A stretch of DNA of 64,000 bases from Dehalococcoidia bacterium (GTDB taxonomy: Bacteria; Chloroflexota; Dehalococcoidia; Lucifugimonadales; UBA2985), in the NCBI GenBank assembly GCA_034422115.1, contig DAOUJW010000015.1:27771-91770 (forward strand), read 5' to 3'. Made by a program: the position numbers and the translations under genes. Below are positions 1 through 64,000 of this stretch, one piece after another. Within the stretch, counting starts at the first letter, position 1; the number at the start of each line of letters is the position of its first letter. The notes beneath the pieces were generated by a model. The model was not told the DNA's origin. It worked only from the letters and a program-made list of their open reading frames with translations, and ran no database searches.

Positions 1-1026
1 ACGTCGTATGCCATGAGGCAGCCGCCGACCAGCGCCACCAGCGCCAGGGAGGCGTTGAACACCGTGGAGAAGGCGAACAGCACCAGGGTCAGGCCGGCGC
101 CAAAGGCCGTGCTCACGAGCAGCGCGCCCTTGTGCCTGAAATCGCCAAGGCTGGACACCATAATCGTGCTGAGGGTGGAGCCAACCCCGCTGGCGGCGGA
201 GAGATACCCCAGCCCGGCTGCGCCCACGTGGAGCACGTCCCGGGCTATGACCGGCATCATCACAAAGTGGGAGAAGCCAAAGGCTTCAATGATGAGGCTG
301 AGCAGCAGCAGTCTGCGTATGTCCCCGGTCCTCCAGGCGTATCTGATACCCTGGGAAACGGACTGCCAGAAGGGCTCCCGCTCCGTTGCGGCCTGGAAGC
401 TCCCCTTGATGAACCAGAGCAGCCCCATGCCGACCACCGAGCAGCCCCCGGCGAAGAGGTAGCTGCTGCCGACGTCGTACCGGGAGATGAGCGCCCCGGC
501 TATGAGCGACCCGATAATCCGGGTGAAGTTCATGCCCGCCAGCCGGGTTGCCATCGCGTTCAGCAGGCGGTCGGGGCCCACAAGCTGGTACGCCAGGGAG
601 TTGGAGGCGGGCAGCTGTGTGGCCATGAGCAGGCCCTGGGCAAAGGAGGCCAGTATGATGTGCCACAGCTGTATGCTGCCGGTGACGAACAGGACGCCCA
701 CCGCAATGGCTGCCGCGCCGCTGCCGAAGTGCACCAGGGCCAGCACCTTGCGGTTGTCGAACCGGTCCACGATTGTCCCGCCAAAGGCCCCGAAACCCAC
801 CAGGCCGATCCCCTGCACGCCGGCGACAAGGCCGACCCAGAAGGGGGAGTCGGTGAGCTCCAGCACCAGCCAACCCTGGCTGAGCATTCGAATGCCCATA
901 GACATGGACGAGAAGAATATGCTGCACCAGAGCCACCGGAACTGGACTACCTCAAAGGAGAGCAGCAGGCGCGATAGCCCGGCGCGCCGGGGAGCCTGTT
1001 CAGAGAGGGGAGCGCCTTCTTGCACT
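1..1026 (-). CDS. MFS transporter (EntS/MFS_3-like); C-terminus runs off the window
   Basis: Absent from the ORF track because it is truncated. My minus-strand translation from GTG 1026 gives ...FRWLWCSIFFSSMSMGIRMLSQGWLVLELTDSPFWVGLVAGVQGIGLVGFGAFGGTIVDRFDNRKVL..., multi-TM, clearly paralogous to the MFS at 10949-12205. Confidence 0.8.
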
Positions 1027-1086
1027 GCGTCCGTTTCCTATGGCCTCGCTATGGCCACGTAGGAGGATGAAGATGGAGGTGTTTTT

Positions 1087-1181
1087 CCCGCTCATCCTGA
1101 GCTTGTCGAAGGAAATGAGCGGGGGAAAGCTCGTTTGCAGTCTTCCCGCTCATATGGTTCGACAGGCTCACCATGAGCGGG
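1087..1181. repeat. Family A palindromic repeat: two 37-nt units (CCCGCTCAT-N19-ATGAGCGGG) in inverted orientation
   Basis: Units at 1087-1123 and 1145-1181. Each has 9-bp terminal inverted repeats, and the loops (GAGCTTGTCGAA / TTCGACAGGCTC) are mutually complementary. Related copies lie at 6 other loci. Confidence 0.9.
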
Positions 1182-1281
1182 AAACGGGCATCCCGTATTG
1201 AGCCAGCTACTTTCATAGCAACGACGATAGGGGGACTCAAGAATGGACTGGCCGGAGGCGTTCGGCGGCGATAGCCTCCGG

Positions 1282-1983
1282 CTACCTGTTGAGGTAGTCA
1301 GACACCGTCTGCCTTCTGGCCTCTTCGGTGTCGTGGGAGTGGTACTCGTCGATCAGCTCAGAGATGTCTTCCTCGGGGACCAGGACCTCTCCCTCAAACA
1401 TGATGGGGAAGTTGTGTATGGCGGACACCAGAGCGCCAAAGACCGGAATGCCCTTGGTCCGTTTCATCTGCTCCAGGCTCTCTCCCACCCGCTCTATGCG
1501 CTGGTTATCGCTCCAGTTGCCAATGTAGTCGGAGAGGTAGCCCCTCTTGGTGGGTTCGTCCTCGCGGGTGTTGATGGCGTCCAGGACCTCGGTCACGCCC
1601 GGCAGGCCGTGTTCTCCCACATCCTGCACAAGGATGGTTCCCTGGCAGGCCAGGTCGGTCTCGCCCTCCGCGGACTCCTCTATGTCCTCCAGAATGCAGT
1701 CGATGCGGCTCTGAAGGGTAAAGTAGTCGCCCACCACCTCTCGCTTGTCGGCTTCCAGCGGGGCGGAGCGGACGTCGGCCATCAGGTCAGCAACGTCTGC
1801 GGGGTAAACGACGACCTCGCCGTCGAAGGACAGGGGGCCGGAGGGCGCGGAGTCCTTCCCAAGCTCTGCGAGAACGTAGTCGGTCTCCTCCGCGTACTCT
1901 TCCGTGACGCAGCCTCCTGCCAACGCCAGGGCGACGACCAGGAGGCCAACCAGCGACCAGCGACGTACGGACCTGTTCAGCAA
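1282..1983 (-). CDS. Hypothetical lipoprotein
   Basis: 233-aa ORF with signal peptide plus lipobox (LVVALALAGGC) and an acidic mature part; no family recognised. Confidence 0.65.
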   Translation of the reverse strand: MLNRSVRRWSLVGLLVVALALAGGCVTEEYAEETDYVLAELGKDSAPSGPLSFDGEVVVYPADVADLMADVRSAPLEADKREVVGDYFTLQSRIDCILEDIEESAEGETDLACQGTILVQDVGEHGLPGVTEVLDAINTREDEPTKRGYLSDYIGNWSDNQRIERVGESLEQMKRTKGIPVFGALVSAIHNFPIMFEGEVLVPEEDISELIDEYHSHDTEEARRQTVSDYLNR

Positions 1984-2111
1984 TTCACTCTCTCTGTTTT
2001 AAGCATTATGGGTCTCGCAGTCAACTGATCCGTTTTGGGGAACAAATTGCGGCTACGTGCGCAGCCTGCAACGGAAGGGAGTATAGCACAGGAACGCCCA
2101 GATGCGTCAAT

Positions 2112-2144
2112 CCTTGCGCACCTGGAACCGAGCAATGCGCAAGG
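2112..2144 (-). terminator. Hairpin just downstream of the small TAT ORF (no clear U-tract)
   Basis: 9-bp stem CCTTGCGCA / TGCGCAAGG with a 15-nt loop, 9 nt past the stop at 2153. Confidence 0.25.
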
Positions 2145-2152
2145 GGCCTGGG

Positions 2153-2383
2153 CTATCGCAGCCGGAAGCGGCTGAGCCGGCTGCCCCAGTATCTCAGCTT
2201 GGAGCCGGGGCGAGGCGTGAACATGGAGTCTCCTCCGGGCGCGTCCCCTGAGCCTCTGCGGAAGGTTGAGAGGTTCCTGGTCATGACCGCCAGCGCGGCA
2301 GCCCCCGCCATTGCAATTGATGCCTTGGTCAAGAAATCCCGTCGGCTCAGAGATGTTGACGCCTTCTCCGCCCTGTCGGTCAT
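2153..2383 (-). CDS. Small twin-arginine-signal protein (76 aa), function unknown
   Basis: SRRDFLTKASIAMAGAAALA is a TAT-type signal. AGGAGGG sits 5 nt upstream of the ATG. Basic 40-aa tail. Confidence 0.55.
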   Translation of the reverse strand: MTDRAEKASTSLSRRDFLTKASIAMAGAAALAVMTRNLSTFRRGSGDAPGGDSMFTPRPGSKLRYWGSRLSRFRLR

Positions 2384-2437
2384 GGTTCCCTCCTGAGAGT
2401 GAGTGTGAATTGTGTTACGAATCTCTTAAAAATCCTA

Positions 2438-2466
2438 TTGACTAACCCCAAAGCTGATTGTACACT
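2438..2466 (+). promoter_or_regulatory. Sigma70-like promoter for the act cluster
   Basis: TTGACT (2438-2443), 17-nt spacer, TACACT (2461-2466); about 100-nt leader before the ORF at 2570. Confidence 0.45.
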
Positions 2467-2569
2467 ACGTGAAGTTTATTTCAAAGTCCCTTGCAGGACT
2501 TGCGCAGGAAATATGAAGAAGGGGATGAATCGGCTGGTAGAGGTGGGTCTAATTGAGTAGAGAGTAACA

Positions 2570-2860
2570 ATGGATCCAGGATACATAAACAACAGCGACT
2601 GGGGCGCTATCGGCGGCTTTCTCACCTTTCTTTGGGTTCTATTCTTCTCCGCAGTGGGATTCGGTTTCAACTTCCTGATGGCCCACGCCATCATTCCCTC
2701 CCTCATAGGTTCAGGACACCTCCCGGCCAGGCTTGACAAGTCGCGCCCCGTGTTCTACGGAGGCGCCGTCCTGGCACTGGGTCTGGTGGTATTTGCCCTG
2801 ACCAGGCTTGTAGCAAGAGCCGGCCTCATTGAGAATTTCTGGCCCAGATTCTGGATATAA
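2570..2860 (+). CDS. Small integral membrane protein, first ORF of the act cluster
   Basis: 96 aa with 2-3 hydrophobic helices (FLTFLWVLFFSAVGFGFNFLMAHAII; VFYGGAVLALGLVVFAL). Abuts or overlaps actA. Confidence 0.55.
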   Translation: MDPGYINNSDWGAIGGFLTFLWVLFFSAVGFGFNFLMAHAIIPSLIGSGHLPARLDKSRPVFYGGAVLALGLVVFALTRLVARAGLIENFWPRFWI

Positions 2861-3551
2861 GGTCTGGAAGGAGAATCAAGACCCGGTGCTGATAAAGCGA
2901 ATAGCGTTGCTGCTGGTGGTGTCGGTGGGCGCAAGCGCTACCGGCCTTGTCCTTTTGCTGGCAGGAGCTTTCGTGGTAAGGGCTTGGTGGACAACCCCCT
3001 TTGAAGTGCTGGGTTTCGGAGCGGCGCCTGAGCAGCCGATAGCTTTTCCCCATACCATCCACGCAGGCATCGACGTGTGGACGTACCCGGACGGCAGCCC
3101 CAAGCTGGACGCCGACGGCAACGAGATGACCGGCCTTGGCCTAGACTGCACCTTCTGCCACAGGAACGTGGACATAGGCGCAACGGCCGGCGTCCCGCCG
3201 GTGGAGCAGTGCCTCTTCTGCCACGCCTCCGTACAGGGTGATGAGCTGGAGGAGGTGGCCAAGCTGGTCGATGCCTGGCAGAACAAGGAGCCGGTCGCCT
3301 GGGAGAGGGTGCATCGCGTGCCCGACCACGTGCGCTTTGTGCACGAGGCCCACATTCGCTACTTCCTCGCGCAGGGCGAGACGCCTTCGGGCGAACCCGC
3401 GCTCGTGGCCGCGGACGTCTGCTCAACGTGCCACGGGGACGTGGCAGCTATGGCGGAGGTCAACCAGGTGCGCAGCCTGAAGATGGGAGACTGCGTGGAC
3501 TGCCACAGGGACTACAATGCGCCTACGGACTGTACAACCTGTCACTACTAG
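2829..3551 (+). CDS. actA: Alternative complex III pentahaem cytochrome c subunit ActA
   Basis: Five CxxCH motifs (CTFCH, CLFCH, CSTCH, CVDCH, CTTCH) after one N-terminal TM helix. Start is uncertain: TTG 2829 overlaps the upstream ORF, and GTG 2886 lies 12 nt after GGAAGGAG. Confidence 0.85.
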   Translation: MRISGPDSGYKVWKENQDPVLIKRIALLLVVSVGASATGLVLLLAGAFVVRAWWTTPFEVLGFGAAPEQPIAFPHTIHAGIDVWTYPDGSPKLDADGNEMTGLGLDCTFCHRNVDIGATAGVPPVEQCLFCHASVQGDELEEVAKLVDAWQNKEPVAWERVHRVPDHVRFVHEAHIRYFLAQGETPSGEPALVAADVCSTCHGDVAAMAEVNQVRSLKMGDCVDCHRDYNAPTDCTTCHY

Positions 3552-3566
3552 GATGAGCGCTAAGTC

Positions 3567-5840
3567 ATGGGTATAACCAGAAGACAATTCTTGAGATGGA
3601 CGGGCGTAACGGCTCTTGGAGCCGTGGTGTTCAACGGCTGCCGCATACCTGAAGAGGAGCTGCAGATTGAAAGCCCCGTAAATCTACCGGAAGACCTTGT
3701 AACGGGCATAGACAACTGGTACGCCACCAGCTGCCAGCAGGATCCCGGGTGCGGCGTCATAGTCAGGGTAGTGGAGGGGAGAGCCAAGAAGGTGGAGGGC
3801 AACCCGGACTTCCCGATCAACCGTGGCAAGCACAGCGCCCGGAGCGAGGCCGGCCTGCAGACTCTCTACCACCCGGACAGGCTGCAGACCCCAATGTTCA
3901 GGGCCAGCCGCAACGACGATTTCCTGCCCATCTCCTGGGACCGCGCCCGCGAGATTCTGAACGCGGGCATGAACAGCCTCTCGGACAGGAGCAGGTTCCT
4001 TCTTGTCACGGAGCCTCTGCGAGGCCACCTGGCCCTGCTGACCAGCGAGTTCGTGCAGGCGCTCGGCGGAAGACACATGGCCTTCCAGTCGCTTGAGCAG
4101 ATCAACCTCCACAGGGCTGTCAAGGAGGTCTTCGGGCAGGACAGGCTGCCGGACTTTGACATTGAGAACACCAAGTACCTCTTCTCCTTTGGCGCGGATT
4201 TCCTCTCCACCTGGCTTTCGCCCGTGCGGTACTCCAGGGGCTACGGGGAGTTCCGGCAGGGCGACAGGAAGAGGGGCGTTCACTACCAGATCGACTCACG
4301 CTTCTCCATGACCGCCGCCAACGCCGACAAGTGGGTCCCCGTCAAGCCGGGCGGCGAGGGCGTCCTGGCGATGAGCATGGCCTACGTCATCATCAGGGAC
4401 GGCATGGGCAACGGCGACGCCGCCTCAGCCTTGACCGACGGACGGGGCCACGAGGCGCTCAACGCCTTCGCTCCGGACAGCGCGATGGTGAGGGACGCCA
4501 CCGGCCTGGATAGCGGCAAGATTGAGGACCTGGCCCACTCCTTCGCAGACGAGGGCCACCAGCCCAGCCTGGCCATAGGCGGAGGCACGGCCGGCGCTCA
4601 CAGGAGCGGGCTGTTCAACCTGAAGGCAATCTACGCTCTGAACCTTCTTGTGGACAACGTCGGCAAGAAGGGCGGCGTGATGTTCAACCCGGCCCCGCCG
4701 TTGGAGGAGCTGTCCAGGGAAGACGTGGCCGGCATGGGGATGCCGGCCTCCTACTACCAGTGGCAGGAGCTGGCGGGTTCCGGCTCCGTGGACGTGCTTA
4801 TGGTGCGCGGAGCCAATCCGGTTTACGGGCTGCCACCGGGCGCAGACTTCGCCAGAGTGGCAAACGAAGCAAACTTTGTGGTGGTCTTCTCCAGCTTCAT
4901 GGACGAGACCGCCGACATGGCCAACCTTGTCCTCCCTGAGTACACCTACCTGGAGGACTGGGGCGACAACGTTCCAAGCCCCGGCCCCCACTACCAGACC
5001 CTGGGCATACAGCAGCCGGTGGTCAGGCCCTTCCTGGAGGGCACAAGCGGCTTCGGAGACGAGCTGCTGGTTCTGGGCAGGGAGCTTGACCTTGGGCTGG
5101 AGGGCAGGCTTGAGCTGCCGCCCGACGCCAGGATGCAGGACGTGGTCAAGGCCGGGGTGGAGAAGCTCTGGTCCGAGAACCGCGGTTCCGTCACGGCCGC
5201 CAGCTTTGAGGGCTTCTGGAACGGCGTGCTCCAGCGAGGCGGCTGGTGGGATACCCAGGCCACGGGCGATTCCGGCGTATCAGAGATAAAGCCCCTTGAC
5301 ACCGCGTGGGACGGCTCGGGACTCGGCGATCCGGGCTCGGGCATGTTCAGCCTTGTCCCGTTCCTCTCCAACTCCATCGGAGACGGGCAGTTGGCCCATC
5401 TGCCGTGGCTCCAGGCAACGCCGGACCCCATCACAACGGTGGTCTGGCACAACTGGGTCGAGATAAACTCCAGAGTCGCAGAGGAGATGGGCATCTCTGA
5501 GGGCGATATTCTGGAGGTGAGTTCCGGCGCCGGAAGGGTGGAGGCTCCCGCTTTCCCGCACCCAGGCGTGCCGCCGACCACGGTGTCGATTCCGATAGGG
5601 CAGGGGCACACGGCAATGGGACGGTACGCGGAAGAGATTGGCGACTACAACTACAACACGCTGTCCCTGCTGGAGTCGAACATCGACAAAGACACGGGGG
5701 CGCTGGCGTGGGCCGCTACAAAGGTACGGGTCAGAAAGGCCAGCCACGGCCACAGCATAGACATACCCAAGTTTGCCGGCAACCAGTTTGCGGAGGAGCC
5801 GCACAAGGGAACTATCATCAAAGTCACGGGCCCCAGCTAG
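3567..5840 (+). CDS. actB: ActB1: TAT-exported molybdopterin-oxidoreductase-like subunit (separate polypeptide)
   Basis: MGITRRQFLRW TAT signal; 757-aa MopB-like fold. The N-terminal FeS Cys motif is degenerate (SCQQDPGCGV...NRGKHSARSEAG). Confidence 0.8.
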   Translation: MGITRRQFLRWTGVTALGAVVFNGCRIPEEELQIESPVNLPEDLVTGIDNWYATSCQQDPGCGVIVRVVEGRAKKVEGNPDFPINRGKHSARSEAGLQTLYHPDRLQTPMFRASRNDDFLPISWDRAREILNAGMNSLSDRSRFLLVTEPLRGHLALLTSEFVQALGGRHMAFQSLEQINLHRAVKEVFGQDRLPDFDIENTKYLFSFGADFLSTWLSPVRYSRGYGEFRQGDRKRGVHYQIDSRFSMTAANADKWVPVKPGGEGVLAMSMAYVIIRDGMGNGDAASALTDGRGHEALNAFAPDSAMVRDATGLDSGKIEDLAHSFADEGHQPSLAIGGGTAGAHRSGLFNLKAIYALNLLVDNVGKKGGVMFNPAPPLEELSREDVAGMGMPASYYQWQELAGSGSVDVLMVRGANPVYGLPPGADFARVANEANFVVVFSSFMDETADMANLVLPEYTYLEDWGDNVPSPGPHYQTLGIQQPVVRPFLEGTSGFGDELLVLGRELDLGLEGRLELPPDARMQDVVKAGVEKLWSENRGSVTAASFEGFWNGVLQRGGWWDTQATGDSGVSEIKPLDTAWDGSGLGDPGSGMFSLVPFLSNSIGDGQLAHLPWLQATPDPITTVVWHNWVEINSRVAEEMGISEGDILEVSSGAGRVEAPAFPHPGVPPTTVSIPIGQGHTAMGRYAEEIGDYNYNTLSLLESNIDKDTGALAWAATKVRVRKASHGHSIDIPKFAGNQFAEEPHKGTIIKVTGPS

Positions 5841-5862
5841 GCAGGAGGGCTTTAGGAGAAGC

Positions 5863-6630
5863 ATGGTCCAGAATCGCATAGATCACAAATGGGGCATGGT
5901 GGTGGACATAGACCGGTGCACGGGGTGCCAGGCGTGCGTTGTTGCGTGCCAGGCCGAGAACAACATTCCCCTGAACACCGAGGACCTGTTCCGCCAGCGC
6001 AGAGCCATCCAGTGGATCCACATAGAGCGGTACTGGGAGGGCGAATATCCAGATGTCAAGGCCCGGTTCATCCCGATTCTGTGCCAGCACTGCGAGAACG
6101 CCCCCTGCGAGCCGGTTTGCCCCGTGTACGCCACCTACCACAACAACCAGGGACTGAACGTACAGGTGTACAACCGCTGCGTGGGCACTCGATACTGCGC
6201 CAACAACTGCCCCTACCAGGTGCGCTTCTTCAACTTCTGGGAGCCCGTCTGGCCGGAGTCCCTGAGAAACCAGCTCAACCCCGATGTCACCATTCGCAGC
6301 CGGGGCATCATGGAGAAGTGCAGCTTCAACGTGCAGCGCCTTCGGAGGGCTGAGCGCATCATCGAAAGGCAGGAGGGAGGCAGGATAACGGACGAGGACC
6401 TGTCGATGGGCAACTATCTTCCGGCCTGCGTCCAGGCTTGCCCCACCAACACGCTGGTGTTCGGGGACTTCAACGACCCCGACAGCAAGGTCTCCAGGAT
6501 GAAGGAGGAGCACCTGCACGAAGGCGGCAGGGGCTACAAGCTCCTGGACTTCCTTGGCACGGAGCCAAACGTGATCTACCTGAGCAAGGTGGACCCATAC
6601 GCTACAGACACGGGTGACGGACATGCATGA
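5863..6630 (+). CDS. actB: ActB2: 4Fe-4S ferredoxin-type iron-sulfur subunit
   Basis: CTGCQACVVAC, CQHCENAPCEPVCP, CVGTRYCANNCPY and CVQACP clusters. I chose ATG 5863 because track start 5773 overlaps B1. Confidence 0.85.
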   Translation: MVQNRIDHKWGMVVDIDRCTGCQACVVACQAENNIPLNTEDLFRQRRAIQWIHIERYWEGEYPDVKARFIPILCQHCENAPCEPVCPVYATYHNNQGLNVQVYNRCVGTRYCANNCPYQVRFFNFWEPVWPESLRNQLNPDVTIRSRGIMEKCSFNVQRLRRAERIIERQEGGRITDEDLSMGNYLPACVQACPTNTLVFGDFNDPDSKVSRMKEEHLHEGGRGYKLLDFLGTEPNVIYLSKVDPYATDTGDGHA

Positions 6631-7993
6631 GCTTCACCGTATGCCGACTCCGGCTCTCCTGAGTATGACGTCTCAGGGGATAACGGACGACGTCCTGACC
6701 AGGCATTCGTCGGGCGGCGGTAAATTCCGCCTGGTAATGGCCGGAGCGGCGGTGCTCTTCTTGCTGGGCATAGTCGGCTTCTTCATGCTCCTGGGCGAGG
6801 GCTTTGAGGACCGCTCCGCATGGGGCTACTACGCGGCCATCTTCGCCTACATCTTCTCGGTGTCCCAGTCTGCGGTGCTGGTGTCGGTGGCGCTGCGAAT
6901 GGCCAAGGCCCACTGGCGGAGGCCGCTGTCCAGGGTATCGGAGATGTTCTCGGCAGTGGGCATTCTGGCGTTCCTCATGATGCTTCCACTGCTCTGGGTG
7001 CTGCCCTCCATCGAAGGGCGGAGGAGCCTGTGGTTCGATGCGCCGGGCTACAGCCCCCACGTTTGGGACACCATTGCGATGGGCCTGCTGGTGGTCAACG
7101 GCCTAGCGCTGCTGTACTTCGCCGCCGTGCCTGACCTGGCAACCCTCCGGGACAACGGAGGCAGGCGCCAGGGCCTCTACAGGATGCTCTCCCTCAGCTG
7201 GTCAGGCTCCCGCAAGCAGTGGAAGATGCTGCACGCGGGCATCGGCACGCTGGGCGGCTTCTACTTCATGTTCCTCATCTTTGTGCACATGATGATAAGC
7301 ACCGACTTCTCCATGAGCCTGATTCCGGGCTGGAAGGACGCCATCTACCCGGCCTACCACGGCCTGAGCGGGCTGCAGTCTGGGGTTGCGGTGGTGCTGG
7401 TGACCATGTTCATCCTGCGGAGGTGGGGCGGGCTTAGAGACTTCATTGAAGTGGACCAGTTCTGGGGCCTGAGCAAGCTGCTTCTGGCGCTGTCCCTGCT
7501 GTGGTTCTACTTCTGGTGGGCCAGCTTCTTCACCTACTGGTACGGACGCACGCCGGCGGAGCAGAGTGTGCTGGAATACATCATGTTCGAAAGCTACAGG
7601 CCGGCCTTCTTCACGGCGTTCCTCCTGTGCTTCCCTGTACCGTTCCTGATACTCATGTGGAACGTAGTCCGGAAGACCGACTGGGGCCCGTCCCTGGCCG
7701 GAAGCATCGTCCTCGTGGGGACGTTCTTCAACATGATTCGCCTGTACGTCCCCGGCTACTCCGTGGAAGACCTTACGGAGCACGCCCTGGAGCACGTGCC
7801 TGCGGCGAACCTGCCGGGACTGACCGACGTGCTGGTCGTGGCCGGAGCTCTGGGAGGCGCGGTGCTGTTCTACATGCTGGCCACCAGGATAATCCCCATA
7901 ACAAACATCTGGGAGATGAAGGAGGGTCTGCTCCTCCAAAGGGTACGTACGCTACTGAAGACGGAGGTCAGGGTGCTGGCCAAGCCCGAGTAG
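6614..7993 (+). CDS. NrfD/PsrC-like polytopic quinol-interacting subunit (ActC/ActF type)
   Basis: 459 aa, about 10 TM, paralogous to the next ORF. The start may be one of the ATGs at 6623, 6641 or 6665. Confidence 0.8.
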   Translation: MTDMHELHRMPTPALLSMTSQGITDDVLTRHSSGGGKFRLVMAGAAVLFLLGIVGFFMLLGEGFEDRSAWGYYAAIFAYIFSVSQSAVLVSVALRMAKAHWRRPLSRVSEMFSAVGILAFLMMLPLLWVLPSIEGRRSLWFDAPGYSPHVWDTIAMGLLVVNGLALLYFAAVPDLATLRDNGGRRQGLYRMLSLSWSGSRKQWKMLHAGIGTLGGFYFMFLIFVHMMISTDFSMSLIPGWKDAIYPAYHGLSGLQSGVAVVLVTMFILRRWGGLRDFIEVDQFWGLSKLLLALSLLWFYFWWASFFTYWYGRTPAEQSVLEYIMFESYRPAFFTAFLLCFPVPFLILMWNVVRKTDWGPSLAGSIVLVGTFFNMIRLYVPGYSVEDLTEHALEHVPAANLPGLTDVLVVAGALGGAVLFYMLATRIIPITNIWEMKEGLLLQRVRTLLKTEVRVLAKPE

Positions 7994-8047
7994 GGCATAG
8001 GCTAGTCCTGAACCCATATGGCCCGAGAGAGACTAGGAGTTTAGAGG

Positions 8048-9424
8048 ATGCAGGAAAGATTCAGGCTCACAGACGCCGAAATTAACCGAGACCTTCTCCG
8101 CTCCACTATGGAGAATCCTCTGTGGTACTGGCTGCTCGTGGGCGCCTTGGGCACGATAGTGGTGGTCGCCTTTGGCGCGGCAGGCTTCATGTTCAACAAG
8201 GGACTGGGCGTCACCGGCCTCAACCGGCCGGTCATGTGGGGCTTCTTCATCACCAACTTCGTGTTCTGGATCGGCATCAGCCACGCGGGCGTGATGCTTT
8301 CGGCCATCCTCAGACTGGCTCAGGCCGAATGGCGGCGTCCCGCCACCAGGGCCGCAGAGGTGCTCACGGTCTTCTCCCTGATGACGGCCATGCTCATGCC
8401 GCTCATCCACGCCGGAAGGCCCTGGAGAGTGGCCTACTGGGTGTTCCCCTTCGACTGGGCCAGGGGAGTGTACCCCAACGTCCGCTCCGCGCTGGTGTGG
8501 GACCCCGCTGCGGTGTTCACCTACCTGACCAGCAGCATCCTGTTCGTCTACATTGCCCTGGTGCCGGACATAGCCGTGGCCCGGGACAGGACCACCGGCT
8601 GGCGGCACGTCCTGTACACCATTCTGGCCCTGGGCTGGAGGGGCAGCGTACGGCAATGGAAGCTCCAACTCATCGCCGGCATACTCCTATCCGCCATCAT
8701 CCTGCCCATCTTCGTCTCTGTGCACAGCATTGTGTCATGGGACTTCGGTATGGCCGTATCCGTGGAGGGATGGCATAGCACCGTCTTCGCTCCCTACTTC
8801 GTTATCGGCGCAGTCCACTCCGGAGTGTCCGGCGTGGTGACGGTGATGATTGTGCTGCGGTACTTCTTCCAGTGGCAGGACTACATCCGCCACGAACACC
8901 TGGACGCCCTGGCCAAGCTGCTGATTGTGGTAGCAACCGCCTGGTTCTTCTTCTTCCTGTTGGAGTTCTTCTTTGGGCTGTACAGCCTGGAGGCTCCGGA
9001 GATAGCCTTGAGGGAGATGCAGGTCTTCCAGGCGCCTTGGTCGATATACTTTGTCACGTTCCTGATTGCGTCCTATTTCATACCTGTGCCCTTATGGCTG
9101 TTCAAGAAAGTTAGACGCAGCGTGGGGTGGATGCTGTTCACCACCATACTGGTCAACGTCGGCATGTGGCTGGAGCGATTCATCATCATCGTGCCCGGCT
9201 TGGCGAGGAAGCAGAACTTCAGCTTCACCTGGGGAGGCTACACGCCCAGCGCTGTAGAGGTGATCATCATCGGAGCCACCTTTGCGCTGGTCTGTATGCT
9301 GGTGCTGCTCTTCGCCAAGATATTCCCTCTCATCCCCATTGGGGACACCAAGGAGGGCGTAGTCCTGGAGGACTCCATACAAGTAGGAAAGGTAAAAGTT
9401 CCCGCCATAATGCGGGAGGATTAA
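8048..9424 (+). CDS. NrfD/PsrC-like polytopic subunit (ActC/ActF type; probably ActC by adjacency to actD)
   Basis: 458 aa with GLNRPVMWGFFITNFVFWIGISHAG, typical of the NrfD family. Confidence 0.8.
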   Translation: MQERFRLTDAEINRDLLRSTMENPLWYWLLVGALGTIVVVAFGAAGFMFNKGLGVTGLNRPVMWGFFITNFVFWIGISHAGVMLSAILRLAQAEWRRPATRAAEVLTVFSLMTAMLMPLIHAGRPWRVAYWVFPFDWARGVYPNVRSALVWDPAAVFTYLTSSILFVYIALVPDIAVARDRTTGWRHVLYTILALGWRGSVRQWKLQLIAGILLSAIILPIFVSVHSIVSWDFGMAVSVEGWHSTVFAPYFVIGAVHSGVSGVVTVMIVLRYFFQWQDYIRHEHLDALAKLLIVVATAWFFFFLLEFFFGLYSLEAPEIALREMQVFQAPWSIYFVTFLIASYFIPVPLWLFKKVRRSVGWMLFTTILVNVGMWLERFIIIVPGLARKQNFSFTWGGYTPSAVEVIIIGATFALVCMLVLLFAKIFPLIPIGDTKEGVVLEDSIQVGKVKVPAIMRED

Positions 9425-9442
9425 ACCCACGGGAGGTCACTT

Positions 9443-9973
9443 ATGGCCGATAGACACATTCTAGGACTTTTTGACAACGCGGAGACGGCCGCAGACGCCA
9501 CCGACGTTCTTCTGGAGGCGGGATGCGCCCAGGAGGACTACGACGTCCTCACCGGCAGCCCCTACCCTGATGGAGCATTCGGAGAGAAGACACCGACCCA
9601 TCACGTCTACGTTTTTCCGATTGTGGGCGCTCTGATGGGCCTGACGGTGGCCGTGCTCCTCACGTCTGGCACCCAGATAGCCTATCCGCTGGTCACGGGC
9701 GGCAAGCCCATCCTGGCCATTCCCGCAATGACCATCATTTCCTACGAAGCGACCCTTCTCGGCGCGGTGCTGTTTACCATTCTGGGCATCATCTTCGAGT
9801 CCCGGCTGCCAAGGCCAAGGCTGGACCCCTATGACCCGCGCATAACGGAAGGATACATCGGACTGATTGTGAAGTGCCCTGAAGAGAGACTGGACACCGT
9901 TGACCAGGCCCTGCGCCGGGGCAACGCGGTGGACGTAATCCACGAAAAAGGTAGGCCGTTTTGGATGCCGTAG
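9443..9973 (+). CDS. actD: ActD (DUF3341-type membrane subunit of ACIII)
   Basis: MADRHILGLFDNAETAADATDVLLEAG... N-terminal soluble domain plus two TM helices; sits after an NrfD-like gene. Confidence 0.75.
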   Translation: MADRHILGLFDNAETAADATDVLLEAGCAQEDYDVLTGSPYPDGAFGEKTPTHHVYVFPIVGALMGLTVAVLLTSGTQIAYPLVTGGKPILAIPAMTIISYEATLLGAVLFTILGIIFESRLPRPRLDPYDPRITEGYIGLIVKCPEERLDTVDQALRRGNAVDVIHEKGRPFWMP

Positions 9974-10014
9974 CCAGGCAGCGCGGTAAGACGCGCTCAA
10001 TCCTGAGAAGGCCC

Positions 10015-10581
10015 ATGCCGGGCCTTACGCTGGCCGCCCTTGTGCTGGCCGTCGCCGCCATCGGCTGTCTGCCGTGGGGCAGGGGCGCCTACCAGGTTGA
10101 CGTCTTCGGAGAGATGCACTACACCCAGGTGCACCGCTCCCAGGAGCCGCCCCGTCTCTATCCGCCGGAAGACTCCGTTCCCTTCCAGCTGGTCGGCGAC
10201 GGGTCCCTTGAAGTGCATCAGATGATGGCTATGGAGATGAGCGACCAGAGCGCGGCCATGGGCGAGAGCCTGTACGCCGTCAACTGCGCCGTTTGCCACG
10301 GCATGGCCGGCAAGGGCGACGGCTCCATGAGCCCGTTCCTGCTCAAGTGGGGCGCAGTTGCGCCTACAGACCTCACAGCCGCGGCCACCGTTGAGAGGAC
10401 AGACGAGATGCTGTTCGACCTCATCTCGGAAGGCGGCCCGACAAAGCTGGCGCTGGCCGAGGCCGGTCAGGACTCCAACATCGTCGGCAACACCATCTCC
10501 ATGCCGGTCTTCTGGAAGCTCCTGAACGAGAAGGATCGGTGGGCGCTGGTCCATCACGTACGGGCGCTCCAGAGCCAGTAG
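10015..10581 (+). CDS. actE: ActE: lipid-anchored monohaem cytochrome c
   Basis: Lipobox LAVAAIGC and a single CAVCHG. ATG 10015 preferred; the track start TTG 9961 overlaps actD. Confidence 0.75.
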   Translation: MPGLTLAALVLAVAAIGCLPWGRGAYQVDVFGEMHYTQVHRSQEPPRLYPPEDSVPFQLVGDGSLEVHQMMAMEMSDQSAAMGESLYAVNCAVCHGMAGKGDGSMSPFLLKWGAVAPTDLTAAATVERTDEMLFDLISEGGPTKLALAEAGQDSNIVGNTISMPVFWKLLNEKDRWALVHHVRALQSQ

Positions 10582-10615
10582 CAGAAGCCCAATTAGAGCA
10601 GATAGCAACTTACCA

Positions 10616-10675
10616 AGCGCCGCTCCCGGAACAAGGGAGTGGCGCTTAAACTTCCCTCTTCTTTTTGCCTCTGGA
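10616..10675 (+). terminator. Intrinsic terminator after actE
   Basis: 12-bp stem AGCGCCGCTCCC / GGGAGTGGCGCT (one G-T pair), loop GGAACAA, then a T-rich tract CTTCCCTCTTCTTTTT. Confidence 0.6.
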
Positions 10676-10771
10676 CATGCCGCCATAGTAAGGGTGTATC
10701 CTATTGGCGGGATGCCCTGAGTGTCCCCCATTAGGAGGCCTTTGCACAACTTTAGATGAAGCCCCAAATCA

Positions 10772-10881
10772 TGTCATTCTGAGCGAAGCGAAGAATCCAG
10801 AGCGTTCCTCTTGTGTACATCGCAATTTTGCGGGCAGAGGCTTTAGATTCTTCACTTCGCTGCGCTGCGTTCAGAATGACA
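10772..10881. repeat. Family C TIR repeat (TGTCATTCTGA...TCAGAATGACA)
   Basis: 110-nt element with terminal inverted repeats; copies at 17282-17413 and 53433-53544. Confidence 0.85.
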
Positions 10882-10948
10882 GTTGGCGCGCTTATCCTGT
10901 GCCATCCCACAGTTATTCAGAGGTCTCCAATTAGGAAACGAGTCTAGT

Positions 10949-12205
10949 ATGCAGACCACCACCACTCAACGCCGCCCGCGCCTCCAGGTGTTCACGGCCC
11001 TCAAACACGGGGGCTTCCGGCGCTTCTGGCTGGGCATGGTCGCCTCAGTCATGGGCTTCCAGATAATGACCGTGGCCCAGGCGTGGCTCATTTACGACCT
11101 GACGGACTCCAAGTTCTACCTGGGATACGTGGGGCTGGCGGCGGGGCTGCCCGCAATTGTCCTGAACCTGTTCGGCGGGGTGATTGCCGACAAGGTGAAC
11201 CAGCGCCGCCTGCTCATCGCCACACAGGTCTTCTCAAGCGTGGTCATGCTTGCACTGGCAATGCTCACCCTTGCGGGGCTGGTGGAGCCGTGGCACATTA
11301 TCGCAAGCGCATTCCTCATAGGCTCAGTCCAGGCCTTCGACACCCCCACGCGGCAGGCGTTGTTCCCGCACCTGATAGACCGGGAGGACATGCTGAACGC
11401 CGTTGCCCTCAACTCCATGGTGTGGCAGGGGACGCGGGTCATTGGGCCGGCCATCGGCGGCGTCATAATCGGGACCAGGCTGGGGGTGTCTCCCGGCTTC
11501 TTCGCTCCCTTCCTGGGGTTCCTGATGATGGCGGTGATGGTATCCACCCTGCGGCTGCCACCCATCAAGCGGGCGGAGGGAGGGTCCTTCCTCCACGACA
11601 TGGCCCAGGGCATCAACTTCGTGCGCACCAACACCATCTTCGCCTTTCTCATCAGCATGACCTTCTTCAACAGCATCTTCGGCATGTCCTACATCTTCAT
11701 GCTCCCCGTCTTTGCCAGGGACATCTTTGAAGTGGGCAGCGCCGGGCTGGGAGTTCTGCACGCAGTCTCAGGCGTGGGCGCGGTGCTGGGCACCCTGATA
11801 ACGGCGTCCCTGGGCAACTTCCGGCACAAGGGGCTGCTGGTGCTGGGGGGCGCAGTGCTGTTCGGCGCATTCCTCATACTCTTTGCAGCCGCAGGATCGA
11901 TATTCGTTCTCTTCCCACTCAGCCTGGTCTTCATATTCTGCGTGGGCGTGAGCACGTCGATGTACATGATCACCATAATGAGCACCCTCCAGCTTATGGT
12001 CCCCGACCACCTGCGAGGCCGGGTCATGGGCATCTACGGCATGACGTGGAGCCTCCTGCCGGTGGGCGCTATGCAGGCGGGCGCGATCGCCGAGTACACC
12101 AGCGCGCCCCTCGCGGTCGCCGTCGGAGGCGCGGCGGTCATCGTGTACGCCGTTGCGATGGGCATCGGCAATCGGCAGGTGCGCACGCTGAGTCCTGAGG
12201 CATAG
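10949..12205 (+). CDS. MFS transporter (EntS/MFS_3-like)
   Basis: FRRFWLGMVASVMGFQIMTVAQAWLIYDLTDSKFYLGYVGLAAGLP..., 12 TM. ATG 10949 is preferred to track start 10883, which lies inside the family C repeat. Confidence 0.85.
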   Translation: MQTTTTQRRPRLQVFTALKHGGFRRFWLGMVASVMGFQIMTVAQAWLIYDLTDSKFYLGYVGLAAGLPAIVLNLFGGVIADKVNQRRLLIATQVFSSVVMLALAMLTLAGLVEPWHIIASAFLIGSVQAFDTPTRQALFPHLIDREDMLNAVALNSMVWQGTRVIGPAIGGVIIGTRLGVSPGFFAPFLGFLMMAVMVSTLRLPPIKRAEGGSFLHDMAQGINFVRTNTIFAFLISMTFFNSIFGMSYIFMLPVFARDIFEVGSAGLGVLHAVSGVGAVLGTLITASLGNFRHKGLLVLGGAVLFGAFLILFAAAGSIFVLFPLSLVFIFCVGVSTSMYMITIMSTLQLMVPDHLRGRVMGIYGMTWSLLPVGAMQAGAIAEYTSAPLAVAVGGAAVIVYAVAMGIGNRQVRTLSPEA

Positions 12206-12253
12206 GCATCGACGGGAAAGCGACGGAATCGCCCGAATTCGCCCCAAACGCCC

Positions 12254-12282
12254 TTGCCCTTGAAGCACGCTGCCTGTACAAT
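12254..12282 (+). promoter_or_regulatory. Sigma70-like promoter upstream of rplS
   Basis: TTGCCC, 17-nt spacer, TACAAT (12277-12282). Confidence 0.4.
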
Positions 12283-12337
12283 ACCAGTCGAATTTCTTCA
12301 AGACATAGAGAGCGAAGCAGACGCAGAAGGGCACATC

Positions 12338-12691
12338 ATGGACGTAGACACCATCATCCCCCTTGAGGAAAACCCCAAGATTGAGGCGTTCAGGCCGGGA
12401 GACACCGTGAAGGTCACCATCCGGGTGAGGGAAGGGGAGCGGGAGCGGCTCCAGGCGTTCCAGGGAGCGGTTATCCGCAGGAGAGGCGGCGGGCCGGGTT
12501 CCACCTTCACCGTGCGACGCGTGTCCCACGGCATTGGCGTCGAGCGCACCTTTGCCTACTACTCTCCGGTGGTCGATTCCGTAGAGGTCATGCGACGGGG
12601 CAAAGTCCGCCGCGCGCGGCTGTACTACCTGCGAGGCCGCCACGGGCGGGCCGCCCGCATCAAGGAAGACAGAAGCCGCTCCAGGGGGTAG
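12338..12691 (+). CDS. rplS: 50S ribosomal protein L19
   Basis: [55 protein letters not shown]; ATG 12338 preferred to track start 12254. Confidence 0.9.
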
Positions 12692-12737
12692 GGCTGCCTC
12701 CCCACATTCCCACGTACAGCCATAACCCCTCCGCAAG

Positions 12738-15149
12738 ATGATGAAGTACGCCGAGGTGGCCGTAGACGCCCCCACGGGGTATGACCGCACCTTCACGTAC
12801 TCCATACCCTCCGGCCTGACCCTCAAGCCGGGCCATCTGGTGCACGCGCCCTTTGGCCCCAGGGTGCTGCCCGGCATTGTGTTCCGTCTGAGCAACGAGT
12901 CTCCCGTACAGGAGACCAGAGAGATAACGGGCGCGTCCCGCGACCAGCCCGTTCTTTCGCCCGATCATCTGTCCCTGGCCCGCTGGATAAGCGACTACTA
13001 CATGGCGCCCCTCTACGAGTGCGCCGCGCTGATGATGCAGCCGGGCATTCTGGAGCGCATACGCAGCTACTACTCCCTAGCCGCCGAGGCCACTTCCGGG
13101 CAGAAGCTGTCTCCGGCCCAGAGCCGGGTGATGGACTACCTGGCCTCCAGAGATAGGGTGGAGCGCGGCGCCTTGCTCAGGGCGATGGGGCCAAGGATTG
13201 AGTCTACCCTGAGAACCCTGGAGCGGCGCGGCCTGGTGGAGGTGTCCTCGGAGTGGCAGAAGCCGACCGTGAGGCCCAGGTACGTAACCCACCTTGAGCC
13301 TGCCCCGTCCGCCGACGGCGCAGAGGAGAGCCTGAGCCCCTTGCAGGCGGCGCTGCTCGACTACGTCCGGGAGCAGGGGGGGCCTGTTCCCCGCGCCGAG
13401 GCCACCAGGGAGTTCGGGCAGTACGCTGTAAGTGCTCTGGAGAAGAAGGGCCTGGTGCGCCGCGTGCAAGTTCACGTGGAGCGGGACCCTCTCAGAGGGC
13501 GCGTCTTTACGCCGGACGAGCCGCCCAACCTCACGCCGGAGCAGCAGCGGGCCGTCAGCGTCATAGAGGCCGCAATAGACAGCCCCTCCTCTGAAGCGTT
13601 CCTCCTCCACGGCGTCACCGGAAGCGGCAAGACGGAGGTGTACCTCCGGGCCCTGGCCCACGCCATGAGCAGCGGGAAGCGGGGCATTGTGATTGTGCCG
13701 GAGCTGTCCCTGACACCCCAGACCATAGAGCGGTTCAGCAGTCGGTTTCCGGGGCAGGTGGCGGTCCAGCACAGCGGCCTGTCCCCGGGGGAGCGCTTCG
13801 ACCAGTGGTGGCGCATAAAGGAGGGCGCATACGGGGTGGCGATAGGCGCGCGCAGCGCCGTATTCGCGCCGCAGCCCGACCTTGGGCTGATAGTAATCGA
13901 CGAGGAGCACGAGCCGAGCTACAAGCAGGACGACGCGCCCCGCTATCACGCGCGGGAGGCGGCCCTGAAGCTGGCGGAGTTGACCGGGGCCGTAGTCATT
14001 CTCGGCACCGCCACGCCGGACGTTGTCACCTACACACGCGCAGTCAACGGTCGCTACAGGCTGCTGACCCTGCCGGACCGCATAGCGGCTGCGACGGCTC
14101 AGCGTTCCAACGGGATGGCCGCTCAGCCCTCGGTACAGGTCGTAGACCTGCGCCGTGAGCTGGAGGAGGGCAACCGGAGCATCTTCAGCCGCGCCCTGAG
14201 CGGGGCTATGGGCCGCGCCATAGAGGCCGGCGAACAGGTGATGCTCTACCTGAACCGCAGGGGGAGCGGCGGCATGGTGCAGTGCCGCGACTGCGGACAC
14301 GTGATGCGTTGCAGCCGGTGCGACTTCACCCTGACCCACCACGCCCAGGCGGACAGGCTTATCTGCCACCAGTGCAACTATCGTCGCAACCCGCCGGGCC
14401 AGTGCCCCAAGTGCCGCAGCCGCCAGATTCGCTACCTGGGCCTTGGGACGCAGCGCGTGGTGGAGGAGCTGGAAAAGGAGTATCCCGGCGTCACTACGCT
14501 TCGCTGGGACAGGGACGCTGCGTCCGCAAAGGGCGCACACGAGAGGATTATGGAGAGCTTTCGCCAGGGAGAAGCCCAGGCGCTGGTGGGCACGCAGATG
14601 ATTGCCAAGGGCCTCCATTTCCCCAACGTGACCCTTGTGGGCGTGCTGTGCGCGGATATCGGCCTCTTTATCCCGGACTTTCACGCCGGTGAGCGGGTCT
14701 TCCAGCTTCTCTGCCAGGTGTCGGGGCGGACGGGCAGGGGGCCTCTGGGCGGGCAGGTCATTCTCCAGACGTACTCGCCCGGCCACTACGCCGTCACCTC
14801 TGCGTCGGCCCAGGACTACACCAGCTTCTACGACGACGAAATGGCCTACCGCCGCGAGCAGATGCTGCCTCCAACTTCGCGCCTCATCCGCCTGGTTTAC
14901 GCCGACATCAGCCAGGACGTATGCCAGCGGGAGGCGGATCGCCTGGGCGATGAGCTGAAGCGGCAGCGCCTCGCCTGGGGCCTCACGGACACCGACATCC
15001 TGGGCCCGGCTCCCGCCTTTCCGCCCCGTCTGAGGGGTCGGTATCGCTGGCACATCATCCTCAGGGGACGCGATCCCCGGTCGCTGCTGGAGAAGGCGCA
15101 GATCCCCCAGGGCTGGGCCGTGGACGTAGACCCGATTTCGGTCGCATAA
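12738..15149 (+). CDS. priA: Primosomal protein N' (replication restart helicase PriA)
   Basis: HGVTGSGKTEVY Walker A, DEEHE box, Zn-binding CRDCGHVMRCSRCDFTLTHH...CHQC...CPKC. Confidence 0.9.
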   Translation: MMKYAEVAVDAPTGYDRTFTYSIPSGLTLKPGHLVHAPFGPRVLPGIVFRLSNESPVQETREITGASRDQPVLSPDHLSLARWISDYYMAPLYECAALMMQPGILERIRSYYSLAAEATSGQKLSPAQSRVMDYLASRDRVERGALLRAMGPRIESTLRTLERRGLVEVSSEWQKPTVRPRYVTHLEPAPSADGAEESLSPLQAALLDYVREQGGPVPRAEATREFGQYAVSALEKKGLVRRVQVHVERDPLRGRVFTPDEPPNLTPEQQRAVSVIEAAIDSPSSEAFLLHGVTGSGKTEVYLRALAHAMSSGKRGIVIVPELSLTPQTIERFSSRFPGQVAVQHSGLSPGERFDQWWRIKEGAYGVAIGARSAVFAPQPDLGLIVIDEEHEPSYKQDDAPRYHAREAALKLAELTGAVVILGTATPDVVTYTRAVNGRYRLLTLPDRIAAATAQRSNGMAAQPSVQVVDLRRELEEGNRSIFSRALSGAMGRAIEAGEQVMLYLNRRGSGGMVQCRDCGHVMRCSRCDFTLTHHAQADRLICHQCNYRRNPPGQCPKCRSRQIRYLGLGTQRVVEELEKEYPGVTTLRWDRDAASAKGAHERIMESFRQGEAQALVGTQMIAKGLHFPNVTLVGVLCADIGLFIPDFHAGERVFQLLCQVSGRTGRGPLGGQVILQTYSPGHYAVTSASAQDYTSFYDDEMAYRREQMLPPTSRLIRLVYADISQDVCQREADRLGDELKRQRLAWGLTDTDILGPAPAFPPRLRGRYRWHIILRGRDPRSLLEKAQIPQGWAVDVDPISVA

Positions 15150-15163
15150 GACGGCCAATCGCA

Positions 15164-15192
15164 TTTACACGCGCTATACCCGCTACTATAAT
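15164..15192 (+). promoter_or_regulatory. Sigma70-like promoter upstream of def
   Basis: TTTACA (15164-15169), 17-nt spacer, TATAAT (15187-15192); AGGAGG 6 nt before TTG 15229. Confidence 0.5.
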
Positions 15193-15228
15193 TGGCGAGG
15201 AAAGCGATAAATCGCCAGGAGGCAGCAG

Positions 15229-15711
15229 TTGACTGTATTGAACCTTCGCACACTGCCTGACCCCGTCCTGCGACAGAAGGCGAGACGGGTCACAAGGATA
15301 GACGACACTCTTCAGAAGCTCATAGACGACATGATAGACACCATGCGGGCGGCCTCCGGCGTAGGGCTGGCGGCCAACCAGGTGGGCGTGCTCCAGAGGG
15401 TAGTGGTCATCGAGATACCGGAGGAGGAAGAGGTGCGGGTGCTCATCAACCCGGAGATAACCCGCAGGGAAGGGGAGAGGGTGGTTGAGGAGGGGTGCCT
15501 GAGCATTCCGGGCTACCGGGGCGAGCTGACCCGCTCTTTGAAGGTGCGGGCGCGTGCCCTTGACCGCGACGGCAACACTGTGCGAATCAGGGCGGAGGGC
15601 CTCCTGGCGCAGGCCCTGGAGCACGAGACGGACCACATCAACGGGACCCTCTACATCGACCACCTTGAGAGCTCGGACAAGCTCTGGAAGCTGGAGCCGC
15701 AGGAGGCCTGA
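15229..15711 (+). CDS. def: Peptide deformylase
   Basis: GVGLAANQVG, EGCLSIPG and HETDHINGTLYID motifs; TTG start. Confidence 0.9.
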   Translation: MTVLNLRTLPDPVLRQKARRVTRIDDTLQKLIDDMIDTMRAASGVGLAANQVGVLQRVVVIEIPEEEEVRVLINPEITRREGERVVEEGCLSIPGYRGELTRSLKVRARALDRDGNTVRIRAEGLLAQALEHETDHINGTLYIDHLESSDKLWKLEPQEA

Positions 15712-15728
15712 TCCCACACCGAGGCGAC

Positions 15729-17243
15729 TTGAACCCCCGCAGCCCTGCCAGAATCACCGGCTCACCGGTATCCCCCGATACTCTGCCCTTGCTCCGCGCC
15801 CTTGCGGAGTTCTTTGCCAGCCGCTCCGTGACGGCTTACCTGGCCGGCGGGTCTATCAGAGACGCGCTCCTTGGACGGCAGCCCGTAGACATTGACGTTG
15901 CCGTCGGCGGAGACGCCGCGTCCCTGGCCCGTGATCTTGCCGAGGCAACGGGCGGCAGCTTCGTCTCCCTGAACGAGGCCCACGCCGCGGCCAGGGTGGT
16001 GCTGCCGGAGGAGTGGAGCGCAAAGGTTGGGCAGTCCGCGAGAGTGCAGGTGGACCTGACGGCATACGGGCAGGACATCGCCCGGGACCTGGCTCGCAGG
16101 GACTTCACCATAGACGCCTTGGCCCTCTCCCTGGACGACGCCCTGGGCGAATCGCCAGCGGAGAGGCTGATAGACCCCCTTGGCGGCCTGGCCGACCTGG
16201 AAGCCGCAACGCTCAGGCCTGCGTCGGAGCGCGCCTTCCAGGACGATCCCGCACGGCTTCTGCGAGGCGTGCGGCTGGCGGCTCAGTTGGGCTTCACGCT
16301 GGACGACGCCGCGCGGCTCATAAGGCGGGACGCCCACCTGCTGACCACCGTGTCACCTGAACGCCTGCGGGACGAGTTTCTGAAGACCCTGGCAGAGCCG
16401 GGGGCGTCCCGCCACCTGCGGCTAATGGACGACCTGGGTCTGCTGTGCAGGCTCATCCCTGAGCTGGAGGAGGCCCGGGACGTGGAGCAGCCCCCGGAGC
16501 ACTACTGGAACGTCTTCTACCACTGCGTAGAGGCCCCCAGCGCCCTGGAGCAGGTCACGGACAGGGAAGGCATGGCAAACAGCGAGGTCCTCGCCTGTGT
16601 GCCCTGGCACTCCTCCCTGGACAACTACTTCGACGAGGAGTTCAGCGACGGCCACACGCGCCGCACCATTATCAAGCTGGGGTGCCTCCTCCACGACATA
16701 TCCAAGCCCGCCACCAAGACCGTCGAGCCTACGGGCCGCATACGGTTCATAGGTCACGACGCCCAGGGCGCGGAGGTGTGCGATACGGTGCTCCGCCGCC
16801 TGCGCTTCAGCAGCCGGGCCACCCACCTGGTGAGCGCGATGGTGAAGCACCACCTGCGCCCAACGCAGATGAGGCAGGGTGTGGAGCTTCCCACACAACG
16901 GGCCGTCTACCGGTTCTTCCGCGACCTGGAGACCGCGGCCGTAGACACTCTATACCTCAACCTGGCGGACTACCTGTCGGCCAAGGGCCCCAGGGTTGTA
17001 GACAAGGACGACTGGCAGGGACACTGCGCCCTGATAGGCCACATCCTCCACCAGGGGCTGGGAGAGCGCCAAGACCTGCAGAAGGCCCCGCGGCTGGTGG
17101 ACGGCCATGCGCTCATGGAGGCCCTGGGCCTGAACCCCGGGCGCGCCTTGGGACGCCTTCTGGAGGCCATAGAGGAGGCGCAGGGGGCAGGGGATATCTC
17201 CACCCGTGAAGAGGCCCTTGCGCTTGCCAGACGGCTGCTGTAA
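15729..17243 (+). CDS. cca: CCA-adding tRNA nucleotidyltransferase / poly(A) polymerase family protein with HD domain
   Basis: GGSIRDALLGRQPVDIDVAV, RRDFTIDALA; C-terminal HD region (LLHDISKP...GHD). Confidence 0.8.
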   Translation: MNPRSPARITGSPVSPDTLPLLRALAEFFASRSVTAYLAGGSIRDALLGRQPVDIDVAVGGDAASLARDLAEATGGSFVSLNEAHAAARVVLPEEWSAKVGQSARVQVDLTAYGQDIARDLARRDFTIDALALSLDDALGESPAERLIDPLGGLADLEAATLRPASERAFQDDPARLLRGVRLAAQLGFTLDDAARLIRRDAHLLTTVSPERLRDEFLKTLAEPGASRHLRLMDDLGLLCRLIPELEEARDVEQPPEHYWNVFYHCVEAPSALEQVTDREGMANSEVLACVPWHSSLDNYFDEEFSDGHTRRTIIKLGCLLHDISKPATKTVEPTGRIRFIGHDAQGAEVCDTVLRRLRFSSRATHLVSAMVKHHLRPTQMRQGVELPTQRAVYRFFRDLETAAVDTLYLNLADYLSAKGPRVVDKDDWQGHCALIGHILHQGLGERQDLQKAPRLVDGHALMEALGLNPGRALGRLLEAIEEAQGAGDISTREEALALARRLL

Positions 17244-17281
17244 GACCACTCTACAGGTTTATCCCAAGGACCTTCACTCAC

Positions 17282-17413
17282 TGTCATTCTGAACGCAGCG
17301 CAGCGGAGTGAAGAATCCAAAGTCTCTGTCGCAATGCTGCGATGTCCGTAGGCGAAAACCCTGGATTCTTCGCGAAGTTTACCCTGAGCACAGCCGAAGG
17401 GCTCAGAATGACA
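17282..17413. repeat. Family C TIR repeat
   Basis: TGTCATTCTGAACGCAGCGCAGCGGAGTGAAGAATCC...GGATTCTTCGCG...GCTCAGAATGACA. Confidence 0.85.
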
Positions 17414-17479
17414 GTGTGCGGGGCTTGGTCACGGGTTCCAAAAAGGTCTGCGTAGGCGGGAGTCCACGCCCTACGCCAC

Positions 17480-17534
17480 CTGGATTCCCGCTCGGGGCCT
17501 GCCCCGTACCTCGATACGGGGGCGGGAATGACGG
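17480..17534. repeat. Family B-type arm carrying an inserted CCCCGTA-loop-TACGGGG hairpin
   Basis: CTGGATTCCCG...CCTGCCCCGTACCTCGATACGGGGG...CGGGAATGACGG. The same hairpin module recurs inside repeats at 53310-53335 and 61720-61745. Confidence 0.7.
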
Positions 17535-17604
17535 GAACATTGGACTGCGACACCAACATATTGTGTACCTCTTATAGAAAGGCACAAACTAGGGTAGAAA
17601 ACAC

Positions 17605-17632
17605 TTGACAGGCTAACACTTCGTTTTATATC
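17605..17632 (+). promoter_or_regulatory. Sigma70-like promoter for nrdR-nrdJ
   Basis: TTGACA (17605-17610), 16-nt spacer, TATATC (17627-17632) in an AT-rich 170-nt gap. Confidence 0.5.
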
Positions 17633-17733
17633 ATCCCCATATTGTCGCCAAGAAAGGGAGATGCACATCATCTTGTGGTTTTGTCCCGTCTTGATTCAAG
17701 GTATACGGGATTCAGATCTGAGTACAGAGTGCA

Positions 17734-18312
17734 ATGCGCTGCCCATACTGCAACCACCCGGAATCAAAGGTCATCGACTCCAGGGACTCCACGGAGGGCG
17801 TCCGCCGGAGGCGGGAGTGCATGCAGTGCGGGCTGCGCTACACCACCTATGAGCGCATCCAGACAACGGCCCTCATGGTGGCCAAGCGCGATACCAGGAG
17901 AGAAGAGTACAACCGGGACAAGCTGATAAACAGCATACTCAAGGCCTGCGTCAAGCGGCCCCTTCCCACCGGCCGCATTGAGAAGCTGGTTGACGAGATT
18001 GAGACCGAGCTTCAGCAGCTGGGGAGGGCGGAGATCCAGAGCTCTCAAATCGGTGAGATGGTCATGGAGCGGCTCCGGGCCCTGGACAGGGTCGCCTACA
18101 TGCGCTTTGCCAGCGTGTACCGTGACTTCGCAGACATAGAGAGCTTCAAGGAGGAGGTGGAGGCGCTGCAGGAGGCCCTTGAGCGGGAGGTTCCCAGCCC
18201 GCAGCTGCCCTTGATACCGGACGAGCCGCCGACCCGCAGGCGTCGAGGCAGGCGGCCGCGAGTCGCCCCCGGGATGCCAATGGACCTGGGCGGCGGAGCA
18301 ACGCCTACATAG
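17734..18312 (+). CDS. nrdR: Transcriptional repressor NrdR
   Basis: MRCPYCNHPESKVIDSRDSTEGVRRRRECMQCGLRYTTYERI zinc ribbon plus ATP-cone. Has a Pro/Arg-rich C-terminal tail. Confidence 0.9.
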   Translation: MRCPYCNHPESKVIDSRDSTEGVRRRRECMQCGLRYTTYERIQTTALMVAKRDTRREEYNRDKLINSILKACVKRPLPTGRIEKLVDEIETELQQLGRAEIQSSQIGEMVMERLRALDRVAYMRFASVYRDFADIESFKEEVEALQEALEREVPSPQLPLIPDEPPTRRRRGRRPRVAPGMPMDLGGGATPT

Positions 18313-18383
18313 CAGAAGAACCTACGCCAGAGTCCCCCCAAGGCTTGGCGTACAGCAAAGAGGAACTGAGAGAGGAGACAGCC

Positions 18384-20903
18384 ATGACCATCGCAGGAGA
18401 AGCTGACAGCAAGGAGACCACCGGCAACGAACAGACCATTGCAGCCGAGGAGGTCCTGGCTGCCGTGAAGGCTGCCGGGGTCACGGATCCCTCGGTGGTC
18501 AGGCAGATAGCCGAGAACCTGGCCAAGCCCAACGGCCACTCCGAAAAGCCAACCGAAACGTCAAAAAACGGCGTGGGAGCTGTTGAGACCAGGGGAACCG
18601 AACCCGCCATCTCGGAGAACGCCATGGTCGTTCTGGAGAAGCGCTACCTGCGCAAGAACGACGACGGAGAGATCATAGAGAACCCGTCGCAGATGTTCAG
18701 GCGGGTGGCCCGCGCCATCGCAGAGGCGGAGCTTCTCTACAACCCCAAGGCCGACGTGGCCCACTGGGAGGACGCCTTCTACGAGCCAATGGCCAAAATG
18801 GAGTTCGTGCCCAACTCGCCCACGCTGATGAACGCCGGCACAGGCGCGGGGACGCTGTCCGCCTGCTTTGTCATAGGGCTTGAGGACAGCATGGACGGCA
18901 TAATGGAGACGGCCAAGGAGGCCGCCCTGGTGCAGAAGTTCGGCGGCGGCACAGGCTTCGCCCTCTCCAACATCCGGCCCAAGGGCGCGCCCATATCCAC
19001 CACCCACGGCAGGGCCTGCGGCCCCGTGGCGGTGCTTCGCCACCTGTCCTCCGTCTCCACGCTGGTGACCCAGGGCGGAAAGCGGGACGGCGCAAACATG
19101 GCGGTGATGGACGTGCACCACCCGGACATTCTGGACTTCATCACCTGCAAGACCACAGAGGGCCAGATACACAACTTCAACATCTCCGTTGGGGCCAGCG
19201 AGGAGTTCATGCAGGCGGTTGAAAAGGGAGAGGACTACGAGCTTAGAGACCCGCGCACCGGCGAGGTGGTGGGCAAGCTGAACGCCGCGGACGTCTTCAG
19301 CAAGATGATCGATGGGGCGTGGCTCAACGGCGAGCCCGGCGCCATCTTCCTTGACCAGGTCAACCGCGACAACCCCACGCTCCACGTGGGACGCATGACG
19401 GCCACCAACCCGTGCGGAGAGCAGCCCCTGCTGCCATACGAGTCGTGCAACCTGGGTTCCATCAACCTGGCCAAGTTTGTGGTTGAGGAGAACCGCCAGC
19501 CCGTGGTGGACTGGGACGGGCTGCGTGAGGTTGTGCACGTCGCCACCCGCTTCCTGGATAACGTCATCGACGCCAACCGCTACTCCGTGCCTGAGATAGA
19601 GCGCATGACCAAGCTGACCCGCAAGATAGGCCTGGGCGTCATGGGCTTCGCAGACATGCTGGTGACCCTGGGCATTCCCTACGACTCCCAGGAGGGCCTC
19701 GACCTGGGCCGCAAGCTGATGAAGTTCGTGCGGGACGAGTCGGACATCACCTCCGAAGAGCTGGCGAAGGAGCGGGGCGTCTTCCCCGCCTACGAAGGCA
19801 GCGCCTACGACAAGCAGGGCCGCCCGATGCGCAACGCCTGTCGCCTGACCGTCGCCCCTACGGGCACCATCTCCATGATCGCCGGGTGCTCCAGCGGCAT
19901 TGAGCCCCTCTTTTCGCTCTGCTATCACAAGCACAACATCCTGGAGGGCCAGAGCCTGCTGTACATAGACGCCAACTTTGAGCAGGTGGCGCGCCAGGAC
20001 GACTTCTACAGCGACGACCTGATGGAGTACCTGGCCGACGGCGGCTCCATTCAGGACCGGGAGGACGACGTGCCGGAGTGGGTGAGGGAGGTCTTTGTGA
20101 CTGCGGCGGACATTTCGCCCCAGGACCACGTGCGGATGCAGGCGGCCTTCCAGGATAGCGTGGACGCCGGAATATCCAAGACCATCAACTTCCCCAACTC
20201 CGCCACAAGGGATGACGTGCGGACTGCGTACCTCCTGGCGTGGCAGCTGGGCTGCAAGGGCATCACGGTCTACCGCGCAGGCAGCCGCGAGGCGGAGGTG
20301 CTCACGTCCGGCGCTGCGGGCAGGGGAGACGTCGACGTGGCCGATGACGCGCCGATGGGCCTGCCGGCAATGCCGCGAGCAACCAGGGAGAGGCCCAGGA
20401 GCGTGCAGGGCGTGACCGAGAGGGTGCGCACCGGCCACGGCAACATGTACGTCAACATCACCTACTACGACGGCCACCCCTTCGAGGTGTTCTCCACTCT
20501 TGGCAAGGCCGGGGGTTGCGACTCGGCGCAGTTGGAGGCCATATCACGCCTGGCGTCCCTGGCCCTGCGCTCCGGCATTCCAACGGAGCAGATTATTGAG
20601 CAGCTCAGGGGCATCACCTGCTGCCCCGCCTGGGACGACGGCACGATGGTGCGCTCCGCCCCGGACGCGGTGGCCCTGGCCCTCAGCCGCCAGACGTCGG
20701 CGCCGGCCCCGGAGGCGATAGTCCAGGCGCCGCAGCCTCAACCCGTGAGCGCCTTTGCGGTGCAGCAGGAGCTCTTCCTGAAGGCGGAGGCCAACGGCAA
20801 CGGCAGCAAGAGCCAGTGCCCGGACTGCTACGCGTTCCTGATTCACCAGGAGGGTTGCGAGAGGTGTTCAGACCCAGCCTGCGGGTACGAGAGATGCGGA
20901 TAA
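18384..20903 (+). CDS. nrdJ: Adenosylcobalamin-dependent (class II) ribonucleotide reductase
   Basis: VLEKRYL..., TNPCGEQPLLPYESCNLGSINL, C-terminal CPDC...CERC Zn ribbon. ATG 18384 follows GAGGAG by 6 nt; track start TTG 18345 is possible. Confidence 0.88.
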   Translation: MTIAGEADSKETTGNEQTIAAEEVLAAVKAAGVTDPSVVRQIAENLAKPNGHSEKPTETSKNGVGAVETRGTEPAISENAMVVLEKRYLRKNDDGEIIENPSQMFRRVARAIAEAELLYNPKADVAHWEDAFYEPMAKMEFVPNSPTLMNAGTGAGTLSACFVIGLEDSMDGIMETAKEAALVQKFGGGTGFALSNIRPKGAPISTTHGRACGPVAVLRHLSSVSTLVTQGGKRDGANMAVMDVHHPDILDFITCKTTEGQIHNFNISVGASEEFMQAVEKGEDYELRDPRTGEVVGKLNAADVFSKMIDGAWLNGEPGAIFLDQVNRDNPTLHVGRMTATNPCGEQPLLPYESCNLGSINLAKFVVEENRQPVVDWDGLREVVHVATRFLDNVIDANRYSVPEIERMTKLTRKIGLGVMGFADMLVTLGIPYDSQEGLDLGRKLMKFVRDESDITSEELAKERGVFPAYEGSAYDKQGRPMRNACRLTVAPTGTISMIAGCSSGIEPLFSLCYHKHNILEGQSLLYIDANFEQVARQDDFYSDDLMEYLADGGSIQDREDDVPEWVREVFVTAADISPQDHVRMQAAFQDSVDAGISKTINFPNSATRDDVRTAYLLAWQLGCKGITVYRAGSREAEVLTSGAAGRGDVDVADDAPMGLPAMPRATRERPRSVQGVTERVRTGHGNMYVNITYYDGHPFEVFSTLGKAGGCDSAQLEAISRLASLALRSGIPTEQIIEQLRGITCCPAWDDGTMVRSAPDAVALALSRQTSAPAPEAIVQAPQPQPVSAFAVQQELFLKAEANGNGSKSQCPDCYAFLIHQEGCERCSDPACGYERCG

Positions 20904-20955
20904 GTTCGGAGAGTTCTCCTAGCCCATTCATACGACCATAGGAGGCTTTACAGAT

Positions 20956-21228
20956 ATGCAAAGGGAAGGACGACCAGAGGTGGATGCCATATGGGTCAAG
21001 CCCCACCTGAACCGCAAGGGAAACATGGTAAAGGGCCACTGGCGCACCAGGCCGCGGGTGGTCCGCGTAAGGGGCCACTTCCGGGGACTGAGCTACGTGA
21101 AGCCCTTCAAGCGACGCAGGCCGGTCTATCAGCCGCCCGTGCCCTTTGTCCTGGCGGGGCAGCCTCCATCCTTTGAGCACACCCTGATCAACGTTCTGAG
21201 GGACGTGGAGCCCCTCATGGGCTACTGA
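20956..21228 (+). CDS. Small highly basic hypothetical protein
   Basis: 90 aa, TAGGAGGC 9 nt upstream, internal duplication V[KR]GH[WF]R (VKGHWRTRP / VRGHFRGLS). Confidence 0.5.
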   Translation: MQREGRPEVDAIWVKPHLNRKGNMVKGHWRTRPRVVRVRGHFRGLSYVKPFKRRRPVYQPPVPFVLAGQPPSFEHTLINVLRDVEPLMGY

Positions 21229-21353
21229 GGAGGCTAACTATGTATAATACGCGCCGACCCGGCATAGAGAGCGGCGGGAGCGGCGCGGCGGGTAGGACGC
21301 TCTGCGTCTGCAGATATCCCGAACGGCGCTCTCCTTGAGAGAGCGTGCGCCCA

Positions 21354-21380
21354 AGGCCCCGATACATCGGGGCCTTTTCT
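21354..21380 (+). terminator. Canonical intrinsic terminator
   Basis: GGCCCCGA-TACA-TCGGGGCC followed by TTTTCTATT. Confidence 0.7.
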
Positions 21381-21455
21381 ATTGTACCATCTCGGAACTC
21401 CCAATATAATGCTTTCAATGGCACACACGGCGAGCGTCAATAGAGGCGGACGATA

Positions 21456-21547
21456 CCGCTCATCCTGAGCTTGTCGAAGGAAATGAGCGGGGGCCGCCCG
21501 TCTTTGCTGTTCCCGCTCAAATGGTTCGACAGGCTCACCATGAGCGG
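21456..21547. repeat. Family A palindromic repeat (two units)
   Basis: CCGCTCATCCTGAGCTTGTCGAAGGAAATGAGCGGG ... CCCGCTCAAATGGTTCGACAGGCTCACCATGAGCGG. Confidence 0.9.
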
Positions 21548-21586
21548 AAACAGCCTTCATAGAAGAGGCACAGGAGAAGTCAAAAT

Positions 21587-22591
21587 ATGAGCAGCAAGTC
21601 AATCATCGCCATCACCATGGGAGACCCGTGCGGCATCGGCCCGGAGGTGGTGGCCAAGGCCCTGGCCATCCCGGAGATTACCGCTGAGTGCCACCCGCTT
21701 GTGATAGGCAACGCGCCGCTGCTCCGAAAGACGGCTTCTGACCTGGGCCTTGCCCTGGACATAACGCCCGTGTCCTCCGCGGCCCAGGCGTCGGACAACG
21801 CCATCTCCATACTGGACCCGGGCAACCTGCGACCGGAGGACGTTACGCCGGGGCAGATCAGCGCGGGGGCGGGCAGGGCGTGCGTGGAGTGGATACTGCG
21901 AGCGGGCGAGCTGGCGCTTTCCGGCGACGTGCAGGCGATGGCCACGGCTCCCATCAACAAGGAGGCGGCCCAGGCCGCCGGCTACCAGGACATCGGCCAT
22001 CTGGAGCTTCTTCAGAAGCTGAGCGAGGCCAAGCAGGTGGCCACAATGCTCACGGCGGGCAGCCTGCGCGTTGTGCACCTGACGACCCACAGGTCCCTGG
22101 CCCGGGCGGTGGAGTTCGTAACCAGGGAGAACGTGCTGGCCAAGGTGGAGCTTACTCACAACTGCTTCCGGGAGTGGGGATTCGACTCGCCGCGCATTGC
22201 CGTGGCCGCCCTGAACCCCCACGGCGGCGACGGCGGGCTGCTGGGCCGCGAGGAGATTGATGAGATAGCCCCGGCGGTGGAGGCCGCCCGCGCCCAGGGC
22301 ATCGATGCAACGGGCCCTGTGCCGGCGGACTCCGTCTTTCCGCAGGCGGCTGAGGGCCGCTACGACGCTGTGCTGGCCCTCTTCCACGACCAGGGTCACA
22401 TCCCCATCAAGATGAAGGACTTCGAAGGCAGCGTGAGCATAAACCTGGGGCTGCCATTCATCAGGACGTCGGTGGATCACGGCACGGCCTTCGACATTGC
22501 GGGTAAGGGCATAGCCAGTGCCAGGGGGATGGAGAACTCCATCCAGGCAGCCACAATCATGGCGAACACCGGATGCCTGCCAAAGGAGTAG
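21587..22591 (+). CDS. pdxA: PdxA-family 4-hydroxythreonine-4-phosphate dehydrogenase
   Basis: GDPCGIGPEV, NPHGGDGG, HDQGHIP, SVDHGTAFDIAGKG. Confidence 0.8.
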   Translation: MSSKSIIAITMGDPCGIGPEVVAKALAIPEITAECHPLVIGNAPLLRKTASDLGLALDITPVSSAAQASDNAISILDPGNLRPEDVTPGQISAGAGRACVEWILRAGELALSGDVQAMATAPINKEAAQAAGYQDIGHLELLQKLSEAKQVATMLTAGSLRVVHLTTHRSLARAVEFVTRENVLAKVELTHNCFREWGFDSPRIAVAALNPHGGDGGLLGREEIDEIAPAVEAARAQGIDATGPVPADSVFPQAAEGRYDAVLALFHDQGHIPIKMKDFEGSVSINLGLPFIRTSVDHGTAFDIAGKGIASARGMENSIQAATIMANTGCLPKE

Positions 22592-22616
22592 GCGCGTTGC
22601 CCGCCATGACCCCACA

Positions 22617-22708
22617 CCCGCTCATCCTGAGCTTGTCGAAGGATATGAGCGGGGGGCTACACCGCACTCTTTCCGCTCATATGGTTCGACAAGGCTCACC
22701 ATGAGCGG
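22617..22708. repeat. Family A palindromic repeat (two units)
   Basis: Same architecture as 1087-1181. Confidence 0.9.
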
Positions 22709-22798
22709 AAAGGAAGTGGAATCCTGGATGGCATTGGCATTTCTAACCCATATCTGGAATACCAGAAACTCTGCGCCACCTTCGCAACCCAGAACAGA

Positions 22799-22807
22799 TG
22801 CTATAAT
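22799..22807 (+). promoter_or_regulatory. Extended -10 element upstream of proC
   Basis: TGcTATAAT; no convincing -35; would give a very short leader. Confidence 0.3.
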
Positions 22808-22827
22808 GTACGTCTGGACGACGATCT

Positions 22828-23646
22828 ATGACTGACAATCTGACACTGGCGTTCATCGGCGGCGGCACAATGGCGGAGGCCATCCTGTCCGGCGTGCTGG
22901 ACAAGGGGCTGGCGGCCCCCGGCTCAATCTGCGTTGGAGAGCCTGTAAGCGGGCGGAGGGAGTACCTGAGCGAGCTTTACGGGGTGCAGACCACCTCGGA
23001 CAACTCCCACGCCGTGGAGACGGCAGAACTGGTCGTTCTTGCCGTCAAGCCCCAGCAGCTTGGAGACGTGTTCGCCGAGTTGCGCGGGCGGCTCACCTCA
23101 TCCCAGGCTGCGCTGTCCATCGTCGCCGGGGCCACCATGAAGAGCATAGCCAGGGGCCTTGACCACCGGGCCGTCATAAGGGTCATGCCCAACACGCCCG
23201 CCCAGGTGGGGCAGGGGATGAGCGTATGGACGGCGTCGCCGGAGGTTTCCACCAGCCACGAGGACGCGGCCCGGACGATTCTGCGATCCCTGGGCGAGGA
23301 GATGTACGTCTCCGAGGAGAAGTACCTGGACATGGCAACGGCCCTCAGCGCCAGCGGCCCCGCATACGTCTTCCTCTTCCTGGAGTCGCTGATTGACGCC
23401 GGGGTGTACCTGGGCCTAACAAGGGACATGGCGCAGGCCCTGGCCCTTCAGACCGTCCTGGGAAGTGCGGCCCTGGCAAAGAGCTCCGGCAGGCACCCGG
23501 CGGAGCTGCGAAACATGGTGACCTCTCCGGGAGGCACTACGGCAGAGGCGCTCCTGTCCATGGAGGACGACGGGCTGAGGAGCGCCATCATCAACGGCGT
23601 GATCGCCGCCCACGAGAAGGCAATGGAACTGGGGGAGGAGAAGTGA
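22828..23646 (+). CDS. proC: Pyrroline-5-carboxylate reductase
   Basis: FIGGGTMAEAI, VMPNTPAQVGQG, SPGGTTAEAL. Confidence 0.9.
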   Translation: MTDNLTLAFIGGGTMAEAILSGVLDKGLAAPGSICVGEPVSGRREYLSELYGVQTTSDNSHAVETAELVVLAVKPQQLGDVFAELRGRLTSSQAALSIVAGATMKSIARGLDHRAVIRVMPNTPAQVGQGMSVWTASPEVSTSHEDAARTILRSLGEEMYVSEEKYLDMATALSASGPAYVFLFLESLIDAGVYLGLTRDMAQALALQTVLGSAALAKSSGRHPAELRNMVTSPGGTTAEALLSMEDDGLRSAIINGVIAAHEKAMELGEEK

Positions 23647-23897
23647 TACCCAACCTGATCAACGCCATTATCACGGTGCTCTACCTGGCGATACTGGGGC
23701 GGGTCATCCTGGACTGGCTCATCATCGGCAACGTGATGCGGCCAGACAACCCCATTCGCTACGCCCTGATCAACATCACTGAGCCGTTTCTGGCGCCCAT
23801 ACGCCGCTACGCCCGGGTCGGGATGATAGACCTCAGCCCAATGGTGGCCATCTTCATCCTGATAATCATCCAGAACGTGGTGGCCAGAAGCCTGTAA
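23643..23897 (+). CDS. yggT: YggT family membrane protein
   Basis: 84 aa, two TM, GRVILDWL motif; GTG start overlaps the proC stop. Confidence 0.75.
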   Translation: MIPNLINAIITVLYLAILGRVILDWLIIGNVMRPDNPIRYALINITEPFLAPIRRYARVGMIDLSPMVAIFILIIIQNVVARSL

Positions 23898-23902
23898 ATG
23901 AA

Positions 23903-23969
23903 CGTCGTTCCTGCGAAAGCAGGAACCTCTGCCCCCACTCCTAGATTCCTGCTTTCGCAGGAATGACGG
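23903..23969. repeat. Family B palindromic repeat (CGTC[AG]TTCCTGCGAAAGCAGGAA ... ATTCCTGCTTTCGCAGGAATGACGG)
   Basis: Two GAAA-loop hairpin arms in inverted orientation; at least 10 related copies in the window. Confidence 0.9.
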
Positions 23970-24028
23970 GATAGAGGAATAGCGCTGTACTCCTATCGTA
24001 CGTATGGAAATGTAGACATCTGCGAGCC

Positions 24029-25915
24029 TCAGGAGCCGACCTTCGCCTCCTCCACGCCCCACACCTCCGGCATGAGGTGCTGCAAGCCCAACTCTCGCAT
24101 CGTCTCCGGCAGCGGCTTGCCCGTCTCCCTGTCCCAGCCCGCCGTCCTGTAGTAGGTCGACACCATCGTCTCCCAGTTGGCCTTGGCGCTGGTTCCCGCC
24201 GCCGGCCCGTCGATGGGCGTAGACCAGTATCGCTCCGACGGCCTCTCCAGGTCCACGCCAATGCCGCACCTGAGATTGAACAGGCGAAACATGGCCGCGC
24301 TCCGCTTGCCGAACTCCATGGCCTCCTCCTTGGTGTAGTCCCACCCGGTCAGGGCGTTCAGCGCCCGGCAAATAAGCTCCACGTAGGTGTTGACCGTGAA
24401 GCTGCACACGCCCAGGGCGTCCACAAAGTTGCGCTTGCCCAGCATGGCCGCCAGCACGTGGGCCACGGCCTCCGGGTCGAAGGGGTCGTGGGTCTCCGGC
24501 AGCCCGAACTCCTGGGTCTGCTGTCCGCCTCCCTCAATGGTGCCGATGTTGGTCACGCACCCGTCCAGCATCTCCGACCAGCGACCGCGATGGTCGTGGC
24601 CCCGGGGCGTGGTGCCCTTGTGAACGAACACCGCGCATTCGTAGGCCTCGCCGCCCAGGCGCTCCGCAGCCCGCTTGACGCCCTCCGCCAGCAGGTCGCC
24701 GAAGCCCTCCCGACGGGTTATCATCTGGAGCAGAGCGTTGGCGGCCTCCGAGTCGCCCCACTTCATCTCCAGCCCGCCAAGCTGCTCCTTTGTGATGTAC
24801 CCCTTCTCGTAGCACTCCATGACCCAGCCAATGACCCAGCCGAACTCGTTCACGTCCACGCCGGCCTTGTCCACCTGGGTGTTGAGCCACATCATCTCGG
24901 CGGTGTCCAGGCTGCCTATCTGCGGGCCGCACATGGCAATGCCCTCGGACTCCGCCTCGTCCACCAGAGTGCCCTCGTAGCTGCCCTCAGGCACCACAAG
25001 GATGTGGCAGTGGCCCTTCATCCCGCAGCCGCTGCACTGGTGTCCGCGATGCGGGAACTTGGCGCGAAGGGTCGCAGGCTCAAGCTCGTCCAGCCGCTCC
25101 ACGACAGGGTAGATGTTGGTAGTGAGGTTCTTTATCGACAGCGCCCCGGAGCGGTTGTTGCGCAGCGGGCCGCTCAAGGTCCCGTACTCGTAGGTGGGCG
25201 TGGCCTTGACCTCGTGGCTAATCACGTCCGACGCCTGGAGCAGGCCCACCGGGTCGTGGACGCCGACGCCCTTGCTCCCGCGAACAATGGCGATGCACTT
25301 CACGCCCTTCACGCCCATGACCGCGCCGCAGCCGTTCTTGCTCGCCACGTGGCCGTAGTCGCCCTCGATGATGGCCCATCTGACCAGGTTTTCGCCCGCA
25401 GGCCCAACGCCGTACACGCTCATCTGGTGGCCGCTGAGGCCGTACTCCGCCTGGAGCGCGTCCTGCATGTCCCAGGTGTCCTTGCCGAGCAGGTGCGACG
25501 CGTCCCGAAGCTCCACAACGTCGTCGTTGACGTGGACGTAGACCCACCTGCTGGCCTGGCCCTGGAGAACGATGCCGTCGTAGCCGCAGTACTTGAGGTT
25601 GGCCCCGAAGAAGCCCTGGGCGTTGGTCACGACTGCGCCGCCGGTCATAGCGCCCTTGGTCACGACAGTCAGGCTGCCGGTGCCCCAGACGGGCGTGCCG
25701 GCCAGAGGCCCGGAGCCGAGGAACAGCCTGTTCTCAGGGTCGTCCCACGCGACCTCCGGCGGCACCTCCTCCCACAGTATCTTGTACCCGATGCCCACGG
25801 CTCCAAGGTAGTATCGACACTCCTCCGGGGTCAGCGTCTCCGTCCAGACCCGCTCAGTAGTCAGATCAATGCGCAGGATTCTTCCGGTGTAACCGCCCGG
25901 CATTTGCGTCTCCAT
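24029..25915 (-). CDS. aor: Aldehyde:ferredoxin oxidoreductase family (tungstopterin) enzyme
   Basis: GYTGRILRIDLTTERVW N-terminus, GVGPAGENLVRWA. ATG 25915 has AAGGAGGTG 6 nt upstream; the track start 25972 is probably too long. Confidence 0.85.
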   Translation of the reverse strand: METQMPGGYTGRILRIDLTTERVWTETLTPEECRYYLGAVGIGYKILWEEVPPEVAWDDPENRLFLGSGPLAGTPVWGTGSLTVVTKGAMTGGAVVTNAQGFFGANLKYCGYDGIVLQGQASRWVYVHVNDDVVELRDASHLLGKDTWDMQDALQAEYGLSGHQMSVYGVGPAGENLVRWAIIEGDYGHVASKNGCGAVMGVKGVKCIAIVRGSKGVGVHDPVGLLQASDVISHEVKATPTYEYGTLSGPLRNNRSGALSIKNLTTNIYPVVERLDELEPATLRAKFPHRGHQCSGCGMKGHCHILVVPEGSYEGTLVDEAESEGIAMCGPQIGSLDTAEMMWLNTQVDKAGVDVNEFGWVIGWVMECYEKGYITKEQLGGLEMKWGDSEAANALLQMITRREGFGDLLAEGVKRAAERLGGEAYECAVFVHKGTTPRGHDHRGRWSEMLDGCVTNIGTIEGGGQQTQEFGLPETHDPFDPEAVAHVLAAMLGKRNFVDALGVCSFTVNTYVELICRALNALTGWDYTKEEAMEFGKRSAAMFRLFNLRCGIGVDLERPSERYWSTPIDGPAAGTSAKANWETMVSTYYRTAGWDRETGKPLPETMRELGLQHLMPEVWGVEEAKVGS

Positions 25916-26046
25916 AGGAACACCTCCTTGACTGTATCCCCAACAATCACCCAAGGCGCTAGTAGAATACATCCCGCCTTGAGGGAATTCAACCGCAAAG
26001 GGGAGAAGGACAGGGGAAGGATACTAGGGCGACCCTGGCAGACGCC

Positions 26047-27462
26047 CTAGCCCCGCGCTTCGGAGACCGGGGCGTCGTCGTCCTGAAGGAGGGCGGACTT
26101 CGGCGGATTGGGCCGTTGGGCGAAGAAGAGGAAGCCAACGCCTATCAGCATAGCGATAATGAAGCTGGTGAAGGCCACGCCGTAGCTGCCGGTGGTGTCG
26201 TATATCCACCCGGCGAAGACCGGGCCAGAAACGGTTGTCGGGATGTGAAACAACTGGTTGAACCCGCGTATGGTGGCGTAGTTCTGCCTGCCAAAGTACT
26301 CTCCGACTATGGCCATATAGACCGGGATAGCGCCCCCATAGGCGATTCCATAGACGATTACGAATAGCCACACCTGCGTTATCGTCGTGGCGTTCATCAG
26401 TATGAATATACCCACCGTCTGGAGCAGGAGTGTGCCGATCATTATGTGTCGCTTGTCGATGTAGTCGCCCAGCACTCCGAATCCCAGGCGGCCGATGCAA
26501 CTGATGCTCACCGTCGCCCCCAGCGCTCCGGCTGCCGCCACCTCGGAAATGTCTCTCACGGCGGTGAGGTAGACAACCAGGTGCAAAACCACGGAGGTCA
26601 TGGCAAAGGACCTGGCGCCGGTGCCCATGATGAGCATCCAGAACGCCCTCGTCGACAATGCCTCCTTGACGCTGAAATCGTACTCGGACCACGCCACCTT
26701 CATCGATGAAGGCCCGCGTTTCCCCTGGGCCGGGGCTGAGGACGCCTGGACGGCGGCCGTGTGCGGGTCGTCGCCATCCGGCAGGTAGCCGTGCTGCTCA
26801 GGCTTGTGCCGCAGAAGCAGGGACAGGGGTATGATTATCGCAAAGATGCCGAACCCGGCCAGCAATGCCGCGACCCGCCACCCGTAGAGGTCCACCAGGT
26901 AACCCACTACAAACACCGTGATGCCACTGCCGCCCGCGCCCAGGGAGAAGACGGCAAAGGCGCGGGAGCGCTTTCGAATGAACCAGGCGTTGACGGAGGC
27001 CATGCTGGCGTGCCCGAAGCCGGTGTTGTAGCCTATGGACATCCAGCCGGCGTAGAGCAGGCCAAAGGCAATAAGCGCGTTGACGTGTATGGGGCCGACG
27101 TTGAAGGCGTTTACGGAGCTCATGGCCATGAAGCCGGTACCCGCTATCACAGCTCCGAGAACGGCCATCTTTCTGGGACCGAACTTGTCAACGGCCCACC
27201 CGATGATCGGTCCCTCAATGCCTCCCTCAAGGCGGGAGAGGGAGAATATGGCGGCGCCCGCCGCGGCGGCCCACCCGAACTCCTCCAGTAGGGCTCTGTA
27301 GAAGATGGGGAATCCGTAGAACCAGACCCCCGCGCCGTACACGTTGATTGCGGCGGCTGCGGCAACTATGTACCAGCCGTAGAAAATCTTTGGCTTGCGG
27401 ATGGGTATGGCGAGAACGCTCACTTCACGGCACATAATAGCACAAATCGCAGGTTGGCACAC
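26047..27462 (-). CDS. MFS transporter (oxalate/formate antiporter-like)
   Basis: IFYGWYIVAAAAAINVYGAGVWFYGFPIFY..., 12 TM; upstream of and co-oriented with aor. Confidence 0.8.
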   Translation of the reverse strand: MCQPAICAIMCREVSVLAIPIRKPKIFYGWYIVAAAAAINVYGAGVWFYGFPIFYRALLEEFGWAAAAGAAIFSLSRLEGGIEGPIIGWAVDKFGPRKMAVLGAVIAGTGFMAMSSVNAFNVGPIHVNALIAFGLLYAGWMSIGYNTGFGHASMASVNAWFIRKRSRAFAVFSLGAGGSGITVFVVGYLVDLYGWRVAALLAGFGIFAIIIPLSLLLRHKPEQHGYLPDGDDPHTAAVQASSAPAQGKRGPSSMKVAWSEYDFSVKEALSTRAFWMLIMGTGARSFAMTSVVLHLVVYLTAVRDISEVAAAGALGATVSISCIGRLGFGVLGDYIDKRHIMIGTLLLQTVGIFILMNATTITQVWLFVIVYGIAYGGAIPVYMAIVGEYFGRQNYATIRGFNQLFHIPTTVSGPVFAGWIYDTTGSYGVAFTSFIIAMLIGVGFLFFAQRPNPPKSALLQDDDAPVSEARG

Positions 27463-27686
27463 CCCAAACCAGGAATTGCCAATAATCTGGACTATAAAGC
27501 AGAGTTTGGCTACGAATCCCTTAAGTCAAAAGCGGACGCAATAATCGCATTCGCACCATCACCCCAGCCGAAACCATCCAGGGGAATGGATAGAGCGGGA
27601 GACCGTCACCCGGCATCCTTCGGAATCTGGGATCTTGGGAAAACAGCGTGGACAGGAGCGCTAGGTCTTCCCTTGGCGATGGACCT

Positions 27687-30593
27687 CTAAACCAGAGGGG
27701 GTGACGCTTGTCCGAACGAGTTGCCGCCCCAGCAGGTCAGTGAACCATCCTGGCTCAGGGCGCAAGTGTGAGACTCTCCGCTGCTTACGGCGACAAACGT
27801 CTCCCCGGAGGGCGGCGACGCCTGGCCGTCGGCGTCTCTGCCCCAGCAGGCCAGGGAGCCATTGGCGCGGAGAGCGCAGGTGTGATACCCCCCGCTGCTG
27901 ATGGCGGTGAACGTTTCACTGGATGGCGTCGACGCCTGGCCGTCATCGTTGTGGCCCCAGCATACCGGGGTCCCGTCGGTGCGGAGAGCGCACGTATGCC
28001 AATGCCCGCTGCTGATGGCCGTGAAACTCTCACCCGGGGGAGGTGACGCTTGGCGGAACGCATTGGCGCCCCAGCAGACAGGCGAGCCGTCGGAGCGAAG
28101 GGCGCAGGTGTGGTACCAGCCGCTGCTGATAGCGGTGAACGTTTCGCCTGATGGCGGCAACGCTTCGCCCACCTCGTTGTCGCCCCAGCAGACCGCAGAG
28201 CCGTTGGCGCGGAGGGCGCAGGCGTGAAAGCTCCCGCTGCTGATGGTAGTGAATCTCTCCCTGGAGGGCGGAAACGATTGGTGGACGTCGTCGCGGCCCC
28301 AGCATACCGGTGTCCCGTTGAGGTGGAGGGCGCAGGTATGAGTGCCACCGGCGCTGATGGCGGCGAAGGTTTCACCGAATGGTGACACTGCCTGGCCGTA
28401 CTGGTTGTCACCCCAGCAAGCCGGAGTTCCATCAGGGCGGAGGGCGCAGGTGTGGGTGCCGCCGCTGCTGACTGTGACAAAGTCCTCGTCTGCGGGTTCC
28501 GGTATCGATACCTGACCTGAACTATCCGAACCCCAGCAGACGGGTGAGCCGTTGGATCGCAGCGCACAGGTGTGAGCGCCCCCGCTGCTGATGGCGTCGA
28601 AATGCTCGTCGAAGGGCGCCGACGCCTGGCCGTCCGCATCCAAGCCCCAGCACACCGGCGAGCCGTCGTCGCGGAGAGCGCACGTGTGACGGCTGCCGCT
28701 GGAAATGGACGTGAAATTTTCGCCGAAGGGGGGCCACGTCTGCCGGTGCTGGTTGTCACCCCAGCACACCGGCGAGCCGTCCTGGTGAAGGCCGCACGTG
28801 TGGGCGCCACCGCTGCTGATAGACTTGAGCCTTTCGAAAGAGGGCGGCGACGCGCGACCATGCCTGTCAGGGCCCCAACAAGACGTCAGGCCGTTGGAGC
28901 GAAGGGCGCAGGTATAGCCCTCGCTGCTGCTGATTGAGACAAACCTTCCGCCGGATGGAGGCGTTGTTCGACCATATCTGTCGTCGCCCCAGCAGACCGG
29001 TGAACCGTTGGGGCGCAGGGCACAGGTGTGATACCTGCCGCTGCTGATGTCAATGAACTGCTCGTTTGGTGGAGGCGATGACTGGCCGTACTCGTCATCG
29101 CCCCAGCAGGCGGGCAAGCCGTCCGGGCGTAGCGCGCAGGTGTGGTTCCAACCGCTGCTGATGTCGATGAAATGCTCGTCAAGGGGAAGCGATGACTGGC
29201 CGTACTGGTTGTCGCCCCAGCAGGCGGGTGAGCCGTCCGGGTGGAGGGCACAGGTGTGGGTGTCGCCGCTGCTGATGGCAATGAAGCCGGAAACCACGAG
29301 AGGATGCGGAGGCGTGGCATCCGGCGTCTGCACGACCGTGGGAACCGCCGTCGGAGTCGGCGTCGCGGTTGGAGAGAGTATGGCAAGAGGCGACGCCTGA
29401 CCAAACCCATCGTGGCCCCAGCAGACCGGCGAGCCGTCAAAGTGGAGGGCGCAGGTGTGATTTACGCCGCTGCTGATGGCGGAGAGCGCACCGGGGGGAG
29501 GTGACGCCTGGTCGTACTGGTTGTCACCCCAGCACACCGGGTAGTTCTGGGCGCTGAGGGCGCAGGTGTGCCAGCCTCCGCTGCTGATGGCGACCAAGCT
29601 CCTACCGGAGGCAGGCGAAGCCTGGCCTTCTTCGTCGTGGCCCCAGCAGACCGGTGACCCGTTGGGCCGAAGGGCGCACGTGTGGCCGAAGCCGCTGCTC
29701 ATGGAGGCAAAAATGCTTCCAGATGGGGGCGACGCTTGGCCGACATCGTCGCGGCCCCAGCAGACCGGGGAGCCGTCGGCGCGGAGGGCGCAGGTGTGAA
29801 TGTCACCGCTGCTAATGGACGCGAAGCTGCGCCCGGCGGGGGGCGACGCCTGGCCGTTTCCGTCTTCGCCCCAGCAGACCGGCGTGCCGTCGGCGCGCAG
29901 GGCGCAGGTGTGAAAGTCACCACTGCTTATGGCGGTGAAGCTCTCGCCCGTGGGCGGCGACGCCTGGCCAACTTCATCGTCGCCCCAGCACACCGGCGAG
30001 CCGTCAGCGCGGAGGGCGCAGGTGTGAAAGTAGCCGCTGCTTATGGCGGTGAAGCTCTCGCCCGTGGGCGGAGACGCCTGGCCTACTTCATCGTCGCCCC
30101 AGCAGACCGGGGAGCCGTCAGCGCGCAGGGCGCACGTGTGCCAACCCCCGCTGCTGATGAGGGTGAAGCTGAGCGGCGTAGGCGTAGCCGTGGGGACCGG
30201 CGTTGGGGTTGGGACGGGAGTATCCATTGGAGCAATGGGCGGCGGCTGGGTCGGGGGAGGAGCCGCCGTTGGCGTGTCAGCCGGCGTCGGGTCAACTGTG
30301 GGAACCTGCGTTGGGGCCGCCGTTGGCGCGGGAGTTGCCGTCGGCGCAACCGTGGGCGCCGGCGTTGGGATGGCAGTCGGTGGGTGCGCAGCGGTGGGGA
30401 CCGGCGTCGGAACCGCCGTTGGCGTGGGAGCCGGGGAGGGCGTTGGGGATGGGGCTGAAGTCGCCGTGGGCGTTGCGACTTGACCGGGCGTCGGAGAGGC
30501 TTCCCCGGCGCCGTCGGTGCAGGCGGCTATGCTCAGAATGAGCAGGCACAAGAGCGCGGACAGGGCAACTGCATGGAGGCCTCTGAAGCGCAT
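27687..30593 (-). CDS. RCC1-repeat lipoprotein, 21 blade-like repeats
   Basis: Lipobox LSIAAC, Pro/Thr-rich linker, then 21 copies of ISSGxxHTCALRxDGSPVCWGxDxxGQASPPxGExFxA (38-aa, 114-nt period). Confidence 0.85.
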   Translation of the reverse strand: MRFRGLHAVALSALLCLLILSIAACTDGAGEASPTPGQVATPTATSAPSPTPSPAPTPTAVPTPVPTAAHPPTAIPTPAPTVAPTATPAPTAAPTQVPTVDPTPADTPTAAPPPTQPPPIAPMDTPVPTPTPVPTATPTPLSFTLISSGGWHTCALRADGSPVCWGDDEVGQASPPTGESFTAISSGYFHTCALRADGSPVCWGDDEVGQASPPTGESFTAISSGDFHTCALRADGTPVCWGEDGNGQASPPAGRSFASISSGDIHTCALRADGSPVCWGRDDVGQASPPSGSIFASMSSGFGHTCALRPNGSPVCWGHDEEGQASPASGRSLVAISSGGWHTCALSAQNYPVCWGDNQYDQASPPPGALSAISSGVNHTCALHFDGSPVCWGHDGFGQASPLAILSPTATPTPTAVPTVVQTPDATPPHPLVVSGFIAISSGDTHTCALHPDGSPACWGDNQYGQSSLPLDEHFIDISSGWNHTCALRPDGLPACWGDDEYGQSSPPPNEQFIDISSGRYHTCALRPNGSPVCWGDDRYGRTTPPSGGRFVSISSSEGYTCALRSNGLTSCWGPDRHGRASPPSFERLKSISSGGAHTCGLHQDGSPVCWGDNQHRQTWPPFGENFTSISSGSRHTCALRDDGSPVCWGLDADGQASAPFDEHFDAISSGGAHTCALRSNGSPVCWGSDSSGQVSIPEPADEDFVTVSSGGTHTCALRPDGTPACWGDNQYGQAVSPFGETFAAISAGGTHTCALHLNGTPVCWGRDDVHQSFPPSRERFTTISSGSFHACALRANGSAVCWGDNEVGEALPPSGETFTAISSGWYHTCALRSDGSPVCWGANAFRQASPPPGESFTAISSGHWHTCALRTDGTPVCWGHNDDGQASTPSSETFTAISSGGYHTCALRANGSLACWGRDADGQASPPSGETFVAVSSGESHTCALSQDGSLTCWGGNSFGQASPPLV

Positions 30594-30877
30594 TTCCCTC
30601 CTCTACGGGCTTGCCACTACAACGCAAGCCCAACTTTGAGCGTCCACACTGGAGGACCCGGCAGCCTGCCGACCTTCACCCTGCGTGGCGCTATTTCGCG
30701 ACAAGAAACGTGGGTATTGTACCGATTTGGCTGAATTCGTACAAGACCACCTCGGACGCGGGGCGAATGGTATAATCGCGTACATACTGACGCCCATCTG
30801 AAAACAGACGAGGAGAGCGGTAACCTTGCGGAAAAACGCCGCCGCCCTCGACGAGCCCTGAAGGAGGACAAGACGCC

Positions 30878-31243
30878 GTGAATCAGGAGGATTTCGAAGA
30901 GTTGGTGCTGGACGCCATCCAGGAGCTGCCCCAGGAGCTGCTGGCGCACCTCTCCAACGTGGCGATTGTCGTCCAGCAGTGGCCGACCAGAGACCAGCTG
31001 GACGAGGCCGGTCTTGAGCATAGGGGCGATCTGCTGGGGCTGTACGAGGGCATACCGCTCACCCACAGGGAGGGCTACAACCTGGTGCTGCCGGACAAGA
31101 TTACCATCTTCCAGGGGCCGCTGGAGGCCATCTGCCACACGCCGGAGGAGATAGCCAGTGAGGTCAGGGACACCGTAGCCCACGAGATTGCGCACCACTT
31201 CGGCATTGACGACGAGCGACTGGATGAGATGGGGCTTGGGTGA
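30878..31243 (+). CDS. Zincin-like metallopeptidase family protein
   Basis: FEELVLDAIQELP..., LLGLYEGIPL..., TVAHEIAHHFGIDDERLDEMG (HExxH); GTG start. Confidence 0.75.
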   Translation: MNQEDFEELVLDAIQELPQELLAHLSNVAIVVQQWPTRDQLDEAGLEHRGDLLGLYEGIPLTHREGYNLVLPDKITIFQGPLEAICHTPEEIASEVRDTVAHEIAHHFGIDDERLDEMGLG

Positions 31244-31300
31244 TGCCAGGGGAGGGAAGGCCCAAGTAACCTACGAACTACCGGATGGTTATTCCTAATC

Positions 31301-31370
31301 CCGTCATTCCTGCGCAAGCAGGAATCTAATGGCCTGGGGATAGAGGTCCCTGCTTTCGCAGGGACGACGG
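31301..31370. repeat. Family B palindromic repeat
   Basis: CCGTCATTCCTGCGCAAGCAGGAATCTAA...GGTCCCTGCTTTCGCAGGGACGACGG. Confidence 0.9.
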
Positions 31371-31391
31371 CTTATCAGAAGTTTCTTAGAG

Positions 31392-32450
31392 TTAGACGCC
31401 CTTCGCCTTGCGCTTGGCGCTGATGCGCTCCTCCGCGATGCGGTCCGCCGCCAGCGCGGTGGCTATGCCTTGGCTTTCTGAGGTCTCAATCACCCGCGTC
31501 ATGGTGTCGTATATGCGGGCCACCCGCTCCATAGCGGCCTGCTCGTCGTAGGGCTGACCCACCTCCATGGAGATGTTGATGATGCCTCCGGCGTTGACAA
31601 TGTAGTCCGGGGCGTAGAGGACGCCTCGCTGCTGCAACGCCTCGCCGTGACGCACTTGCAATAGCTGGTTGTTGGCGCTGCCGACCACCGCCCGGCACTT
31701 CAGGCGCGGAATTGTTTCGTCGTTGAGGATGCCGCCCAGGGCGCACGGCGAGAAGATGTCGCACTCCACGTCGTAGATGCGGGACGGGTCGTCCAGGACT
31801 TCAAGCCCCTGCTCGCGGGCCATAGCCAGCGCTGCCGGGTTGATTTCGGCGACGACCAGCCGCGCGCCCTCCTCCCGCAGGTGATGCGCCATAGTCGACG
31901 CCACCTTGCCAAATCCCTGCACGGCGACGACGCGGCCCTCCAGGGAGTCGTTGTCCCACAGACGAGCGGCGCACGCCTTCATCGCCTTGTAGATGCCGTA
32001 TGCTGTGGCCGTGGCCGGGCCGCCGCTGCCTCCCTGGCTGATGGGCAGCCCCGTGACGTGGGACGTCTCCAGCGCAATCCACTCCAGGTCCTGGTCGTCG
32101 GCGCCCACGTCCTCCGTGGTGACGTACCGGCCCCCCAGGGAGTCCACAGAGTGGCCATAGGCCCTCATCATGGCCTCCGTCTTGTCCTGGGGAGAGGCCA
32201 TTATCAGAGCCTTGCCGCCGCCAAAGTCCAGCCCGGAGGCGGCCGCCTTGTAGGTCATGCCCTTGGCCAGCCTCAGCACGTCCAGTATGGCGTCGTCCTC
32301 CGTCTTGTGGGGCCAGATGCGCACGCCACCCAGGGCGGGGCCCAGGGTGGTGTCGTGAATGGCGATGAAGGCCCTGAGCCCAACGCTCTTGTCCACGTAG
32401 ACGCACAGCTGCTCGTGGCCCTCTGCCTCCATGTACTCTGTGACGTTCAT
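31392..32450 (-). CDS. ldh: Leucine (Leu/Val/Phe) dehydrogenase
   Basis: ALGGVRIWPH, GMTYKAAASGLDFGGGKALI, Rossmann VAVQGFGKVA. Confidence 0.85.
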   Translation of the reverse strand: MNVTEYMEAEGHEQLCVYVDKSVGLRAFIAIHDTTLGPALGGVRIWPHKTEDDAILDVLRLAKGMTYKAAASGLDFGGGKALIMASPQDKTEAMMRAYGHSVDSLGGRYVTTEDVGADDQDLEWIALETSHVTGLPISQGGSGGPATATAYGIYKAMKACAARLWDNDSLEGRVVAVQGFGKVASTMAHHLREEGARLVVAEINPAALAMAREQGLEVLDDPSRIYDVECDIFSPCALGGILNDETIPRLKCRAVVGSANNQLLQVRHGEALQQRGVLYAPDYIVNAGGIINISMEVGQPYDEQAAMERVARIYDTMTRVIETSESQGIATALAADRIAEERISAKRKAKGV

Positions 32451-32866
32451 GGTTGTTCCTGGAATCTCCTGATTGAAGAGCCAGTTGCCCCTTCCCCCGC
32501 TTGCGGGGGAAGGTCGGGATGGGGGGCTCTCTGTTCCTCCAAAGCCTGTGCAATCACCTCAATGACCGCATCTATATCATCAAGCACAGAGTTGTCCCAG
32601 AAGCGGAGCACCTTGAAGCCAAGGTCCGTCAGGTAATCATCTCGATAGGCAACCTGAGCTGCTTTCTGAGCGTATTGGCTGCCCTCTACCTCTACGATGA
32701 GGCGTCCCTCCTGGCAAACGAAGTCAACGATAAAGGGGCTTACGGGCCGCTGGCGACGAAAACTGAAGCCGTGTACCTGCCGGACACGTAGGCGAGACCA
32801 GAGCTTGCGCTCTGCATCCGTAAGGTTACTCCGGGTAGCGCGAGGCTTCCGGGTCGTCATACCCAC
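32447..32866 (-). CDS. DUF559 (Vsr-like) endonuclease domain protein
   Basis: LTDAERKLWSRLR...GFSFRRQRPVSPFIVDFVC...LIVEVEG...D..R...L...GFKVLRFWN-type motifs. The stop overlaps the ldh ATG (ATGA). Confidence 0.8.
   Translation of the reverse strand: MGMTTRKPRATRSNLTDAERKLWSRLRVRQVHGFSFRRQRPVSPFIVDFVCQEGRLIVEVEGSQYAQKAAQVAYRDDYLTDLGFKVLRFWDNSVLDDIDAVIEVIAQALEEQRAPHPDLPPQAGEGATGSSIRRFQEQP
32490..32513. repeat. Family D GC-hairpin (left inverted arm of the DUF559 cassette)
   Basis: CCTTCCCCCGC-TT-GCGGGGGAAGG, inside the 3' end of the DUF559 ORF. Confidence 0.8.
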
Positions 32867-32873
32867 ATCCTAG

Positions 32874-32940
32874 CCTTCCCCCGCAAGCATGGGAAGGGAC
32901 ATTTCTCTCCCCCTTGAGGGGGAGAGTCAGAGAGGGGGTG
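32874..32940. repeat. Family D double GC-hairpin (right arm of the DUF559 cassette)
   Basis: CCTTCCCCCGCAAGCATGGGAAGG plus TCTCCCCCTTGAGGGGGAGA. The 38 nt at 32903-32940 are identical to 59742-59779. Confidence 0.9.
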
Positions 32941-32955
32941 AAGCAAACCCATACC

Positions 32956-34626
32956 TCACTCCCACTCTATGGTGCCCGGAGGCTTGGAGGTGATGTCATA
33001 GACCACGCGGTTCACCTGGGGCACCTCGTTGACAATGCGGTTGGAAATCCTTGCAAGCACGTCGTAGGGGAGGCGGGCCCAGTCGGCGGTCATGGCGTCC
33101 TCACTGGTGACGGCGCGAATGGCCACCATGTGCCCGTAGGTGCGAAAGTCGCCCATCACGCCCACGCTGCGGGTGTCCGTTAGCACGGCGAAGCTCTGCC
33201 AGAGCTCGTTGTACAGCCCTGCGGCGCTTATCTCGTCCATGACTATCCAGTCGCAGGCGCGCAGCATCTCCAGCTTCTCCCAAGTGACCTCTCCGATGAT
33301 GCGGATGGCCAGGCCGGGGCCGGGGAAGGGCTGGCGGTACACCATCTCCTCAGGCAGTCCCAACTCCAGCCCCACCTCTCGCACCTCGTCCTTGAAGAGG
33401 TAGCGTAGCGGCTCCACCAGGGAGAAGGTCATGTCCTCCGGCAGGCCGCCCACGTTGTGGTGGGTCTTGATCTTGGCCGACGCCTTGTTCTCAGGTGTCT
33501 GGCTCTCAATTACGTCGGGATAGAGGGTGCCCTGGGCCAGAAAGTCGACGCGGCCAAGGCTGGTCGCCTGCTCCTCGAATACGCGTATGAACTCTTCACC
33601 GATGGCGATGCGCTTCTCCTCCGGGTCGGTCACGCCTGCGAGGCGGGTCAGGAAGACCTCCGTGGCGTCGGCGCGGACTACGTTCATCTTCAGGTTGCGC
33701 CCAAAGGTGTCCATGACTCTGTTGGACTCCTCCTTGCGCAGAAGGCCGTTGTCGACGAAGACGCAGGTCAGCTGGTCTCCCACGGCCCTGTGCACCAGCG
33801 TGGCGGCCACGGCGGAGTCGACGCCACCGGACAGGGCGCATACCACCTTGCCGTCGCCAACCTGCTCGCGGATGCGCCCAACGCTCTCCTCAACGAAGTT
33901 GCTGGCGGTCCACGCGCCCCGGCAGCGGCAGATGTGGTACAGGAAGTTCTCGATTATCCTCTTGCCCTCCGGCGTGTGCACAACCTCCGGGTGAAACTGG
34001 AGGCCGAGCACGCCCTCGTCGTTGCCCATAACGGCTATGGGCGAGTTGTCCGTGTAGGCCAGGGAGTGGAAGCCCGGCGGCATCTCCAGCACCTGGTCTC
34101 CGTGGCTCATCCACACGGTTGTGGAGGAGGGCATATCTGCAAAGATGAGGCTGTCCGCCGCGTTCTGGTGAAGGACTGCGTGGCCGTACTCCCGCCTGCT
34201 GCCCGGCACCACCTTGCCCCCTAGCTGGTGCGCCAGCACCTGCAGGCCGTAGCAGATGCCCAGGACGGGCAGACGCCTCTCGTAGACCCACATAGGGGCC
34301 ATAGGCGCGTCGTCCTCGTAGACGCTGGCGGGGCCGCCGGACAGGATAACGCCCCTGGGGTTGAGAGCGGCCACCTGCTCCCAGGAGGCGTCGTGGGGGA
34401 CAATCTCGCAGTAGACCCTGGACTCCCGGACGCGGCGGGCTATCAGACGGCTGTACTGGGACCCGAAGTCGACGACCACGACGGACTCGCCCTCGGCCTT
34501 GGTGGGGGTCTCAGGAGCGGGCCGCAGCCCGCCGCGCTCCTCGGCGATCTCCAGGTAGGTGGAAACCTCTACATCGCCGCTGGCTGCTATTCGCCGATTG
34601 GTGGAGCCGTTATTTTCTGAGGCCAT
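32956..34626 (-). CDS. guaA: GMP synthase (glutamine-hydrolysing)
   Basis: [36 protein letters not shown]-terminal PPGTIEWE; about 45-aa N-terminal extension. Confidence 0.92.
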
Positions 34627-34669
34627 TCTCTCCTGAGCTTGTGCGACGGTGATTTCAGATTAGCATCTG

Positions 34670-34678
34670 TGCTATACT
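34670..34678 (+). promoter_or_regulatory. Extended -10 element upstream of tsaC
   Basis: TGcTATACT in the guaA/tsaC divergent gap. Confidence 0.3.
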
Positions 34679-34692
34679 CAGTCAAGGCAAAA

Positions 34693-35331
34693 ATGGGCAC
34701 TCACAAAGGTGTTTTGACCCCCGCGCACATGCTGGAAAAGGCCGTGTCCGCCCTCAACCGGGGCGGGCTGGTGGCGTTCCCGACAGACACCCTGTACGCC
34801 TTGGGCGCCCACGCCTTCATTGAAGAGGGTGTGAGCAGGGTGTACGAAGCGAAGGGCAGGCCCCAGGGCATGGCGCTGCCCCTGCTGCTGGGCGGCCCTG
34901 AGGACATCGAGAGGGTGGCCGTCGACGTTCCGCAGGCGGCTTGGGACCTGGCCGAGCGATTCTGGCCCGGGGCCGTCACCCTGGTGCTTTACAAAGCGCC
35001 CTCGGTTTCGACTACAATTACTGGCGGGAGGGACACGGTCGCCGTAAGAGTGCCCAGTCACCCAACGGCCTTGGCACTGATACGGAAGGTGGGCACTCCG
35101 CTGACGGGCACCAGCGCCAACAGGTCGGGAGGGCCCGACCCGGTCAGCGCAGAGGTGGTGCGGGAGCACCTGGGAGACTCGGTGGACGTGGTGCTGGACG
35201 AAGGGCCTTGCTCTCTGGCGGTGGGCTCGACCATCGTGGACATGACGGCAGAGCCGCCGCGAATCTTGCGGGCCGGCGCCGTCGCCAAGTCGGAACTGGA
35301 GCGGGTGTGTCCCGGAATCATGGAGGGCTGA
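34693..35331 (+). CDS. tsaC: L-threonylcarbamoyladenylate synthase (YrdC/TsaC type)
   Basis: ALNRGGLVAFPTDTLYALGA, VAVRVPSHP, GTSANRSG; ATG 34693 or 34729 rather than track start 34639. Confidence 0.85.
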   Translation: MGTHKGVLTPAHMLEKAVSALNRGGLVAFPTDTLYALGAHAFIEEGVSRVYEAKGRPQGMALPLLLGGPEDIERVAVDVPQAAWDLAERFWPGAVTLVLYKAPSVSTTITGGRDTVAVRVPSHPTALALIRKVGTPLTGTSANRSGGPDPVSAEVVREHLGDSVDVVLDEGPCSLAVGSTIVDMTAEPPRILRAGAVAKSELERVCPGIMEG

Positions 35332-35385
35332 CCGGAGACGGACATATAGGAAATCTCTGAATAATTACGGCGCTACTCCACCAGC

Positions 35386-35453
35386 CCGTCATTCCTGCGG
35401 AAGCAGGAATCTAGAAGGTGAGGGCGGAGGTTCCTGCTTTCGCAGGAACGACG
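35386..35453. repeat. Family B palindromic repeat
   Basis: CCGTCATTCCTGCGGAAGCAGGAATCTAG...GGTTCCTGCTTTCGCAGGAACGACG. Confidence 0.9.
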
Positions 35454-35479
35454 ATCTTGCAAAAGAGGAGGAGCGAGAG

Positions 35480-35956
35480 TTGAGGATAGCCGTAGGGTGT
35501 GATCACAACGGCGTGGAGTTGAAGCTCCATTTGATTAACCTGCTGAAGGAGCTGGGCCACGAGTCCCGGGACTTCGGCTGCTACGATACCAACTCCGTCG
35601 ACTACCCGGACGTGGCGCAGGAGGTGGCGATTGCGGTCGGGGAAAGCGACTTCGACCAGGGCATCCTCATCTGTGGCACAGGCATCGGAATGAGCATCGC
35701 CGCCAACAAGGTGCCCGGAATCCGCGCAGCCCTCTGCCAGGACCCCCTATCCGCCAGCCGCGCCCGCGAGCACAACGACGCCAACGTACTCTGCCTCTCC
35801 GGATGGTCGGTAGACAATGAAACGGCCCGGAAGATAGTGAGGGCATACCTGGAAGGTGAGTTCGAGGGAGGCCGCCACGCCCGCAGGGTGGGCAAGATCA
35901 ACTCCCTGGAGAAGACGCCCCAGATGGAGACCTCAACCACACCTCACTCCGGGTGA
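35480..35956 (+). CDS. rpiB: Ribose-5-phosphate isomerase B
   Basis: MRIAVGCDHNG, ILICGTGIGMSIAANKVPGIRAA; TTG start. Confidence 0.9.
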   Translation: MRIAVGCDHNGVELKLHLINLLKELGHESRDFGCYDTNSVDYPDVAQEVAIAVGESDFDQGILICGTGIGMSIAANKVPGIRAALCQDPLSASRAREHNDANVLCLSGWSVDNETARKIVRAYLEGEFEGGRHARRVGKINSLEKTPQMETSTTPHSG

Positions 35957-35960
35957 GACC

Positions 35961-36983
35961 ATGACCCTTCCCTCTGCCTTCACCCGCTTTCGGGACCAGA
36001 TAGAGACGGAGATCAAGTCTCTGGTCCTTGAGGAGGACTTCCCTCTCTACCGCATGATGGGCTACCACATGGGTTGGCTGGACGAGTACGGGGAGGCCGC
36101 AGAAGGGGAGTCCGGCAAGCGAATACGACCCACCCTCTGCCTCCTAGCCTGTGAAGCCCTTGGCGGCGACGTGAAGGCGGCGCTGCCAGCGGCGGCAGCC
36201 GTAGAGCTGGTGCACAACTTCTCCCTTATTCACGACGACATCCAGGACGGCAACTCGGAGCGTCACAACAGGCCGACGGTGTGGTGGGTGTGGGGCCCCG
36301 CGCAGGCCATCAACGCCGGCGACGGAATGCACGCCCTGGCGCGCCTGGCCCTGCTGCGCCAGACGGACAAGGGCATGTCGCCTGAGCGCACCCTGAGGGC
36401 GGTGGGCCTCTTGGACCAGGCCTGCCTGCGCCTCTGCGAGGGGCAGTACCTTGACCTGACCTACCAGGAGCGCGTGGACATCTCCCAGGACGCCTACTTC
36501 AAGATGATTGAGGGAAAGTCCGCCGCCCTCATCAGCTGCGCGGCGGAACTTGGGGCCGTCATGTCGTCGGTTGAGGAGCCGGCCGCCCAGGCAATGGCCG
36601 AGTTCGGCACAAAGCTGGGGCTGGCCTTCCAGATACGGGACGACATCCTTGACCTGTGGGGTCAGCAGGACACCGGCAAGCCCCTGGCGGGGGACATCCT
36701 GAACAAGAAGAAGTCCCTGCCCATTGTCTACGCCATCGAGAACGCCAGCGGCGCAGAGAGGCGCACCCTGGGCGACGTCTATTTCAAGCGGGTCATGGAG
36801 CCGGAGGACATCGAAAAGATAATCGGGGTGCTGGAGACCCTGGGCGCTAAGGAGTTCTCCCAGGAGAAGGCGAACACCCTGTGCGATGAGGCCGTCCAGT
36901 CGCTCCGGGAAGCGGGATTGACACTCCAGCAGACGGAGGAGCTTGAGGCCGTGGCCAGGTTCATGGTGGCCAGGGACACCTAG
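35961..36983 (+). CDS. Polyprenyl (geranylgeranyl) diphosphate synthase
   Basis: FARM LIHDDIQDG and SARM FQIRDDILD; ATG 35961 just after the rpiB stop. Confidence 0.85.
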   Translation: MTLPSAFTRFRDQIETEIKSLVLEEDFPLYRMMGYHMGWLDEYGEAAEGESGKRIRPTLCLLACEALGGDVKAALPAAAAVELVHNFSLIHDDIQDGNSERHNRPTVWWVWGPAQAINAGDGMHALARLALLRQTDKGMSPERTLRAVGLLDQACLRLCEGQYLDLTYQERVDISQDAYFKMIEGKSAALISCAAELGAVMSSVEEPAAQAMAEFGTKLGLAFQIRDDILDLWGQQDTGKPLAGDILNKKKSLPIVYAIENASGAERRTLGDVYFKRVMEPEDIEKIIGVLETLGAKEFSQEKANTLCDEAVQSLREAGLTLQQTEELEAVARFMVARDT

Positions 36984-36995
36984 CCCGGAGGAGCC

Positions 36996-38186
36996 ATGCA
37001 GAAGAAGAGCGTGCGGGACATAGAGGTTGGCGGGAAGCGAGTCCTGATGAGGGCTGACTTCAACGTGACGGTGGAGGACGGCCGCATTACGGACGACAGC
37101 CGCATCCGAGCCGCAGTTCCCACCATCCGCTACCTCCAGGAGCAGGGGGCCAGGGTTGTCCTGTGCTCCCACCTGGGCCGTCCCGGCGGCAAGGTGGTGG
37201 AGGATATGCGACTGACGCCCGTCCTGCATCGGCTGTCTGAGCTGCTGGAGACCGGGGTGCGCTCCGCCGACGACTGCGTTGGTCCCGACGTGGAGGCCGC
37301 CGTGAACAGCCTCGCGCCCGGCGACGTGCTCCTGCTGGAGAACCTCCGCTTCCACGAGGAGGAGGAGAAGAACGACCCGGAGTTCGCAAAGGCGCTGGCT
37401 TCACTGGCGGACGTGTTCGTGAGCGACGGATTCGGCGTAGCGCACAGGGCCCACGCCTCAACGGAGGGCGTGACCCGGTACCTGCCATCGGTGGCGGGCT
37501 TCCTGATGGAGCGGGAGATTGACGTGCTTGGCTCGCTGTTGGAGTCTCCGCAGGAGCCGCTGGTGGTGGTGCTGGGCGGGGCCAAGGTGACGGACAAGAT
37601 AGGCGTGATAGAGAACTTCCTGGACAAGGTGAACGCGCTGCTCATCGGCGGCGGGATGGCCGCCACCTTCCTCAAGGCCAGAGGCCTGGACGTGGGCGGC
37701 TCGCAGGTCGAGGAGGACCGGCTGGACTTCGTGCGGGAGGTCTTTGGGCGCGCCCGGGAGAAGGGCGTTGAGTTCATCATCCCTGCCGACGTGGTGGTCG
37801 CCGACTCCTTCAGCGCAGACGCCGCCGTCCGCACCGTGGACGTAGAGCACGTCCCGGACGGCTGGCTCATCCTGGACATCGGCCACAAGACCCTGGACGC
37901 ATTCAAACGGGAGGTTGCCCGCGGCAGGACGGTACTCTGGAACGGCCCGATGGGCGTCTTCGAGTTCCCGGCCTTCGCCACCGGCACCCGGGAGCTGGCC
38001 GCGGCCCTGGCAAGCCTGGACGACGCCGTGACCGTTGTGGGCGGCGGCTCCACCGCAGAGGCCGTGGACACCCTTGGGCTGTCCGAAAGACTCACCCACG
38101 TATCTACAGGCGGGGGCGCCTCCCTGGAGTTCCTTGAGGGACGGACGCTGCCGGGGGTTGCCGCCCTGCTGGACAAGGAGGCCTGA
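36996..38186 (+). CDS. pgk: Phosphoglycerate kinase
   Basis: VLMRADFNV, LCSHLGRP, STGGGASLEFLEG. Confidence 0.92.
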   Translation: MQKKSVRDIEVGGKRVLMRADFNVTVEDGRITDDSRIRAAVPTIRYLQEQGARVVLCSHLGRPGGKVVEDMRLTPVLHRLSELLETGVRSADDCVGPDVEAAVNSLAPGDVLLLENLRFHEEEEKNDPEFAKALASLADVFVSDGFGVAHRAHASTEGVTRYLPSVAGFLMEREIDVLGSLLESPQEPLVVVLGGAKVTDKIGVIENFLDKVNALLIGGGMAATFLKARGLDVGGSQVEEDRLDFVREVFGRAREKGVEFIIPADVVVADSFSADAAVRTVDVEHVPDGWLILDIGHKTLDAFKREVARGRTVLWNGPMGVFEFPAFATGTRELAAALASLDDAVTVVGGGSTAEAVDTLGLSERLTHVSTGGGASLEFLEGRTLPGVAALLDKEA

Positions 38187-38190
38187 CGCC

Positions 38191-39396
38191 ATGATTGATT
38201 TCCCCCACATCAGCGAGATATGCACGCCCACGGACTCCAAGGTGCTCATGCTGGTCATCGACGGCCTTGGCGGAGCGGCTCATCCCGAAACTGGCAAGTC
38301 GGAGCTTGAGGCGGCAAGGACCCCGAACCTGGACCGGCTGGCCTCGCAGAGCGCCTGCGGCCTCACGACTCCGGTGCTGCCGGGCATAACCCCGGGCAGC
38401 GGGCCCGGGCACCTTTCGCTCTTCGGCTACGACCCGGTGAAATACCTGATTGGCCGGGGCGTGCTGGAGGCGCTGGGCATCGACATAGACATGCAGGAGG
38501 GCGACGTGGCCGCCCGCGGCAACTTCTGCACCCTGGACAGGGACGGCAAGCTGCTGGACAGACGGGCGGGGCGCATAAGCTCGGAGGAGAGCGCTCCCCT
38601 CTGCGAGCAGATGGACCAGATAGAGGTGCCGGGCCTGGAGGCCAGGATCTTTCCGGTGAAGGACTATCGCTTCGTGGCCCTCTTCCGCGGCCAGGGCCTG
38701 AGCGAGAACGTCACGGAGACCGACCCCCAGGTGACCGGCGTGCCGCCCAGAAGGGTCGAGGCGCTGGATCCGGGCGCAGAGAAGACCGCGGTCGCCGCCA
38801 ACGCCCTCATCGAAGGCGCAAGGGAGATACTGGCGGACAGGGACCGGGCCAACATGGTCATGCTGCGGGGCTTTTCGCAGCTGCCAAGCCTGCCCGGCTT
38901 CGGTGAGACCTACCGGCTCAACCCGGCCGCCATCGCCGCCTACCCCATGTACAGGGGTCTGGCCCAGGTCTGCGGCATGGAGGTAATTCCCACAGGTATG
39001 ACGTTCCGGGACGAGGTGGACACGCTGCGCAGCAGCTTCCAGGACCACGATTTCTTCTACCTGCACTACAAGCACGCCGACGCCGCCGGCGAGGACGGCG
39101 ACTTCGACGCCAAGGTCCACACTCTGGAGGAGGTGGACGAGTTCATACCGGCGCTGCTTGACCTGAACCCGGACGCGCTCATAGTGGCCGGCGACCACGC
39201 TACTCCGTCCATTCTCGCCGCCCACGGCTGGCATCCTGTGCCGCTGCTCATTCACTCCAACCTGACCCTGGGCGAAGGCATAGCAGCCTTTGACGAGCGG
39301 AACTGCGCCCTGGGCTCCATTGGCCGTATACCCGCGACGCAGGTCATGCTCCTGGCCCTGGCCCACGCCGGCAAGCTGGTCAAGTTCGGGCCATAG
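38191..39396 (+). CDS. apgM: Cofactor-independent phosphoglycerate mutase, archaeal (ApgM) type
   Basis: KVLMLVIDGLGG, TPNLDRLA, IVAGDHATPS. ATG 38191 is 4 nt after the pgk stop; the track start 38035 overlaps pgk. Confidence 0.75.
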   Translation: MIDFPHISEICTPTDSKVLMLVIDGLGGAAHPETGKSELEAARTPNLDRLASQSACGLTTPVLPGITPGSGPGHLSLFGYDPVKYLIGRGVLEALGIDIDMQEGDVAARGNFCTLDRDGKLLDRRAGRISSEESAPLCEQMDQIEVPGLEARIFPVKDYRFVALFRGQGLSENVTETDPQVTGVPPRRVEALDPGAEKTAVAANALIEGAREILADRDRANMVMLRGFSQLPSLPGFGETYRLNPAAIAAYPMYRGLAQVCGMEVIPTGMTFRDEVDTLRSSFQDHDFFYLHYKHADAAGEDGDFDAKVHTLEEVDEFIPALLDLNPDALIVAGDHATPSILAAHGWHPVPLLIHSNLTLGEGIAAFDERNCALGSIGRIPATQVMLLALAHAGKLVKFGP

Positions 39397-39485
39397 GGGC
39401 TTTGCTCGTCGGGAGTGCCGTCTCTTCCTACCTATGAAAGAGAGACCTTTGCGCAAGCCGATATCTCTCCTAAGAAGACGCCCCA

Positions 39486-39576
39486 CCGTCATTCCTGCGG
39501 AAGCAGGAATCCATCCCTGGACGGAGGGGAGGGTGCCCCGGCCCCGCCTAGATTCCCGTTTTCACGGGAATGACGG
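39486..39576. repeat. Family B palindromic repeat
   Basis: CCGTCATTCCTGCGGAAGCAGGAATCC...CTAGATTCCCGTTTTCACGGGAATGACGG. Confidence 0.9.
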
Positions 39577-39655
39577 GAAGGGTAGAGGTTTAACACTTTT
39601 CAGGCGTCGCTAGAACCTAAACAAAACTGAAAAACAGACTTGAGGAGGTCCCCCA

Positions 39656-40408
39656 ATGCCCACGACCATAGTAGCCGGAAACTGGAAGATGAACACCGTA
39701 GTGCCGGAGGCCATTGTCCTCGCGGCCCAGATGCGGGACGCCCTTGACGCCGTGAGCGGCGTGGAGAAGGTGGTATGCCCGCCATTTGTCTCTCTGATGG
39801 CGGTTCAGGGCCTCCTGGACGGCACGTCCATCAAGATGGGGGCCCAGAACATGCACCACGCCGAGAAGGGCGCATTCACCGGCGAGGTGTCGCCGGTAAT
39901 GCTGACCGGACTGTGCCAGTACGTCATCCTGGGCCACTCGGAGCGCCGCCAGCTTTTTGGGGAGACGGACGAAACGGTTAACCAAAAGGTGCATGCGGCT
40001 ATTGAGGCGGGCCTCAGGCCCATTCTATGTGTCGGAGAGCGCCTGGATGAGCGGGAGGCTGGCAAGGCCGAGGAGGTAGTTACGCAGCAGCTGCGCGGAG
40101 GGCTGGAGGGCGTCTCGTCCGTTGCCACCGTAGCAGTGGCCTACGAGCCGGTGTGGGCCATAGGCACGGGGGTGGCCGCGACCGGCGAGATCGCGGAGGC
40201 GATGATGGCCGCAATACGCCAGGCCCTTGCGGGCCTGTACGGCGAGGGCGCGGCGGGTGACGTGCCGCTCCTGTACGGAGGCAGCGTCACGCCGGACAAC
40301 GTCGCCGAGTACGCAAGTCAGCCCAACGTCAACGGGGCGCTTGTGGGCGGCGCGAGCCTCAACGCAGAGAGCTTTGTCCAGATAGCGCGGGGGATGGCGG
40401 CAGGGTAG
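39656..40408 (+). CDS. tpiA: Triosephosphate isomerase
   Basis: VAGNWKMN, ILGHSERR, AYEPVWAIGTG, YGGSV. Confidence 0.92.
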   Translation: MPTTIVAGNWKMNTVVPEAIVLAAQMRDALDAVSGVEKVVCPPFVSLMAVQGLLDGTSIKMGAQNMHHAEKGAFTGEVSPVMLTGLCQYVILGHSERRQLFGETDETVNQKVHAAIEAGLRPILCVGERLDEREAGKAEEVVTQQLRGGLEGVSSVATVAVAYEPVWAIGTGVAATGEIAEAMMAAIRQALAGLYGEGAAGDVPLLYGGSVTPDNVAEYASQPNVNGALVGGASLNAESFVQIARGMAAG

Positions 40409-40418
40409 GGGGTGACCG

Positions 40419-40703
40419 ATGCCCGTCAGCCGCGAGGAGTTTCGTGCAGAACGAATTGATCTTGTAGCGCGCATTCGCGATATTCTGGAGAGCTTCCCAG
40501 ACCACGGCTTAAACGCAGAAGATGTCAGGGATGCGCTGGCGCATACGGGAGTGAGATACGCTTCAAGTCAGGAAGTGGTCGACGCCTTGGAACAACTGGT
40601 GTCTGAAGGCAGCGCTGAGGCCAGAGACTTCGCGGGTAGCAGATGGTATGCTATAATCGAAACCGAGCCACCAAGAAGGCTTGGATTTAGGGCGGGAGGT
40701 TAG
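40419..40703 (+). CDS. Small hypothetical protein, wHTH-like (paralogue 1)
   Basis: 94 aa, begins MPVSREEF, ...SQEVVDALEQLVSEGSAEARDFAGSRWYAI; aligns with the next ORF. Confidence 0.5.
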   Translation: MPVSREEFRAERIDLVARIRDILESFPDHGLNAEDVRDALAHTGVRYASSQEVVDALEQLVSEGSAEARDFAGSRWYAIIETEPPRRLGFRAGG

Positions 40704-40708
40704 GGAAG

Positions 40709-40990
40709 ATGCCGGTAACAAGACGCCAGTTTGAGCTTGAAATCTACGACGAGATGGAGAGCCTCAAGCATATGATATATCTTGTCCTATCCTTACAGAA
40801 GCATCTTGCCTACAGCGAGGCGGAGTTGCTTGAGATTTGTAAGGGCAACGATGGTAGCCGCAAAGACCAGGTTCTGCAAGCGTTGAAGGCATTGGCAAAC
40901 ACAGAGGCAGTTGAAGTCAGAGAGCTTGGAGGCGAGGACTACTACGTCTTCAACCGTGAAGTGGACCCGGACACTTGGGAACCCAGATAG
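40709..40990 (+). CDS. Small hypothetical protein, wHTH-like (paralogue 2)
   Basis: 93 aa, begins MPVTRRQF, ...KDQVLQALKALANTEAVEVRELGGEDYYVF; about 40% G+C on a spot-counted line. Confidence 0.5.
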   Translation: MPVTRRQFELEIYDEMESLKHMIYLVLSLQKHLAYSEAELLEICKGNDGSRKDQVLQALKALANTEAVEVRELGGEDYYVFNREVDPDTWEPR

Positions 40991-41059
40991 CTCCCTAACT
41001 TCATTAGCCTCTCAAATCATCCAACCTATTATTGCAGTTCACCTGCCAACCTGGGACTC

Positions 41060-42016
41060 TTGAATCCTACTCCGCGCATTCCCCTCATCGCCATTGTTGG
41101 GCCTACGGCCGCGGGCAAGAGCGGCCTGGCTCTTCAACTGGCGCAGCGCTTCGGCGGGGAGGTAGTCAACTGCGACAGCCGGCTGGTGTACCGGCACATG
41201 AACGTCGGTACAGGTAAGCCGTCGCCGGAGGAGTTGAGCCAAGTCCCTCACCACCTGGTAAACATCGCCAACCCCGACGATACCTACAGCCTTGCGCTGT
41301 ACCTTGACCAGGCGAGCCGGGCCGTTCAGGACATCCACAGCCGCGGAAGGCTGCCATTTCTTGTGGGAGGGACAGGGCAGTACGTGTGGGCGCTGCTGGA
41401 AGGGTTCTCAGCCCCGCAGGTGGCCCCGAACCCCAGGCTGAGGGCCGAGCTGGAGGGCCAGGCCGAGGCAGAGGGCAGCGAGGCTCTGTGGGGACGGCTC
41501 CAGGAGGTAGACCAAGAGTCAGCGGCCCGCATAGACCACCGGAACGTGCGTCGGGTGGTGCGCGCCCTGGAGGTGTATCTGGAGACGGGCGTTCCCTTCT
41601 CCCAGGCCCGGAGGCGGGATAAGCCGCCGTACAACAGCCTGATCCTTGGCCTGACGCTGGAGCGTAAGGCTCTGTACGACCGCATAGACCGTCGCGTGGA
41701 GACGATGGTGAAGCGCGGATGGCCGCAGGAGGTGGCGCGGCTCCTGGAGATGGGATACACCCCGGGGCTGCCTTCCATGTCCAGCCTGGGGTATCGGGAG
41801 ATGGCGGCGTACCTGAGCAGAGAGTTGTCACTGGAGGAGGCAGTGGAGCGCATCAAGACTGCCACTCACCGGTACGCCAGGAGCCAGTACGCCTGGTTCC
41901 GGCTGAAGGACCCGCGCATCCGCTGGCTGGATGCCGACGACGAGGGGCTTGTGGAGCAAGCGGCCCGTCAGGTTCAGGATTTCCTCAAGAATGGTCCGAA
42001 CAAGTCAGAAACATGA
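41060..42016 (+). CDS. miaA: tRNA dimethylallyltransferase
   Basis: IVGPTAAGKSGLALQLA, VNCDSRLVYRHMNVGTGKP, GGTGQY; TTG start. Confidence 0.9.
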   Translation: MNPTPRIPLIAIVGPTAAGKSGLALQLAQRFGGEVVNCDSRLVYRHMNVGTGKPSPEELSQVPHHLVNIANPDDTYSLALYLDQASRAVQDIHSRGRLPFLVGGTGQYVWALLEGFSAPQVAPNPRLRAELEGQAEAEGSEALWGRLQEVDQESAARIDHRNVRRVVRALEVYLETGVPFSQARRRDKPPYNSLILGLTLERKALYDRIDRRVETMVKRGWPQEVARLLEMGYTPGLPSMSSLGYREMAAYLSRELSLEEAVERIKTATHRYARSQYAWFRLKDPRIRWLDADDEGLVEQAARQVQDFLKNGPNKSET

Positions 42017-42120
42017 CCATCCCGCCTAACGACACCTTCACCACCATTCCTGCGTAGGCAGGAATCCAGGGGCGGCGGGGTGTGGACTCCCGCCTTCGCG
42101 GGAGTGGATTGGACTTGTTC
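41998..42120. mobile_element. Family E 124-bp TIR element, copy 1 (MITE-like)
   Basis: TIRs GAACAAGTC / GACTTGTTC. Roughly 90% identical by hand alignment to 55715-55838. The left end overlaps the last codons and stop of miaA. Confidence 0.75.
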
Positions 42121-42172
42121 AGACCATTCTTAAATCGCAGGTGTAATGAGTGCGTTGCATAGAGCAAAAGAA

Positions 42173-42197
42173 AGCCCCGCTCACTTGGAGCGGGGCT
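42173..42197. terminator. Bidirectional intrinsic terminator between miaA and the convergent hydrolase gene
   Basis: AGCCCCGCTC-ACTTG-GAGCGGGGCT with T-rich runs on both strands. Confidence 0.65.
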
Positions 42198-42231
42198 TCT
42201 TCTTACTATGCTATGCCGGATACCGCGCTGA

Positions 42232-42885
42232 TTACGCCGTGGCAACCTGCGGAGCGCCGCGGCGGGCGTCCTGCTTGGCCAGGTAGCCCAGGACCACGCT
42301 CTTGAAGACGTCCGGGGCCTCGCGGCTGACGCTGTGGCCTATGCCGTAGAGGATAACCAGTTCGGAGTTGGGAAGCTCCTCTGCGGCCTTCTGCGCGTTG
42401 GCGGGCACAAATGTGGGCCCTTCATCGTTGGCGCCGTTGAGGATGAGCACAGGGGTCGTGACATAGCCCACCTGCCCCTGGCGGTTGGGGAAGTGCGCCA
42501 CGAGCCTCTCCGTAGGCTCAAAGCCCGCGGTTGTGCCGGCTATGCACATGGCCGCCTCCACCATATCCGGGTGGGCCAGGGTGAACTCTAGGCTCAGCAA
42601 CGCGCCCAGGGAGCTTCCACCCACGTAGGCGCGGTCGATTCCCAGGTGGCCCAGCAGCTGTCGCAGGTCTTCCACCCAGCAGTCGTAGGTGTCCTCATCC
42701 GACGCGCTGGACTCCCCGCAGTTGCGCCTGTCCCAGACAATCAAGCGATAGCGCGCCGAAAGGGCTGCCACGTGGTCGTCCCAGACGGACATGTCCGAGT
42801 AGCCGCCGTGGTTGAGCACCAGTGGAAAGCCGGAGCCGTGCTCCCTGTAGTTGATCCGAACGCCGTTGACATCTGCAAAAGGCAT
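42232..42885 (-). CDS. Alpha/beta hydrolase fold protein
   Basis: VNGVRINYREHGSGFPLVLNHG, nucleophile elbow VGGSSLGA. Confidence 0.8.
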   Translation of the reverse strand: MPFADVNGVRINYREHGSGFPLVLNHGGYSDMSVWDDHVAALSARYRLIVWDRRNCGESSASDEDTYDCWVEDLRQLLGHLGIDRAYVGGSSLGALLSLEFTLAHPDMVEAAMCIAGTTAGFEPTERLVAHFPNRQGQVGYVTTPVLILNGANDEGPTFVPANAQKAAEELPNSELVILYGIGHSVSREAPDVFKSVVLGYLAKQDARRGAPQVATA

Positions 42886-42922
42886 ATCAGTCCTCCTTTT
42901 CCTTCTTCAATACAGTCGCCCA

Positions 42923-45457
42923 CTACTTGATGTGAGGGGCATAGTCCATTCCAATCTGGCCCAGCGCCTTCAGATGGTCGTACTCCGCCTCCGTGAGCTT
43001 CAGCACGTCCCGATAGATGTAGTCGTTGTCCTCGCCAAGCCTGACGGGCGGCTTCCTGACCAGGAATGGCGTCCTGGACATCTGGAAGGTGGTGCTTGGA
43101 TACTGGTGAACGCCTATCTCTGGATGGTCGATTGGCACGAAGAAGTTCCGCTCCTTCAGGTGGGGGTCGGCGTAGGCGTGGGGCTCGTGGTATATCGGCC
43201 CGGCGACTACGCCCTCTTTCTGGAGCAGGTGGAACAGCTCTATGGGGTCCTTGTCCGCCGTCCAGACGCCGATGATCTGGTCTACCTCGTCGTGGTTGGC
43301 GCGGAGGCCGTTCATATCCTCGAAACGCTCGTCCTCCACAAGCTCCTGCCTCTCCATGAGCCGGCAAAGAGTGTGCCAGTCCTCTATCTTCCCGATGGAC
43401 AGGGTCATCCACTCGTCGTCTCCTGCGCAGGGGTAAGCGCCCTGCACCAGCAGGGGGTCGCGGTTGCCGGTGGGGCCGGCCACGCGCCCGTTGAGCTCGT
43501 AGTCCATGAACAGCTCCGCCAGATGAGGCACAAAGTTCTCTCCCTGAGAGAGGTCGACGTGGGTGCCCCTGCCGGTCCTCTCCCGCTGGTGAAGGGCCAT
43601 TACCGTGGCGAAGCCGATGCCAACGCCCGTGGCGGCGTCGGCGGCAACCGACGCAGGCGCGCCCTCCGGGTCCATGTCCGGGTAGCCGGTCACCGATGCG
43701 TGGCCGTAGAGGGCCTCGAAGTGGGAGCCGTAGCCCCGGAAGTGCGCCCACGGCCCCGTCTGGCCCATGCCTATGGAGGAGACCATGATGAGACGAGGGT
43801 TCCACTCCTTGAGCACAGGGTAGTCCAGTCCCAGGCGCTCCATGGCCCCCAGGGCGATGTTCTCAACAAAGACGTCGCTGACCTCCACCAGTCTGCGGAA
43901 CACGTCCCGGCCCTCCGGGGTGTGCAGGTCCGCCGTCATGGACAACTTGTTGCGTGCATGGGCGTTGAACTGCGCAGCCCTGTTCCACGGCCGCTCGCCC
44001 GGGTCGCGGTTGGGGTACCGGGACTGGGCCGCCCTCTGCTCGGCCTCTTTGCTGGGTCGTGCGAACTGGCCTCGCGTCGAGGTAGGGAAGACGTTAATGG
44101 ACTCAACGCGAATCACTTCCGCGCCCATGTCCGCCAGGAACATGGCGCCGTACGGCCCCGCAAAGACCAGGGTCATATCGATGACGCGGATGCCTTCGAG
44201 GGGCAGCTTCTTGCTGCCGTTGGAGGAAGTTCTGGCAGGCGCGGCCGTGGCAGGGGAGGCGCTCCTGGGAACAGCGGCCTCCTTCTTGACCTCCTCAGTG
44301 TGCTGGCCCAGCGTGGGTACCGGGCGGCGAACGCGCCACCATCGCTCCTTGGTGTAGATGGGAGCGCCGGTGTACCTGACCTTTCCAACCTCTGGATGGT
44401 CTATCTCCGTCCAGTACTCCCTGAACTGGAACTGCGGGTTGTTGTCCATCACGTCATTGATGGAGTAGACCGCGCCGGAGAGGATTTCGTTCTCCTGGCA
44501 CTCCTCCAGCACCTCCAGCATTGTCCTCTGCAGGACCCAGGGCAGCCAGATTTCGGCCTCAAACTCTTCCCTGCGGTCCAGGTCCAGCTGACCCAGAGGA
44601 GGCGAGAAGGGGGAGTCCTCCAGCAGCTCAGGCATGCCGAGCATAGCCACAGTCCGAGGCCAGAACGGGCCGCCTCCCTGAATGTTTATGTAGCCGTCCG
44701 CGCAGGGATAGAACCCGGAGGGGAAGCCCATCCTGGCTCCACCCAGGCGCGTTACGCGCTCGCCCGTGTACTGGTAGGCAAGGAGAGAGGGCATACGGGT
44801 GTTATAGGAGGCCAGCTGGGTCTCGAATATGGACACGTCCACCTGCTGCCCGGACATCCCGGCGTACCGCTGGCCGTACCATGCGAAGAGGGTGGCCATG
44901 GCCGCCACGTTGCCGGCCTGAAACTGGACGTGATTGCCGCCCAGCTTGAGGGGGTATCTATCGGGTAGGCCGGATGCGTTCATTCGTCCGCCCATGGCAA
45001 AAAGCGTGATCTCCGACGCCAGATAGTCCCGGTAGGGGCCGTACTGCCCGTAGTTGGAGACGGAGGTCATTATGAGGTTGGGGTTGATGCTCTCAAGGGT
45101 CTTGTAGTCCAGGCCCAGCCTGTCCATCACCCCCGGCCGGAAGTTCTCCACAAGGACGTCGGCTCCCGCTATCATCTCCTTGAGAGTCGCCAGACCCTCA
45201 GGCGTCTTGAGGTCAAGCACAATGCTCCGCTTGTTGACGTTCAACGCCAGGAACATGCCGCTCTTCTCGGGATGGGGAACGTCGCCGGGGAAGGGCCCCA
45301 TGCTGCGGGCGTAGTCGCCGGACCCGGGGCGTTCCACCTTAATCACGTCGGCGCCGTAGTCGGCCAGCATCTTGGTGCAGTATGGCCCGGCTACGCCGTG
45401 AGTCAGATCTATGACACGAAGGTCGGATAGAGGTTGTGGCTCCAATTGCTCTTCCAC
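42923..45457 (-). CDS. Tandem-fused family III (CaiB/BaiF) CoA-transferase
   Basis: Two complete modules: LSDLRVIDLTHGVAGPYCTKMLADYGADVIKVERP (N-terminal) and LEGIRVIDMTLVFAGPYGAMFLADMGAEVIRVES (from about residue 425). Confidence 0.85.
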   Translation of the reverse strand: MEEQLEPQPLSDLRVIDLTHGVAGPYCTKMLADYGADVIKVERPGSGDYARSMGPFPGDVPHPEKSGMFLALNVNKRSIVLDLKTPEGLATLKEMIAGADVLVENFRPGVMDRLGLDYKTLESINPNLIMTSVSNYGQYGPYRDYLASEITLFAMGGRMNASGLPDRYPLKLGGNHVQFQAGNVAAMATLFAWYGQRYAGMSGQQVDVSIFETQLASYNTRMPSLLAYQYTGERVTRLGGARMGFPSGFYPCADGYINIQGGGPFWPRTVAMLGMPELLEDSPFSPPLGQLDLDRREEFEAEIWLPWVLQRTMLEVLEECQENEILSGAVYSINDVMDNNPQFQFREYWTEIDHPEVGKVRYTGAPIYTKERWWRVRRPVPTLGQHTEEVKKEAAVPRSASPATAAPARTSSNGSKKLPLEGIRVIDMTLVFAGPYGAMFLADMGAEVIRVESINVFPTSTRGQFARPSKEAEQRAAQSRYPNRDPGERPWNRAAQFNAHARNKLSMTADLHTPEGRDVFRRLVEVSDVFVENIALGAMERLGLDYPVLKEWNPRLIMVSSIGMGQTGPWAHFRGYGSHFEALYGHASVTGYPDMDPEGAPASVAADAATGVGIGFATVMALHQRERTGRGTHVDLSQGENFVPHLAELFMDYELNGRVAGPTGNRDPLLVQGAYPCAGDDEWMTLSIGKIEDWHTLCRLMERQELVEDERFEDMNGLRANHDEVDQIIGVWTADKDPIELFHLLQKEGVVAGPIYHEPHAYADPHLKERNFFVPIDHPEIGVHQYPSTTFQMSRTPFLVRKPPVRLGEDNDYIYRDVLKLTEAEYDHLKALGQIGMDYAPHIK

Positions 45458-45659
45458 GCGTTACCTCCTTGCGAAGACTCTCAACCCATAGGCTGCTGTT
45501 AGCAACATAGCATAGCACTTTGAGGCGCAATTGTCTGTCCCGCAGCGCGTGTGATTTCCTAGAGAAGCCGACCCATGCCTTGAGGCTTGACACCGTTGCT
45601 ATACAAAGCAAAATATTATGGAGTAGAAAGGCTTGTTATTTGTTACGTAATGCATTATA

Positions 45660-45938
45660 ATGATTAGAGGATTCAAGGACAGGGATACACAAAGGTTCTT
45701 TGAGGGGCATGACGTCAGAGAGTTTCGCGGCTTTGAAGCTCAGGCAACGCGGCGGCTGACGGTGCTGGACAACGCGTCATCGCTGAGAGACTTGGCCGGT
45801 CTGCCAAGCAACAGGCTGGAACTGCTCTCCGGTGGCAGGGCAGGCCAGCACAGCATACGGATCAACCGCCAGTGGCGCGTGTGCTTCCGCTGGGGAGAAG
45901 ACGGGCCGTATGACGTGGAGATAGTGGACTACCACTGA
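45660..45938 (+). CDS. higB: HigB-type toxin (RelE/ParE superfamily, plasmid maintenance system killer)
   Basis: MIRGFKDRDTQRFFEG..., LLSGGRAGQHSIRINRQWRVCFRW...VEIVDYH. Confidence 0.85.
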   Translation: MIRGFKDRDTQRFFEGHDVREFRGFEAQATRRLTVLDNASSLRDLAGLPSNRLELLSGGRAGQHSIRINRQWRVCFRWGEDGPYDVEIVDYH

Positions 45939-45951
45939 TGAGGAGTCTGAG

Positions 45952-46323
45952 ATGAGCATGAACATCAGAAACGGAATGAAGCCGGTGCATCCCGGGGAGA
46001 TACTGGGAGAGGAGCTTGAAGAGCTTGGTATGTCTGCAAACGCGTTGGCAAAGGCCCTGGGCGTCCCCACCAACCGGATTACCGCAATTCTGAACGGCCA
46101 GAGGGGAATGACAGCCAACACGGCTCTGCGCCTGTCCCGCTACTTCGGCACCACGCCTGAGCTGTGGATGAACCTTCAGAAGACCTACGAGCTGCGCGTG
46201 GCGGAGATAGAGGCGGGCGCGGACATTGCAGAGCGGGTACGGCCCAGGATTGGCGGCCTTGCAACGGGATTCTCAATAGCCGAGCCAAAGGCAGAGTACG
46301 ACGCAAGCGGCAGCGAACTATGA
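45952..46323 (+). CDS. higA: HigA-type antitoxin (XRE HTH)
   Basis: HPGEILGEELEELGMSANALAKALGVPTNRITAILNGQRGMTANTALRLSRYFGTTPELWMNLQ. Confidence 0.88.
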   Translation: MSMNIRNGMKPVHPGEILGEELEELGMSANALAKALGVPTNRITAILNGQRGMTANTALRLSRYFGTTPELWMNLQKTYELRVAEIEAGADIAERVRPRIGGLATGFSIAEPKAEYDASGSEL

Positions 46324-46374
46324 TAGAATCTAGCCAGTTCCGATACTAGCACATCAGAAGCAGAAGGAGCGCCT

Positions 46375-47220
46375 TTGAAATTCACAAAAATGCACGGCGC
46401 AGGCAACGACTACGTAATCATAGACGCGCGCGCCATTGACGCCGACTGGCACAGCCTGGCCAGGTACATGTGCCACCGTCGCTTCGGCGTTGGCGCAGAC
46501 GGCCTGCTGCTTGTCCTGCCATCGGAGAGCGCGGACGTGCGTATGAGGATGTTCAACCCGGACGGCTCGGAGGCGGAGATGTGCGGCAACGGCATCCGCT
46601 GCCTGGTGAAGTACGTCCTGGAGCGTGGGATCGCCGGCGCAGCCAACGGCTCTCTGGACGTGGAGACCCTGGCCGGAATACGCAGGCTGGAGCCGCACTG
46701 GAGCGACAACAGGGTCACCAGCTCCCAGGTGGACATGGGAGAGCCGGAGCTGCGCCCCGAGCGGATTCCCGTGGCCCTCACCGAGGACATGGCCGGAGGA
46801 CCGGTGCTGGACTTTCCGCTGAGCATTGACGACGTGGACCTGGCATTGACCTTCGTTTCGATGGGCAACCCCCATGCCGTGGCCTTCATAGAGACGCCCG
46901 TGGAGAGGTTCCCTCTGCATAGAATCGGGCCGCAGGTGGAGACCAACAGCCTGTTTCCCAACAAGGTCAACTTCTCCATAGTGAACGTCAAGGAGGAGGG
47001 CAGGCTATCGGCGCGGGTGTGGGAGAGGGGAGCGGGGGAGACCATGGCGTGCGGCACAGGGGCCTGCGCCATAGCGGTGGCAGCCCGTCTGCAGGGCTAC
47101 ACCGGAGACCAGGTTGACATAACGTTACCGGGAGGCGTCCTCAACATTTCCTGGGACACCAGGAGCCAGGTGTACATGGAAGGCCCGGCCGAGGACGTAT
47201 TTGACGGAGAGTGGCGCTAA
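46375..47220 (+). CDS. dapF: Diaminopimelate epimerase
   Basis: KMHGAGNDYVIID, NPDGSEAEMCGNG, ACGTGACA; TTG start after GAAGGAG. Confidence 0.9.
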   Translation: MKFTKMHGAGNDYVIIDARAIDADWHSLARYMCHRRFGVGADGLLLVLPSESADVRMRMFNPDGSEAEMCGNGIRCLVKYVLERGIAGAANGSLDVETLAGIRRLEPHWSDNRVTSSQVDMGEPELRPERIPVALTEDMAGGPVLDFPLSIDDVDLALTFVSMGNPHAVAFIETPVERFPLHRIGPQVETNSLFPNKVNFSIVNVKEEGRLSARVWERGAGETMACGTGACAIAVAARLQGYTGDQVDITLPGGVLNISWDTRSQVYMEGPAEDVFDGEWR

Positions 47221-47237
47221 TAGCCAGGAGACGATGA

Positions 47238-48413
47238 ATGAAATTTGCCAATCGCATAGAGCAGCTTCCGCCGTACCTTTTTGTTGAGATAAGCCGCAAG
47301 ATAGCCCAGAGGCGAGCCGAGGGCGCGGACGTGGTCACCTTCGCCATAGGCGACCCGGACATCCCCACGCCCACACACATCCTTGACCGCCTGCACGAGG
47401 CAAGCCAGGACCCGCCCAATCATCGCTACCCTGAGTCGGAGGGCCTTCTGGAGCTGCGACAGGCCATTGCCCAGTGGTACGAGGGCAGGTTCGGCGTAAA
47501 GCTGGACCCCGTGACGGAGGTGCTTCCGCTGATTGGGGCCAAGGAGGGCATCGGGCACGCCGCTCTCTGCTTCATCGACCCAGGAGACGTGGCGCTGGTA
47601 CCCGACCCGGGCTATCCCGTCTACTCAATAGGCACGCTATTCGCCGGCGGCGAGTGCTACTGGATGCCCCTGCTGGAGGAGAACGACTGGCTGCCGGACC
47701 TGGACGCCATACCGCCCGGAGTCATCCACAACGCAAAGGCGCTGTGGGTCAACTATCCCAACAACCCGACCGGAGCTATAGCCGAGAGCGACTTCTTTGA
47801 GAAGGTGGTGGCCTTTGCCAAGGAGCACGATATGCCCGTGCTCCACGACGCCCCGTACACGGAGGTGGCCTACGACGGCTACAAGCCCATGAGCTTCCTT
47901 GAGGTGGATGGGGCTATGGACGTGGGAATCGAGTTTCACTCCCTCTCCAAGAGCTACAACATGACGGGGTGGCGCATAGGCATGGCCGTGGGCAACGCAG
48001 AAATGATAAACGCCCTGATGAGGGTGAAGTCAAACCTGGACTCCGGGATACCCCAGGCCATCCAGTACGCCGCAATAGAGGCGCTGCTTGGCCCCCAGGA
48101 CTGCATCGATGAGCACAACGTCATCTACCAGAGGCGTCGGGACAGGCTGGTGTCGACCCTGAGGCAGATCGGGCTGGAGGTGGTCGTGCCCAAGGCCAGC
48201 CTCTACGTATGGGCCAAGCTGCCGCCGGGATGGAAGTCCGCGGACTTCGCCGCCAAGCTCATCGAGGAGAAGGACATAGTTGTGACCCCGGGCGCAGGCT
48301 ACGGCAGATACGGCGAGGGGTACATACGCCTGTCCCTGACCATCGCAGACGAGCAGCTTGAGAAGGGGCTGGAGCGCCTGGCGTCATGGCGCATACCGGC
48401 TCCAACCGCATAG
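47238..48413 (+). CDS. dapL: LL-diaminopimelate aminotransferase (class I aminotransferase)
   Basis: [12 protein letters not shown]...[21 protein letters not shown]; adjacency to dapF. Confidence 0.7.
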
Positions 48414-49638
48414 ACGCAAGGAGGACTCCGCCACGCCAAAGACCCCGATATCCACGAAAGTCCGGCCCGAGAGGGCCGTGGTGGTGGGAGTGGATGCCAG
48501 AAGCTCGCCCCACCTGTGGACAATAGAGGACTCCCTGGAGGAGTTGGGACTCCTCGCGAACACCGCGGGTGCGGAGGTGGTTGGCGCCGTCTCTCAACGC
48601 CTGGAGAAGCCCACTCACTCCTACGTGGGCAAGGGCAAGCTGGGGGAGGTGCAGGCGCTCAGAGAGGACCTGGAAGCCGACGTTGTGATTTTCGACGACG
48701 AGCTTACGCCGTCCCAGCAGCGCAACCTGGAGGACGCCCTCAAGGTCAAGGTAATCGACCGCACTGCGCTCATCCTGGACGTGTTTGCGCGTAGGGCGCG
48801 GACGCGGGAGGGGCGACTTCAGGTGGAGCTGGCACAGCACGAGTACATCTTGCCGCGCCTGGCAGGCCAGTGGACGCACCTGGAGCGCCTGGGCGGCGGC
48901 ATAGGCACCCGGGGCCCAGGCGAGACGCAGCTTGAGACGGACCGTCGGTTAATTCGGACCAAGATCCAAAGGCTCAAGAGGGAGCTCGACGACGTGCGGC
49001 AGCAGAGAGACCTGTACCGCAATCGTCGGAAGCGACAGGGCATTCCCGTGGTGTCCCTGGTGGGCTACACAAACGCGGGAAAGAGCACGCTCCTCAACGC
49101 CCTGAGCGACGCCGGCGTGGTGGCGGAGGACAAGCTGTTCTCGACGCTTGACCCGGTGACCAGGAGGATAAAGCTGCCGGGCGAAGGCTTCTTCCTGCTA
49201 ACGGACACCGTCGGGTTCATCCAGAAGCTGCCTCCGAGCCTCCTGGCGGCGTTCAGAGCGACCCTGGAGGAGCTGCAGGAGGCCGACGGCATTCTGCACG
49301 CCGTGGACATAACGCATCCCAACGCCGCGGAGCAGGTGCAGGTGGTGGACGACCTCCTGACGGAGCTCGACCTGGACGAGAAGCCCCGCATCTGGGCCAT
49401 GAACAAGATGGACCTGCTGATGGACGAGTCGCAGATAGAGGAGCAGATAGGCCTCCTGGAGGCCCGGAGAGGCGAGGAAAGCGTTGTGGCTGTGTCTGCG
49501 GCCAGGGGCTGGGGGCTGGACAGCCTGCTGGAAGCGGTTGATAATCTTATAAAAGGCCAGATAACCGGGCCTCATAATGCAGCGGGGTTCTGGGCGAACC
49601 ACCGCTATCAAGATCAGGAAAAGGAGAACCGGTCATGA
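48358..49638 (+). CDS. hflX: GTPase HflX
   Basis: ERAVVVGV..., [21 protein letters not shown]. The start is uncertain: ATG 48358 overlaps dapL by 56 nt, and GTG 48478 is also possible. Confidence 0.85.
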
Positions 49639-49976
49639 CAATGGAAATAGAGGGTCTGCCTTCCAGGCCTTTCTTCAACTGCACCCCCGAGGGGCTGGAT
49701 ATTCTGGATTCCAGAGAGATGAGCGGCGCGGCGCGCCTGGACGCGATTGAGCCGAAGATCAGGTTTGAGCTGGGTGACAGGAACGTCATCGACTCAAGGC
49801 CGCGCAAGGCCGCCAGCTCCAAGCCCGGCCAGGTGACGGTTGAGTGCGAGGGCGGCACGGTCCACATCGACTTCGAGGACGGGCGGGCAAAGAAGGTCAC
49901 GGCCCAGGGCGAGTTCGTCTACATGGGCGGCCTTGAGGACCGGAACGAGGGCCTGGGGTACATCCCTGTGTCTTAG
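49635..49976 (+). CDS. Hypothetical protein, translationally coupled to hflX
   Basis: 113 aa; ATGA overlap with the hflX stop. The C-terminal 14 aa [14 protein letters not shown] are duplicated at 51719-51764. Confidence 0.6.
49931..49976 (+). repeat. Left 46-bp direct repeat (att-like) of the islet
   Basis: 39/46 identical to 51719-51764 by my alignment. Confidence 0.85.
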
Positions 49977-50148
49977 CAGTAGCGGGGCAGATCATTCACT
50001 CAGTGGCCCCCGGTTCTCGTCACCCCCAAGGGAGGTCGGTTTCTCGAAAGAAGCACCAGGTAAGGGAATCGGTGCTAGTGTCAATACTTTGTGGTATATT
50101 TATGCTACAGGTACCAAAGACTATCTATGAAGGGAATCCACTAAGAGT

Positions 50149-50463
50149 ATGGAAATGCAGGAGGGACCAGAGCCTAAGAATACTCTACCAGCGGCCGAGC
50201 CTGCTGAAGATTTGCAGGAATTCTACGCCGACAACATGACAATAAACTCCGGGCTTTATACGGCCACTCTATCCTTCGGGGAATTACGGGGCAACGACCC
50301 AGGGATTCTACGTGCGCGCATTCGGGTTAGTCCTCACATGCTAAAGGCAATTAGCCTGCTTACGGCCAAGCACGTGCGGGATTTCGAGGCGAAAACTGGC
50401 GGTCCCATCCTACTCCCTAATGAATTGGTACACCAATGGGGATTGGAGGAAGAAATCAGATGA
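50149..50463 (+). CDS. DUF3467 family protein
   Basis: FYADNMTINSGLYTATLSFGEL...RARIRVSPHMLKAISLLTAKHVRDFEAKTGGPI matches my recall of the DUF3467 pattern. Confidence 0.65.
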   Translation: MEMQEGPEPKNTLPAAEPAEDLQEFYADNMTINSGLYTATLSFGELRGNDPGILRARIRVSPHMLKAISLLTAKHVRDFEAKTGGPILLPNELVHQWGLEEEIR

Positions 50464-50705
50464 TGATGGCAACAGTTACGACAACAGCAGAGAACTTCGT
50501 TGCTGTTACAGCAGCGCTAGAAGTCGAAGGTTATACTTGGCGATCAATCGCTGAGCATTCAACTGAGCCGGATGACCAGTCGTGGTTCTGGACTTCTGCA
50601 TGGCAAGAAGAAGAGGGTGAAGCTACGTTGGAAATCCAGAGAGGGCAACTCTCCAAGCCTCTTTTTGGTGTGGAAGAGATAAGGCAGCATCTCTCCGACC
50701 TATAA
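50460..50705 (+). CDS. Small acidic Trp-rich protein, putative antitoxin
   Basis: 81 aa; its ATG overlaps the DUF3467 stop (ATGA). It ends 9 nt before the RelE-like ORF. Confidence 0.45.
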   Translation: MMMATVTTTAENFVAVTAALEVEGYTWRSIAEHSTEPDDQSWFWTSAWQEEEGEATLEIQRGQLSKPLFGVEEIRQHLSDL

Positions 50706-50714
50706 TAGCTGTCC

Positions 50715-51011
50715 ATGGCTGGTGGCCAGAGTACCATTAAGGCGGTTCGATTCACCCCACGATTCGACCGCTCCTATAAGCGCAAGTCTAAGGAGCAGCG
50801 TGAGGCTGTTGACGAGGCGGTAGTGCAGTTGTATACCAATCCTTCGAATCCTTGGCTACGCGTGAAGAGAGTTCGTGGAGTCGGCAAGGGAGAGGAGATT
50901 TGGGAAGCATCCGTGGATATGTCTCGACGAATTACCTTCGAATATGGCGACGACGGCTCGACCATAATATTCCGCAATTGCAATGGACATGAAATCTTCA
51001 GGCAACCCTAA
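50715..51011 (+). CDS. RelE/ParE-superfamily toxin-like protein
   Basis: FTPRFDRSYKRKSKEQREAVDEAVVQLYTNPSNPWLRVKRVRG...IWEASVDMSRRITFEYGDDGSTIIFRNCNGHEI fits the RelE/YafQ/ParE-like layout. Confidence 0.6.
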   Translation: MAGGQSTIKAVRFTPRFDRSYKRKSKEQREAVDEAVVQLYTNPSNPWLRVKRVRGVGKGEEIWEASVDMSRRITFEYGDDGSTIIFRNCNGHEIFRQP

Positions 51012-51272
51012 CCATCCACAACCCCGGAGTCGTCCATTTCAACCCGCTGCTGCGGCCTAGGCCAGGGCAGTATCCGCCCGAATAGGCAACAATGTCCTTT
51101 GCCAAGTGTCCCTCTTTTGTTTTGTCACTAGTGCTGTCCTCTCGCTGACGGCTTATGTTCTCGGATCACAGCCACTGGAGTCACATCCTCCGCACCTTGA
51201 GCCACAGCCTTGATCTGGTAATTGCCTTCCTAGCTTTCGTCGCTAGCATAGTGTCGGGGATCCTTTGCTTTC

Positions 51273-51500
51273 TCAATAGCAAAGATAGGCGATAACCCCG
51301 TAGGGGCTACGAGCTAGGCATAATACATCTCCTAGATCACCCTCCAAACAGCTGCCTCTTGATTTTACCATCACGAGCTTGCCGTTCTCATCCAGCCTGT
51401 AGCTCAGGTGGAGCCTCTTACCGCAGTTGGTGCAGGTCAACCGGAACACACCCAGCTTCTCATTGGTGTACTCCATTAATGGGGCAGGAACCTCCGGCAA
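51273..51500 (-). CDS. Small hypothetical protein (CxxC)
   Basis: 75 aa, FRLTCTNCGKRLHLSY; TTG start 2 nt after the upstream stop, no SD. Confidence 0.35.
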   Translation of the reverse strand: MPEVPAPLMEYTNEKLGVFRLTCTNCGKRLHLSYRLDENGKLVMVKSRGSCLEGDLGDVLCLARSPYGVIAYLCY

Positions 51501-51502
51501 TC

Positions 51503-51700
51503 CTAGTAGAGCCGCTTGATCTGCTTGCTTTCAGTGTCTAGGGTGCTGAGGCCCAGGATTCCGCCAATGGCTTGAATGCGTCCATTGGTCTCGCTATCAT
51601 CTGAATCCTTCCAGAGGGCAATGACAATGTCGACCAGGTATTTGTCTTCGAGTTCAATGCTAATCTTCGTGCCGTTCGGCAGAGTTGAAGTAATCAACAT
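51503..51700 (-). CDS. Small hypothetical protein
   Basis: 65 aa, AGGAGA 6 nt upstream of the ATG, balanced composition. Confidence 0.5.
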   Translation of the reverse strand: MLITSTLPNGTKISIELEDKYLVDIVIALWKDSDDSETNGRIQAIGGILGLSTLDTESKQIKRLY

Positions 51701-51718
51701 GATTCATCTCCTGTCGGA

Positions 51719-51764
51719 CCTTGAAGACCGGAACGAGGGTCTGGGGTACATACCTGTTTCGTGA
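51719..51764 (+). repeat. Right 46-bp direct repeat (att-like) of the islet
   Basis: Encodes the same [14 protein letters not shown]-stop as the left copy, with only synonymous changes. Confidence 0.85.
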
Positions 51765-51922
51765 GGGGTAGTGCGCCAGTTATAAAACTTCGCCCTATAT
51801 TTGTTATGTCCATTTATAGGGACGGATTCACAGCCCTACTTTACATAACGTGAGCGCATAAGGTTATGTGGCTCTTCCCTTAACGGGGTATTCTCTACAG
51901 GCGTTGGCTATGGTGAACGTCA

Positions 51923-51955
51923 CCGCTCATGTTGAGCTTGTCGAAGTATGAGCGG
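51923..51955. repeat. Family A repeat, solo unit
   Basis: CCGCTCATGTTGAGCTTGTCGAAGTATGAGCGG. Confidence 0.8.
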
Positions 51956-52145
51956 AAAGACAGTGGCGTTACCAACACGTATAGAGAAAACCCTTGACGG
52001 CCGCTTATTGACTTTACCCGTAAAGAGTGCCAGACTCGTTACTTGAATTCCCGCCCCTTGTCTCCCCGGGCTCAAGTCAATGGGCCTTTCCCCATTTGCC
52101 GGGAGACATAATTGAGCGGGATGAAGTTCCAGAGACAGGACGCGC

Positions 52146-53159
52146 ATGGCAACGGAGACGCAGGCTAACGAAGAGATTATCCGCATAGAGGACCTCCACA
52201 CCTCCTTCTACACCAGAGAGGGCGAGGTCAAAGCGGTCAACGGGGTCAACCTGTCCCTCAAAGAGGACCGCATTCTGGGCGTTGTTGGAGAGAGCGGCTC
52301 CGGGAAGTCGGTTACCGCCCTTTCCATGCTGCGCCTGGTGCCCCAGCCCGGAAAGATCACCAAGGGATCGGTCTACTTCAGAGGCGTTGACCTGCTCAGG
52401 ATAAGCGACGAGCGGCTCCGGCGGATTCGCGGCAAGGACATTGCCATGATCTTCCAGGAGCCAACCTCCGCCCTCAACCCTCTGCTGAACGTGGGCACCC
52501 ACATGGAGGAGATACTCCTGGCCCACAGCAACATGTCCAAGCAGCAGGCCAGAGAGAGGTCGTTGCAGCTTCTCCGGGAGATGGACCTGCCCGCGCCGGC
52601 CCACATCCTCAGGCAGTACCCCTTCCAGCTCAGCGGCGGCCAGGCGCAGAGGGTGATGATTGCCATGGCCATGATATGGGACCCACAGGTGCTCATAGCC
52701 GACGAGATCACGTCCAACCTGGACGTCACCCTGCAGGCCGACGTGCTGGACAGGCTCAAGCGTCTCCAGGCCGAAAAGCACTCCGCCATACTCCTCATCA
52801 CCCACGACATGGGTGTCATCGCCAAGGTGGCCAACGAGGTGGCGGTCATGTACGCAGGCTCAGTCGTCGAGTACAGCGACACTGCGACCATCTTCCGGCG
52901 GCCGTATCACCCCTACACCTGGGCGCTTCTCCAGTCGATACCCCGCCTGGACGACCCCAGGCGCACCCTGCAGCCCATAACCGGCTCGTCCCCGGACCTC
53001 ATAGACCTGCCTGACCAGTGCCCCTACATGTCCAGGTGTCCCAAGGCCACCAACTTCTGCCGGCTCAACCCCAAGCCTCCGTTGGAGGAGGTGGAGCCGG
53101 GGCACTTTGTCGCCTGCTACAACAAGATAGAGTACGAAGACCAGGAAGCCCCCGCCTAG
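52146..53159 (+). CDS. Oligopeptide/dipeptide-type ABC transporter ATP-binding protein (DppD/OppD-like)
   Basis: GESGSGKSVTA, LSGGQAQRVMIAMA, LLITHDMG, C-terminal HPYTWALLQSIP extension. Confidence 0.88.
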   Translation: MATETQANEEIIRIEDLHTSFYTREGEVKAVNGVNLSLKEDRILGVVGESGSGKSVTALSMLRLVPQPGKITKGSVYFRGVDLLRISDERLRRIRGKDIAMIFQEPTSALNPLLNVGTHMEEILLAHSNMSKQQARERSLQLLREMDLPAPAHILRQYPFQLSGGQAQRVMIAMAMIWDPQVLIADEITSNLDVTLQADVLDRLKRLQAEKHSAILLITHDMGVIAKVANEVAVMYAGSVVEYSDTATIFRRPYHPYTWALLQSIPRLDDPRRTLQPITGSSPDLIDLPDQCPYMSRCPKATNFCRLNPKPPLEEVEPGHFVACYNKIEYEDQEAPA

Positions 53160-53166
53160 CCCCCGG

Positions 53167-53414
53167 ACCATTCCTGCGGAAGCAGGAATCCAGAGACATG
53201 GGGTGGCCGCCCTCCCTCCGCCCATAGCCTACGTCGTTCCGCTCATGGTGAGCCTGACGAACCACGAGCGAAGAGACAAACGCCGTCTGCCATCCGCTCA
53301 TCCTGCGACAAGCTAAGAGCCTGCCCCGCGCTTGATGCAGGAGTGAGCCGGAAAGAGGTGGTCTTACGGCCAGCCCGGGCCTCCCCCCTGGATTCCTGCC
53401 TTCGCAGGAATGGT
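53167..53414. repeat. Family B element with family A-type units nested between its arms
   Basis: Arms ACCATTCCTGCGGAAGCAGGAATCCAG (53167-53193) and CTGGATTCCTGCCTTCGCAGGAATGGT (53388-53414). Family A-like units lie at 53239-53270 and about 53292-53352. Confidence 0.8.
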
Positions 53415-53432
53415 TGGCGCGTCCGCGCCGTC

Positions 53433-53544
53433 CGTCATTCTGAACGGAGCGCAGCGGAGTGAAGAATCCAAAGCCTTTGCCCACAAAGCTGCGCCGCCTT
53501 TTTCTGAACCCCTTTGGATTCTTCGCCTTCGGCTCAGAATGACA
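53433..53544. repeat. Family C TIR repeat
   Basis: CGTCATTCTGAACGGAGCGCAGCGGAGTGAAGAATCC...GGATTCTTCGCC...GCTCAGAATGACA. Confidence 0.85.
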
Positions 53545-53569
53545 TTCAACAGAGCCGCCAGCCTGCCGT

Positions 53570-53747
53570 TGCCATATTGCCGCGCCATATCTGCCATATA
53601 TGGCAAGCCTTACTTCGCTTCCGTCTGCCTTATGGCATTTCTAAGGCAGAGCCATTTGCCATAGGCTTGACAAGGCTTTTGCCTTATGGTAGCGTTCTGG
53701 CAATGCCTTATGGCAACCGCCTGACGCCTGAGGAGAGACTTATGGCA
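53570..53747 (+). promoter_or_regulatory. Array of TGCC(W)TATGGCA operator/iteron-like motifs with an embedded promoter
   Basis: Motifs at 53570, 53592 (perfect 14-bp palindrome TGCCATATATGGCA), 53626, 53657, 53680, 53704 and 53739. TTGACA at 53667-53672, 17 nt, TAGCGT preceded by TGG. Confidence 0.5.
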
Positions 53748-54206
53748 ATTGACCTTGAGAAACTCCGGACAGAACTTGAGGAGGAGATACGCGGCCTGGA
53801 GCTTCAGAAGGCCGTCTGCGACGCCCGGCTGGAGGAGAAGCGCCATCTGCTCTCAAGGCTGAGCCAGGACACTCCCCAGGAGCCTGTGCCCGCTCCCGAG
53901 GCTCCTGCGCAGCCTGTCGCCTCCGCCGGCGCGCCCGGCGGCCGTGTCAGCATAACTGACCTCGGCAAGCACCACTACGAGGCGGCCGGCATGAGGTTCA
54001 AGAACGCCGGTCTGCTGCTGGACCACTTTGACGTGCCCCACTACTTCTCCAAGAAGCACCCCAAGCACGGAGACGCGGCGGCCCGTGAGATATTGCGCTG
54101 GTCACGGCGCAGCCCCCAGCTGGCCTCCACAGTCGCCGTTGTGCTGTCCGACGGCTCACGGATGGCCCTGGACGCGGCCGTAGACCGCATCTGGCCGGAT
54201 AGCTAG
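53742..54206 (+). CDS. Hypothetical protein (coiled-coil N-terminus, Pro/Ala linker, basic C-domain)
   Basis: 154 aa from ATG 53742; the track start 53514 runs through repeats. Confidence 0.5.
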   Translation: MAIDLEKLRTELEEEIRGLELQKAVCDARLEEKRHLLSRLSQDTPQEPVPAPEAPAQPVASAGAPGGRVSITDLGKHHYEAAGMRFKNAGLLLDHFDVPHYFSKKHPKHGDAAAREILRWSRRSPQLASTVAVVLSDGSRMALDAAVDRIWPDS

Positions 54207-54222
54207 GAGACCTCTCAAGAGT

Positions 54223-54291
54223 CGTCGTCCCTGCGAAAGCAGGGACCTCTGCGCCCCAGGCCACTAGATTCCTGCTTGCGCAGGAATGACG
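54223..54291. repeat. Family B palindromic repeat
   Basis: CGTCGTCCCTGCGAAAGCAGGGACC...CTAGATTCCTGCTTGCGCAGGAATGACG, between convergent genes. Confidence 0.9.
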
Positions 54292-54302
54292 AGAAACAGG
54301 TT

Positions 54303-55301
54303 TCAGGAGACCCGGGCGAAGACCTCCACCAGGAACTCGCCAATTGAGTTCTCCGTTATGCGGCCCGTCTTGACGGCCCTGTCCGTCTCCAGCAGCCCCC
54401 TGTGAAGGGCCTCCAGCGCATCCCTGGAGTGCCGCCGTCCCTGGTCCATAGTCTTCCTCAGCACCCAGTCGCTGTTCAGCCCCAGGCGTCGCCCCATCTG
54501 CTGCTGCGGCACGCCGTTGGCGGCCAGGTCCTTAGCCAGCAGCAACAGCCTCACCTGCCGGGCCACCATCACAATGACGTACTGGCCGCCGGCCCCCTCC
54601 TCCATGAGTCGCTTTATCGTGCGGAGGGCGTCGGCGTAGCGGCCTTCCATAACGGCGTCCACAGCGTTGAATATGCTCATCTCCCTTGCCAGGGGCACCA
54701 GAAGCTCCACGTCCTCCTCCTCCACCGTGCGGCCCTGGCAGTAGAGGGACAGCTTCTCCACCTCATTGCTCAATGCCCACAGGTTGCCGCCCACAAGCTC
54801 CGCCAGCAGCCTCACTCCGGCCCTGGATATGGCGCAGCCCCGCTCCGCGGCCCTCTGCTCGATCCAGCGGGTAAGCTCAGCGCCCCTCATCTGAGGGAAC
54901 TCCCTGACCAGGCCCAGGGGCGCGAGCCGTGCCAGCAGCGCGTTGTCCCTTCTGACTGCGCCGTCCACCAGCACCAGGTCGGAGGTCGGCGGCATAACGG
55001 GTACGTGCTCGACAATGGACAGCCAGGGCGATGAATCGGCGTCTGCGTTGCGCCCGCGGCCCCTCCTGGGAGCCCTCTGGCCCTCGAACTGCGCCAGAAG
55101 TCCCTCCACAACGGTCATGCGACGCTCCGCCAGGAAGGGCACGGTGCTGCTCAGGGCAATGAGCTCCGCCGGCGATATGTCGGCGGCCTGGGACACGGTC
55201 ACGTTGGCGTCCAGGACGTCCACAGGGCCAACCTGCGCCTTGAGTTCGTCCAGCGCCTCGCGAATGGAGAAGTCGTCCGCGCCGTAGAGGATATGTAGCA
55301 T
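54303..55301 (-). CDS. holA: DNA polymerase III delta subunit
   Basis: MLHILYGADDFSIREALDELK N-terminus, 332 aa, typical HolA length and layout. Confidence 0.8.
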   Translation of the reverse strand: MLHILYGADDFSIREALDELKAQVGPVDVLDANVTVSQAADISPAELIALSSTVPFLAERRMTVVEGLLAQFEGQRAPRRGRGRNADADSSPWLSIVEHVPVMPPTSDLVLVDGAVRRDNALLARLAPLGLVREFPQMRGAELTRWIEQRAAERGCAISRAGVRLLAELVGGNLWALSNEVEKLSLYCQGRTVEEEDVELLVPLAREMSIFNAVDAVMEGRYADALRTIKRLMEEGAGGQYVIVMVARQVRLLLLAKDLAANGVPQQQMGRRLGLNSDWVLRKTMDQGRRHSRDALEALHRGLLETDRAVKTGRITENSIGEFLVEVFARVS

Positions 55302-55321
55302 AGATTTGGCCTATTAGTAGA

Positions 55322-55350
55322 TTCCAATTGGGTCTAGCCTAAAGTATAAT
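55322..55350 (+). promoter_or_regulatory. Sigma70-like promoter (divergent from holA)
   Basis: TTCCAA, 17 nt, TATAAT (55345-55350). Confidence 0.4.
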
Positions 55351-55404
55351 ATAGTTTCAACAGCGTATAGTGCGTAGCGCCCCCGGAGGTTTGGAGAAGT
55401 TCAG

Positions 55405-55623
55405 ATGTTGAGAGTGGCTATTCCCATCATACTTGCCGTGGCCTCAGCCACGGTCTTCCGGACTCTGCTCCTGCCCCTTCTTGTGTCGGTCATTGTGGGC
55501 TTGGTCATGGCGGCAATGAAGTCGTCTGCAAGGAGGAGCCGCGACCCCGGGCAGGCCAGGAAAGACCCCGACAATGTGGTGGACGGCAGCTACAAGATAG
55601 TCGATGACGAGCCTCCGAAATAG
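55405..55623 (+). CDS. Small membrane protein
   Basis: 72 aa, two hydrophobic helices, charged tail. Confidence 0.45.
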   Translation: MLRVAIPIILAVASATVFRTLLLPLLVSVIVGLVMAAMKSSARRSRDPGQARKDPDNVVDGSYKIVDDEPPK

Positions 55624-55633
55624 ATCCGACGTT

Positions 55634-55875
55634 TGTCATTCCTGCGAAAGCAGGAATCTGAAAACGCCGGTTCAAAGTTACGCTGACTTGAGAAAAACAC
55701 TTTAGGAAACCTCTGAACAAGTAGCAAACATGACCATCCCGCCTAACGACACCTTCAATGACCATTCCTGCGTAGGCAGGAATCCAGGAGGGGCGGGGCG
55801 TGGACTCCCGCCTTCGCGGGAGTGGACTGAACTTGTTCAGACTATTCTTAGATTCCCGTTTTCACGGGAATGACA
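55634..55875. repeat. Family B element with family E copy 2 nested in its loop
   Basis: Arms TGTCATTCCTGCGAAAGCAGGAATC (55634-) and GATTCCCGTTTTCACGGGAATGACA (-55875). Confidence 0.75.
55715..55838. mobile_element. Family E 124-bp TIR element, copy 2
   Basis: TIRs GAACAAGT / ACTTGTTC; shares the internal ACCATTCCTGCGTAGGCAGGAATCCAGG...GGACTCCCGCCTTCGCGGGAGTGGA with copy 1. Confidence 0.75.
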
Positions 55876-55915
55876 TGAATTGGAGAGCGTCTTGAACACC
55901 GGAAGGACCCCGTAA

Positions 55916-58234
55916 GTGCAGAGAACCCTCAGCCGCTACGTGCTCCTGGAGCAGGTTGGAAGCACCGGCCTTGCCACCATCTACCGCGCCCAGGAGCCTC
56001 AGAAGGAGCGGGAAGTTGCCCTCAAGGTACTCCGCCCCTACCTGTGCGCCGACACCGCCCTTATGGAGCGATTTACGGAGGAGGTGGAGCGGGTGGCCGC
56101 GCTGGACCACCCCAGCATCCTTCCCGTGTACGCCGTCGAGAACGAGGACGGCGTGTACTGGGTCGCCATGCAGCACGTGTCGTGGCCCACTCTTAGGCAG
56201 TGGCTCCAGCAGCCCATCCCCGTCGCCCAGGCCCTGATGATCTTCAGACAGATCGCAGAGGCCGTGGATACGGCGTACACCGAGGGGATCCATCACGGGG
56301 ACATCAAGCCCGGCAACATCTTCCTGGACCCCGATACCGGCAGAGTGATGCTGGGCGATTTTGGCACCCACATCCTTGGCGAGGGCGCATCTCCCGGCAT
56401 GAGGACGGCCCTCAGCACCCCCCTGCCCACCTACAGCGCCCCCGAGCGCAACCAGGGGGGCCCTCCGACCCTGCGCTCGGACATCTACTCCCTTGGCATC
56501 CTCCTGTACGATATGCTGACCGGCACGGTGCCCTTCAGCGCCCTGGACAGGACCGCCGTTCAGACCAAGCAGGTGTCGTCCGCTCCTCCAATCCCCAGCG
56601 AGGTCAACCCCAACGTCCCGTCCAGCCTGGACGCCGTCATCCTCAGGGCACTGACGCCCCACTCCGAGGGTCGCTACGACAGTCCTCAGCAGTTCATAAG
56701 GGCGCTGGTTGAGGCGTCGCCGGTGGCCGACGCGCCCTCCGCTCCCTTTGCGGTCATAGATAGCGCGGAGCTTCAGCCCAGCTTCCCGGGAATGGAGCCT
56801 CCGCCTGCTTCTCCGGACCTGGAGGAGGAGGGGCCGCCCATCGTGTGCGCGGCCTGCGGCCGGAGCAACCCGCCCGGCTCCGAGTGGTGCCGGGATTGCT
56901 GGGGCGTCCTGGGGCGCGTGGCGGCAGCGCCTGGACAGGTGGTTGTCCCCACGGAGGAGAGGCAGCGCAGGTGGAAGCGGAACATCCGGCTTGCCCAGGC
57001 AGCCCTGGCCTCGGTTGCGGCGGCGGTTGCCCTCTTCACAGCGGTGCAGATCCTGGACATCAGGGCGCCCCTCGCAACGCCCTCATCGGACATGAGCTCC
57101 GATTCCGACCCCGGTGAGTGGGCCATGGAGCATCGTAGCTACAGCGGCCCCGTGCCCATATCGGGCGAGCGCAGCGACTTCAGCAACGCCCAGGTGAAGT
57201 GGACCTTCAGCACCGAGGCCGAGATAACCTCCGTTCCCGCAGTCAAGGGAGACCGGGTGTACGTGACCACCCACGACCGCCGCGTGGTGGCCCTGGACGC
57301 AGGGACGGGAGACGTCATCTGGGAGCACAGGGATGTTGCGCCCATAGATTCGTCACCTGCCGTGACGGAGGACCTGGTGATCTACGGCTCCCGGGGAAGG
57401 CGGGTCATAGCCCTGGACGCATATACGGGAGAGTACCGGTGGGAGTTCGTGACGGAGGCGAATCCCACCTATGGATCAGCAATAGTGAAGGACGGAGTGG
57501 CCTACGTAGGCTCCGGCGACGGGAACGTTTACGCCCTGGACGCCCTCACCGGAGAGGAGATGTGGCGCTCCGAGACGACGGCCTGGATCACCAACACCCC
57601 TACCCTGTCGGACGACAAGCTCGTTGTTGCCTCCCTGGACGGCCGCGCAAGGGTCTATGATACGGACACCGGCAAGAGGCGGTTCGCCTCCAGGGCCATC
57701 AACCACGGCATAGAAGGCTCTCCCATAATCGTTGAGGACTCCATATACGTGGTGTATCGCAACGGACAACTCATCTCCCTCAACCTCAACGAGGAGGAGT
57801 TCCCTCTGGCCCAGAAGTGGTACACGGTCAAGACGCAGCTCTACGTCTGGGCCCTCATGGGCCATCCGGGGATGCCCAAGGGCTTCAACTGGTCCTCGCG
57901 AACGCGCCAGACCATCCTGACCACCCCGGCGACCGACGGAGACGCCCTGTTCATCACCTCCCAGGAGGGCAGGCTCATGGCCATCGACCGGCACACGGGA
58001 AGCTCTTTGTGGCTGTACAGGGGAGCCATCGGCAAGAGTCTCTCCACGCCGACCATTGTTGACAACCTGATCCTCGTGGGCGACCGCGACGGAGTCCTCC
58101 ACGCCGTCGATTCCTCCACGGGCGAGGGGCTATGGACGCTGCCCGTCGCCGGGCACAGCATCTCCACGCCGGTTGTCGCGGAAGGCGTCCTCTACCTGGC
58201 CTCCAAGGACGGCAAGCTCTACGCCCTGGAGTGA
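55916..58234 (+). CDS. Ser/Thr protein kinase with Zn-ribbon, TM helix and extracytoplasmic PQQ-like beta-propeller
   Basis: VALKVL, HGDIKPGNIF, GDFG, APE. Also CAACGRSNPPGSEWCRDCW and repeated VYVTTHDRRVVALDAGTGDVIWE-type blades. GTG start. Confidence 0.88.
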   Translation: MQRTLSRYVLLEQVGSTGLATIYRAQEPQKEREVALKVLRPYLCADTALMERFTEEVERVAALDHPSILPVYAVENEDGVYWVAMQHVSWPTLRQWLQQPIPVAQALMIFRQIAEAVDTAYTEGIHHGDIKPGNIFLDPDTGRVMLGDFGTHILGEGASPGMRTALSTPLPTYSAPERNQGGPPTLRSDIYSLGILLYDMLTGTVPFSALDRTAVQTKQVSSAPPIPSEVNPNVPSSLDAVILRALTPHSEGRYDSPQQFIRALVEASPVADAPSAPFAVIDSAELQPSFPGMEPPPASPDLEEEGPPIVCAACGRSNPPGSEWCRDCWGVLGRVAAAPGQVVVPTEERQRRWKRNIRLAQAALASVAAAVALFTAVQILDIRAPLATPSSDMSSDSDPGEWAMEHRSYSGPVPISGERSDFSNAQVKWTFSTEAEITSVPAVKGDRVYVTTHDRRVVALDAGTGDVIWEHRDVAPIDSSPAVTEDLVIYGSRGRRVIALDAYTGEYRWEFVTEANPTYGSAIVKDGVAYVGSGDGNVYALDALTGEEMWRSETTAWITNTPTLSDDKLVVASLDGRARVYDTDTGKRRFASRAINHGIEGSPIIVEDSIYVVYRNGQLISLNLNEEEFPLAQKWYTVKTQLYVWALMGHPGMPKGFNWSSRTRQTILTTPATDGDALFITSQEGRLMAIDRHTGSSLWLYRGAIGKSLSTPTIVDNLILVGDRDGVLHAVDSSTGEGLWTLPVAGHSISTPVVAEGVLYLASKDGKLYALE

Positions 58235-58242
58235 GGCCCTGA

Positions 58243-59343
58243 ATGGAGTTCGGGATTGTCGGCCTCCCCCAGTGTGGAAAGACCACCGTGTTCAACGCCC
58301 TGAGCAGGGGCCGCGCAGACGTAACCCCCTCCCCTGCCCTCGCCTCCAAACCCAACCTGGGCGTCGCCAAGGTCCCCGACTCGCGGCTCAAGCCACTGGA
58401 GGAGATGTTCAACCCCCAGCGGGTCGTGAACGCTGAGGTCAGGTACATCGACTTCCCAAGAGGCGCAGAGGACATCACCCGCTCAAAGGGCATCGCGGGA
58501 GAGTACCTCAACATGCTGGAGAGCGCGGACGCCCTCCTCCACGTGGTCAGGGCCTTTGACGACCCGTCCGTGCCACACGTTGAGGGCAGCGTTGACCCCC
58601 ACCGGGACCTGGTGGCGATGGACCTGGAGATGGCCTTCGCCGACCTGGCCATCCTGGAGCGAAGGGTGGAGCGTCTTGAGAACGAGCTCAAGGGCGCAAG
58701 GGCCAGCGAGCGGGAGGCCCGCGCCCAGGAGCACGCCCTGCTGGACAGGATACGCGCCGGCCTGGAGGCGGAGACCCCCATACGAGAGCAGGCGTTATCG
58801 GCGGACGAGGCCAGGCTGCTGGAGAACTTCCAGTTCCTCACGGCCAAGCCGCTGCTGATAGCCTGGAACATCGGAGAGGAGGACGCGCCCCGGGCGTCGG
58901 AGCTTGGCAACGAGCTTGGAGGCCGGTACGCCAGGCCCGGAGTGGACGTGATAGTCCTGTGCGGCAAGCTGGAGATGGACCTGGCGGGCATGGACGAGGA
59001 GGAAGAGGATGAGTTTCGCGCTGAAATGGGCATCGGGGAGTCGGGACTGAGCCGCAGCATACGCGCCTCCTACGAGATTCTTGACCTCATCTCATTCTTC
59101 ACCGTCGGCCCCAAGGAGGTGCGGGCGTGGACCCTGCCCCGGAACACGGCCGCGGTCAAGGCCGCCGGCAAGATACACTCGGACATGGAGCGGGGTTTCA
59201 TCCGCGCTGAGGTCATCTCCTTTGACGACCTGGCCCAATGTGGTAATGTAGCCGAGAGCAAGAAGAGAGGGCTGTTGCGCCTGGAGGGCAAGACCTACCA
59301 GGTACAGGACGGCGACGTGGTGACCTTCCTCTTCAACGTCTGA
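58243..59343 (+). CDS. ychF: Ribosome-binding ATPase YchF
   Basis: FGIVGLPQCGKTTVFNAL, C-terminal TGS-like GDVVTFLFNV. Confidence 0.9.
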   Translation: MEFGIVGLPQCGKTTVFNALSRGRADVTPSPALASKPNLGVAKVPDSRLKPLEEMFNPQRVVNAEVRYIDFPRGAEDITRSKGIAGEYLNMLESADALLHVVRAFDDPSVPHVEGSVDPHRDLVAMDLEMAFADLAILERRVERLENELKGARASEREARAQEHALLDRIRAGLEAETPIREQALSADEARLLENFQFLTAKPLLIAWNIGEEDAPRASELGNELGGRYARPGVDVIVLCGKLEMDLAGMDEEEEDEFRAEMGIGESGLSRSIRASYEILDLISFFTVGPKEVRAWTLPRNTAAVKAAGKIHSDMERGFIRAEVISFDDLAQCGNVAESKKRGLLRLEGKTYQVQDGDVVTFLFNV

Positions 59344-59395
59344 ATCGCTATGGCCTTACAGAGGCCGCGTAAGGGAATGGAAATGCGCAGGTTTT

Positions 59396-59640
59396 TGTCA
59401 TTCCTGCGAAAGCAGGAATCTAAGATTACGGCCACGCCCCGCCCCTGGATTCCCGCCTTCGGAGACCTTTGCACAACTACGGCGTCATCCCGCAGGGAGT
59501 ACGCTTTTCGTCATTCCCGCGAAAGCGGGAATCTAGTTCCTTCTATTCCGAGTGCCCTAGACCCCTGCTTTCGCAGGGGTGACGAAGAGAGAGCGCCCCA
59601 ACTAAGGGTTATTCAAAGGTCTCCCTTCGCGGGAATGGTC
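59396..59640. repeat. Cluster of five family B-type hairpin units in mixed orientation
   Basis: Units near 59396, 59446, 59508, 59557 and 59618. Confidence 0.8.
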
Positions 59641-59712
59641 TGGATGCCTCGCGCCCCGTCAAGGGAGACCATTGCATAGCTCTCCAGAGCTCTCAGCTAA
59701 CTCCCATCCCTA

Positions 59713-59779
59713 CCTTTCCCCGCCTGCGGAGGAAGGGGTTGTTCTCTCCCCCTTGAGGGGGAGAGTCAGAGAGGGGGTG
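59713..59779. repeat. Family D double GC-hairpin, solo copy (no DUF559 gene)
   Basis: CCTTTCCCCGCCTGCGGAGGAAGG plus the 38-nt block identical to 32903-32940. Confidence 0.9.
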
Positions 59780-59818
59780 TACGCCGTAAGTGATGGTTCA
59801 AGTGACCCACCCCGGGAG

Positions 59819-61003
59819 ATGGGCCTCTACGTCCACATCCCCTTCTGCCACACCAAGTGCCCCTACTGCGACTTCAACACCTACGCGGGAATAGAGACCC
59901 TCATACCCGGCTACATGGAGGCCCTGGCGCAGGAGATACGCTGCTGGGGCGCTCTACTGGGCGCGCCGCAGGTGAACACCGTCTTCTTCGGGGGCGGCAC
60001 GCCTTCATACGTCCCAAGACAGGCCCTTGCCGACGTTCTGGCATCCGTCCATGACGTCTTCCGCGTCGCGCCCGACGCCGAGATAACCATTGAAGCCAAC
60101 CCCGGCGACCTCCTCGAAGATGGGGCGGCCTCCCTCCGGGATGCCGGCGTCAACCGGCTGAGCATAGGCGTTCAGAGCCTGGACGACGGGCTGCTGGAGG
60201 TCCTGGGCAGAAGGCACACGGCGCAGGAAGCCTTGTCGGCATACCAGGCAGTGCGGCAGGCAGGCTTCGACAACGTAAGCATCGACCTGATGTACGGCCT
60301 GCCGCACCAGGGCCTTGAGCAGTGGCGGGACACCCTGGAGCGAGCGCTGGAGCTGTCGCCGGAGCACATGTCCCTCTACTGCCTGACCCTGGAGGGCGGC
60401 ACGCCAATGGAGCGGCAGGTCACCCAGGGCGAGATGCCCCAACCGGACCCGAACCTGGCGGCGGACATGTACACCCTGGCGGAAGAGTCGCTGGCGGCGG
60501 CCGGCTACCGCCACTACGAGATAAGCAACTGGGCCAGGCCGGGCATGGAGAGTCGCCACAACCTGACCTACTGGCTCAACAGGCCGTACCTGGGCGTGGG
60601 GCCGGGGGCGCACTCCTACCTGGGCCGGTGGCGTTTCTGGAACATCAACTCGCCCCGGGAGTACATAGGCCGCCTTCGAGACGCGGCTCCCGGTTCATCC
60701 CCAGTTGAGGCCATCTCTGAGGAAGCGATACGGACGTTCCCGTGCGTGGGGTCGATAGAGGCCATAGACAGAAGGCTTGAGATGGCGGAGACTATGATGC
60801 TGGGGATGAGGCTGGAGGATGGCGTGCGGCTGGACGCCTTTCAGGACAGGTTTGGCGAGGCCGTCACGTCGGTATACCGCAAGCAGGTGGACGAGCTGAC
60901 CGGCCTGGGACTTATCGAGCAGAGAGACGGCGCTCTGCGCCTGACGGCGCAGGGCCGTCCGCTGGGCAATGAGGTTTTTTTGCGTTTCGTAGAGGTTCTT
61001 TAG
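59819..61003 (+). CDS. hemW: Radical SAM haem chaperone HemW / HemN-like
   Basis: LYVHIPFCHTKCPYCDFN, FFGGGTPS. ATG 59819; the track start 59672 reads through repeats. Confidence 0.85.
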   Translation: MGLYVHIPFCHTKCPYCDFNTYAGIETLIPGYMEALAQEIRCWGALLGAPQVNTVFFGGGTPSYVPRQALADVLASVHDVFRVAPDAEITIEANPGDLLEDGAASLRDAGVNRLSIGVQSLDDGLLEVLGRRHTAQEALSAYQAVRQAGFDNVSIDLMYGLPHQGLEQWRDTLERALELSPEHMSLYCLTLEGGTPMERQVTQGEMPQPDPNLAADMYTLAEESLAAAGYRHYEISNWARPGMESRHNLTYWLNRPYLGVGPGAHSYLGRWRFWNINSPREYIGRLRDAAPGSSPVEAISEEAIRTFPCVGSIEAIDRRLEMAETMMLGMRLEDGVRLDAFQDRFGEAVTSVYRKQVDELTGLGLIEQRDGALRLTAQGRPLGNEVFLRFVEVL

Positions 61004-61039
61004 ACGGAGTCGGAATAGGCACGGGACAGGCATGAGCAG

Positions 61040-61636
61040 ATGACTAGCAGCAACTACAAGCAGCAGTTGAACCAGCTTGGATCGGAGATATCCCGGGGCC
61101 TGGTGTACTACTCCGTGTGGGAGGCCCTGTGGCCCACGGATGAGACCGTCAGGATCATCGACAGGCTCAGGAACTTCGCGGCCCCTGTGCGCGGCGCGCT
61201 GTTCGAGACCGTGCTAATGCGCTTCTCAAACGTCATGTACAGGGAGAGCGAGATACCCGACCTGCCGTCGATGCTCCAAGCCGCCGCAGACGACAGAGAG
61301 GCCCTCGCGCCTCACGCCACGGAGAGGGAGCTTGCCGACATGATGGAGCAGGCATCCCAGCAGGAGCGCGCGCTCGACGCCCTGCTGCGCGCTAGGGAGC
61401 AGCACATTCACCAGCTGGGCGGAAACCCATTTGACGACGCGACCCTGCGTAAGGGGGACGTGGAGAACTTTGTGAAGTCCGTCCAGCAGATATTCAACCG
61501 CCTTTACACCGCCCACGACGACGACCGCTACATCTGGTCGGCGCAGGCCCAGCGCTCCGCCATGACCACCATGCAGCTGCTGGAGTTCCTGGAGTCGGAG
61601 ATGGCGTCCAGCCAGAGGGAAAGGGAGTCCGGTTAG
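61040..61636 (+). CDS. Hypothetical protein, possibly HEPN (AbiU2-like)
   Basis: 198 aa, all-helical composition, Rx4H motif in LLRAREQHIHQL; N-terminal layout recalls AbiU2-type proteins. Confidence 0.35.
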   Translation: MTSSNYKQQLNQLGSEISRGLVYYSVWEALWPTDETVRIIDRLRNFAAPVRGALFETVLMRFSNVMYRESEIPDLPSMLQAAADDREALAPHATERELADMMEQASQQERALDALLRAREQHIHQLGGNPFDDATLRKGDVENFVKSVQQIFNRLYTAHDDDRYIWSAQAQRSAMTTMQLLEFLESEMASSQRERESG

Positions 61637-61708
61637 GGCAGGCCTCGCATGAGGACATTCCTGGGGTGAGTTGGTCTCAACTATCCTCGTGGGGAGAAAA
61701 ACCTATTG

Positions 61709-61823
61709 CCCGCTCATAGCCTGCCCCGTACTTGATACGGGGGTGAGCCTGTCGAACAATATGAGCGGGAGTTTTGAGGTCTTGCAGCCTCCGCTCACCC
61801 TTCGACATGCTCTGGGTGAGCGG
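61709..61823. repeat. Family A repeat with inserted CCCCGTA hairpin module
   Basis: CCCGCTCAT-AGCCTGCCCCGTACTTGATACGGGGG-TGAGCCTGTCGAACAATATGAGCGGG, plus the variant unit CCGCTCACCC...GGGTGAGCGG. Confidence 0.85.
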
Positions 61824-61895
61824 AACTCACCACTCGACGGATTTTTTGCTCACACAGCACCGCCACGGCCATAGTGTTTATACCAAAGGAGAACC

Positions 61896-63026
61896 ATGCG
61901 TGTCCTAGTCTTTGCATCCACGACCCTGGGAGTAGTCGTCGCTGCGGTCCTGCTGGTCCTGCTGGTACGAACCAACTCGGAGCTAAACGCCAGCAAGAGC
62001 CGGGTGGAGGCCAGTCAGGTACGCATAGAGCAGCTCACCACAGACCTCGGAGCGGTGACACAGCGGCTGAATGAAGAGACGGCCAGCTTTGAAGCAGCCA
62101 ATTCTCGGCTTGCCGGCGCTATCGCGGAGAATGCAGGCCTGAAGGCCGAACTCGGTGTGACGACAGAACAGCTGGACGCTCAGACAAGCAGGAACGAAAC
62201 GCTGACCGCCGACCTACTGGAGTCCAGTGAAGAACTGGGAAGAAATACGGCGGAGAACAAGGCTCTTGCCACCAATCTTGAAACCGTCACGCGGCAACTG
62301 GCCGATAAGTCGGCGGACTATGACACCCTGCTGCATGAGGCGGGAACCCTGGAAGACCTGAGAGCAGATAAAGACACCCTACTGAGCGAGATAGAGGCGC
62401 TGAGAAGCTCGATAAGGGAGTTGGAGAGGCAGAGAATCCCCCTCATCGTCCACTCCCAGACCCAGGGGTTCAGGTGTACCGGAAGCATGGAGCCCAAGAT
62501 AACCTGCCTGGACTCTGCAAGCTGGCTGCGCAACTTCAATCCTGAAGACGTGACAGTGGGGTCTGTCATCGTATTCACTCCAACCGCTGAGTGCGAGATC
62601 GGTCAAGGCACCGTGTCACATCGCGTCCTGGACATCAGAGAGGTTGAGGGGACCTACTACTTCTGGCCCAAGGGGGACGCCAATCCCGACGCCGACGGGT
62701 GCTGGATACCCGACACCAACGTGTACGGGTACATGGTTGAGCTGCACAAGGACACGCACCCGCAGAACACAGCCCTCCGAAACAGGGTGAACTCCGCCAA
62801 AGCAAAGAGAGACGAGACCTTTGCGACGTACAAGGCCGCTGAGGAGACGTACAACCAGCGATACCAGGCATACTGCGGGCACAGCCCGGACGCCTGCTCC
62901 CTGGACCCGGCGCGCGTTGCTGAGTTGGACAGGCTGTACGACGAGTACATCCGTCTGTTCAACATCCACCAGGAGGCTTTCGAGGCCTGGAATGCCGTCT
63001 TCCAGGAGGCGTGGACGAATTACTAG
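61896..63026 (+). CDS. Membrane-anchored coiled-coil protein with S26B (SipW/Sec11-type) signal-peptidase-like domain
   Basis: N-terminal TM (LGVVVAAVLLVLLV), about 170-aa heptad-rich segment, then CTGSMEPKI...GSVIVF...SHRV...KGDANPDAD...VYGYMVE, then a 100-aa helical tail. Confidence 0.7.
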   Translation: MRVLVFASTTLGVVVAAVLLVLLVRTNSELNASKSRVEASQVRIEQLTTDLGAVTQRLNEETASFEAANSRLAGAIAENAGLKAELGVTTEQLDAQTSRNETLTADLLESSEELGRNTAENKALATNLETVTRQLADKSADYDTLLHEAGTLEDLRADKDTLLSEIEALRSSIRELERQRIPLIVHSQTQGFRCTGSMEPKITCLDSASWLRNFNPEDVTVGSVIVFTPTAECEIGQGTVSHRVLDIREVEGTYYFWPKGDANPDADGCWIPDTNVYGYMVELHKDTHPQNTALRNRVNSAKAKRDETFATYKAAEETYNQRYQAYCGHSPDACSLDPARVAELDRLYDEYIRLFNIHQEAFEAWNAVFQEAWTNY

Positions 63027-63097
63027 GGGCCAGGTGTTCTCTATATGTGTTGGTGTTCCTTATCGGCATAACAGACATGCACTGATACGCCTTGTTT

Positions 63098-63191
63098 CCC
63101 GCTCACCCTTCGACAGGCTCAGGGTGAGCGGGGTTTGCACACTACGCCCGCTGTCTTCCCGCTCTGGTTCGACAAGCTCACCATGAGCGGG
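63098..63191. repeat. Family A palindromic repeat (two units)
   Basis: CCCGCTCACCCTTCGACAGGCTCAGGGTGAGCGGG ... CCCGCTCTGGTTCGACAAGCTCACCATGAGCGGG. Confidence 0.85.
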
Positions 63192-63341
63192 AAAGAAGTA
63201 GTACTACAACCAGCGTGGCATTGCCAACACGCTTTGGGGAGACCAGGCGCTACGTTGCTTTGACAGCAAGCGGGCTTTCAGATAGAGTTGAATGACCATT
63301 CGGGCTTTCGGGGACACCAGAATAGATGGAGGGATACAGCG

Positions 63342-63647
63342 ATGTCCGCCCATCATTTCGCATCCAGGTCAAGCCGGAACCAGGCCTCGCCCGGCGGCGA
63401 GCCCGGGGCAAAGACCTACGAGTTTGAAGTAAAGCTGGAAACGGACGAAGACGGCTGGCATGTCTTCTACCCACCCTGGTCCGGCATCGGCGCCTCCACC
63501 TGGGGCTACACCCGAAAAGAGGCGCTGGACAACATCCGGGAAGTCCTCTCCATGATAGTGGAGGAGCTCCTGGAAGAAGGCAAGCCCGTGAGCGTCGAGA
63601 AGGCCGCCGTGGCGGACGGAAGAGAATCGGTCCTTGTGACCGTGTGA
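63342..63647 (+). CDS. HicB-like (UPF0150) antitoxin-fold protein
   Basis: YEFEVKLETDEDGWHVFYPPWSGIGASTWGYTRKEALDNIREVLSMIVEEL; no DNA-binding tail; ATG 63342. Confidence 0.6.
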   Translation: MSAHHFASRSSRNQASPGGEPGAKTYEFEVKLETDEDGWHVFYPPWSGIGASTWGYTRKEALDNIREVLSMIVEELLEEGKPVSVEKAAVADGRESVLVTV

Positions 63648-63769
63648 ACGGCAACGGCCGCCTGAACAGCCCTCCACCCCCAAATTGCCCCTGCCCTGCT
63701 CTTGTGCTAAATTGAGAGCAGCCATGAAACTGGATGCCCACAGAATCTACAGAGAAGAGGAAAGTCCGG

Positions 63770-64000
63770 ATGATGTCCGAAACCAGGCCGTACACAGAAC
63801 AATCAGGTATCTTCTTCAGGCAAGCGCAAGAAGAGTTAGCCAATAATGATCTGCGCCAGGCCTCGGAGAAGGGCTGGGGCGCGGCGTCGCAGATGATCAA
63901 GGCTGTAGCGCAGCAAAGAAATTGGCGCCACGATGAGCATCGGTATCTGACGGCAGTTGTATCGGAGTTAGCAACTGAGAGCAAAGACGAGGAGCTTGTC
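63770..64000 (+). CDS. PaREP1-like helical protein, 3' end beyond the window
   Basis: My translation: MMSETRPYTEQSGIFFRQAQEELANNDLRQASEKGWGAASQMIKAVAQQRNWRHDEHRYLTAVVSELATESKDEELV. The frame is open to the window edge and absent from the track. Confidence 0.45.
   Translation, partial: MMSETRPYTEQSGIFFRQAQEELANNDLRQASEKGWGAASQMIKAVAQQRNWRHDEHRYLTAVVSELATESKDEELV

Follow-up and report, generated by a model that had tools for sequence, protein, structure and literature searches.

RESULTS

The end of orf113 occurs twice around a 1.7-kb islet

The window, i.e., the whole 64-kb stretch of DNA analysed here, contains a gene for a 113-aa protein (orf113) whose ATG overlaps the stop codon of hflX (ATGA, 49635-49638). 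The end of this gene recurs further to the right, and the two copies enclose DNA of a different character. The features of the locus are the following:

49635 to 49976, + strand: orf113, the target gene (113 aa), conserved, with no assigned function, translationally coupled to hflX
49931 to 49976, + strand: left direct repeat (attL-like), which is the functional last 15 codons of orf113
49977 to 51718, no strand assigned: islet body, 1742 bp, compositionally foreign, missing from L003, L008, L002 and L022-25
51719 to 51764, + strand: right direct repeat (attR-like)
51765 to 52145, no strand assigned: native intergenic region between orf113 and the ABC gene, now 3' of the islet, containing a REP-like insertion

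The orf113 product had no match in Pfam, NCBIfam or the PDB, and no relatives of it were found in JGI metagenomes. Its identity was 88-98% in close relatives and 52-63% in distant Dehalococcoidia, with a dN/dS of 0.04-0.25. The neighbours of the gene were constant, with hflX on one side and an oppD-like ABC ATPase gene on the other.

The two repeat copies were identical at 39 of 46 positions (42 nt at 90% in the repeat search), the longest perfect identity between them being 14 nt. The best 46-nt direct match within 48500-53500 had 40 identities; 30 shuffled sequences averaged 27.8 and never exceeded 30. Both copies translate to the same 14 residues followed by a stop codon, all seven nucleotide differences being synonymous. 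The synonymous share of the possible single-base changes in this stretch is 25%, and the chance of six independent changes all being synonymous is P ~2.6e-4. The preliminary description had given the coordinates and identity of the repeat, the synonymous nature of its differences and the position of the left copy at the end of an ORF coupled to hflX, all of which we could verify. The upstream flanks of the two copies had no homology past the repeat boundary, with a score at the level of the shuffles.

Several other origins of the repeat were considered and rejected. No tRNA or tmRNA that could have served as target is present in the 64-kb window. An RNA family, promoter or terminator as the cause of the repeat was discarded (no match in Rfam; promoter and terminator scans at background), as was a longer ancestral duplication of the whole intergenic region. 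An assembly artefact was ruled out by an independent Logan assembly (L001, from SRR13587046), which was 100% identical over both islet junctions. The intergenic region between orf113 and the ABC gene also harbours a REP-like insertion of ~135 bp (51857-51991, repeat family D9) that is missing from L003.

The islet is compositionally foreign and carries a putative toxin-antitoxin-type cargo

The G+C content of the interval was 0.49-0.53 in 300-nt windows, and that of the flanking genes 0.60-0.67. Since the native intergenic DNA at empty sites is equally low in G+C (0.48-0.51), we took GC3 as the discriminating measure; it amounted to 0.44-0.64 in the islet ORFs versus 0.82-0.86 in host genes. 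Thus, the foreign character of the low-GC interval described earlier held, but not the 40-48% G+C assigned to it. The genes of the islet are the following:

50149 to 50463, + strand: cargo ORF of 104 aa, no assigned function, first gene of a three-gene module
50436 to 50705, + strand: cargo ORF of 81-89 aa (ORF89), candidate antitoxin, directly 5' of the ParE-like ORF
50715 to 51011, + strand: cargo ORF of 98 aa (ORF98), weak ParE/RelE-like toxin candidate
51337 to 51700, - strand: pseudogene of a 132-aa ORFan with a C-terminal CxxC...CxxC zinc ribbon, start codon 18 nt from the right repeat

Five small accessory ORFs had initially been counted in the islet. Small cargo ORFs are indeed present, but two of the five, the minus-strand ORFs of 65 and 75 aa, are fragments of the one ORFan pseudogene.

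The 104-aa ORF had no family match in database searches. Its 3' part (50311-50473) recurs in L033-L035 with ~79% nucleotide identity, and L034 has a 100-aa ORF in the equivalent position. ORF98 matched Pfam PF15781 with E=0.005 and 17.1 bits, which is below the curated cut-off of 28, and four of its six homologues also gave sub-threshold matches to this family (best E=5.8e-4). The ORF98 model (pLDDT 61) has the order beta-alpha-alpha-beta-beta-beta(-beta), compatible with RelE/ParE. The fold search with this model returned nothing significant, RelE chains appearing only at E ~2-3, and there was no match among PDB sequences. At all other loci seen, the ParE-like homologues are preceded by a small partner ORF (65-88 aa), and the pair is conserved as a unit at unrelated loci. 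ORF98 and ORF89 are therefore weak candidates for a ParE-like toxin-antitoxin-type pair. The cargo module is ~77-80% identical at unrelated loci and, judged by these recurrences, the putative ParE-like module is mobile independently of the islet.

A transposon or insertion sequence was rejected as the nature of the islet: its termini have no inverted repeats, there is no transposase, and a duplication of 46-178 nt is far too long.

Empty sites and a chimeric junction indicate displacement of the original gene end

Homologues of orf113 followed directly by the region that starts at position 51765 in the window were found in L003, L008, L022-L025, L002, L027-31 and 12 further species. In total, ~25 loci (the 12 further species included) lack a second copy of the gene end, and all the more distant relatives examined have an empty site. 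The presence of empty sites in both close and distant relatives implies that the insertion is the derived state. Site-specific integration into the 3' end of the gene had been proposed before the relatives were compared, and the empty sites by which it was to be checked, with orf113 joined directly to the region from 51765 onward, are those reported here.

The closest empty site is that of L003, whose flanks are 94.6% identical to those of the window. On its 5' side, this site has the variants of the left copy (GAG, GGC), while its 3' side has those of the right copy (ATA, GTT, TCG, TGA) together with the downstream flank of the right copy. The L003 site is thus chimeric for the two window copies, which indicates that the original gene end was displaced rightward and that the last four sense codons and the stop codon of orf113 (ATC CCT GTG TCT TAG) were supplied by the islet. 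This agreed with the earlier view that the element had brought its own copy of the gene end.

Viewed from the repeats themselves, the 5' part of the left copy is of the host type and its 3' part differs from the L003-type end. The 5' part of the right copy corresponds to the type of another lineage (GAC-CTT GAA ... GGT), and its 3' part plus the downstream flank to the displaced original L003-type end. In addition, the right copy reaches 3 nt (GAC) further left than the cluster-2 gene ends (for the cluster-2 islets, see below), and this GAC is the Asp codon of the other lineage's orf113. When the window was compared with L003, the two exchange points mapped to a single 11-nt interval that lies between repeat positions 22 and 34; the mapping is defined by a handful of SNPs and by a pre-insertion proxy (L003) that is 5% diverged. 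From this we infer that the window repeats are probably reciprocal hybrids generated by a single crossover in or next to the shared core CTGGGGTACAT.

We surveyed the eight right-hand copies known from this site. Every substitution in them also occurs among native gene ends, none being private, and seven of the eight keep the reading frame, the tail of L006 being frameshifted. This fits the evolution of the repeat copies as coding sequence in different lineages, a suggestion already made for the window pair that the absence of private substitutions and the GAC of the other lineage both favoured.

Seven sister islets occupy the same site

Further islets, each distinct from that of the window and flanked by longer repeats, occupy this site in seven genomes. 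Intact sister islets are present in samples ERZ26694542, ERZ25074053 and ERZ28669063; among complete chromosomes, OZ253466.1 has an islet, and OZ242025.1 and OZ244718.1 have none. All eight islets are bounded by gene-end repeats, of 46 bp in the window and of 81-86 and 178 bp in the sisters (178 bp in L021), and their sizes range from 0.7 to 3.7 kb. The cargo differs between islets, one sister (L011) carrying a PD-T7-4-like gene. The left repeat boundary is the same in all eight, with no homology beyond it. A common right boundary, within a few nt, is restricted to the seven sister islets, and homology on the right side of the repeats does not extend past 81-86 nt. All sisters except L005 (the cluster-2 islets) have a non-coding left end of ~150 nt that is at least 95% conserved and strongly folding (z ~-3); the value for the left end in the window was z = +0.33. 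The islets form a small family of recombinase-less elements that occupies exactly this orf113 site in related marine bacteria, and the window copy is a decayed member of it.

Sister islets demonstrably exchange by homologous recombination. In L011 and L012, a 2.1-kb block free of mismatches runs from the interior of the islet through the right repeat to 28 bp past it; divergence between the two is 1-3% in the flanks and 10-12% in the junction zones. The left flank of L014 groups with the empty sites of L024/25 and its right flank with L013. The breakpoints of the documented islet exchanges lie away from the core. L014 and L021 have foreign variants on both sides of the core, the fixed crossover point of the window not being shared by them. 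There were never more than two repeat copies per locus, and neither tandem arrays nor circular junctions were seen.

Six further loci (L007, L004, L026, L047, L049 and L053) were discarded as islets, none having a second copy of the gene end. The 1.4-kb insert of L007 is unrelated and has no repeats; L004 has a copy of a repeat element that the window contains as well, at 53396-53563; L026 and L053 have arrays of a ~210-bp repeat; and the gaps of L047 and L049 are enlarged. The DDE transposase found in L006 belongs to a secondary IS inside the islet.

One ORFan is common to all islets and is a pseudogene in the window

The 132-aa zinc-ribbon ORFan is the only gene common to all islets of the family, and it adjoins the right repeat. 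It is intact in L006 and L011-14 and, outside the window copy, under purifying selection (dN/dS 0.10-0.27). The window copy is disabled several times over: it lacks 36 nt at ~51564, has both a Cys->Tyr change and a TAG nonsense codon within 51500-51511, has lost one nucleotide within 51473-51484 and has gained two within 51358-51369. That the only conserved islet gene is a pseudogene here sustained the initial proposal of a decayed remnant. In the same genome pairs, the dS of the ORFan (0.20-0.42) was 3-5x that of the adjacent orf113; by this measure, the history of the islet is different from that of the host.

The ORFan had no match in Pfam, PHROG, NCBIfam or PADLOC and no similarity to recombinase, transposase or RDF families. 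A family search gave five matches among 1.84 billion representatives, one of the five being spurious, with the family limited to one locus. Likewise, an exhaustive HMMER search recovered only the ORFan's own family plus one spurious repeat protein. Neither the ORFan nor the islet DNA matched GenBank phages or PLSDB plasmids. The AlphaFold model of the ORFan was poor (pLDDT 54.6) and the fold search with it gave noise.

No recombinase accompanies the islets or the repeated sequence

Recombinase domains were absent from the ORFs of the window islet, from the seven sister islets and from the rest of the 64-kb window, in accordance with the earlier statement that no integrase is present. A Pfam search with the ten low-GC3 ORFs of the window gave no match, and phmmer searches of the six-frame translated window with XerD, gamma-delta resolvase and lambda Int (approximate query sequences, making this a screen of limited sensitivity) gave nothing below E=0.04. 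The preliminary description had also envisaged a recombinase next to the same sequence elsewhere. This was not what we found: no second att site with an adjacent recombinase was detected, the att pattern occurring in GTDB representative genomes only at the chromosomal orf113 locus, once per genome, and being absent from IMG/VR viral contigs and JGI metagenome contigs.

DISCUSSION

Origin of the islet

We consider it reasonably probable that 49977-51718 is a decayed, non-autonomous, att-flanked insertion islet that arose from a Campbell-type crossover. The islet would have entered as a circle bearing a mimic of the orf113 end, which recombined with the chromosomal gene end in one reciprocal exchange located in or next to the shared core CTGGGGTACAT. 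Two hybrid copies would result, the left one keeping orf113 intact, with its last four sense codons and stop codon supplied by the islet, and the right one carrying the displaced original end. The mimic itself would have been assembled from real orf113 ends of earlier hosts, which would explain why all differences between the copies are synonymous. Under this proposal, the expected circular junction would read ...CATGATTCATCTCCTGTCGGACCTTGAAGACCGGAACGAGGG[T/C]CTGGGGTACAT[C/A]CCTGTGTCTTAGCAGTAGCGGGGCAGATC... and the matching empty site ...GGCGGCCTTGAGGACCGGAACGAGGG[C/T]CTGGGGTACATACCTGTTTCGTGAGGGGTAGTGCGCC... Catalysis was presumably by a site-specific recombinase, an enzyme that would have been supplied in trans or lost, the islet encoding none.

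The window copy shows signs of decay, the family-conserved gene being dead and the repeats being only 46 bp long with seven mismatches, and it is probably immobile now. It may persist as the carrier of its three-gene ParE-like toxin-antitoxin-type cargo. Islets of the family and their cargo also move between related strains by homologous recombination via the conserved ends and flanks, and recombination between the repeats could lead to islet loss.

The main competing explanation, which we regard as possible but distinctly less probable, is a hotspot of homologous recombination only, in which a one-off duplication of the gene end and part of the spacer occurred and no site-specific recombinase was ever involved. 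Strains would then swap cargo by RecA-mediated exchange through orf113, the ends conserved among the islets and the flank on the ABC side; the right copy would stay coding-like owing to gene conversion from the left copy, which is under selection, and recombination between repeats would regenerate empty sites. The zero-mismatch block of L011/L012 beside diverged flanks and junction zones, the flanks of L014 that group with different genomes, and the failure to find a recombinase anywhere searched all speak for such a scenario, as do the variable repeat lengths, the 178-bp repeat of L021 being best explained by duplication plus homologous recombination. Nevertheless, it leaves the origin of the first duplication unexplained, and an identity of at most 14 nt between the window copies is well under the usual requirement of RecA. 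It also fits poorly with two exchange points in one 11-nt interval despite kilobases of flanking homology, with the identical left repeat boundary of all eight islets, past which homology ends, and with the right boundary that the seven sisters share within a few nt. An explanation of another kind, which we hold to be extremely improbable, supposes that a genuine small plus-strand ORF (51576-51764, 62 aa in the window) ends in the right copy and has a tail that mimics that of orf113, the synonymy being due to selection on the peptide. Every islet has ~55-60 open codons in the plus frame ahead of the right copy, and the tail is in frame in seven of the eight right copies, but this upstream frame runs opposite the highly conserved N-terminal part of the 132-aa gene and would be preserved passively for that reason. 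Moreover, conservation does not extend to the start codon, one substitution or more (CTTCGTG vs CTTAGTG) alters the residue in the plus frame but is silent in the minus frame, the L006 tail is frameshifted, and the right copy is already accounted for by the empty sites and the chimeric junctions.

The shared ORFan raises the question of self-mobility. It might be a mobility protein, either a new small recombinase or a recruiter of a host recombinase, with the sisters being autonomous and the window copy dead. The ORFan is the sole gene that all islets have in common, and purifying selection acts on it. It also has the usual position of an integrase gene, facing inward at 18 nt from the att-like repeat, and the conserved folding left end of the cluster-2 islets could be an arm-type site. 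Against this, it resembles no recombinase, transposase or RDF, its family is tiny, confined to one locus and devoid of phage or plasmid homologues, and its structural model is poor, with an uninformative fold search; to our knowledge, 132 aa is also below the size of any known site-specific recombinase. We thus judge this role very improbable. Quite improbable, too, is the broader proposition that the family represents a new kind of self-contained mobile element without a conventional recombinase, in which the ORFan and the folding left end would perform or recruit recombination at the orf113 end, the window copy being dead. If the ORFan were a mobility factor, it would define a new minimal recombination system.

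Relation to known elements and significance

The locus provides a clear case, from an uncultured lineage, of an accessory islet inserted at the coding end of a conserved gene, for which the element provided a synonymous replacement end. It extends the scant knowledge of gene flow in marine Dehalococcoidia by a new element family and by a target that is a protein gene. The family picture comprises eight islets at one site, with toxin-antitoxin-like or defence-like cargo, no recombinase, one shared ORFan and traces of homologous recombination. It suggests that small islets of the flexible genome need no integrase of their own to persist and spread. As a decayed remnant, the window copy is of moderate interest by itself and serves mainly as a marker of the family.

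In E. coli, the lambdoid phage 21 and e14 integrate in the 3' part of icd. There, as at orf113, the changes that distinguish the gene end supplied by the element from the displaced host end are nearly all synonymous, and the displaced end persists as a pseudo-copy at the far junction; however, these are integrase-encoding prophages of 15-40 kb, whereas the window islet has 1.7 kb and neither integrase nor phage genes. Xer-dependent modules (IMEX and the pdif modules of Acinetobacter plasmids) are small, recombinase-less and bounded by 28-bp XerC/XerD sites. They often contain toxin-antitoxin genes and are moved between specific sites by a host-encoded recombinase, but the orf113 site is a coding gene end, occurs once per genome and bears no likeness to the dif consensus by eye.

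In our assessment, the islet would best be described as CIME-like or H47-island-like. In streptococci, cis-mobilizable elements (CIMEs) at the 3' end of fda are left by elements of the ICESt1/ICESt3 type. CIMEs are defined as recombinase-less, att-flanked islands (PMC5704250). The orf113 islets share with them the location at the 3' end of a protein-coding gene, the attL/attR repeats that include the gene end, the lack of integration or transfer genes, and the accessory cargo. They differ in being much smaller (0.7-3.7 kb), in having a conserved ORFan of their own and, in most sisters, a structured end, in having no ICE/IME remnant (int, relaxase, T4SS or conjugation fragments) in any of the eight copies, and in that, among ~30 orf113 loci, there was no ICE or IME at the site and no tandem accretion with an integrase-bearing element. 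The tycheposons of Prochlorococcus are defined by their recombinases, of the tyrosine or serine type, and have tRNA genes as their main targets (bioRxiv 10.1101/2020.12.28.424599). Like the orf113 islets, they are cargo elements of marine bacteria that pile up at fixed sites flanked by partial target copies, and integrase-less degraded remnants are common among them, but no recombinase-bearing member of the orf113 islet family is known. The microcin H47 island of E. coli has 13 kb and no recombination genes, with a parasitic mobility that relies on trans-acting functions, and its excision and integration were shown experimentally to be recA-independent (PMC3191183). The window islet differs from it in host phylum, in having a coding gene end as target, and in being a 1.7-kb element known from sequence alone. 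Both are nonetheless small islands with extensive imperfect direct repeats and no recombination genes, in which hybrid att sites form in alternative identity segments.

Duplicated gene end and empty sites

The gene coupled to hflX, orf113, whose ATG overlaps the hflX stop codon, ends in a 46-nt stretch that recurs on the far side of the islet.

49635-49976 (+), orf113, 113 aa
49931-49976, left repeat, end of orf113, CCTTGAGGACCGGAACGAGGGCCTGGGGTACATCCCTGTGTCTTAG
51719-51764, right repeat, CCTTGAAGACCGGAACGAGGGTCTGGGGTACATACCTGTTTCGTGA

Both repeats encode the same 14-residue peptide and a stop codon, and 7/7 nucleotide differences are synonymous, in a stretch where only 25% of the possible single-base changes are so. 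For this pair, the repeat finder gave a length of 42 nt and an identity of 90%. The top 46-nt direct match within 48500-53500 had 40 identities, compared with a mean of 27.8 and a maximum of 30 in 30 shuffles. Coordinates, translation and shuffle comparison thus bore out the repeat pair with purely synonymous differences of the preliminary description. An independent Logan assembly of the region (L001) was 100% identical across both islet junctions, and an assembly artefact was therefore rejected.

The order dapF, dapL, hflX, orf113 and an oppD-like ABC ATPase gene is kept across relatives of the source, an uncultured Dehalococcoidia lineage, with orf113 being 52-98% identical. The empty sites that the preliminary description had proposed to look for were found: orf113 runs directly into the homologue of position 51765 onward at L003, L008, L022-L025, L027-L031 and L002, the latter a short TARA contig that stops ahead of the ABC gene. 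The orf113-ABC gap is 259-261 bp at L003, L008 and L022-L025, and ~260-270 bp at the distant loci L027-L031. No second gene-end copy was found in twelve further, more distant species; nine of the more distant species have gaps of 211-358 bp, three (L047, L049 and L053) have bigger ones, and the L051 contig stops ahead of the ABC gene. The enlarged gap of L053, the one large-gap locus examined, is filled by a 211-bp tandem array. Empty sites in close and distant relatives alike show that the empty state is ancestral and the insertion derived.

Proposed exchange of gene ends at the junctions

L003 is the closest relative: its flanks are 94.6% identical to those of the window, and its empty site reads CCTTGAGGACCGGAACGAGGGCCTGGGATACATACCTGTTTCGTGA-GGGGTAGTGCGCCAG. 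The 5' part of this site carries the left-copy variants GAG and GGC, and the 3' part the right-copy variants ATA, GTT, TCG and TGA together with the downstream flank of the right copy. Therefore, both junctions switch ancestry inside one interval, CTGGGGTACAT (repeat positions 23-33). This would be the signature of a circle joining the chromosome by a single reciprocal crossover. The right side of the islet would now hold the original orf113 end, and the ATC CCT GTG TCT TAG that completes orf113 would have been brought in by the islet; the L003 variants agree with the displaced original end and element-supplied left end suggested earlier. In the right copy, the 5' part, which derives from the islet, has GAA and GGT, with GAC in front; these are the states of cluster 2, the other sub-lineage, where orf113 ends MGDLEDRN and not MGGLEDRN. 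The mismatch density between window and L003 is even, ~4-5%, up to both junctions.

Composition and cargo

The islet interval has a G+C content of 0.49-0.53 versus 0.60-0.67 in the flanking genes, so that its low G+C stood, but not the 40-48% first estimated. Because related genomes have native intergenic DNA just as low in G+C, GC3 is the clean signal, with 0.44-0.64 in the islet ORFs versus 0.82-0.86 in dapF, dapL, hflX, orf113 and the ABC gene.

Among the small accessory ORFs noticed at first, the three on the plus strand (104, 89 and 98 aa) are present, and the two on the minus strand are fragments of one pseudogene, a copy of a 132-aa gene. ORF98 gave a sub-threshold match to a ParE-like Pfam family (E=0.005), as did 4/6 of its homologues (best E=5.8e-4); its predicted secondary-structure order fits RelE/ParE, and its model and fold search were not significant. 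The three-ORF module recurs at unrelated places with 77-80% nucleotide identity: between dnaJ and rpsF in L032, beside two DDE transposases in L033, and on short contigs. The homology ends at about the ORF98 stop codon. Thus, the cargo is an independently mobile cassette, putatively toxin-antitoxin-like. A 46-aa ORF lying between ORF98 and the pseudogene (51155-51295, +), with a hydrophobic C-terminal half and a very weak SLATT-domain match (E=0.064), may encode a small membrane protein, unless it is spurious.

The 132-aa ORFan

The sole gene common to the islets is a minus-strand 132-aa ORF starting 18 nt from the right repeat, with a C-terminal CxxC...CxxC zinc ribbon. Its family is tiny: 5.8 billion clusters contained 7 close relatives, and the 5 hits among 1.84 billion representatives included one artefactual repeat protein, two window fragments and one other degraded fragment. 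Searches against Pfam, PHROG, NCBIfam and PADLOC models and against phages and plasmids gave no match. The AlphaFold model was poor (pLDDT 54.6) and the fold search returned noise. The gene is under purifying selection (dN/dS 0.10-0.27). The window copy is dead, with a 36-nt deletion, a TAG nonsense codon, a 1-nt deletion, a 2-nt insertion and the first zinc-ribbon cysteine gone, in keeping with a decayed remnant, one of the two options given earlier.

Sister islets at the same site

Inserts bounded by the gene-end repeat occupy exactly this place in seven other genomes (L005, L006, L011, L012, L013, L014 and L021). In 6/7, the repeat is 81-86 nt long: to the 46-nt gene end it adds ~38 nt of the spacer that follows, and it ends at CGCCCTATAT. 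In L021 it is 178 nt. No homology was found past the repeat boundaries of these islets. They measure 0.7-3.7 kb and vary in cargo: L011 and L012 carry a DUF4145 protein matching the PD-T7-4 defence model (E=1.6e-8), a secondary IS with its DDE transposase is present in L006, and the others hold ORFans.

The cluster-2 islets share a ~150-nt non-coding left end directly after the left repeat (AGGAGAGACTTACGTGGCTCTTAGGCC...GCCTGTCCCTCC), at least 95% conserved and better conserved than their protein gene (L011, reverse complement, 8202-8360; equivalents in L006, L012, L013, L014 and L021). It folds strongly, with an MFE of about -62 kcal/mol and, whichever strand is folded, a z of about -3; it has no Rfam match and is absent from the window islet.

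The L021 repeat (9215-9391 and 10126-10303) includes the last 139 nt of orf113, joined to what is left of a truncated 132-aa gene, with an 87-aa chimeric ORF (P0021) called across the fusion; local duplication followed by recombination between repeats would best explain this structure. Another locus, L007, has a different ~1.4-kb insert right behind the orf113 stop (6343-7720), in which no gene-end duplicate and no convincing ORF were found. The short spacer behind orf113 may be a hotspot for insertions in general.

Mobility of the islets

The dS of the 132-aa gene (0.20-0.42) is 3-5x that of the adjacent orf113 in the same genome pairs, and occupied and empty sites are interspersed in flank trees; islet history differs from host history. 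Homologous exchange among islets does occur. A 2.1-kb block (islet interior, right repeat and 28 bp beyond) has zero mismatches between L011 and L012; the divergence of these two is 1-3% in the flanks and 10-12% in the junction zones. In L014, left and right flank come from different lineages. None of the eight right copies has private substitutions and 7/8 keep the reading frame, the exception being L006 with an additional G in a G run. The right copies behave as samples of native alleles and are therefore repeatedly re-derived from functional gene ends and not decaying in place. That the right copy of the window is the end of a tail-mimic ORF is very improbable.

The lack of an integrase noted earlier extends from the window islet to the seven sister islets and the whole 64-kb window, where no recombinase gene was found. 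The att sequence was not found away from this locus in the representative genomes, three of them complete chromosomes, and was absent from IMG/VR and JGI metagenome contigs.

We consider the window feature to be probably a non-autonomous integrative islet. Its founding insertion would have been a crossover of Campbell type at the shared core, with an enzyme acting in trans, or one lost since then, as the catalyst. A site-specific enzyme is favored by the position of both exchange points within a single 11-nt interval, by a longest perfect match of just 14 nt between the partners, and by the repeat boundaries, of which the left is common to all islets and the right to the sister islets. Against it, L014 and L021 lack the same fixed crossover, repeat lengths vary between islets and no enzyme was found; a hotspot of purely homologous recombination is an alternative reading, which we regard as doubtful. 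The site-specific integration first proposed is supported, with corrections to the G+C values and to the two minus-strand ORFs, and a site-specific recombinase may have catalysed it. The window islet belongs, as a decayed copy, to a single-site family of recombinase-less islets in marine Dehalococcoidia, whose cargo is toxin-antitoxin-like or defence-like.

It is quite improbable that the 132-aa ORFan, common to all islets and matching none of the models searched, is itself the mobility protein. The chance that the conserved ORFan and the structured end form a self-sufficient mobility module is slim, and interest in the islet family would rise sharply if they did.

Comparison with known systems

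A replacement gene end with synonymous differences only has its classical precedent in phage 21 and e14 at icd, which, unlike the islet, encode integrases. The islet works most like CIMEs, which by definition have kept attL and attR and lost integration and transfer genes (PMC5704250), but it does not fit them by derivation, with no ICE/IME remnant or relative found at the site. It also resembles the microcin H47 island of E. coli, which has long imperfect repeats and no genes for recombination, and which depends on trans-acting functions for its movement (PMC3191183). Tycheposon remnants are an ecological parallel (bioRxiv 10.1101/2020.12.28.424599). A transposon was rejected, given the absence of terminal inverted repeats and a duplication that is far too long.

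Other features of the window and its neighbourhood

Two REP-like families were observed, the first a hairpin (CCGCTCAT..GAGC..GTCGAA..ATGAGCGG) scattered in intergenic regions and the second a very abundant palindrome (CGTCATTCCTGCGGAAGCAGGAATC and variants) with at least 20 copies in the window. The palindrome occurs in both orientations, frequently as pairs that flank units of 100-250 bp.

REP-like hairpin: 51857-51991, 1087-1184, 21455-21550, 22617-22710, 53233-53314, 61742-61823, 63099-63193
Second family: 23900-23990, 31298-31390, 35366-35456, 39479-39590, 42034-42135, 53166-53193, 53380-53414, 54203-54303, 55634-55887, 59392-59581

The hairpin copy at 51857-51991, just 3' of the right repeat, is a ~135-bp insertion relative to L003. 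At least one palindrome-paired unit, 53396-53563, is also present in the orf113-ABC intergenic region of L004, and those of L026 and L053 hold arrays of a ~210-bp repeat (211 bp in L053). In a 968-aa ORF at 27687-30593 (-), a 38-aa unit (114 nt) bearing a ...DGSPVCWG... motif is repeated in tandem at least 21 times, recalling RCC1/BLIP-II-type beta-propeller repeats.

The orf113 neighbourhood has many small toxin-antitoxin- and defence-type genes. Upstream of dapF, some relatives have a HigB-like toxin and HTH antitoxin pair and others the HTH gene alone (loci L021 5015-5672 and L022 6001-6658), and most relatives have a HEPN_AbiU2 gene ~9 kb downstream of orf113.

Follow-up and report, generated by a model that had tools for sequence, protein, structure and literature searches.

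We describe a three-gene module in a 64,000-nt stretch of DNA from a Dehalococcoidia bacterium (contig DAOUJW010000015.1; hereafter the window, in whose coordinates the positions of the module are given) and find that relatives of its first gene, ORF1, hold the first, usually ATGA-coupled, position before toxin-antitoxin (TA) pairs whose toxins belong to at least four unrelated families. The locus is a real, conserved three-gene TA operon. The best explanation overall, to which we assign a probability of about one half, is a tripartite type II TA operon in which ORF1 would act as an antitoxin-binding stabiliser or adaptor, in a manner similar to the accessory of toxin-antitoxin-chaperone (TAC) systems. 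DUF3467 (PF11950), the family to which ORF1 is related, consists of proteins of about 100 aa that are widespread in bacteria, and the placement of one of its branches in TA operons offers a first functional context for the family and a concrete hypothesis.

The module consists of three ORFs in one orientation, all on the forward strand. ORF1 (50149..50463) has 104 codons, or 102 when read from the second ATG at 50155, which is the database call and the likely start, and its product appears to be a divergent protein of the DUF3467 superfamily, encoded by an accessory first gene. ORF2 (50460..50705, 81 aa) begins at the ATG of an ATGA stop/start overlap (50460..50463, read from the sequence) that it shares with the TGA of ORF1, and would encode an antitoxin without a DNA-binding domain; ORF3 (50715..51011, 98 aa) follows after 9 nt (50706-50714) and would encode a RelE/YafQ/ParE-like toxin of the BECR superfamily. 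The Shine-Dalgarno sequence of ORF2, GGAGG (50445..50449), lies inside the conserved C-terminal codons of ORF1 (WGLEEE), 10 nt 5' of the ORF2 ATG, and the overlap couples the translation of ORF1 and ORF2. An earlier note on this DNA had described three co-oriented ORFs of 104, 81 and 98 aa with the same overlap and 9-nt gap, all of which the ORF list and the sequence confirm, as well as an acidic ORF2, for which the predicted pI is indeed 4.2; the corresponding values are 5.0 for ORF1 (whole protein, with an acidic tail) and 9.7 for ORF3. Comparison with the syntenic relative L010, which is 81.6% identical to the window in nucleotides across 50129-51013, gives dN/dS ratios of 0.12, 0.12 and 0.11 for ORF1, ORF2 and ORF3, a sign of purifying selection, and each of the three has homologues in other metagenomes; hence the ORFs are more than chance.

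The triad ORF1-ORF2-ORF3 is found in the window and in four further Dehalococcoidia lineages (L010/L011, L006, L007 and L008). At other loci a relative of ORF1 and a small protein are followed by a toxin gene of another family, namely PF02452 PemK in L015 and L017 (1.7e-12, 1.4e-14) and in L020-22, PF02661 Fic/Doc in L018 (1e-14), and PF05016 ParE_toxin in L030. In L035, a canonical DUF3467 gene (2.5e-10) precedes genes for a PBECR2-like protein, matched at 1.2e-4 along the whole profile, and for DUF2283, and there the gene directly after DUF3467 is a putative toxin, not an antitoxin. Partners can also be swapped, as illustrated by the Doc-linked ORF1 of L018 and the PemK-linked one of L015, which share 72% identity. 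Because relatives of ORF1 precede ParE/RelE-like, PemK/MazF, Fic/Doc, canonical ParE and PBECR2-like genes, its adjacency to a TA pair is not accidental, and the recurrence in four lineages together with the variety of the toxins supports the module of toxin, antitoxin and accessory with a DUF3467-type first gene that the earlier note had suggested. In L013 and L025 the third gene resembled HicA by eye, an identity that Pfam, NCBIfam and PDB did not confirm.

One may argue that ORF1 stands outside the TA mechanism altogether, as a gene of general function behind which mobile TA cassettes insert or persist, so that the TA pair would be ORF2-ORF3. Such a bystander would agree with the ORF2-ORF3 pairs that occur without ORF1 (L004 and L012), with the plasmid pairs that have AbrB antitoxins, and with canonical DUF3467 genes that stand alone (L034, and L036-41 upstream of lysA) or beside a non-TA neighbour, DUF6941. 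We nevertheless consider this improbable. The 4-nt ATGA overlap, with its embedded Shine-Dalgarno sequence, recurs in 11 of the 14 related loci examined (manual count) across different TA types, and nearly every related locus has a GGAGG/GAGGAGG block 5' of its second gene; in the comparison with L010, the three ORFs are kept as one block, with flanking DNA that differs. Moreover, among about 19 informative ORF1/DUF3467-like lineages, no fewer than 11 have a recognisable toxin domain at most two genes downstream, a proportion that we judge, without a formal genome-wide test, to be far above any plausible background. The TA link is not family-wide, because solitary DUF3467 genes are also found in housekeeping contexts. 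The functional context that had been envisaged for DUF3467 holds for the branch found before TA pairs, and does not extend to the solitary genes next to lysA.

By its sequence relationships, ORF3 is a member of a small divergent family related to the RelE/YafQ/ParE-like toxins. The direct search is weak: ORF3 matches PF15781 with E=0.0053 and 17.1 bits (cut-off 28), and reaches the curated Pfam threshold of none of PF15781, PF15738 and PF05016. The RelE/ParE-like label that it had been given from the start draws stronger support from its relatives, since six of the nine ORF3 family members match PF15781 below threshold (best 5.8e-4), and a plasmid homologue (L032:1513-1788; 36.7% identity to ORF3, E=5e-9) matches over the full profile length both PF15738 YafQ_toxin (1.3e-5, 25.8 bits, cut-off 30) and the ParE-like PF15781 (1.2e-4, 22.4 bits, cut-off 28). 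Searches of the PDB with the ORF3 sequence and profile returned nothing meaningful, scans against NCBIfam, PADLOC and PHROGs nothing significant, and an hhalign comparison of the ORF3 alignment with one canonical ParE, that of L030, gave no informative result. The AF2 monomer model of ORF3 is of low confidence (pLDDT 61.3) and has the topology E-H-H-E-E-E-E (beta-alpha-alpha-beta4); a Foldseek search of the PDB with this low-confidence model gave matches that all had E>1, with the RelE structures 3bpq (TMq 0.33) and 2khe among the top ones.

These sub-threshold scores and the empty PDB, Foldseek (E>1) and PADLOC results are what one would expect if the locus were not a TA system, the resemblance of ORF3 to RelE/ParE were spurious and the three proteins formed some other small complex. 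We regard this as very improbable, given that the weak PF15781 match is repeated within the family and that the plasmid homologue aligns to two toxin profiles end to end. In addition, ORF3 adjoins a small antitoxin gene, ORF2, and homologous pairs exist in L004, L012 and on plasmids; the plasmid homologues of ORF3 always lie behind an AbrB/MazE antitoxin gene, and one of them is annotated as a 'cytotoxin'. Protein sizes and charges and the order of the genes are as in a typical TA pair, and the third gene of the sister loci unambiguously encodes a toxin of the PemK, Doc or ParE type. Within the TA interpretation, ORF3 is probably an mRNA interferase, a role suggested by a His that is conserved close to the C-terminus (NGHE) and by invariant Arg, Lys and Glu residues.

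Scans of ORF2 against Pfam and NCBIfam assign it to no family and detect no AbrB (PF04014) domain, and those against PADLOC and PHROGs give nothing significant. The earlier note had recognised no antitoxin family in ORF2, which is nevertheless no orphan: the C-terminal half of the protein corresponds to the conserved tail of AbrB/MazE-type antitoxins, and on this homology ORF2 is an antitoxin. The alignment that reveals the tail (A6) contains 11 sequences, including three plasmid antitoxins that precede ORF3 homologues and have an N-terminal PF04014 MazE/AbrB domain (1e-8 to 4e-12 among the plasmid homologues of ORF2). The predicted toxin-neutralising motif, DDQsWFWTxxWQxxExEAxxEIQxGQ...L, is encoded by 50571..50702 (forward strand), and Q40, W42, W44, W48, Q49, E52, I59, G62 and L78 are invariant in the alignment. 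Among the closest known systems are pairs of an AbrB/MazE(SpoVT) antitoxin and a YafQ/ParE-like toxin (PF15738/PF15781) on plasmids of Firmicutes, such as pCTK01 of Clostridium tyrobutyricum and pPA05-1 of Planococcus antarcticus. Their toxin is a homologue of ORF3 (identity 31-37%, E as low as 1e-9), their antitoxin ends in a tail that is homologous to this half of ORF2, and they share the order antitoxin then toxin, but they consist of two genes, their antitoxin retains the N-terminal PF04014 domain, and no DUF3467-like gene lies upstream.

At the place of the AbrB domain, the alignment puts the N-terminal segment of ORF2 (about residues 1-37; 50460..50570, forward strand), and the DNA-binding domain is replaced by a hydrophobic segment of some 35 residues, which we take as the candidate region for interaction with ORF1. 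The first 20 residues of ORF2 have a GRAVY of +1.17, and the same measure ranges from +0.2 to +1.2 in five ORF1-linked antitoxins and is about 0 in the L001 fusion. The homologues without ORF1, L004 and L012, score -1.3 and -2.0, so that six ORF1-linked sequences are compared with two ORF1-less ones. We found no N-terminal sequence motif common to the second-gene products of different TA types, and Pfam gave no DNA-binding domain for any of the second-gene products examined at ORF1-linked loci. The locus may illustrate how an antitoxin can give up its DNA-binding domain and come to depend on another protein instead.

ORF1 itself is a divergent relative of DUF3467 that lies beyond the boundary of the family as drawn by Pfam, and is tied to it by profile search alone. 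The match to DUF3467 named in the earlier note was not obtained as a direct one: the Pfam scan of ORF1 gave no match at E<=1, hence the PF11950 gathering score (25 bits) is not reached. What stands is a transitive relationship. A profile of 28 ORF1 homologues (identity 53-83%) gave 194 matches at E<=1e-3, and PF11950 is matched by 121 among the best 149 of these (best 3.9e-21). The PF11950 scores of individual relatives range from none (P0038, P0039) through 17-21 bits (P0041-P0049) to 27 (P0050) and 38.8 bits (P0051). ORF1 and PF11950 members have in common a length of about 90-105 aa and the pattern Y-a-D...Y..L.FG...(R/K)(V/M)SPq.aK....LL.k....YE...G.I.LP, but ORF1 and its closest relatives fall under the Pfam threshold or have no match at all. 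The literature found on DUF3467 assigns it no function and contains one incidental mention only, and sequence and profile searches of the PDB recovered neither a solved structure for DUF3467 nor a meaningful match for ORF1. The AF2 monomer model of ORF1 is again of low confidence (pLDDT 59.7), with a beta-hairpin (37-43, 54-60) followed by a long helix (62-83), and Foldseek with this low-confidence model against the PDB gave only E>1 and no structural neighbour; NCBIfam, PADLOC and PHROGs scans of ORF1 returned nothing significant. No ORF1 relative was found on the viral contigs or plasmids searched, nor canonical DUF3467 in the phage collection searched, and among plasmids, queries with canonical members led to two annotated DUF3467 contexts and to nothing more. 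The DUF3467 alignments are too divergent for a pattern-based search for loci.

The main rival to an adaptor role for ORF1 is that it regulates the operon in trans, as a transcriptional autoregulator that would bind an operator upstream of ORF1, possibly with ORF2 or ORF2-ORF3 as co-repressor. The argument is that the antitoxin has lost the AbrB DNA-binding domain that its plasmid homologues carry, and that the other second-gene products examined have no Pfam DNA-binding domain either, so that this function would have to be supplied by ORF1. Precedents are PaaR2, a CI-like HTH repressor, and the ribbon-helix-helix protein omega. In paaR2-paaA2-parE2 of E. coli O157:H7, as in omega-epsilon-zeta, the accessory gene is followed by that of a small antitoxin without a DNA-binding domain and then by the toxin gene, and PaaA2-ParE2 pairs a short acidic antitoxin with a toxin of the ParE family, with paaR2 first in the operon as is ORF1 here (PMC8630535). 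The structured core of ORF1 (residues 33-104) has a pI of 8.45, and one of its strands, in which Arg alternates with other residues (RARIRVS) and after which a helix comes, resembles by eye a ribbon-helix-helix. Unlike PaaR2 and omega, however, ORF1 has no recognisable DNA-binding domain, with no DNA-binding family among the Pfam matches of ORF1 or of 150 relatives, and it recurs with many toxin families; the protein as a whole, with its acidic tail, has the low pI given above. The ORF1-less pairs L004 and L012 have no DNA-binding domain either, and therefore this type of TA pair does not need one. Furthermore, regulation by ORF1 would leave unexplained why the ORF1-linked antitoxins, and not the two ORF1-less ones, have a hydrophobic N-terminus.

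The upstream DNA bears on the same question. Promoter-like elements occur upstream of ORF1 homologues, as a regulator would lead one to expect: a possible extended -10 element (TGGTATATT; 50092..50100, forward strand), seen by eye, precedes ORF1, with a block resembling it (TGTGGTATAT..GCTRCA.GTACC) 5' of the ORF1 homologue of L008. The candidate -10 element is weak because it is absent from the consensus promoter scan, and inspection revealed no operator-like repeat common to the regions upstream of ORF1 homologues. In balance, we hold regulation by ORF1 to be possible though rather unlikely; if it were correct, ORF1 would represent a new DNA-binding family.

The reading that we prefer, in which ORF1 is an accessory that binds the antitoxin, relies on a predicted contact with ORF2 and on analogy with TAC systems, in which one accessory family is joined to HigBA, HicAB and MqsRA pairs via mutually dissimilar extensions of the antitoxin (PMC5105189). 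Like TAC modules (for example HigB-HigA-SecB, Rv1955-Rv1957, of M. tuberculosis, and the HicAB and MqsRA variants), the locus is a three-gene operon that combines a type II TA pair with a dedicated accessory, and in both cases a single accessory family occurs with several unrelated toxin families and includes stand-alone members in housekeeping contexts. In both, too, the antitoxin has an extra segment that is dissimilar in sequence between systems and dispensable for binding the toxin (PMC5105189), the latter being a prediction for ORF2. The two differ in that the accessory here is a DUF3467-like protein of about 100 aa encoded by the first gene, whereas the SecB-like accessory is encoded by the last, and in that the extension of ORF2 is N-terminal and takes the place of the DNA-binding domain, unlike the C-terminal ChAD of TAC antitoxins; a ChAD-type C-terminal extension is absent from ORF2, whose C-terminus is the conserved toxin-binding tail. 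Homology of ORF1 or DUF3467 to SecB was considered and rejected, with no SecB Pfam match in ORF1 or its relatives and an hhalign probability of 0.1 between the DUF3467 profile and E. coli SecB (sequence checked against PDB entries 5jtl and 1qyn). The SecB/TAC analogy first drawn for this locus therefore survives as a functional likeness only, and fails with respect to homology, gene order and the end of the antitoxin that is extended.

Under the adaptor reading, ORF3 would cut mRNA and thereby inhibit translation, and the tail of ORF2 would wrap around ORF3 and neutralise it. ORF1, produced in fixed stoichiometry with the antitoxin, would bind the hydrophobic N-terminal segment of ORF2 and stabilise or control it, and loss or titration of ORF1 would free the toxin; the module would thus act in a TAC-like manner, but with a protein unrelated to SecB. 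Several results speak against this reading: L035 has a putative toxin gene directly behind DUF3467, second-gene products of different TA types have no N-terminal motif in common, L004 and L012 do without ORF1, and solitary DUF3467 genes lie beside lysA. If ORF1 is such an antitoxin chaperone or adaptor, then three-component control of TA pairs evolved at least twice with unrelated proteins. A wider and decidedly tentative proposal is that DUF3467 constitutes a new class of small chaperones or adaptors unrelated to SecB, whose stand-alone members are general and whose TA branch grips an N-terminal hydrophobic 'addiction' segment, forming a second, independently evolved TAC architecture that can be combined with ParE/RelE, MazF, Doc and further toxins alike. 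Were this true, the accessory could be a trigger point as in TAC, responding for instance to phage proteins during abortive infection.

Downstream of the module, the terminator scan marks a weak terminator-like hairpin 3' of ORF3 (51133..51152, forward strand), which is uncertain because the count of such hairpins is not above that of shuffled sequence; indeed, neither the promoter nor the terminator scan performed better than on shuffled sequence. A repeat search identified a 42-nt direct repeat, the left copy of which (49931..49972, forward strand) coincides with the 3' end of a 113-aa ORF, while the right copy (51719..51760, forward strand) is 90% identical to it; no such match is expected by chance (0 expected). 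The two copies bound a low-GC island that carries the module, with a GC content of about 0.50 inside versus 0.63 outside.

The key result is the survey of what follows genes of the ORF1 family, to which the divergent DUF3467-like protein of the window belongs. A WFW-motif antitoxin and then a ParE/RelE-like toxin follow in the window, in its syntenic relative L010 and in L011, L006, L007 and L008. In other loci the ORF1-family gene is followed by a small protein and a PemK/MazF toxin (PF02452; L015/16, L017, L020-22), by a small protein and Fic/Doc (PF02661; L018), by a 50-aa acidic protein and a ParE_toxin (PF05016; L030) or, behind the canonical DUF3467 gene of an Anoxybacillus plasmid (L035), by a PBECR2-like nuclease and DUF2283. 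A recognisable toxin domain lies at most two genes downstream in at least 11 of about 19 informative lineages, a hand count that exceeds what any plausible background toxin-domain rate at a given neighbouring position would yield. The ORF1 family is modularly associated with several toxin families, and the toxin/antitoxin/DUF3467 accessory module proposed by the earlier note is borne out by this recurring context. The module is a tripartite type II toxin-antitoxin (TA) system, with a DUF3467-superfamily protein as its accessory component.

In L001, L002, L003 and L005 the third gene is absent, and the ORF1 homologue is followed, with an ATGA overlap, by a 211-aa protein (L001:4303-4938) that joins the W-x-W...WQ antitoxin motif to a C-terminal region of ~130 aa without a family match, and that could be a fused effector or an alternative one. 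A recurrent pair of 116-133 aa and then 93-103 aa, the smaller product basic, stands behind ORF1 relatives in L009 (5240-5906), L013/14 (L013:1862-2504) and L025 (3026-3690). By eye, the basic protein appears HicA-like (..SHGS..KDLP...LGVT.QEL..) and its larger partner HicB-like, a likeness without a profile match, as searches of Pfam, NCBIfam and PDB with this pair found nothing. ORF1 sequences form loose clusters by partner type. The Doc-linked ORF1 of L018 and the PemK-linked ORF1 of L015 share 72% identity, and the same L009/L013/L025-type pair sits behind ORF1 proteins only 38-40% identical to each other; judging from these comparisons, partners are swapped between ORF1 lineages.

Exceptions occur: the DUF3467 gene has no co-oriented partner in L034, is followed by a gap and then mgsA in L026, stands alone upstream of lysA in L036-41, and precedes DUF6941 in L027/28; conversely, L004 and L012 carry ORF2-ORF3 homologues without ORF1. 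Since the TA link is not family-wide, we limit the claim to a branch of DUF3467 being a TA accessory, without extending it to what DUF3467 proteins do in general. DUF6941 (PF22091) lies directly after the canonical DUF3467 gene on both contigs concerned (L027:1362-1775, L028:544-957), and in L020-22 a DUF6941 gene lies on the minus strand two genes past the DUF3467-like/PemK module; DUF6941 is a candidate for a second partner that recurs with DUF3467.

The assignment of ORF1 to DUF3467 in the earlier note holds at the superfamily level, while a direct Pfam match is absent. With an alignment of 28 ORF1 homologues (53-83% identity), an exhaustive profile search retrieved 194 proteins at E<=1e-3, and 121 of the 149 best matched PF11950 (DUF3467; best 3.9e-21), with scores climbing gradually from below to above threshold across ORF1-related members. 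By this profile similarity, ORF1 is related to DUF3467 but lies beyond Pfam's family boundary. Sequence searches detected no solved structure for DUF3467, and we found essentially no literature on it. In one ORF1 homologue (L008:4959-5303) an apparent frameshift has replaced the conserved C-terminal …VHQWGLEEEI by …VVHIGAWRRK, so that this copy is a pseudogene or else reflects an error in the assembly; the ORF2 and ORF3 homologues of that locus are intact.

The layout described in the earlier note was found exactly in the sequence: ORF1 (50149-50463, 104 aa), ORF2 (50460-50705, 81 aa) and ORF3 (50715-51011, 98 aa) lie on the plus strand, ATGA at 50460-50463 combines the ORF1 stop with the ORF2 start, and the gap between ORF2 and ORF3 is 9 nt. 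A GGAGG (50445-50449, plus strand) lies 10 nt 5' of the ORF2 ATG, within the conserved C-terminal codons of ORF1 (WGLEEE), and the ATGA overlap between the ORF1-family gene and the second gene recurs in 11 of 14 loci whose junctions were examined by hand. The module is an operon in which ORF1 and ORF2 are translationally coupled. Compared with L010 (81.6% nucleotide identity over the module, with differing flanks), dN/dS is 0.12, 0.12 and 0.11 for ORF1, ORF2 and ORF3, respectively, and therefore all three are genuine coding genes.

The RelE/ParE-like character of ORF3 finds little direct support, but its relatives give consistent indirect matches. ORF3 itself matches PF15781 (ParE-like_toxin) at E=0.0053 and 17 bits, under the cut-off of 28, a PDB sequence search gave no match, and its AF2 model (pLDDT 61, beta-alpha-alpha-beta4 topology) retrieved RelE structures solely among non-significant Foldseek matches. 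The same PF15781 match recurs in six of nine family members, and tblastn found homologues on Firmicutes plasmids (31-37% identity, E down to 1e-9); one of them, from Planococcus, aligns with the whole of the YafQ_toxin (1.3e-5) and ParE-like (1.2e-4) profiles. In 3/3 plasmid loci inspected an AbrB/MazE/SpoVT antitoxin gene precedes the homologue, which in one case carries the annotation 'cytotoxin'. PF15781 is described as a BECR-fold family whose activity is not known, which clusters with mRNases and whose systems have the order antitoxin then toxin (PMC11980606). Because a His close to the C-terminus (RNCNGHE) is invariant in the ORF3 family, as are Arg, Lys and Glu positions, ORF3 is probably an mRNA interferase.

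ORF2, which the earlier note could place in no antitoxin family, indeed has no match in Pfam or NCBIfam and only two close homologues, but its C-terminal half aligns with the antitoxins that L004 and L012 carry without an ORF1 and with the C-terminal tails of plasmid AbrB antitoxins, which bear PF04014 at the N-terminus. From this alignment, in which Q40, W42, W44, W48, Q49, E52, I59, G62 and L78 are invariant in 11/11 sequences, ORF2 is predicted to correspond to the tail with which a known type of antitoxin neutralises its toxin, with a hydrophobic segment of ~35 residues evidently standing in for the DNA-binding domain. Among six antitoxins of this type that accompany an ORF1, five begin with a clearly hydrophobic stretch (GRAVY of +0.2 to +1.2 over the first 20 residues), and the 211-aa fusion of L001 is near 0, at -0.09; in both ORF1-less antitoxins these residues are strongly hydrophilic (-1.3 and -2.0).

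In line with this difference in the N-termini, we favour, at a probability of about 0.5 for the full statement, that ORF1 would contact the N-terminal segment of the antitoxin and stabilise or control it, the module working like toxin-antitoxin-chaperone (TAC) systems; coupled translation would set the ORF1:antitoxin stoichiometry. In TAC systems the HigBA, HicAB and MqsRA pairs are all served by a single accessory family, which acts through antitoxin extensions without mutual sequence similarity (PMC5105189). We found no N-terminal motif common to second-gene products of different TA types, which fits that pattern. The TAC analogy proposed earlier extends to architecture and not to family membership, as there is neither a SecB homologue nor a C-terminal chaperone-addiction (ChAD) extension; SecB homology of DUF3467 and ORF1 was tested and none was found. 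The architecture also resembles that of the omega and PaaR2 systems, and a rather doubtful main rival is that ORF1 regulates in trans as these proteins do. An antitoxin deprived of its AbrB domain, the position of ORF1 as first gene and its mildly basic core would suit such a regulator, but Pfam detects no DNA-binding family in ORF1 or its relatives, no common operator is seen upstream of ORF1 homologues, and the ORF1-less pairs likewise lack a DNA-binding domain. Lacking a recognised DNA-binding fold in ORF1, the module falls outside the omega/PaaR2 type.

Its relatives assign the window to Dehalococcoidia (Chloroflexota) MAGs. The module is carried by a 1.8-kb island (49973-51760) with a GC of ~0.50 versus 0.63 outside. 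Its neighbours are hflX with a 113-aa ORF at the left end and an oligopeptide ABC ATPase gene at the right end. A 42-nt direct repeat (49931-49972 and 51719-51760; copies 90% identical, none expected by chance) bounds the island and resembles an att-type or target duplication, but the island contains no integrase; in L010 the module occupies this site as well, without the second repeat copy. The left copy makes up the 3' end of this 113-aa ORF (49635-49976, plus strand), which has a 4-nt overlap with the hflX stop, has no family match and is 90% identical in L010; its last 17 residues recur in frame at 51711-51761. The island also holds two adjoining minus-strand ORFs of 75 and 65 aa (51273-51500 and 51503-51700). 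Cys-x-x-Cys-type spacing is seen in the 75-aa product, whose matches are all faint (PG0870 N-terminal domain, 0.027; phrog_672, 0.012) and which is weakly conserved in L010 (38% over 44 aa). Upstream of dapF lies a second, canonical TA pair on the plus strand, a HigB-like toxin (45660-45938; PF05015, 6.3e-14) and then an HTH_3 HigA-type antitoxin (45952-46323; 8.2e-10), which is also present in L010.

Follow-up and report, generated by a model that had tools for sequence, protein, structure and literature searches.

To our knowledge, type I signal peptidases, whatever their kind, are regarded as enzymes that owe their specificity to their position at the membrane. A reading frame in a 64-kb stretch of DNA from a Dehalococcoidia bacterium (hereafter the window) raises the question of what such an enzyme does when its catalytic head stands elsewhere, as the predicted protein carries an S26B-type peptidase domain that is separated from its membrane anchor by a long coiled coil. 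The protein belongs to a large conserved family that keeps the S26B machinery yet holds it 100-400 coiled-coil residues from the anchor. From the analyses below we propose, with a probability of roughly one half, that it is an active extracytoplasmic endopeptidase that is held off the membrane and cuts envelope or secreted proteins, and that does not act at the translocon.

The gene is intact, with an ATG start, 376 codons and a stop, and we take the ATG at position 61896 as the true start because the Shine-Dalgarno-like AAAGGAGAA ahead of it supports this choice. An earlier note, made from the letters of this DNA, had described a transmembrane (TM) helix, a heptad-rich stalk, a domain with motifs in signal peptidase order and a helical tail. 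All of these are present in the translation and in an AlphaFold2 (AF2) model, and each motif that it quoted was found (GSMEP at residues 196-200, GSVIVF at 222-227, SHRV at 241-244, KGDANPDAD at 259-267 and VYGYMVE at 276-282). The AF2 model (mean pLDDT 84.8) consists of a single long helix from residue 4 to 183, with a kink at 150-151, followed by a beta domain (187-284) and two further helices (289-327 and 338-374). This is a model of the monomer, and the extension of the stalk and the packing of the C-terminal hairpin are to be read as monomer predictions. The coordinates of these features are collected in the table.

Table. Features of the gene for the stalked S26B protein and its flanks, in positions of the window.
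Feature	Position	Strand	Basis or remark
REP-like 33-nt palindrome, upstream	61791..61823	.	Not part of the gene's function
Shine-Dalgarno-like AAAGGAGAA	61885..61893	+	Read from the sequence; ends 2 nt upstream of the ATG
Stalked S26B peptidase reading frame, complete	61896..63026	+	Full length; colinear with at least 65 homologues
N-terminal TM signal-anchor helix, residues ~4-24	61905..61967	+	Hydropathy and family flank charges
Extracytoplasmic coiled-coil stalk (predicted), residues 25-183	61968..62444	+	AF2 helix, 3.5-residue periodicity and coiled-coil matches
Minimal S26B (Sec11/SipW/archaeal-type) domain, residues 184-286	62445..62753	+	TIGR02228, SEC11A/C profile and Foldseek
Ser197 codon, predicted nucleophile	62484..62486	+	Aligns with SEC11A Ser56; conserved C194 and C204 on either side
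His242-Arg243 codons (HRV)	62619..62624	+	SEC11A His96 (general base) and Arg97 (structural Arg)
D261...D267 (GDANPDAD)	62676..62696	+	SEC11A Asp116 (salt bridge to Arg) and Asp122 (third triad residue)
C-terminal helical hairpin, residues 287-376	62754..63023	+	AF2 helices and conservation
Second copy of the palindrome, 94% identical, downstream	63099..63131	.	Possible transcript-end hairpin

To assign the domain, we used profile searches and predicted structure. The NCBIfam model TIGR02228 matched residues 194-284 (E = 5e-12), with scores that do not reach the curated equivalog cutoff of 51.85 bits, the level that denotes the same function as the named signal peptidase I: the full-length protein scored 46.0 bits and the domain 46.9 bits. 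The match covers positions 38-122 of the 158 in the profile; positions 123-158 are unmatched, and the hairpin stands in their place. All 26 family members tested matched this model (best E = 6.9e-13), and 19 of the 26 matched the SipW model. Because a single-sequence phmmer search of the PDB returned SEC11C at E = 0.56 only, a family profile was required, and this found both SEC11C (E = 3e-6) and SEC11A (E = 9.5e-6), their motifs in register with those of the family. Among named proteins, archaeal ones called signal peptidase I are nearest to the domain (E = 1e-12 to 1e-7). The Pfam S24/S26 models matched neither the full protein nor the 26 domain sequences, with only coiled-coil noise returned, and therefore the assignment stands on NCBIfam, the PDB profile and the fold.

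As the 180-residue helix diluted a Foldseek search with the full-length model, we repeated the search with a model of the domain plus tail (pLDDT 88.5, pTM 0.70). This matched SpsB (4wvh), UmuD' (1ay9) and LexA (3k2z) at probabilities of 0.99-1.0, and the signal peptidase I of Bacillus phage BCD7 (E = 5.4e-4, rmsd 3.0 Å over 108 columns); the E-values of the search are modest (1e-2 to 5e-4), and SEC11 chains were absent from its top 50. Together, the TIGR02228 match, the SEC11A/C profile, the S24/S26 fold and the alignment of the catalytic residues bear out the earlier assignment of this domain to S26B.

The residues expected of such an enzyme are all in place. S197, H242 and D267 align with Ser56, His96 and Asp122 of SEC11A, and the R243-D261 pair aligns with Arg97-Asp116, residues whose roles have been described (bioRxiv 10.1101/2020.11.11.378711). 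Boxes B, D and E supply the Ser, His and Asp of a triad, respectively, in contrast to the Ser-Lys dyad of S26A and S24 proteins. These five residues are invariant or nearly so across the family, HRV being present in 170 of the 176 motif-bearing members and the serine being retained even among variant motifs. As this near-invariance extends over hundreds of clusters, it argues that catalysis has been retained. We conclude that the domain belongs to the S26B-type peptidases and has intact catalytic residues, and we predict from its sequence that it is active.

The presence of the self-cleaving UmuD' and LexA among the best structural neighbors suggests a different use for this head, in which the S26-fold domain would process itself, in cis or from one protomer of the coiled-coil bundle to the next. 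The models for this are LexA, UmuD, phage repressors and the C-terminal chaperone-protease domains of phage tail spikes, and the outcome would be release of the head or the hairpin, or maturation of a surface fiber formed by the stalk. A protein that is its own substrate would fit a gene with no conserved partner or substrate gene (see below), and the conserved R-x-P-L-I-V before the domain and LRNxVN after it are candidate cleavage sites. However, the sequence affinity is to S26B enzymes with a Ser-His-Asp triad, not to the Ser-Lys self-cleavers of S24, no self-cleavage loop of the Ala-Gly or Cys-Gly type is evident, and the conserved flanks are predicted to form a regular strand and a regular helix. 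We consider self-processing of this kind quite unlikely.

Between the anchor and the head, the hydrophobic residues L, I, V, M and F recur with a periodicity of 3.5 residues (power 2.83 vs 0.36 ± 0.20 in shuffles, 0 of 2000 of which reached the observed value). The stalk keeps a single heptad register for ~22 heptads (~160 residues), matches SMC/Rad50-type coiled coils in Pfam and NCBIfam scans, and is predicted to measure ~23 nm if fully extended. The earlier claim of a coiled-coil stalk is thus supported both by this periodicity and by the continuous AF2 helix. The distance from the end of the TM helix to the serine is 176 residues here, and it ranges from 109 to 334 residues (median 191) among the 139 proteins measured for stalk and flanks, each of which has a TM helix and the motif; in canonical archaeal-type S26B enzymes, the serine lies ~10-15 residues past the TM helix. 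The stalk itself is 109-334 residues long in the proteins surveyed and ~108-424 residues in genomic copies. Its length shifts by heptad-multiple repeats, with 14- and 21-residue units visible in the alignment, and its sequence is quick to diverge (identity between paralogues of 18-35% in the stalk vs 45-56% in the domain).

These features of the stalk bear on whether the protein could be a genuine signal peptidase at the membrane, with the coiled coil, laid along the membrane or folded back, serving for oligomerization or regulation. The active site would then meet signal peptides as they emerge from SecYEG, and the protein could be a housekeeping enzyme or, like SipW, one dedicated to a subset of preproteins. 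Such a role would accord with the fully conserved catalytic residues, with the identity of every characterized S26B enzyme as a signal peptidase, with the name signal peptidase I borne by the nearest named relatives of the domain, and with the beta1 segment PLIV ahead of the serine, which resembles the post-TM segment of Sec11. On the other hand, the ~22 heptads are unbroken and without a central turn, AF2 predicts one helix, and the length of the stalk varies two- to four-fold around a constant domain. In addition, a soluble hairpin takes the place of the C-terminal membrane-proximal region of S26B enzymes, and the family is patchy, multi-copy and restricted to one class, unlike a housekeeping enzyme. 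We regard a signal peptidase working at the membrane as unlikely.

In the structure of the human SPC, the active site lies against a bilayer that is thinned there and gauges the hydrophobic core of the signal peptide. The active site of SEC11 abuts the membrane (bioRxiv 10.1101/2020.11.11.378711). Given this position and the canonical spacing of the serine, it is reasonable to consider a role at the translocon unlikely for the stalked protein. Displacement of the catalytic head from its anchor would instead imply a different mode of substrate recognition and a job other than general secretion.

To place the head on one side of the membrane, we examined the charges on either side of the TM helix, which reaches a hydropathy of 2.64 in its best window of 19 residues. 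The flank charges of the 376-residue protein alone are ambiguous (+1 vs +2), so the N-in/C-out call rests on the family, in which the net charge is +1.5 on the N-terminal flank and -0.9 on the C-terminal flank and the N-terminal flank is the more positive in 125 of 139 proteins. Conserved cysteines are found in the domain and tail (C194 and C204 around the serine, plus C269, C327 and C334), and the stalks are nearly devoid of cysteine. This distribution and the positive-inside rule, applied to the family, together argue for an extracytoplasmic location, and we predict at family level that the C-terminal part lies outside and the N-terminus inside. The hairpin opens with the conserved LRNxVN, and Cys327 and Cys334 lie in the loop between its helices.

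The stalked architecture is common to at least 447 clusters at 50% identity. Of the 50 genomic loci recovered, 49 belong to metagenome-assembled genomes of Dehalococcoidia/Chloroflexota, with 1-3 paralogues per genome, and this copy number and narrow distribution suggest that the family is accessory rather than universal. Complete Dehalococcoidia chromosomes with the gene include OZ242025.1, OX638292.1 and OZ220698.1. The order of TM helix, stalk and domain held family-wide in a survey of 139 proteins and 50 loci: the stalk is at least 109 residues long in the 139 proteins, and no stalk-less copy was found among the 50 loci. Apparent stalk-less homologues proved to be truncated gene calls that start within the coiled coil (P0198, P0199, P0140 and P0200), a frameshifted copy with its TM helix and stalk in another frame (L034), or copies cut by contig ends (L012 and L027). 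In one protein, P0206, a Pro-rich linker may mark a rare variant. We found no curated family, protein name or paper that describes a stalked S26B architecture, in agreement with the earlier impression that it had not been described.

We also considered whether the architecture could be an artefact, namely a mis-joined reading frame, an assembly-specific fusion, or a repeat-bounded mobile or defence cargo accompanied by HEPN-like and HicB-like reading frames. The G+C content of the gene is slightly below that of the window (58.8% vs 62.5%; the 50% given earlier was not reproduced), palindromic repeats lie on both sides, and the small neighboring reading frames have toxin-antitoxin-like features. 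Against this, occurrence of the same single-frame architecture in at least 447 clusters and 50 loci excludes a mis-joined reading frame. The repeats do bracket the gene, as had been noted, but they belong to a REP-like family with 9 strict copies scattered along the entire window and do not mark a mobile island; no strict copy was found within ±8 kb of the gene in its three closest relatives (L006-L008). Relatives hold the gene in a conserved chromosomal synteny (kinase-ychF-hemW-target-selB-nurA) with or without the small reading frames. Thus, a mobile island fails as an explanation on the conserved synteny, the dispersed repeats and the measured G+C content, and no defence-system or phage family was matched beyond coiled-coil noise. 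We consider an artefactual origin effectively refuted.

The 198-residue reading frame at 61040-61636, described earlier as HEPN-like, was found in only 3 related genomes among 55 loci, and the syntenic locus L002 lacks it. It gave no significant HEPN or defence match in PDB, Pfam, NCBIfam, PADLOC or PHROGs, leaving the label without HMM support, and its co-occurrence with the stalked gene is limited to the three closest genomes. A bare R-x4-H motif can be seen in it by eye.

To survey the neighborhood of the homologues more widely, we compared the reading frames around the 50 loci by all-against-all blastp. No conserved neighbor or operon partner emerged, any one neighbor being present at no more than 7 of the 50 loci; those that are shared reflect clade-local synteny, and the contexts differ between clades. 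The proposal that the enzyme acts on a filament, sheath or TasA-like subunit is not sustained by a partner gene of that kind at any of the 50 loci. One-off neighbors include a collagen-repeat gene in L004 and SWM-repeat genes in L005. A motif scan detected no canonical LepB-type peptidase within the window, and promoter and terminator scans around the gene returned weak consensus matches at chance level.

From these data we favor a type II (N-in, C-out) protein in a monoderm bacterium without peptidoglycan, in which one TM helix would anchor an extracytoplasmic coiled coil that is probably oligomeric and that may stand extended rather than folded back. A predicted Ser-His-Asp endopeptidase of S26B type would sit at its far end. 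The stalk would replace the junction between TM helix and beta1 of canonical S26B enzymes, and the helical hairpin, probably stapled by a disulfide, would replace their C-terminal membrane-proximal segment. We infer that this enzyme has given up signal peptide removal at the translocon and would instead cleave exported proteins in or at the outer surface layer, for example by removal of propeptides or by maturation of envelope, S-layer or secreted proteins, with the stalk setting its working height. The envelope of Dehalococcoidia is monoderm and has an S-layer-like layer, and genes for peptidoglycan synthesis are lacking (PMC10444878).

An envelope with no peptidoglycan and an S-layer-like coat would also suit a mainly structural role as spacer or anchor, setting or sensing how far the surface layer lies from the membrane, with an S26-like head that binds and proteolysis that is secondary or lost. 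Old paralogues of one genome keep similar stalk lengths (gap of 18 residues vs 53 for random pairs, P ~0.01, in five genomes only), which hints at a cell-specific constraint on length and counts in favor of the endopeptidase held off the membrane as well. Furthermore, the stalks are rich in Thr and Ser and in N-x-S/T sequons (239 vs 195 ± 13), as in surface glycoproteins. However, these length and sequon statistics come from small samples and are confounded by relatedness, and the near-invariant Ser, His, Asp and Arg-Asp pair argue for retained catalysis. We give little credence to a mainly structural role.

Returning to an endopeptidase held off the membrane, a more specific form of this proposal is possible, if rather doubtful as a whole. 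The protein may be the first S26B enzyme uncoupled from the membrane, with a coiled-coil ruler that sets its height tens of nanometers out and a helical neck, made up of the distal stalk and the C-terminal hairpin, that replaces the bilayer in positioning substrates. Surface-layer or secreted proteins would be matured after export, and the length of the stalk would be tuned to the envelope of each cell.

Dehalococcoidia are abundant in the oceans and the subsurface, are mostly uncultured, and have an envelope biogenesis that is essentially uncharted. A family confined to this class therefore offers a concrete molecular handle on how such an envelope is built or remodeled, and the head, only ~100 residues long and modeled at high confidence, is amenable to biochemical testing.

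Among known systems, the S26B enzymes (SEC11A/C, archaeal signal peptidase I and SipW) have a homologous domain with the same box order (GSMEP...HRV...KGDxN..D), and they share the Ser-His-Asp triad, the Arg-Asp structural pair and the N-terminal signal-anchor topology. The stalked protein differs from them in the 109-334 coiled-coil residues that separate TM helix and domain, where canonical enzymes have ~10-15, in the extra conserved cysteines around the nucleophile, and in a score below the NCBIfam equivalog cutoff. Where the stalked protein has its Cys-containing hairpin, the S26B profile has its C-terminal third, and with it the C-terminal TM segment of archaeal enzymes and SipW. The 50 loci contain no adjacent substrate gene comparable to the tapA-sipW-tasA arrangement. 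S24 proteins (LexA, UmuD' and phage repressors) have a compact beta-barrel core of similar fold and size and are among the top Foldseek matches (probability 0.99, TM 0.54-0.60 normalized to UmuD'). However, they are cytoplasmic and self-cutting and use a Ser-Lys dyad, whereas the domain described here has a His in the HRV box, matches S26B profiles and is predicted to be extracytoplasmic.

The combination of an extracytoplasmic coiled coil with a C-terminal hydrolase-type domain is also found in EnvC, PcsB, CwlO and RipC, which are peptidoglycan hydrolases or activators governed by FtsEX via the coiled coil. The stalked S26B protein shares this layout but differs in having a host without peptidoglycan, no adjacent ftsEX at the 50 loci, and a head of unrelated fold. 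As a natural protease on a ruler, it is comparable by analogy only, not homology, to the archaeal tetrabrachion-STABLE complex of Staphylothermus marinus, in which a protease is carried part-way out on a membrane-anchored coiled-coil stalk (PMC5744192). The host of that complex has an S-layer and no peptidoglycan, and processing of S-layer precursors is among the roles proposed for it (PMC5744192). STABLE, a subtilisin, is held non-covalently on its stalk, which is 70 nm long, four-stranded and right-handed (undecad) and is the S-layer protein itself, whereas here an S26B domain is covalently continuous with a heptad coiled coil of ~16-60 nm without S-layer arms.

The gene studied here is one unbroken ORF, 376 codons long and starting at ATG, preceded immediately by AAAGGAGAA, and its translation contains every motif that the earlier note had quoted at these coordinates (Table). 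We found that residues 194-284 of the product match TIGR02228, the NCBIfam model of archaeal/ER-type signal peptidase I, with an E-value of 5e-12 and a score of 46 bits, slightly below the 51.85 bits set as its curated cutoff. The match to the NCBIfam model of Bacillus SipW was weak, and a Pfam scan of it returned coiled-coil noise only. When 26 family members were tested one by one, all matched TIGR02228 (best E 6.9e-13) and 19 matched the SipW model. A profile built from the C-terminal 200 residues of the family matched human SEC11C (7p2q, E 3e-6) and SEC11A (7p2p, E 9.5e-6; 9rjb, E 5.4e-5) in the PDB, with GSMEP, HRV and KGDxN..D all in register. The SEC11A residues aligned in this way (Table) include its catalytic triad, Ser56, His96 and Asp122, and the Asp116-Arg97 salt bridge (bioRxiv 10.1101/2020.11.11.378711). 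When only the domain was used as query, the closest proteins outside the family were ordinary signal peptidases of 150-205 aa, several of them named 'signal peptidase I' (Haloferax, Halolamina, Methanocellales; E 1e-12 to 1e-7, about 30-40% identity).

Features of the stalked S26B gene, its product and the surrounding DNA (window coordinates unless a locus is named; residue numbers refer to the 376-aa product)
Feature	Position	Remark
Stalked S26B peptidase gene	61896-63026 (+)	
GSMEP	res 196-200	read in translation
GSVIVF	res 222-227	read in translation
SHRV	res 241-244	read in translation
KGDANPDAD	res 259-267	read in translation
VYGYMVE	res 276-282	read in translation
S197		aligned to SEC11A Ser56, counted through profile alignment
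H242		aligned to SEC11A His96, counted through profile alignment
R243		aligned to SEC11A Arg97, counted through profile alignment
D261		aligned to SEC11A Asp116, counted through profile alignment
D267		aligned to SEC11A Asp122, counted through profile alignment
Paralogue sets by genome		L017/L019; L023/L045/L053; L026/L055; L031/L042; L032/L041
REP-like palindromes	1088-1180, 21456-21547, 22618-22708, 51923-51955, 61791-61823, 63099-63131	last two flank the peptidase gene
Degenerate palindrome copies	61700-61760, 63150-63195	
Kinase-PQQ gene	55916-58234	
Inverted-repeat nest	59390-59690	ychF-hemW gap
109-aa ORF	59350-59679	
hemW-like radical-SAM ORF	59672-61003	TTG start, 443 aa
198-aa ORF	61040-61636	
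HicB-like ORF	63288-63647	
Collagen-repeat protein	L004 6902-7690	upstream of distant homologue
Two SWM-repeat proteins	L005 9421-12712	downstream of distant homologue
Frameshifted copy	L034 6700-8700	

Foldseek searches with the full-length model returned S. aureus SpsB and UmuD' at probability 1.0, and a model of the domain plus tail (pLDDT 88.5, pTM 0.70) returned UmuD', LexA and SpsB at 0.99-1.0; the top named match in a viral library was a Bacillus phage 'signal peptidase I' (E 5.4e-4, rmsd 3.0 A, 108 columns). The E-values are modest, yet the predicted fold agrees with the sequence evidence and supports the S26B assignment proposed earlier, which the HMM and profile matches likewise bear out. 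These fold neighbours would also fit a protein that processes itself, like LexA/UmuD or a phage tail-spike chaperone domain, a reading that we consider unlikely in view of the sequence affinity to Ser-His-Asp S26B enzymes. Among 197 retrieved proteins, 176 contain G-S-M-E/D-P, and HRV is present in 170 of these 176; full-length exceptions (e.g. GSVEP, ASMEP, GSMYP) still have the Ser. This near-invariance of the catalytic residues argues against the protein being chiefly a structural spacer whose head has no catalytic role, a reading that we regard as very unlikely.

An AlphaFold2 model of the protein (input alignment of 38 sequences; mean pLDDT 84.8) predicts a single very long helix at residues 4-183, kinked at 150-151, followed by a small beta domain (187-284) and two long helices (289-327 and 338-374). 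Within residues 25-183, L/I/V/M/F positions show a 3.5-residue periodicity (power 2.83 versus 0.36 +/- 0.20 in shuffles) that 0/2000 shuffles reached, and, laid out in sevens, the segment keeps a single register over ~22 heptads with just one Pro. The predicted helix and this periodicity together uphold the coiled-coil stalk that had been proposed. If extended, the stalk would reach roughly 23 nm, at ~0.15 nm per residue.

The same plan runs throughout the family alignment: an N-terminal TM helix, a helical stalk, a sharply conserved block (R-x-P-L-I-V ... C-T-G-S-M-E-P-K-I-T-C-L-D ... H-R-V ... K-G-D-x-x-x-x-x-D-G-C-W ... G-Y-I-I-E-L-H-K) and a hairpin that starts at a conserved L-R-N-x-V-N and has a C-G-x(5-6)-C loop. 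The stalk is weakly conserved and varies in length, often with 14- or 21-residue repeats (heptad multiples). The Ser lies 109-334 residues beyond the end of the TM helix in the retrieved proteins (median 191, no short case) and about 108-424 in 50 loci of species-representative genomes. One apparent exception, the copy at L034, is split by a frameshift inside the stalk, with the TM helix and stalk in another frame; it is a pseudogene or else reflects an error in long-read assembly. Two further apparent exceptions among the 50 loci are genes cut by contig ends, and the short 'stalk-less' top matches of the domain search start mid-coiled coil and are truncated gene calls. As the stalk is found in all measured proteins and loci, the homologues cannot be taken for ordinary SipW genes, nor the stalk for the product of a mis-joined ORF.

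A word-indexed search recovered 65 homologues, nearly all of 340-515 aa; just four had source names, each 'hypothetical protein', and both organism-labelled ones are from Chloroflexi MAGs. An exhaustive HMMER search against 1.84 billion representatives gave 447 clusters with E <= 1e-3; of these, 290 reached <= 1e-10 and 168 reached <= 1e-30. The 50 loci include no named cultured genus; 49 are from Dehalococcoidia/Chloroflexota MAGs and one is from a MAG binned as Acidimicrobiaceae. Five of the genomes carry two or three copies. Stalk identity between paralogues is 18-35% versus 45-56% for the domain, the low stalk values holding in 4/5 multi-copy genomes, and stalk lengths of same-genome paralogues differ by a mean of 18 aa versus 53 aa for random pairs (P about 0.01, five genomes). 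Fast sequence change with length kept is loosely consistent with a height-setting role, and the similar lengths among same-genome paralogues hint at the same. N-x-S/T sequons are modestly enriched in stalks (239 versus 195 +/- 13 in shuffles, z 3.4, over 147 non-independent proteins), a possible sign of glycosylation or else a consequence of heptad composition. The unit 'AENETLTADL' recurs many times in the stalks of some homologues, and one protein, P0206, appears to have a Pro-rich linker in place of the coiled coil, after a weak hydrophobic N-terminus.

The family mean net charge is +1.5 in the 15 residues before the TM helix versus -0.9 in the 15 after it, with the N-side more positive in 125/139 proteins, which gives a predicted N-in/C-out orientation, as in signal peptidases; the flanks of the target protein by itself are ambiguous (+1 versus +2). 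Some homologues have a strongly basic N-terminus or a longer N-terminal extension, and in one (P0014) a 55-residue cytoplasmic extension bears a CPEC motif. Five Cys are conserved in head and tail, C194 and C204 on either side of the Ser, C269, C327 and C334, and family stalks contain 2 Cys in 26,753 residues. This pattern is consistent with an extracytoplasmic head that would be stabilised by disulfides.

Chromosomal gene order around the target is conserved among the closest relatives (Ser/Thr kinase-PQQ, ychF, hemW, target, selB, nurA/herA), and distant homologues lie in unrelated contexts. Surveying the 50 loci for a conserved partner by all-against-all ORF comparison, we found no neighbour family in more than 7, antisense shadows of the target aside. 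The gene stands alone, and its context does not indicate a substrate; the absence of a partner would also fit self-processing. One-off surface-type neighbours of distant homologues at L004 and L005 (Table) are not conserved and are possible substrate leads. The 198-aa ORF that the earlier note called HEPN-like, and whose co-occurrence it raised, gave no significant hit when searched against Pfam, NCBIfam, PDB, PADLOC and PHROGs, leaving that assignment without HMM or PDB support; an R-x4-H motif (RAREQH, residues 118-123) was seen by eye. This ORF and the HicB-like one are confined to the three nearest genomes, one with a different order. The syntenic locus L002 lacks the 198-aa ORF, which resembles a lineage-specific insertion separating hemW from the peptidase gene. 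The HicB-like antitoxin ORF is weakly supported (Pfam PF15919, E 0.0016; phrog_497, E 3.5e-5), has no obvious HicA partner close by, and at L008 its homologue lies upstream, not downstream, of the peptidase gene.

The bracketing repeats reported earlier are real, as 33-nt palindromes flank the gene on both sides, but their family is spread over the whole window (9 strict copies versus 0.12 expected by chance), and no strict copy lies within +/-8 kb of the gene in L006-L008. Members are 33-36 nt (CCGCTCA ... TTCGACA or GCTTGTCGAA ... TGAGCGG) and are often paired in intergenic DNA, two different variants standing ~57 nt apart. The G+C of the gene is indeed lower than that of the window, at 58.8% (57.9% at its minimum in the stalk) versus 62.5%, not the 50% first given, and its Ala/Glu/Leu/Thr/Asn-rich composition accounts for the dip. 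With repeats dispersed, the G+C dip compositional and the small ORFs limited to the three nearest genomes, there is no sign of a mobile or defence island; together with the conserved architecture, this effectively refutes an artefact or mobile cargo. Elsewhere in this region, a dense nest of 17-29-nt inverted repeats of a second, GTCATTCCTGCGAAAGCAGGAATC-like family produces the 109-aa ORF, which is probably not a real gene. The hemW-like ORF is probably ~40 codons too long as listed: its orthologues span 394-405 aa, and the closest of them (L001/L006, L008-L010) show similarity from residue 40-41 onward. The kinase-PQQ gene encodes a 772-aa Ser/Thr protein kinase with a fused PQQ-type beta-propeller, and the closest relatives share its synteny with ychF, hemW and the peptidase gene.

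In canonical S26B enzymes the Ser lies ~10-15 residues past the N-terminal TM helix, and archaeal and SipW enzymes have a second hydrophobic segment at the C-terminal end. The active site of the human SPC sits against a local stretch of thinned bilayer, which selects for short hydrophobic cores (bioRxiv 10.1101/2020.11.11.378711). In contrast, the stalked family has a coiled coil in place of the N-terminal TM-to-domain junction, and a helical hairpin replaces positions 123-158 of the TIGR02228 profile, so that soluble helices stand in for each of the two membrane-proximal elements. A signal peptidase still working at the membrane, its coiled coil folding back or oligomerising, is rather unlikely: the heptad register is unbroken, stalks vary in length, the C-terminal membrane segment has been lost, and the family is multi-copy and patchily distributed. 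Because of this replacement, and because cultured Dehalococcoidia are monoderm, without peptidoglycan synthesis genes and with an S-layer-like outer layer (PMC10444878), we favour a model in which a membrane-anchored, probably oligomeric rod would hold an active Ser-His-Asp endopeptidase out in the envelope, at a distance of tens of nanometres, where it would cut already exported proteins, for example in propeptide removal or in maturation of surface-layer or secreted proteins. The family, which is large, clean and open to testing, touches on a cell envelope about which almost nothing is known.

We found no Pfam/NCBIfam family, annotation past 'hypothetical protein' or description in the literature searched of an S26B/SipW peptidase on a coiled-coil stalk. 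The catalytic module is of a known kind; the architecture is new, as is the implied uncoupling of S26B catalysis from the membrane. The closest functional analogue, by analogy and not homology, is the STABLE/tetrabrachion system of Staphylothermus marinus, in which a subtilisin-type protease is bound to a 70-nm coiled-coil stalk (PMC5744192).
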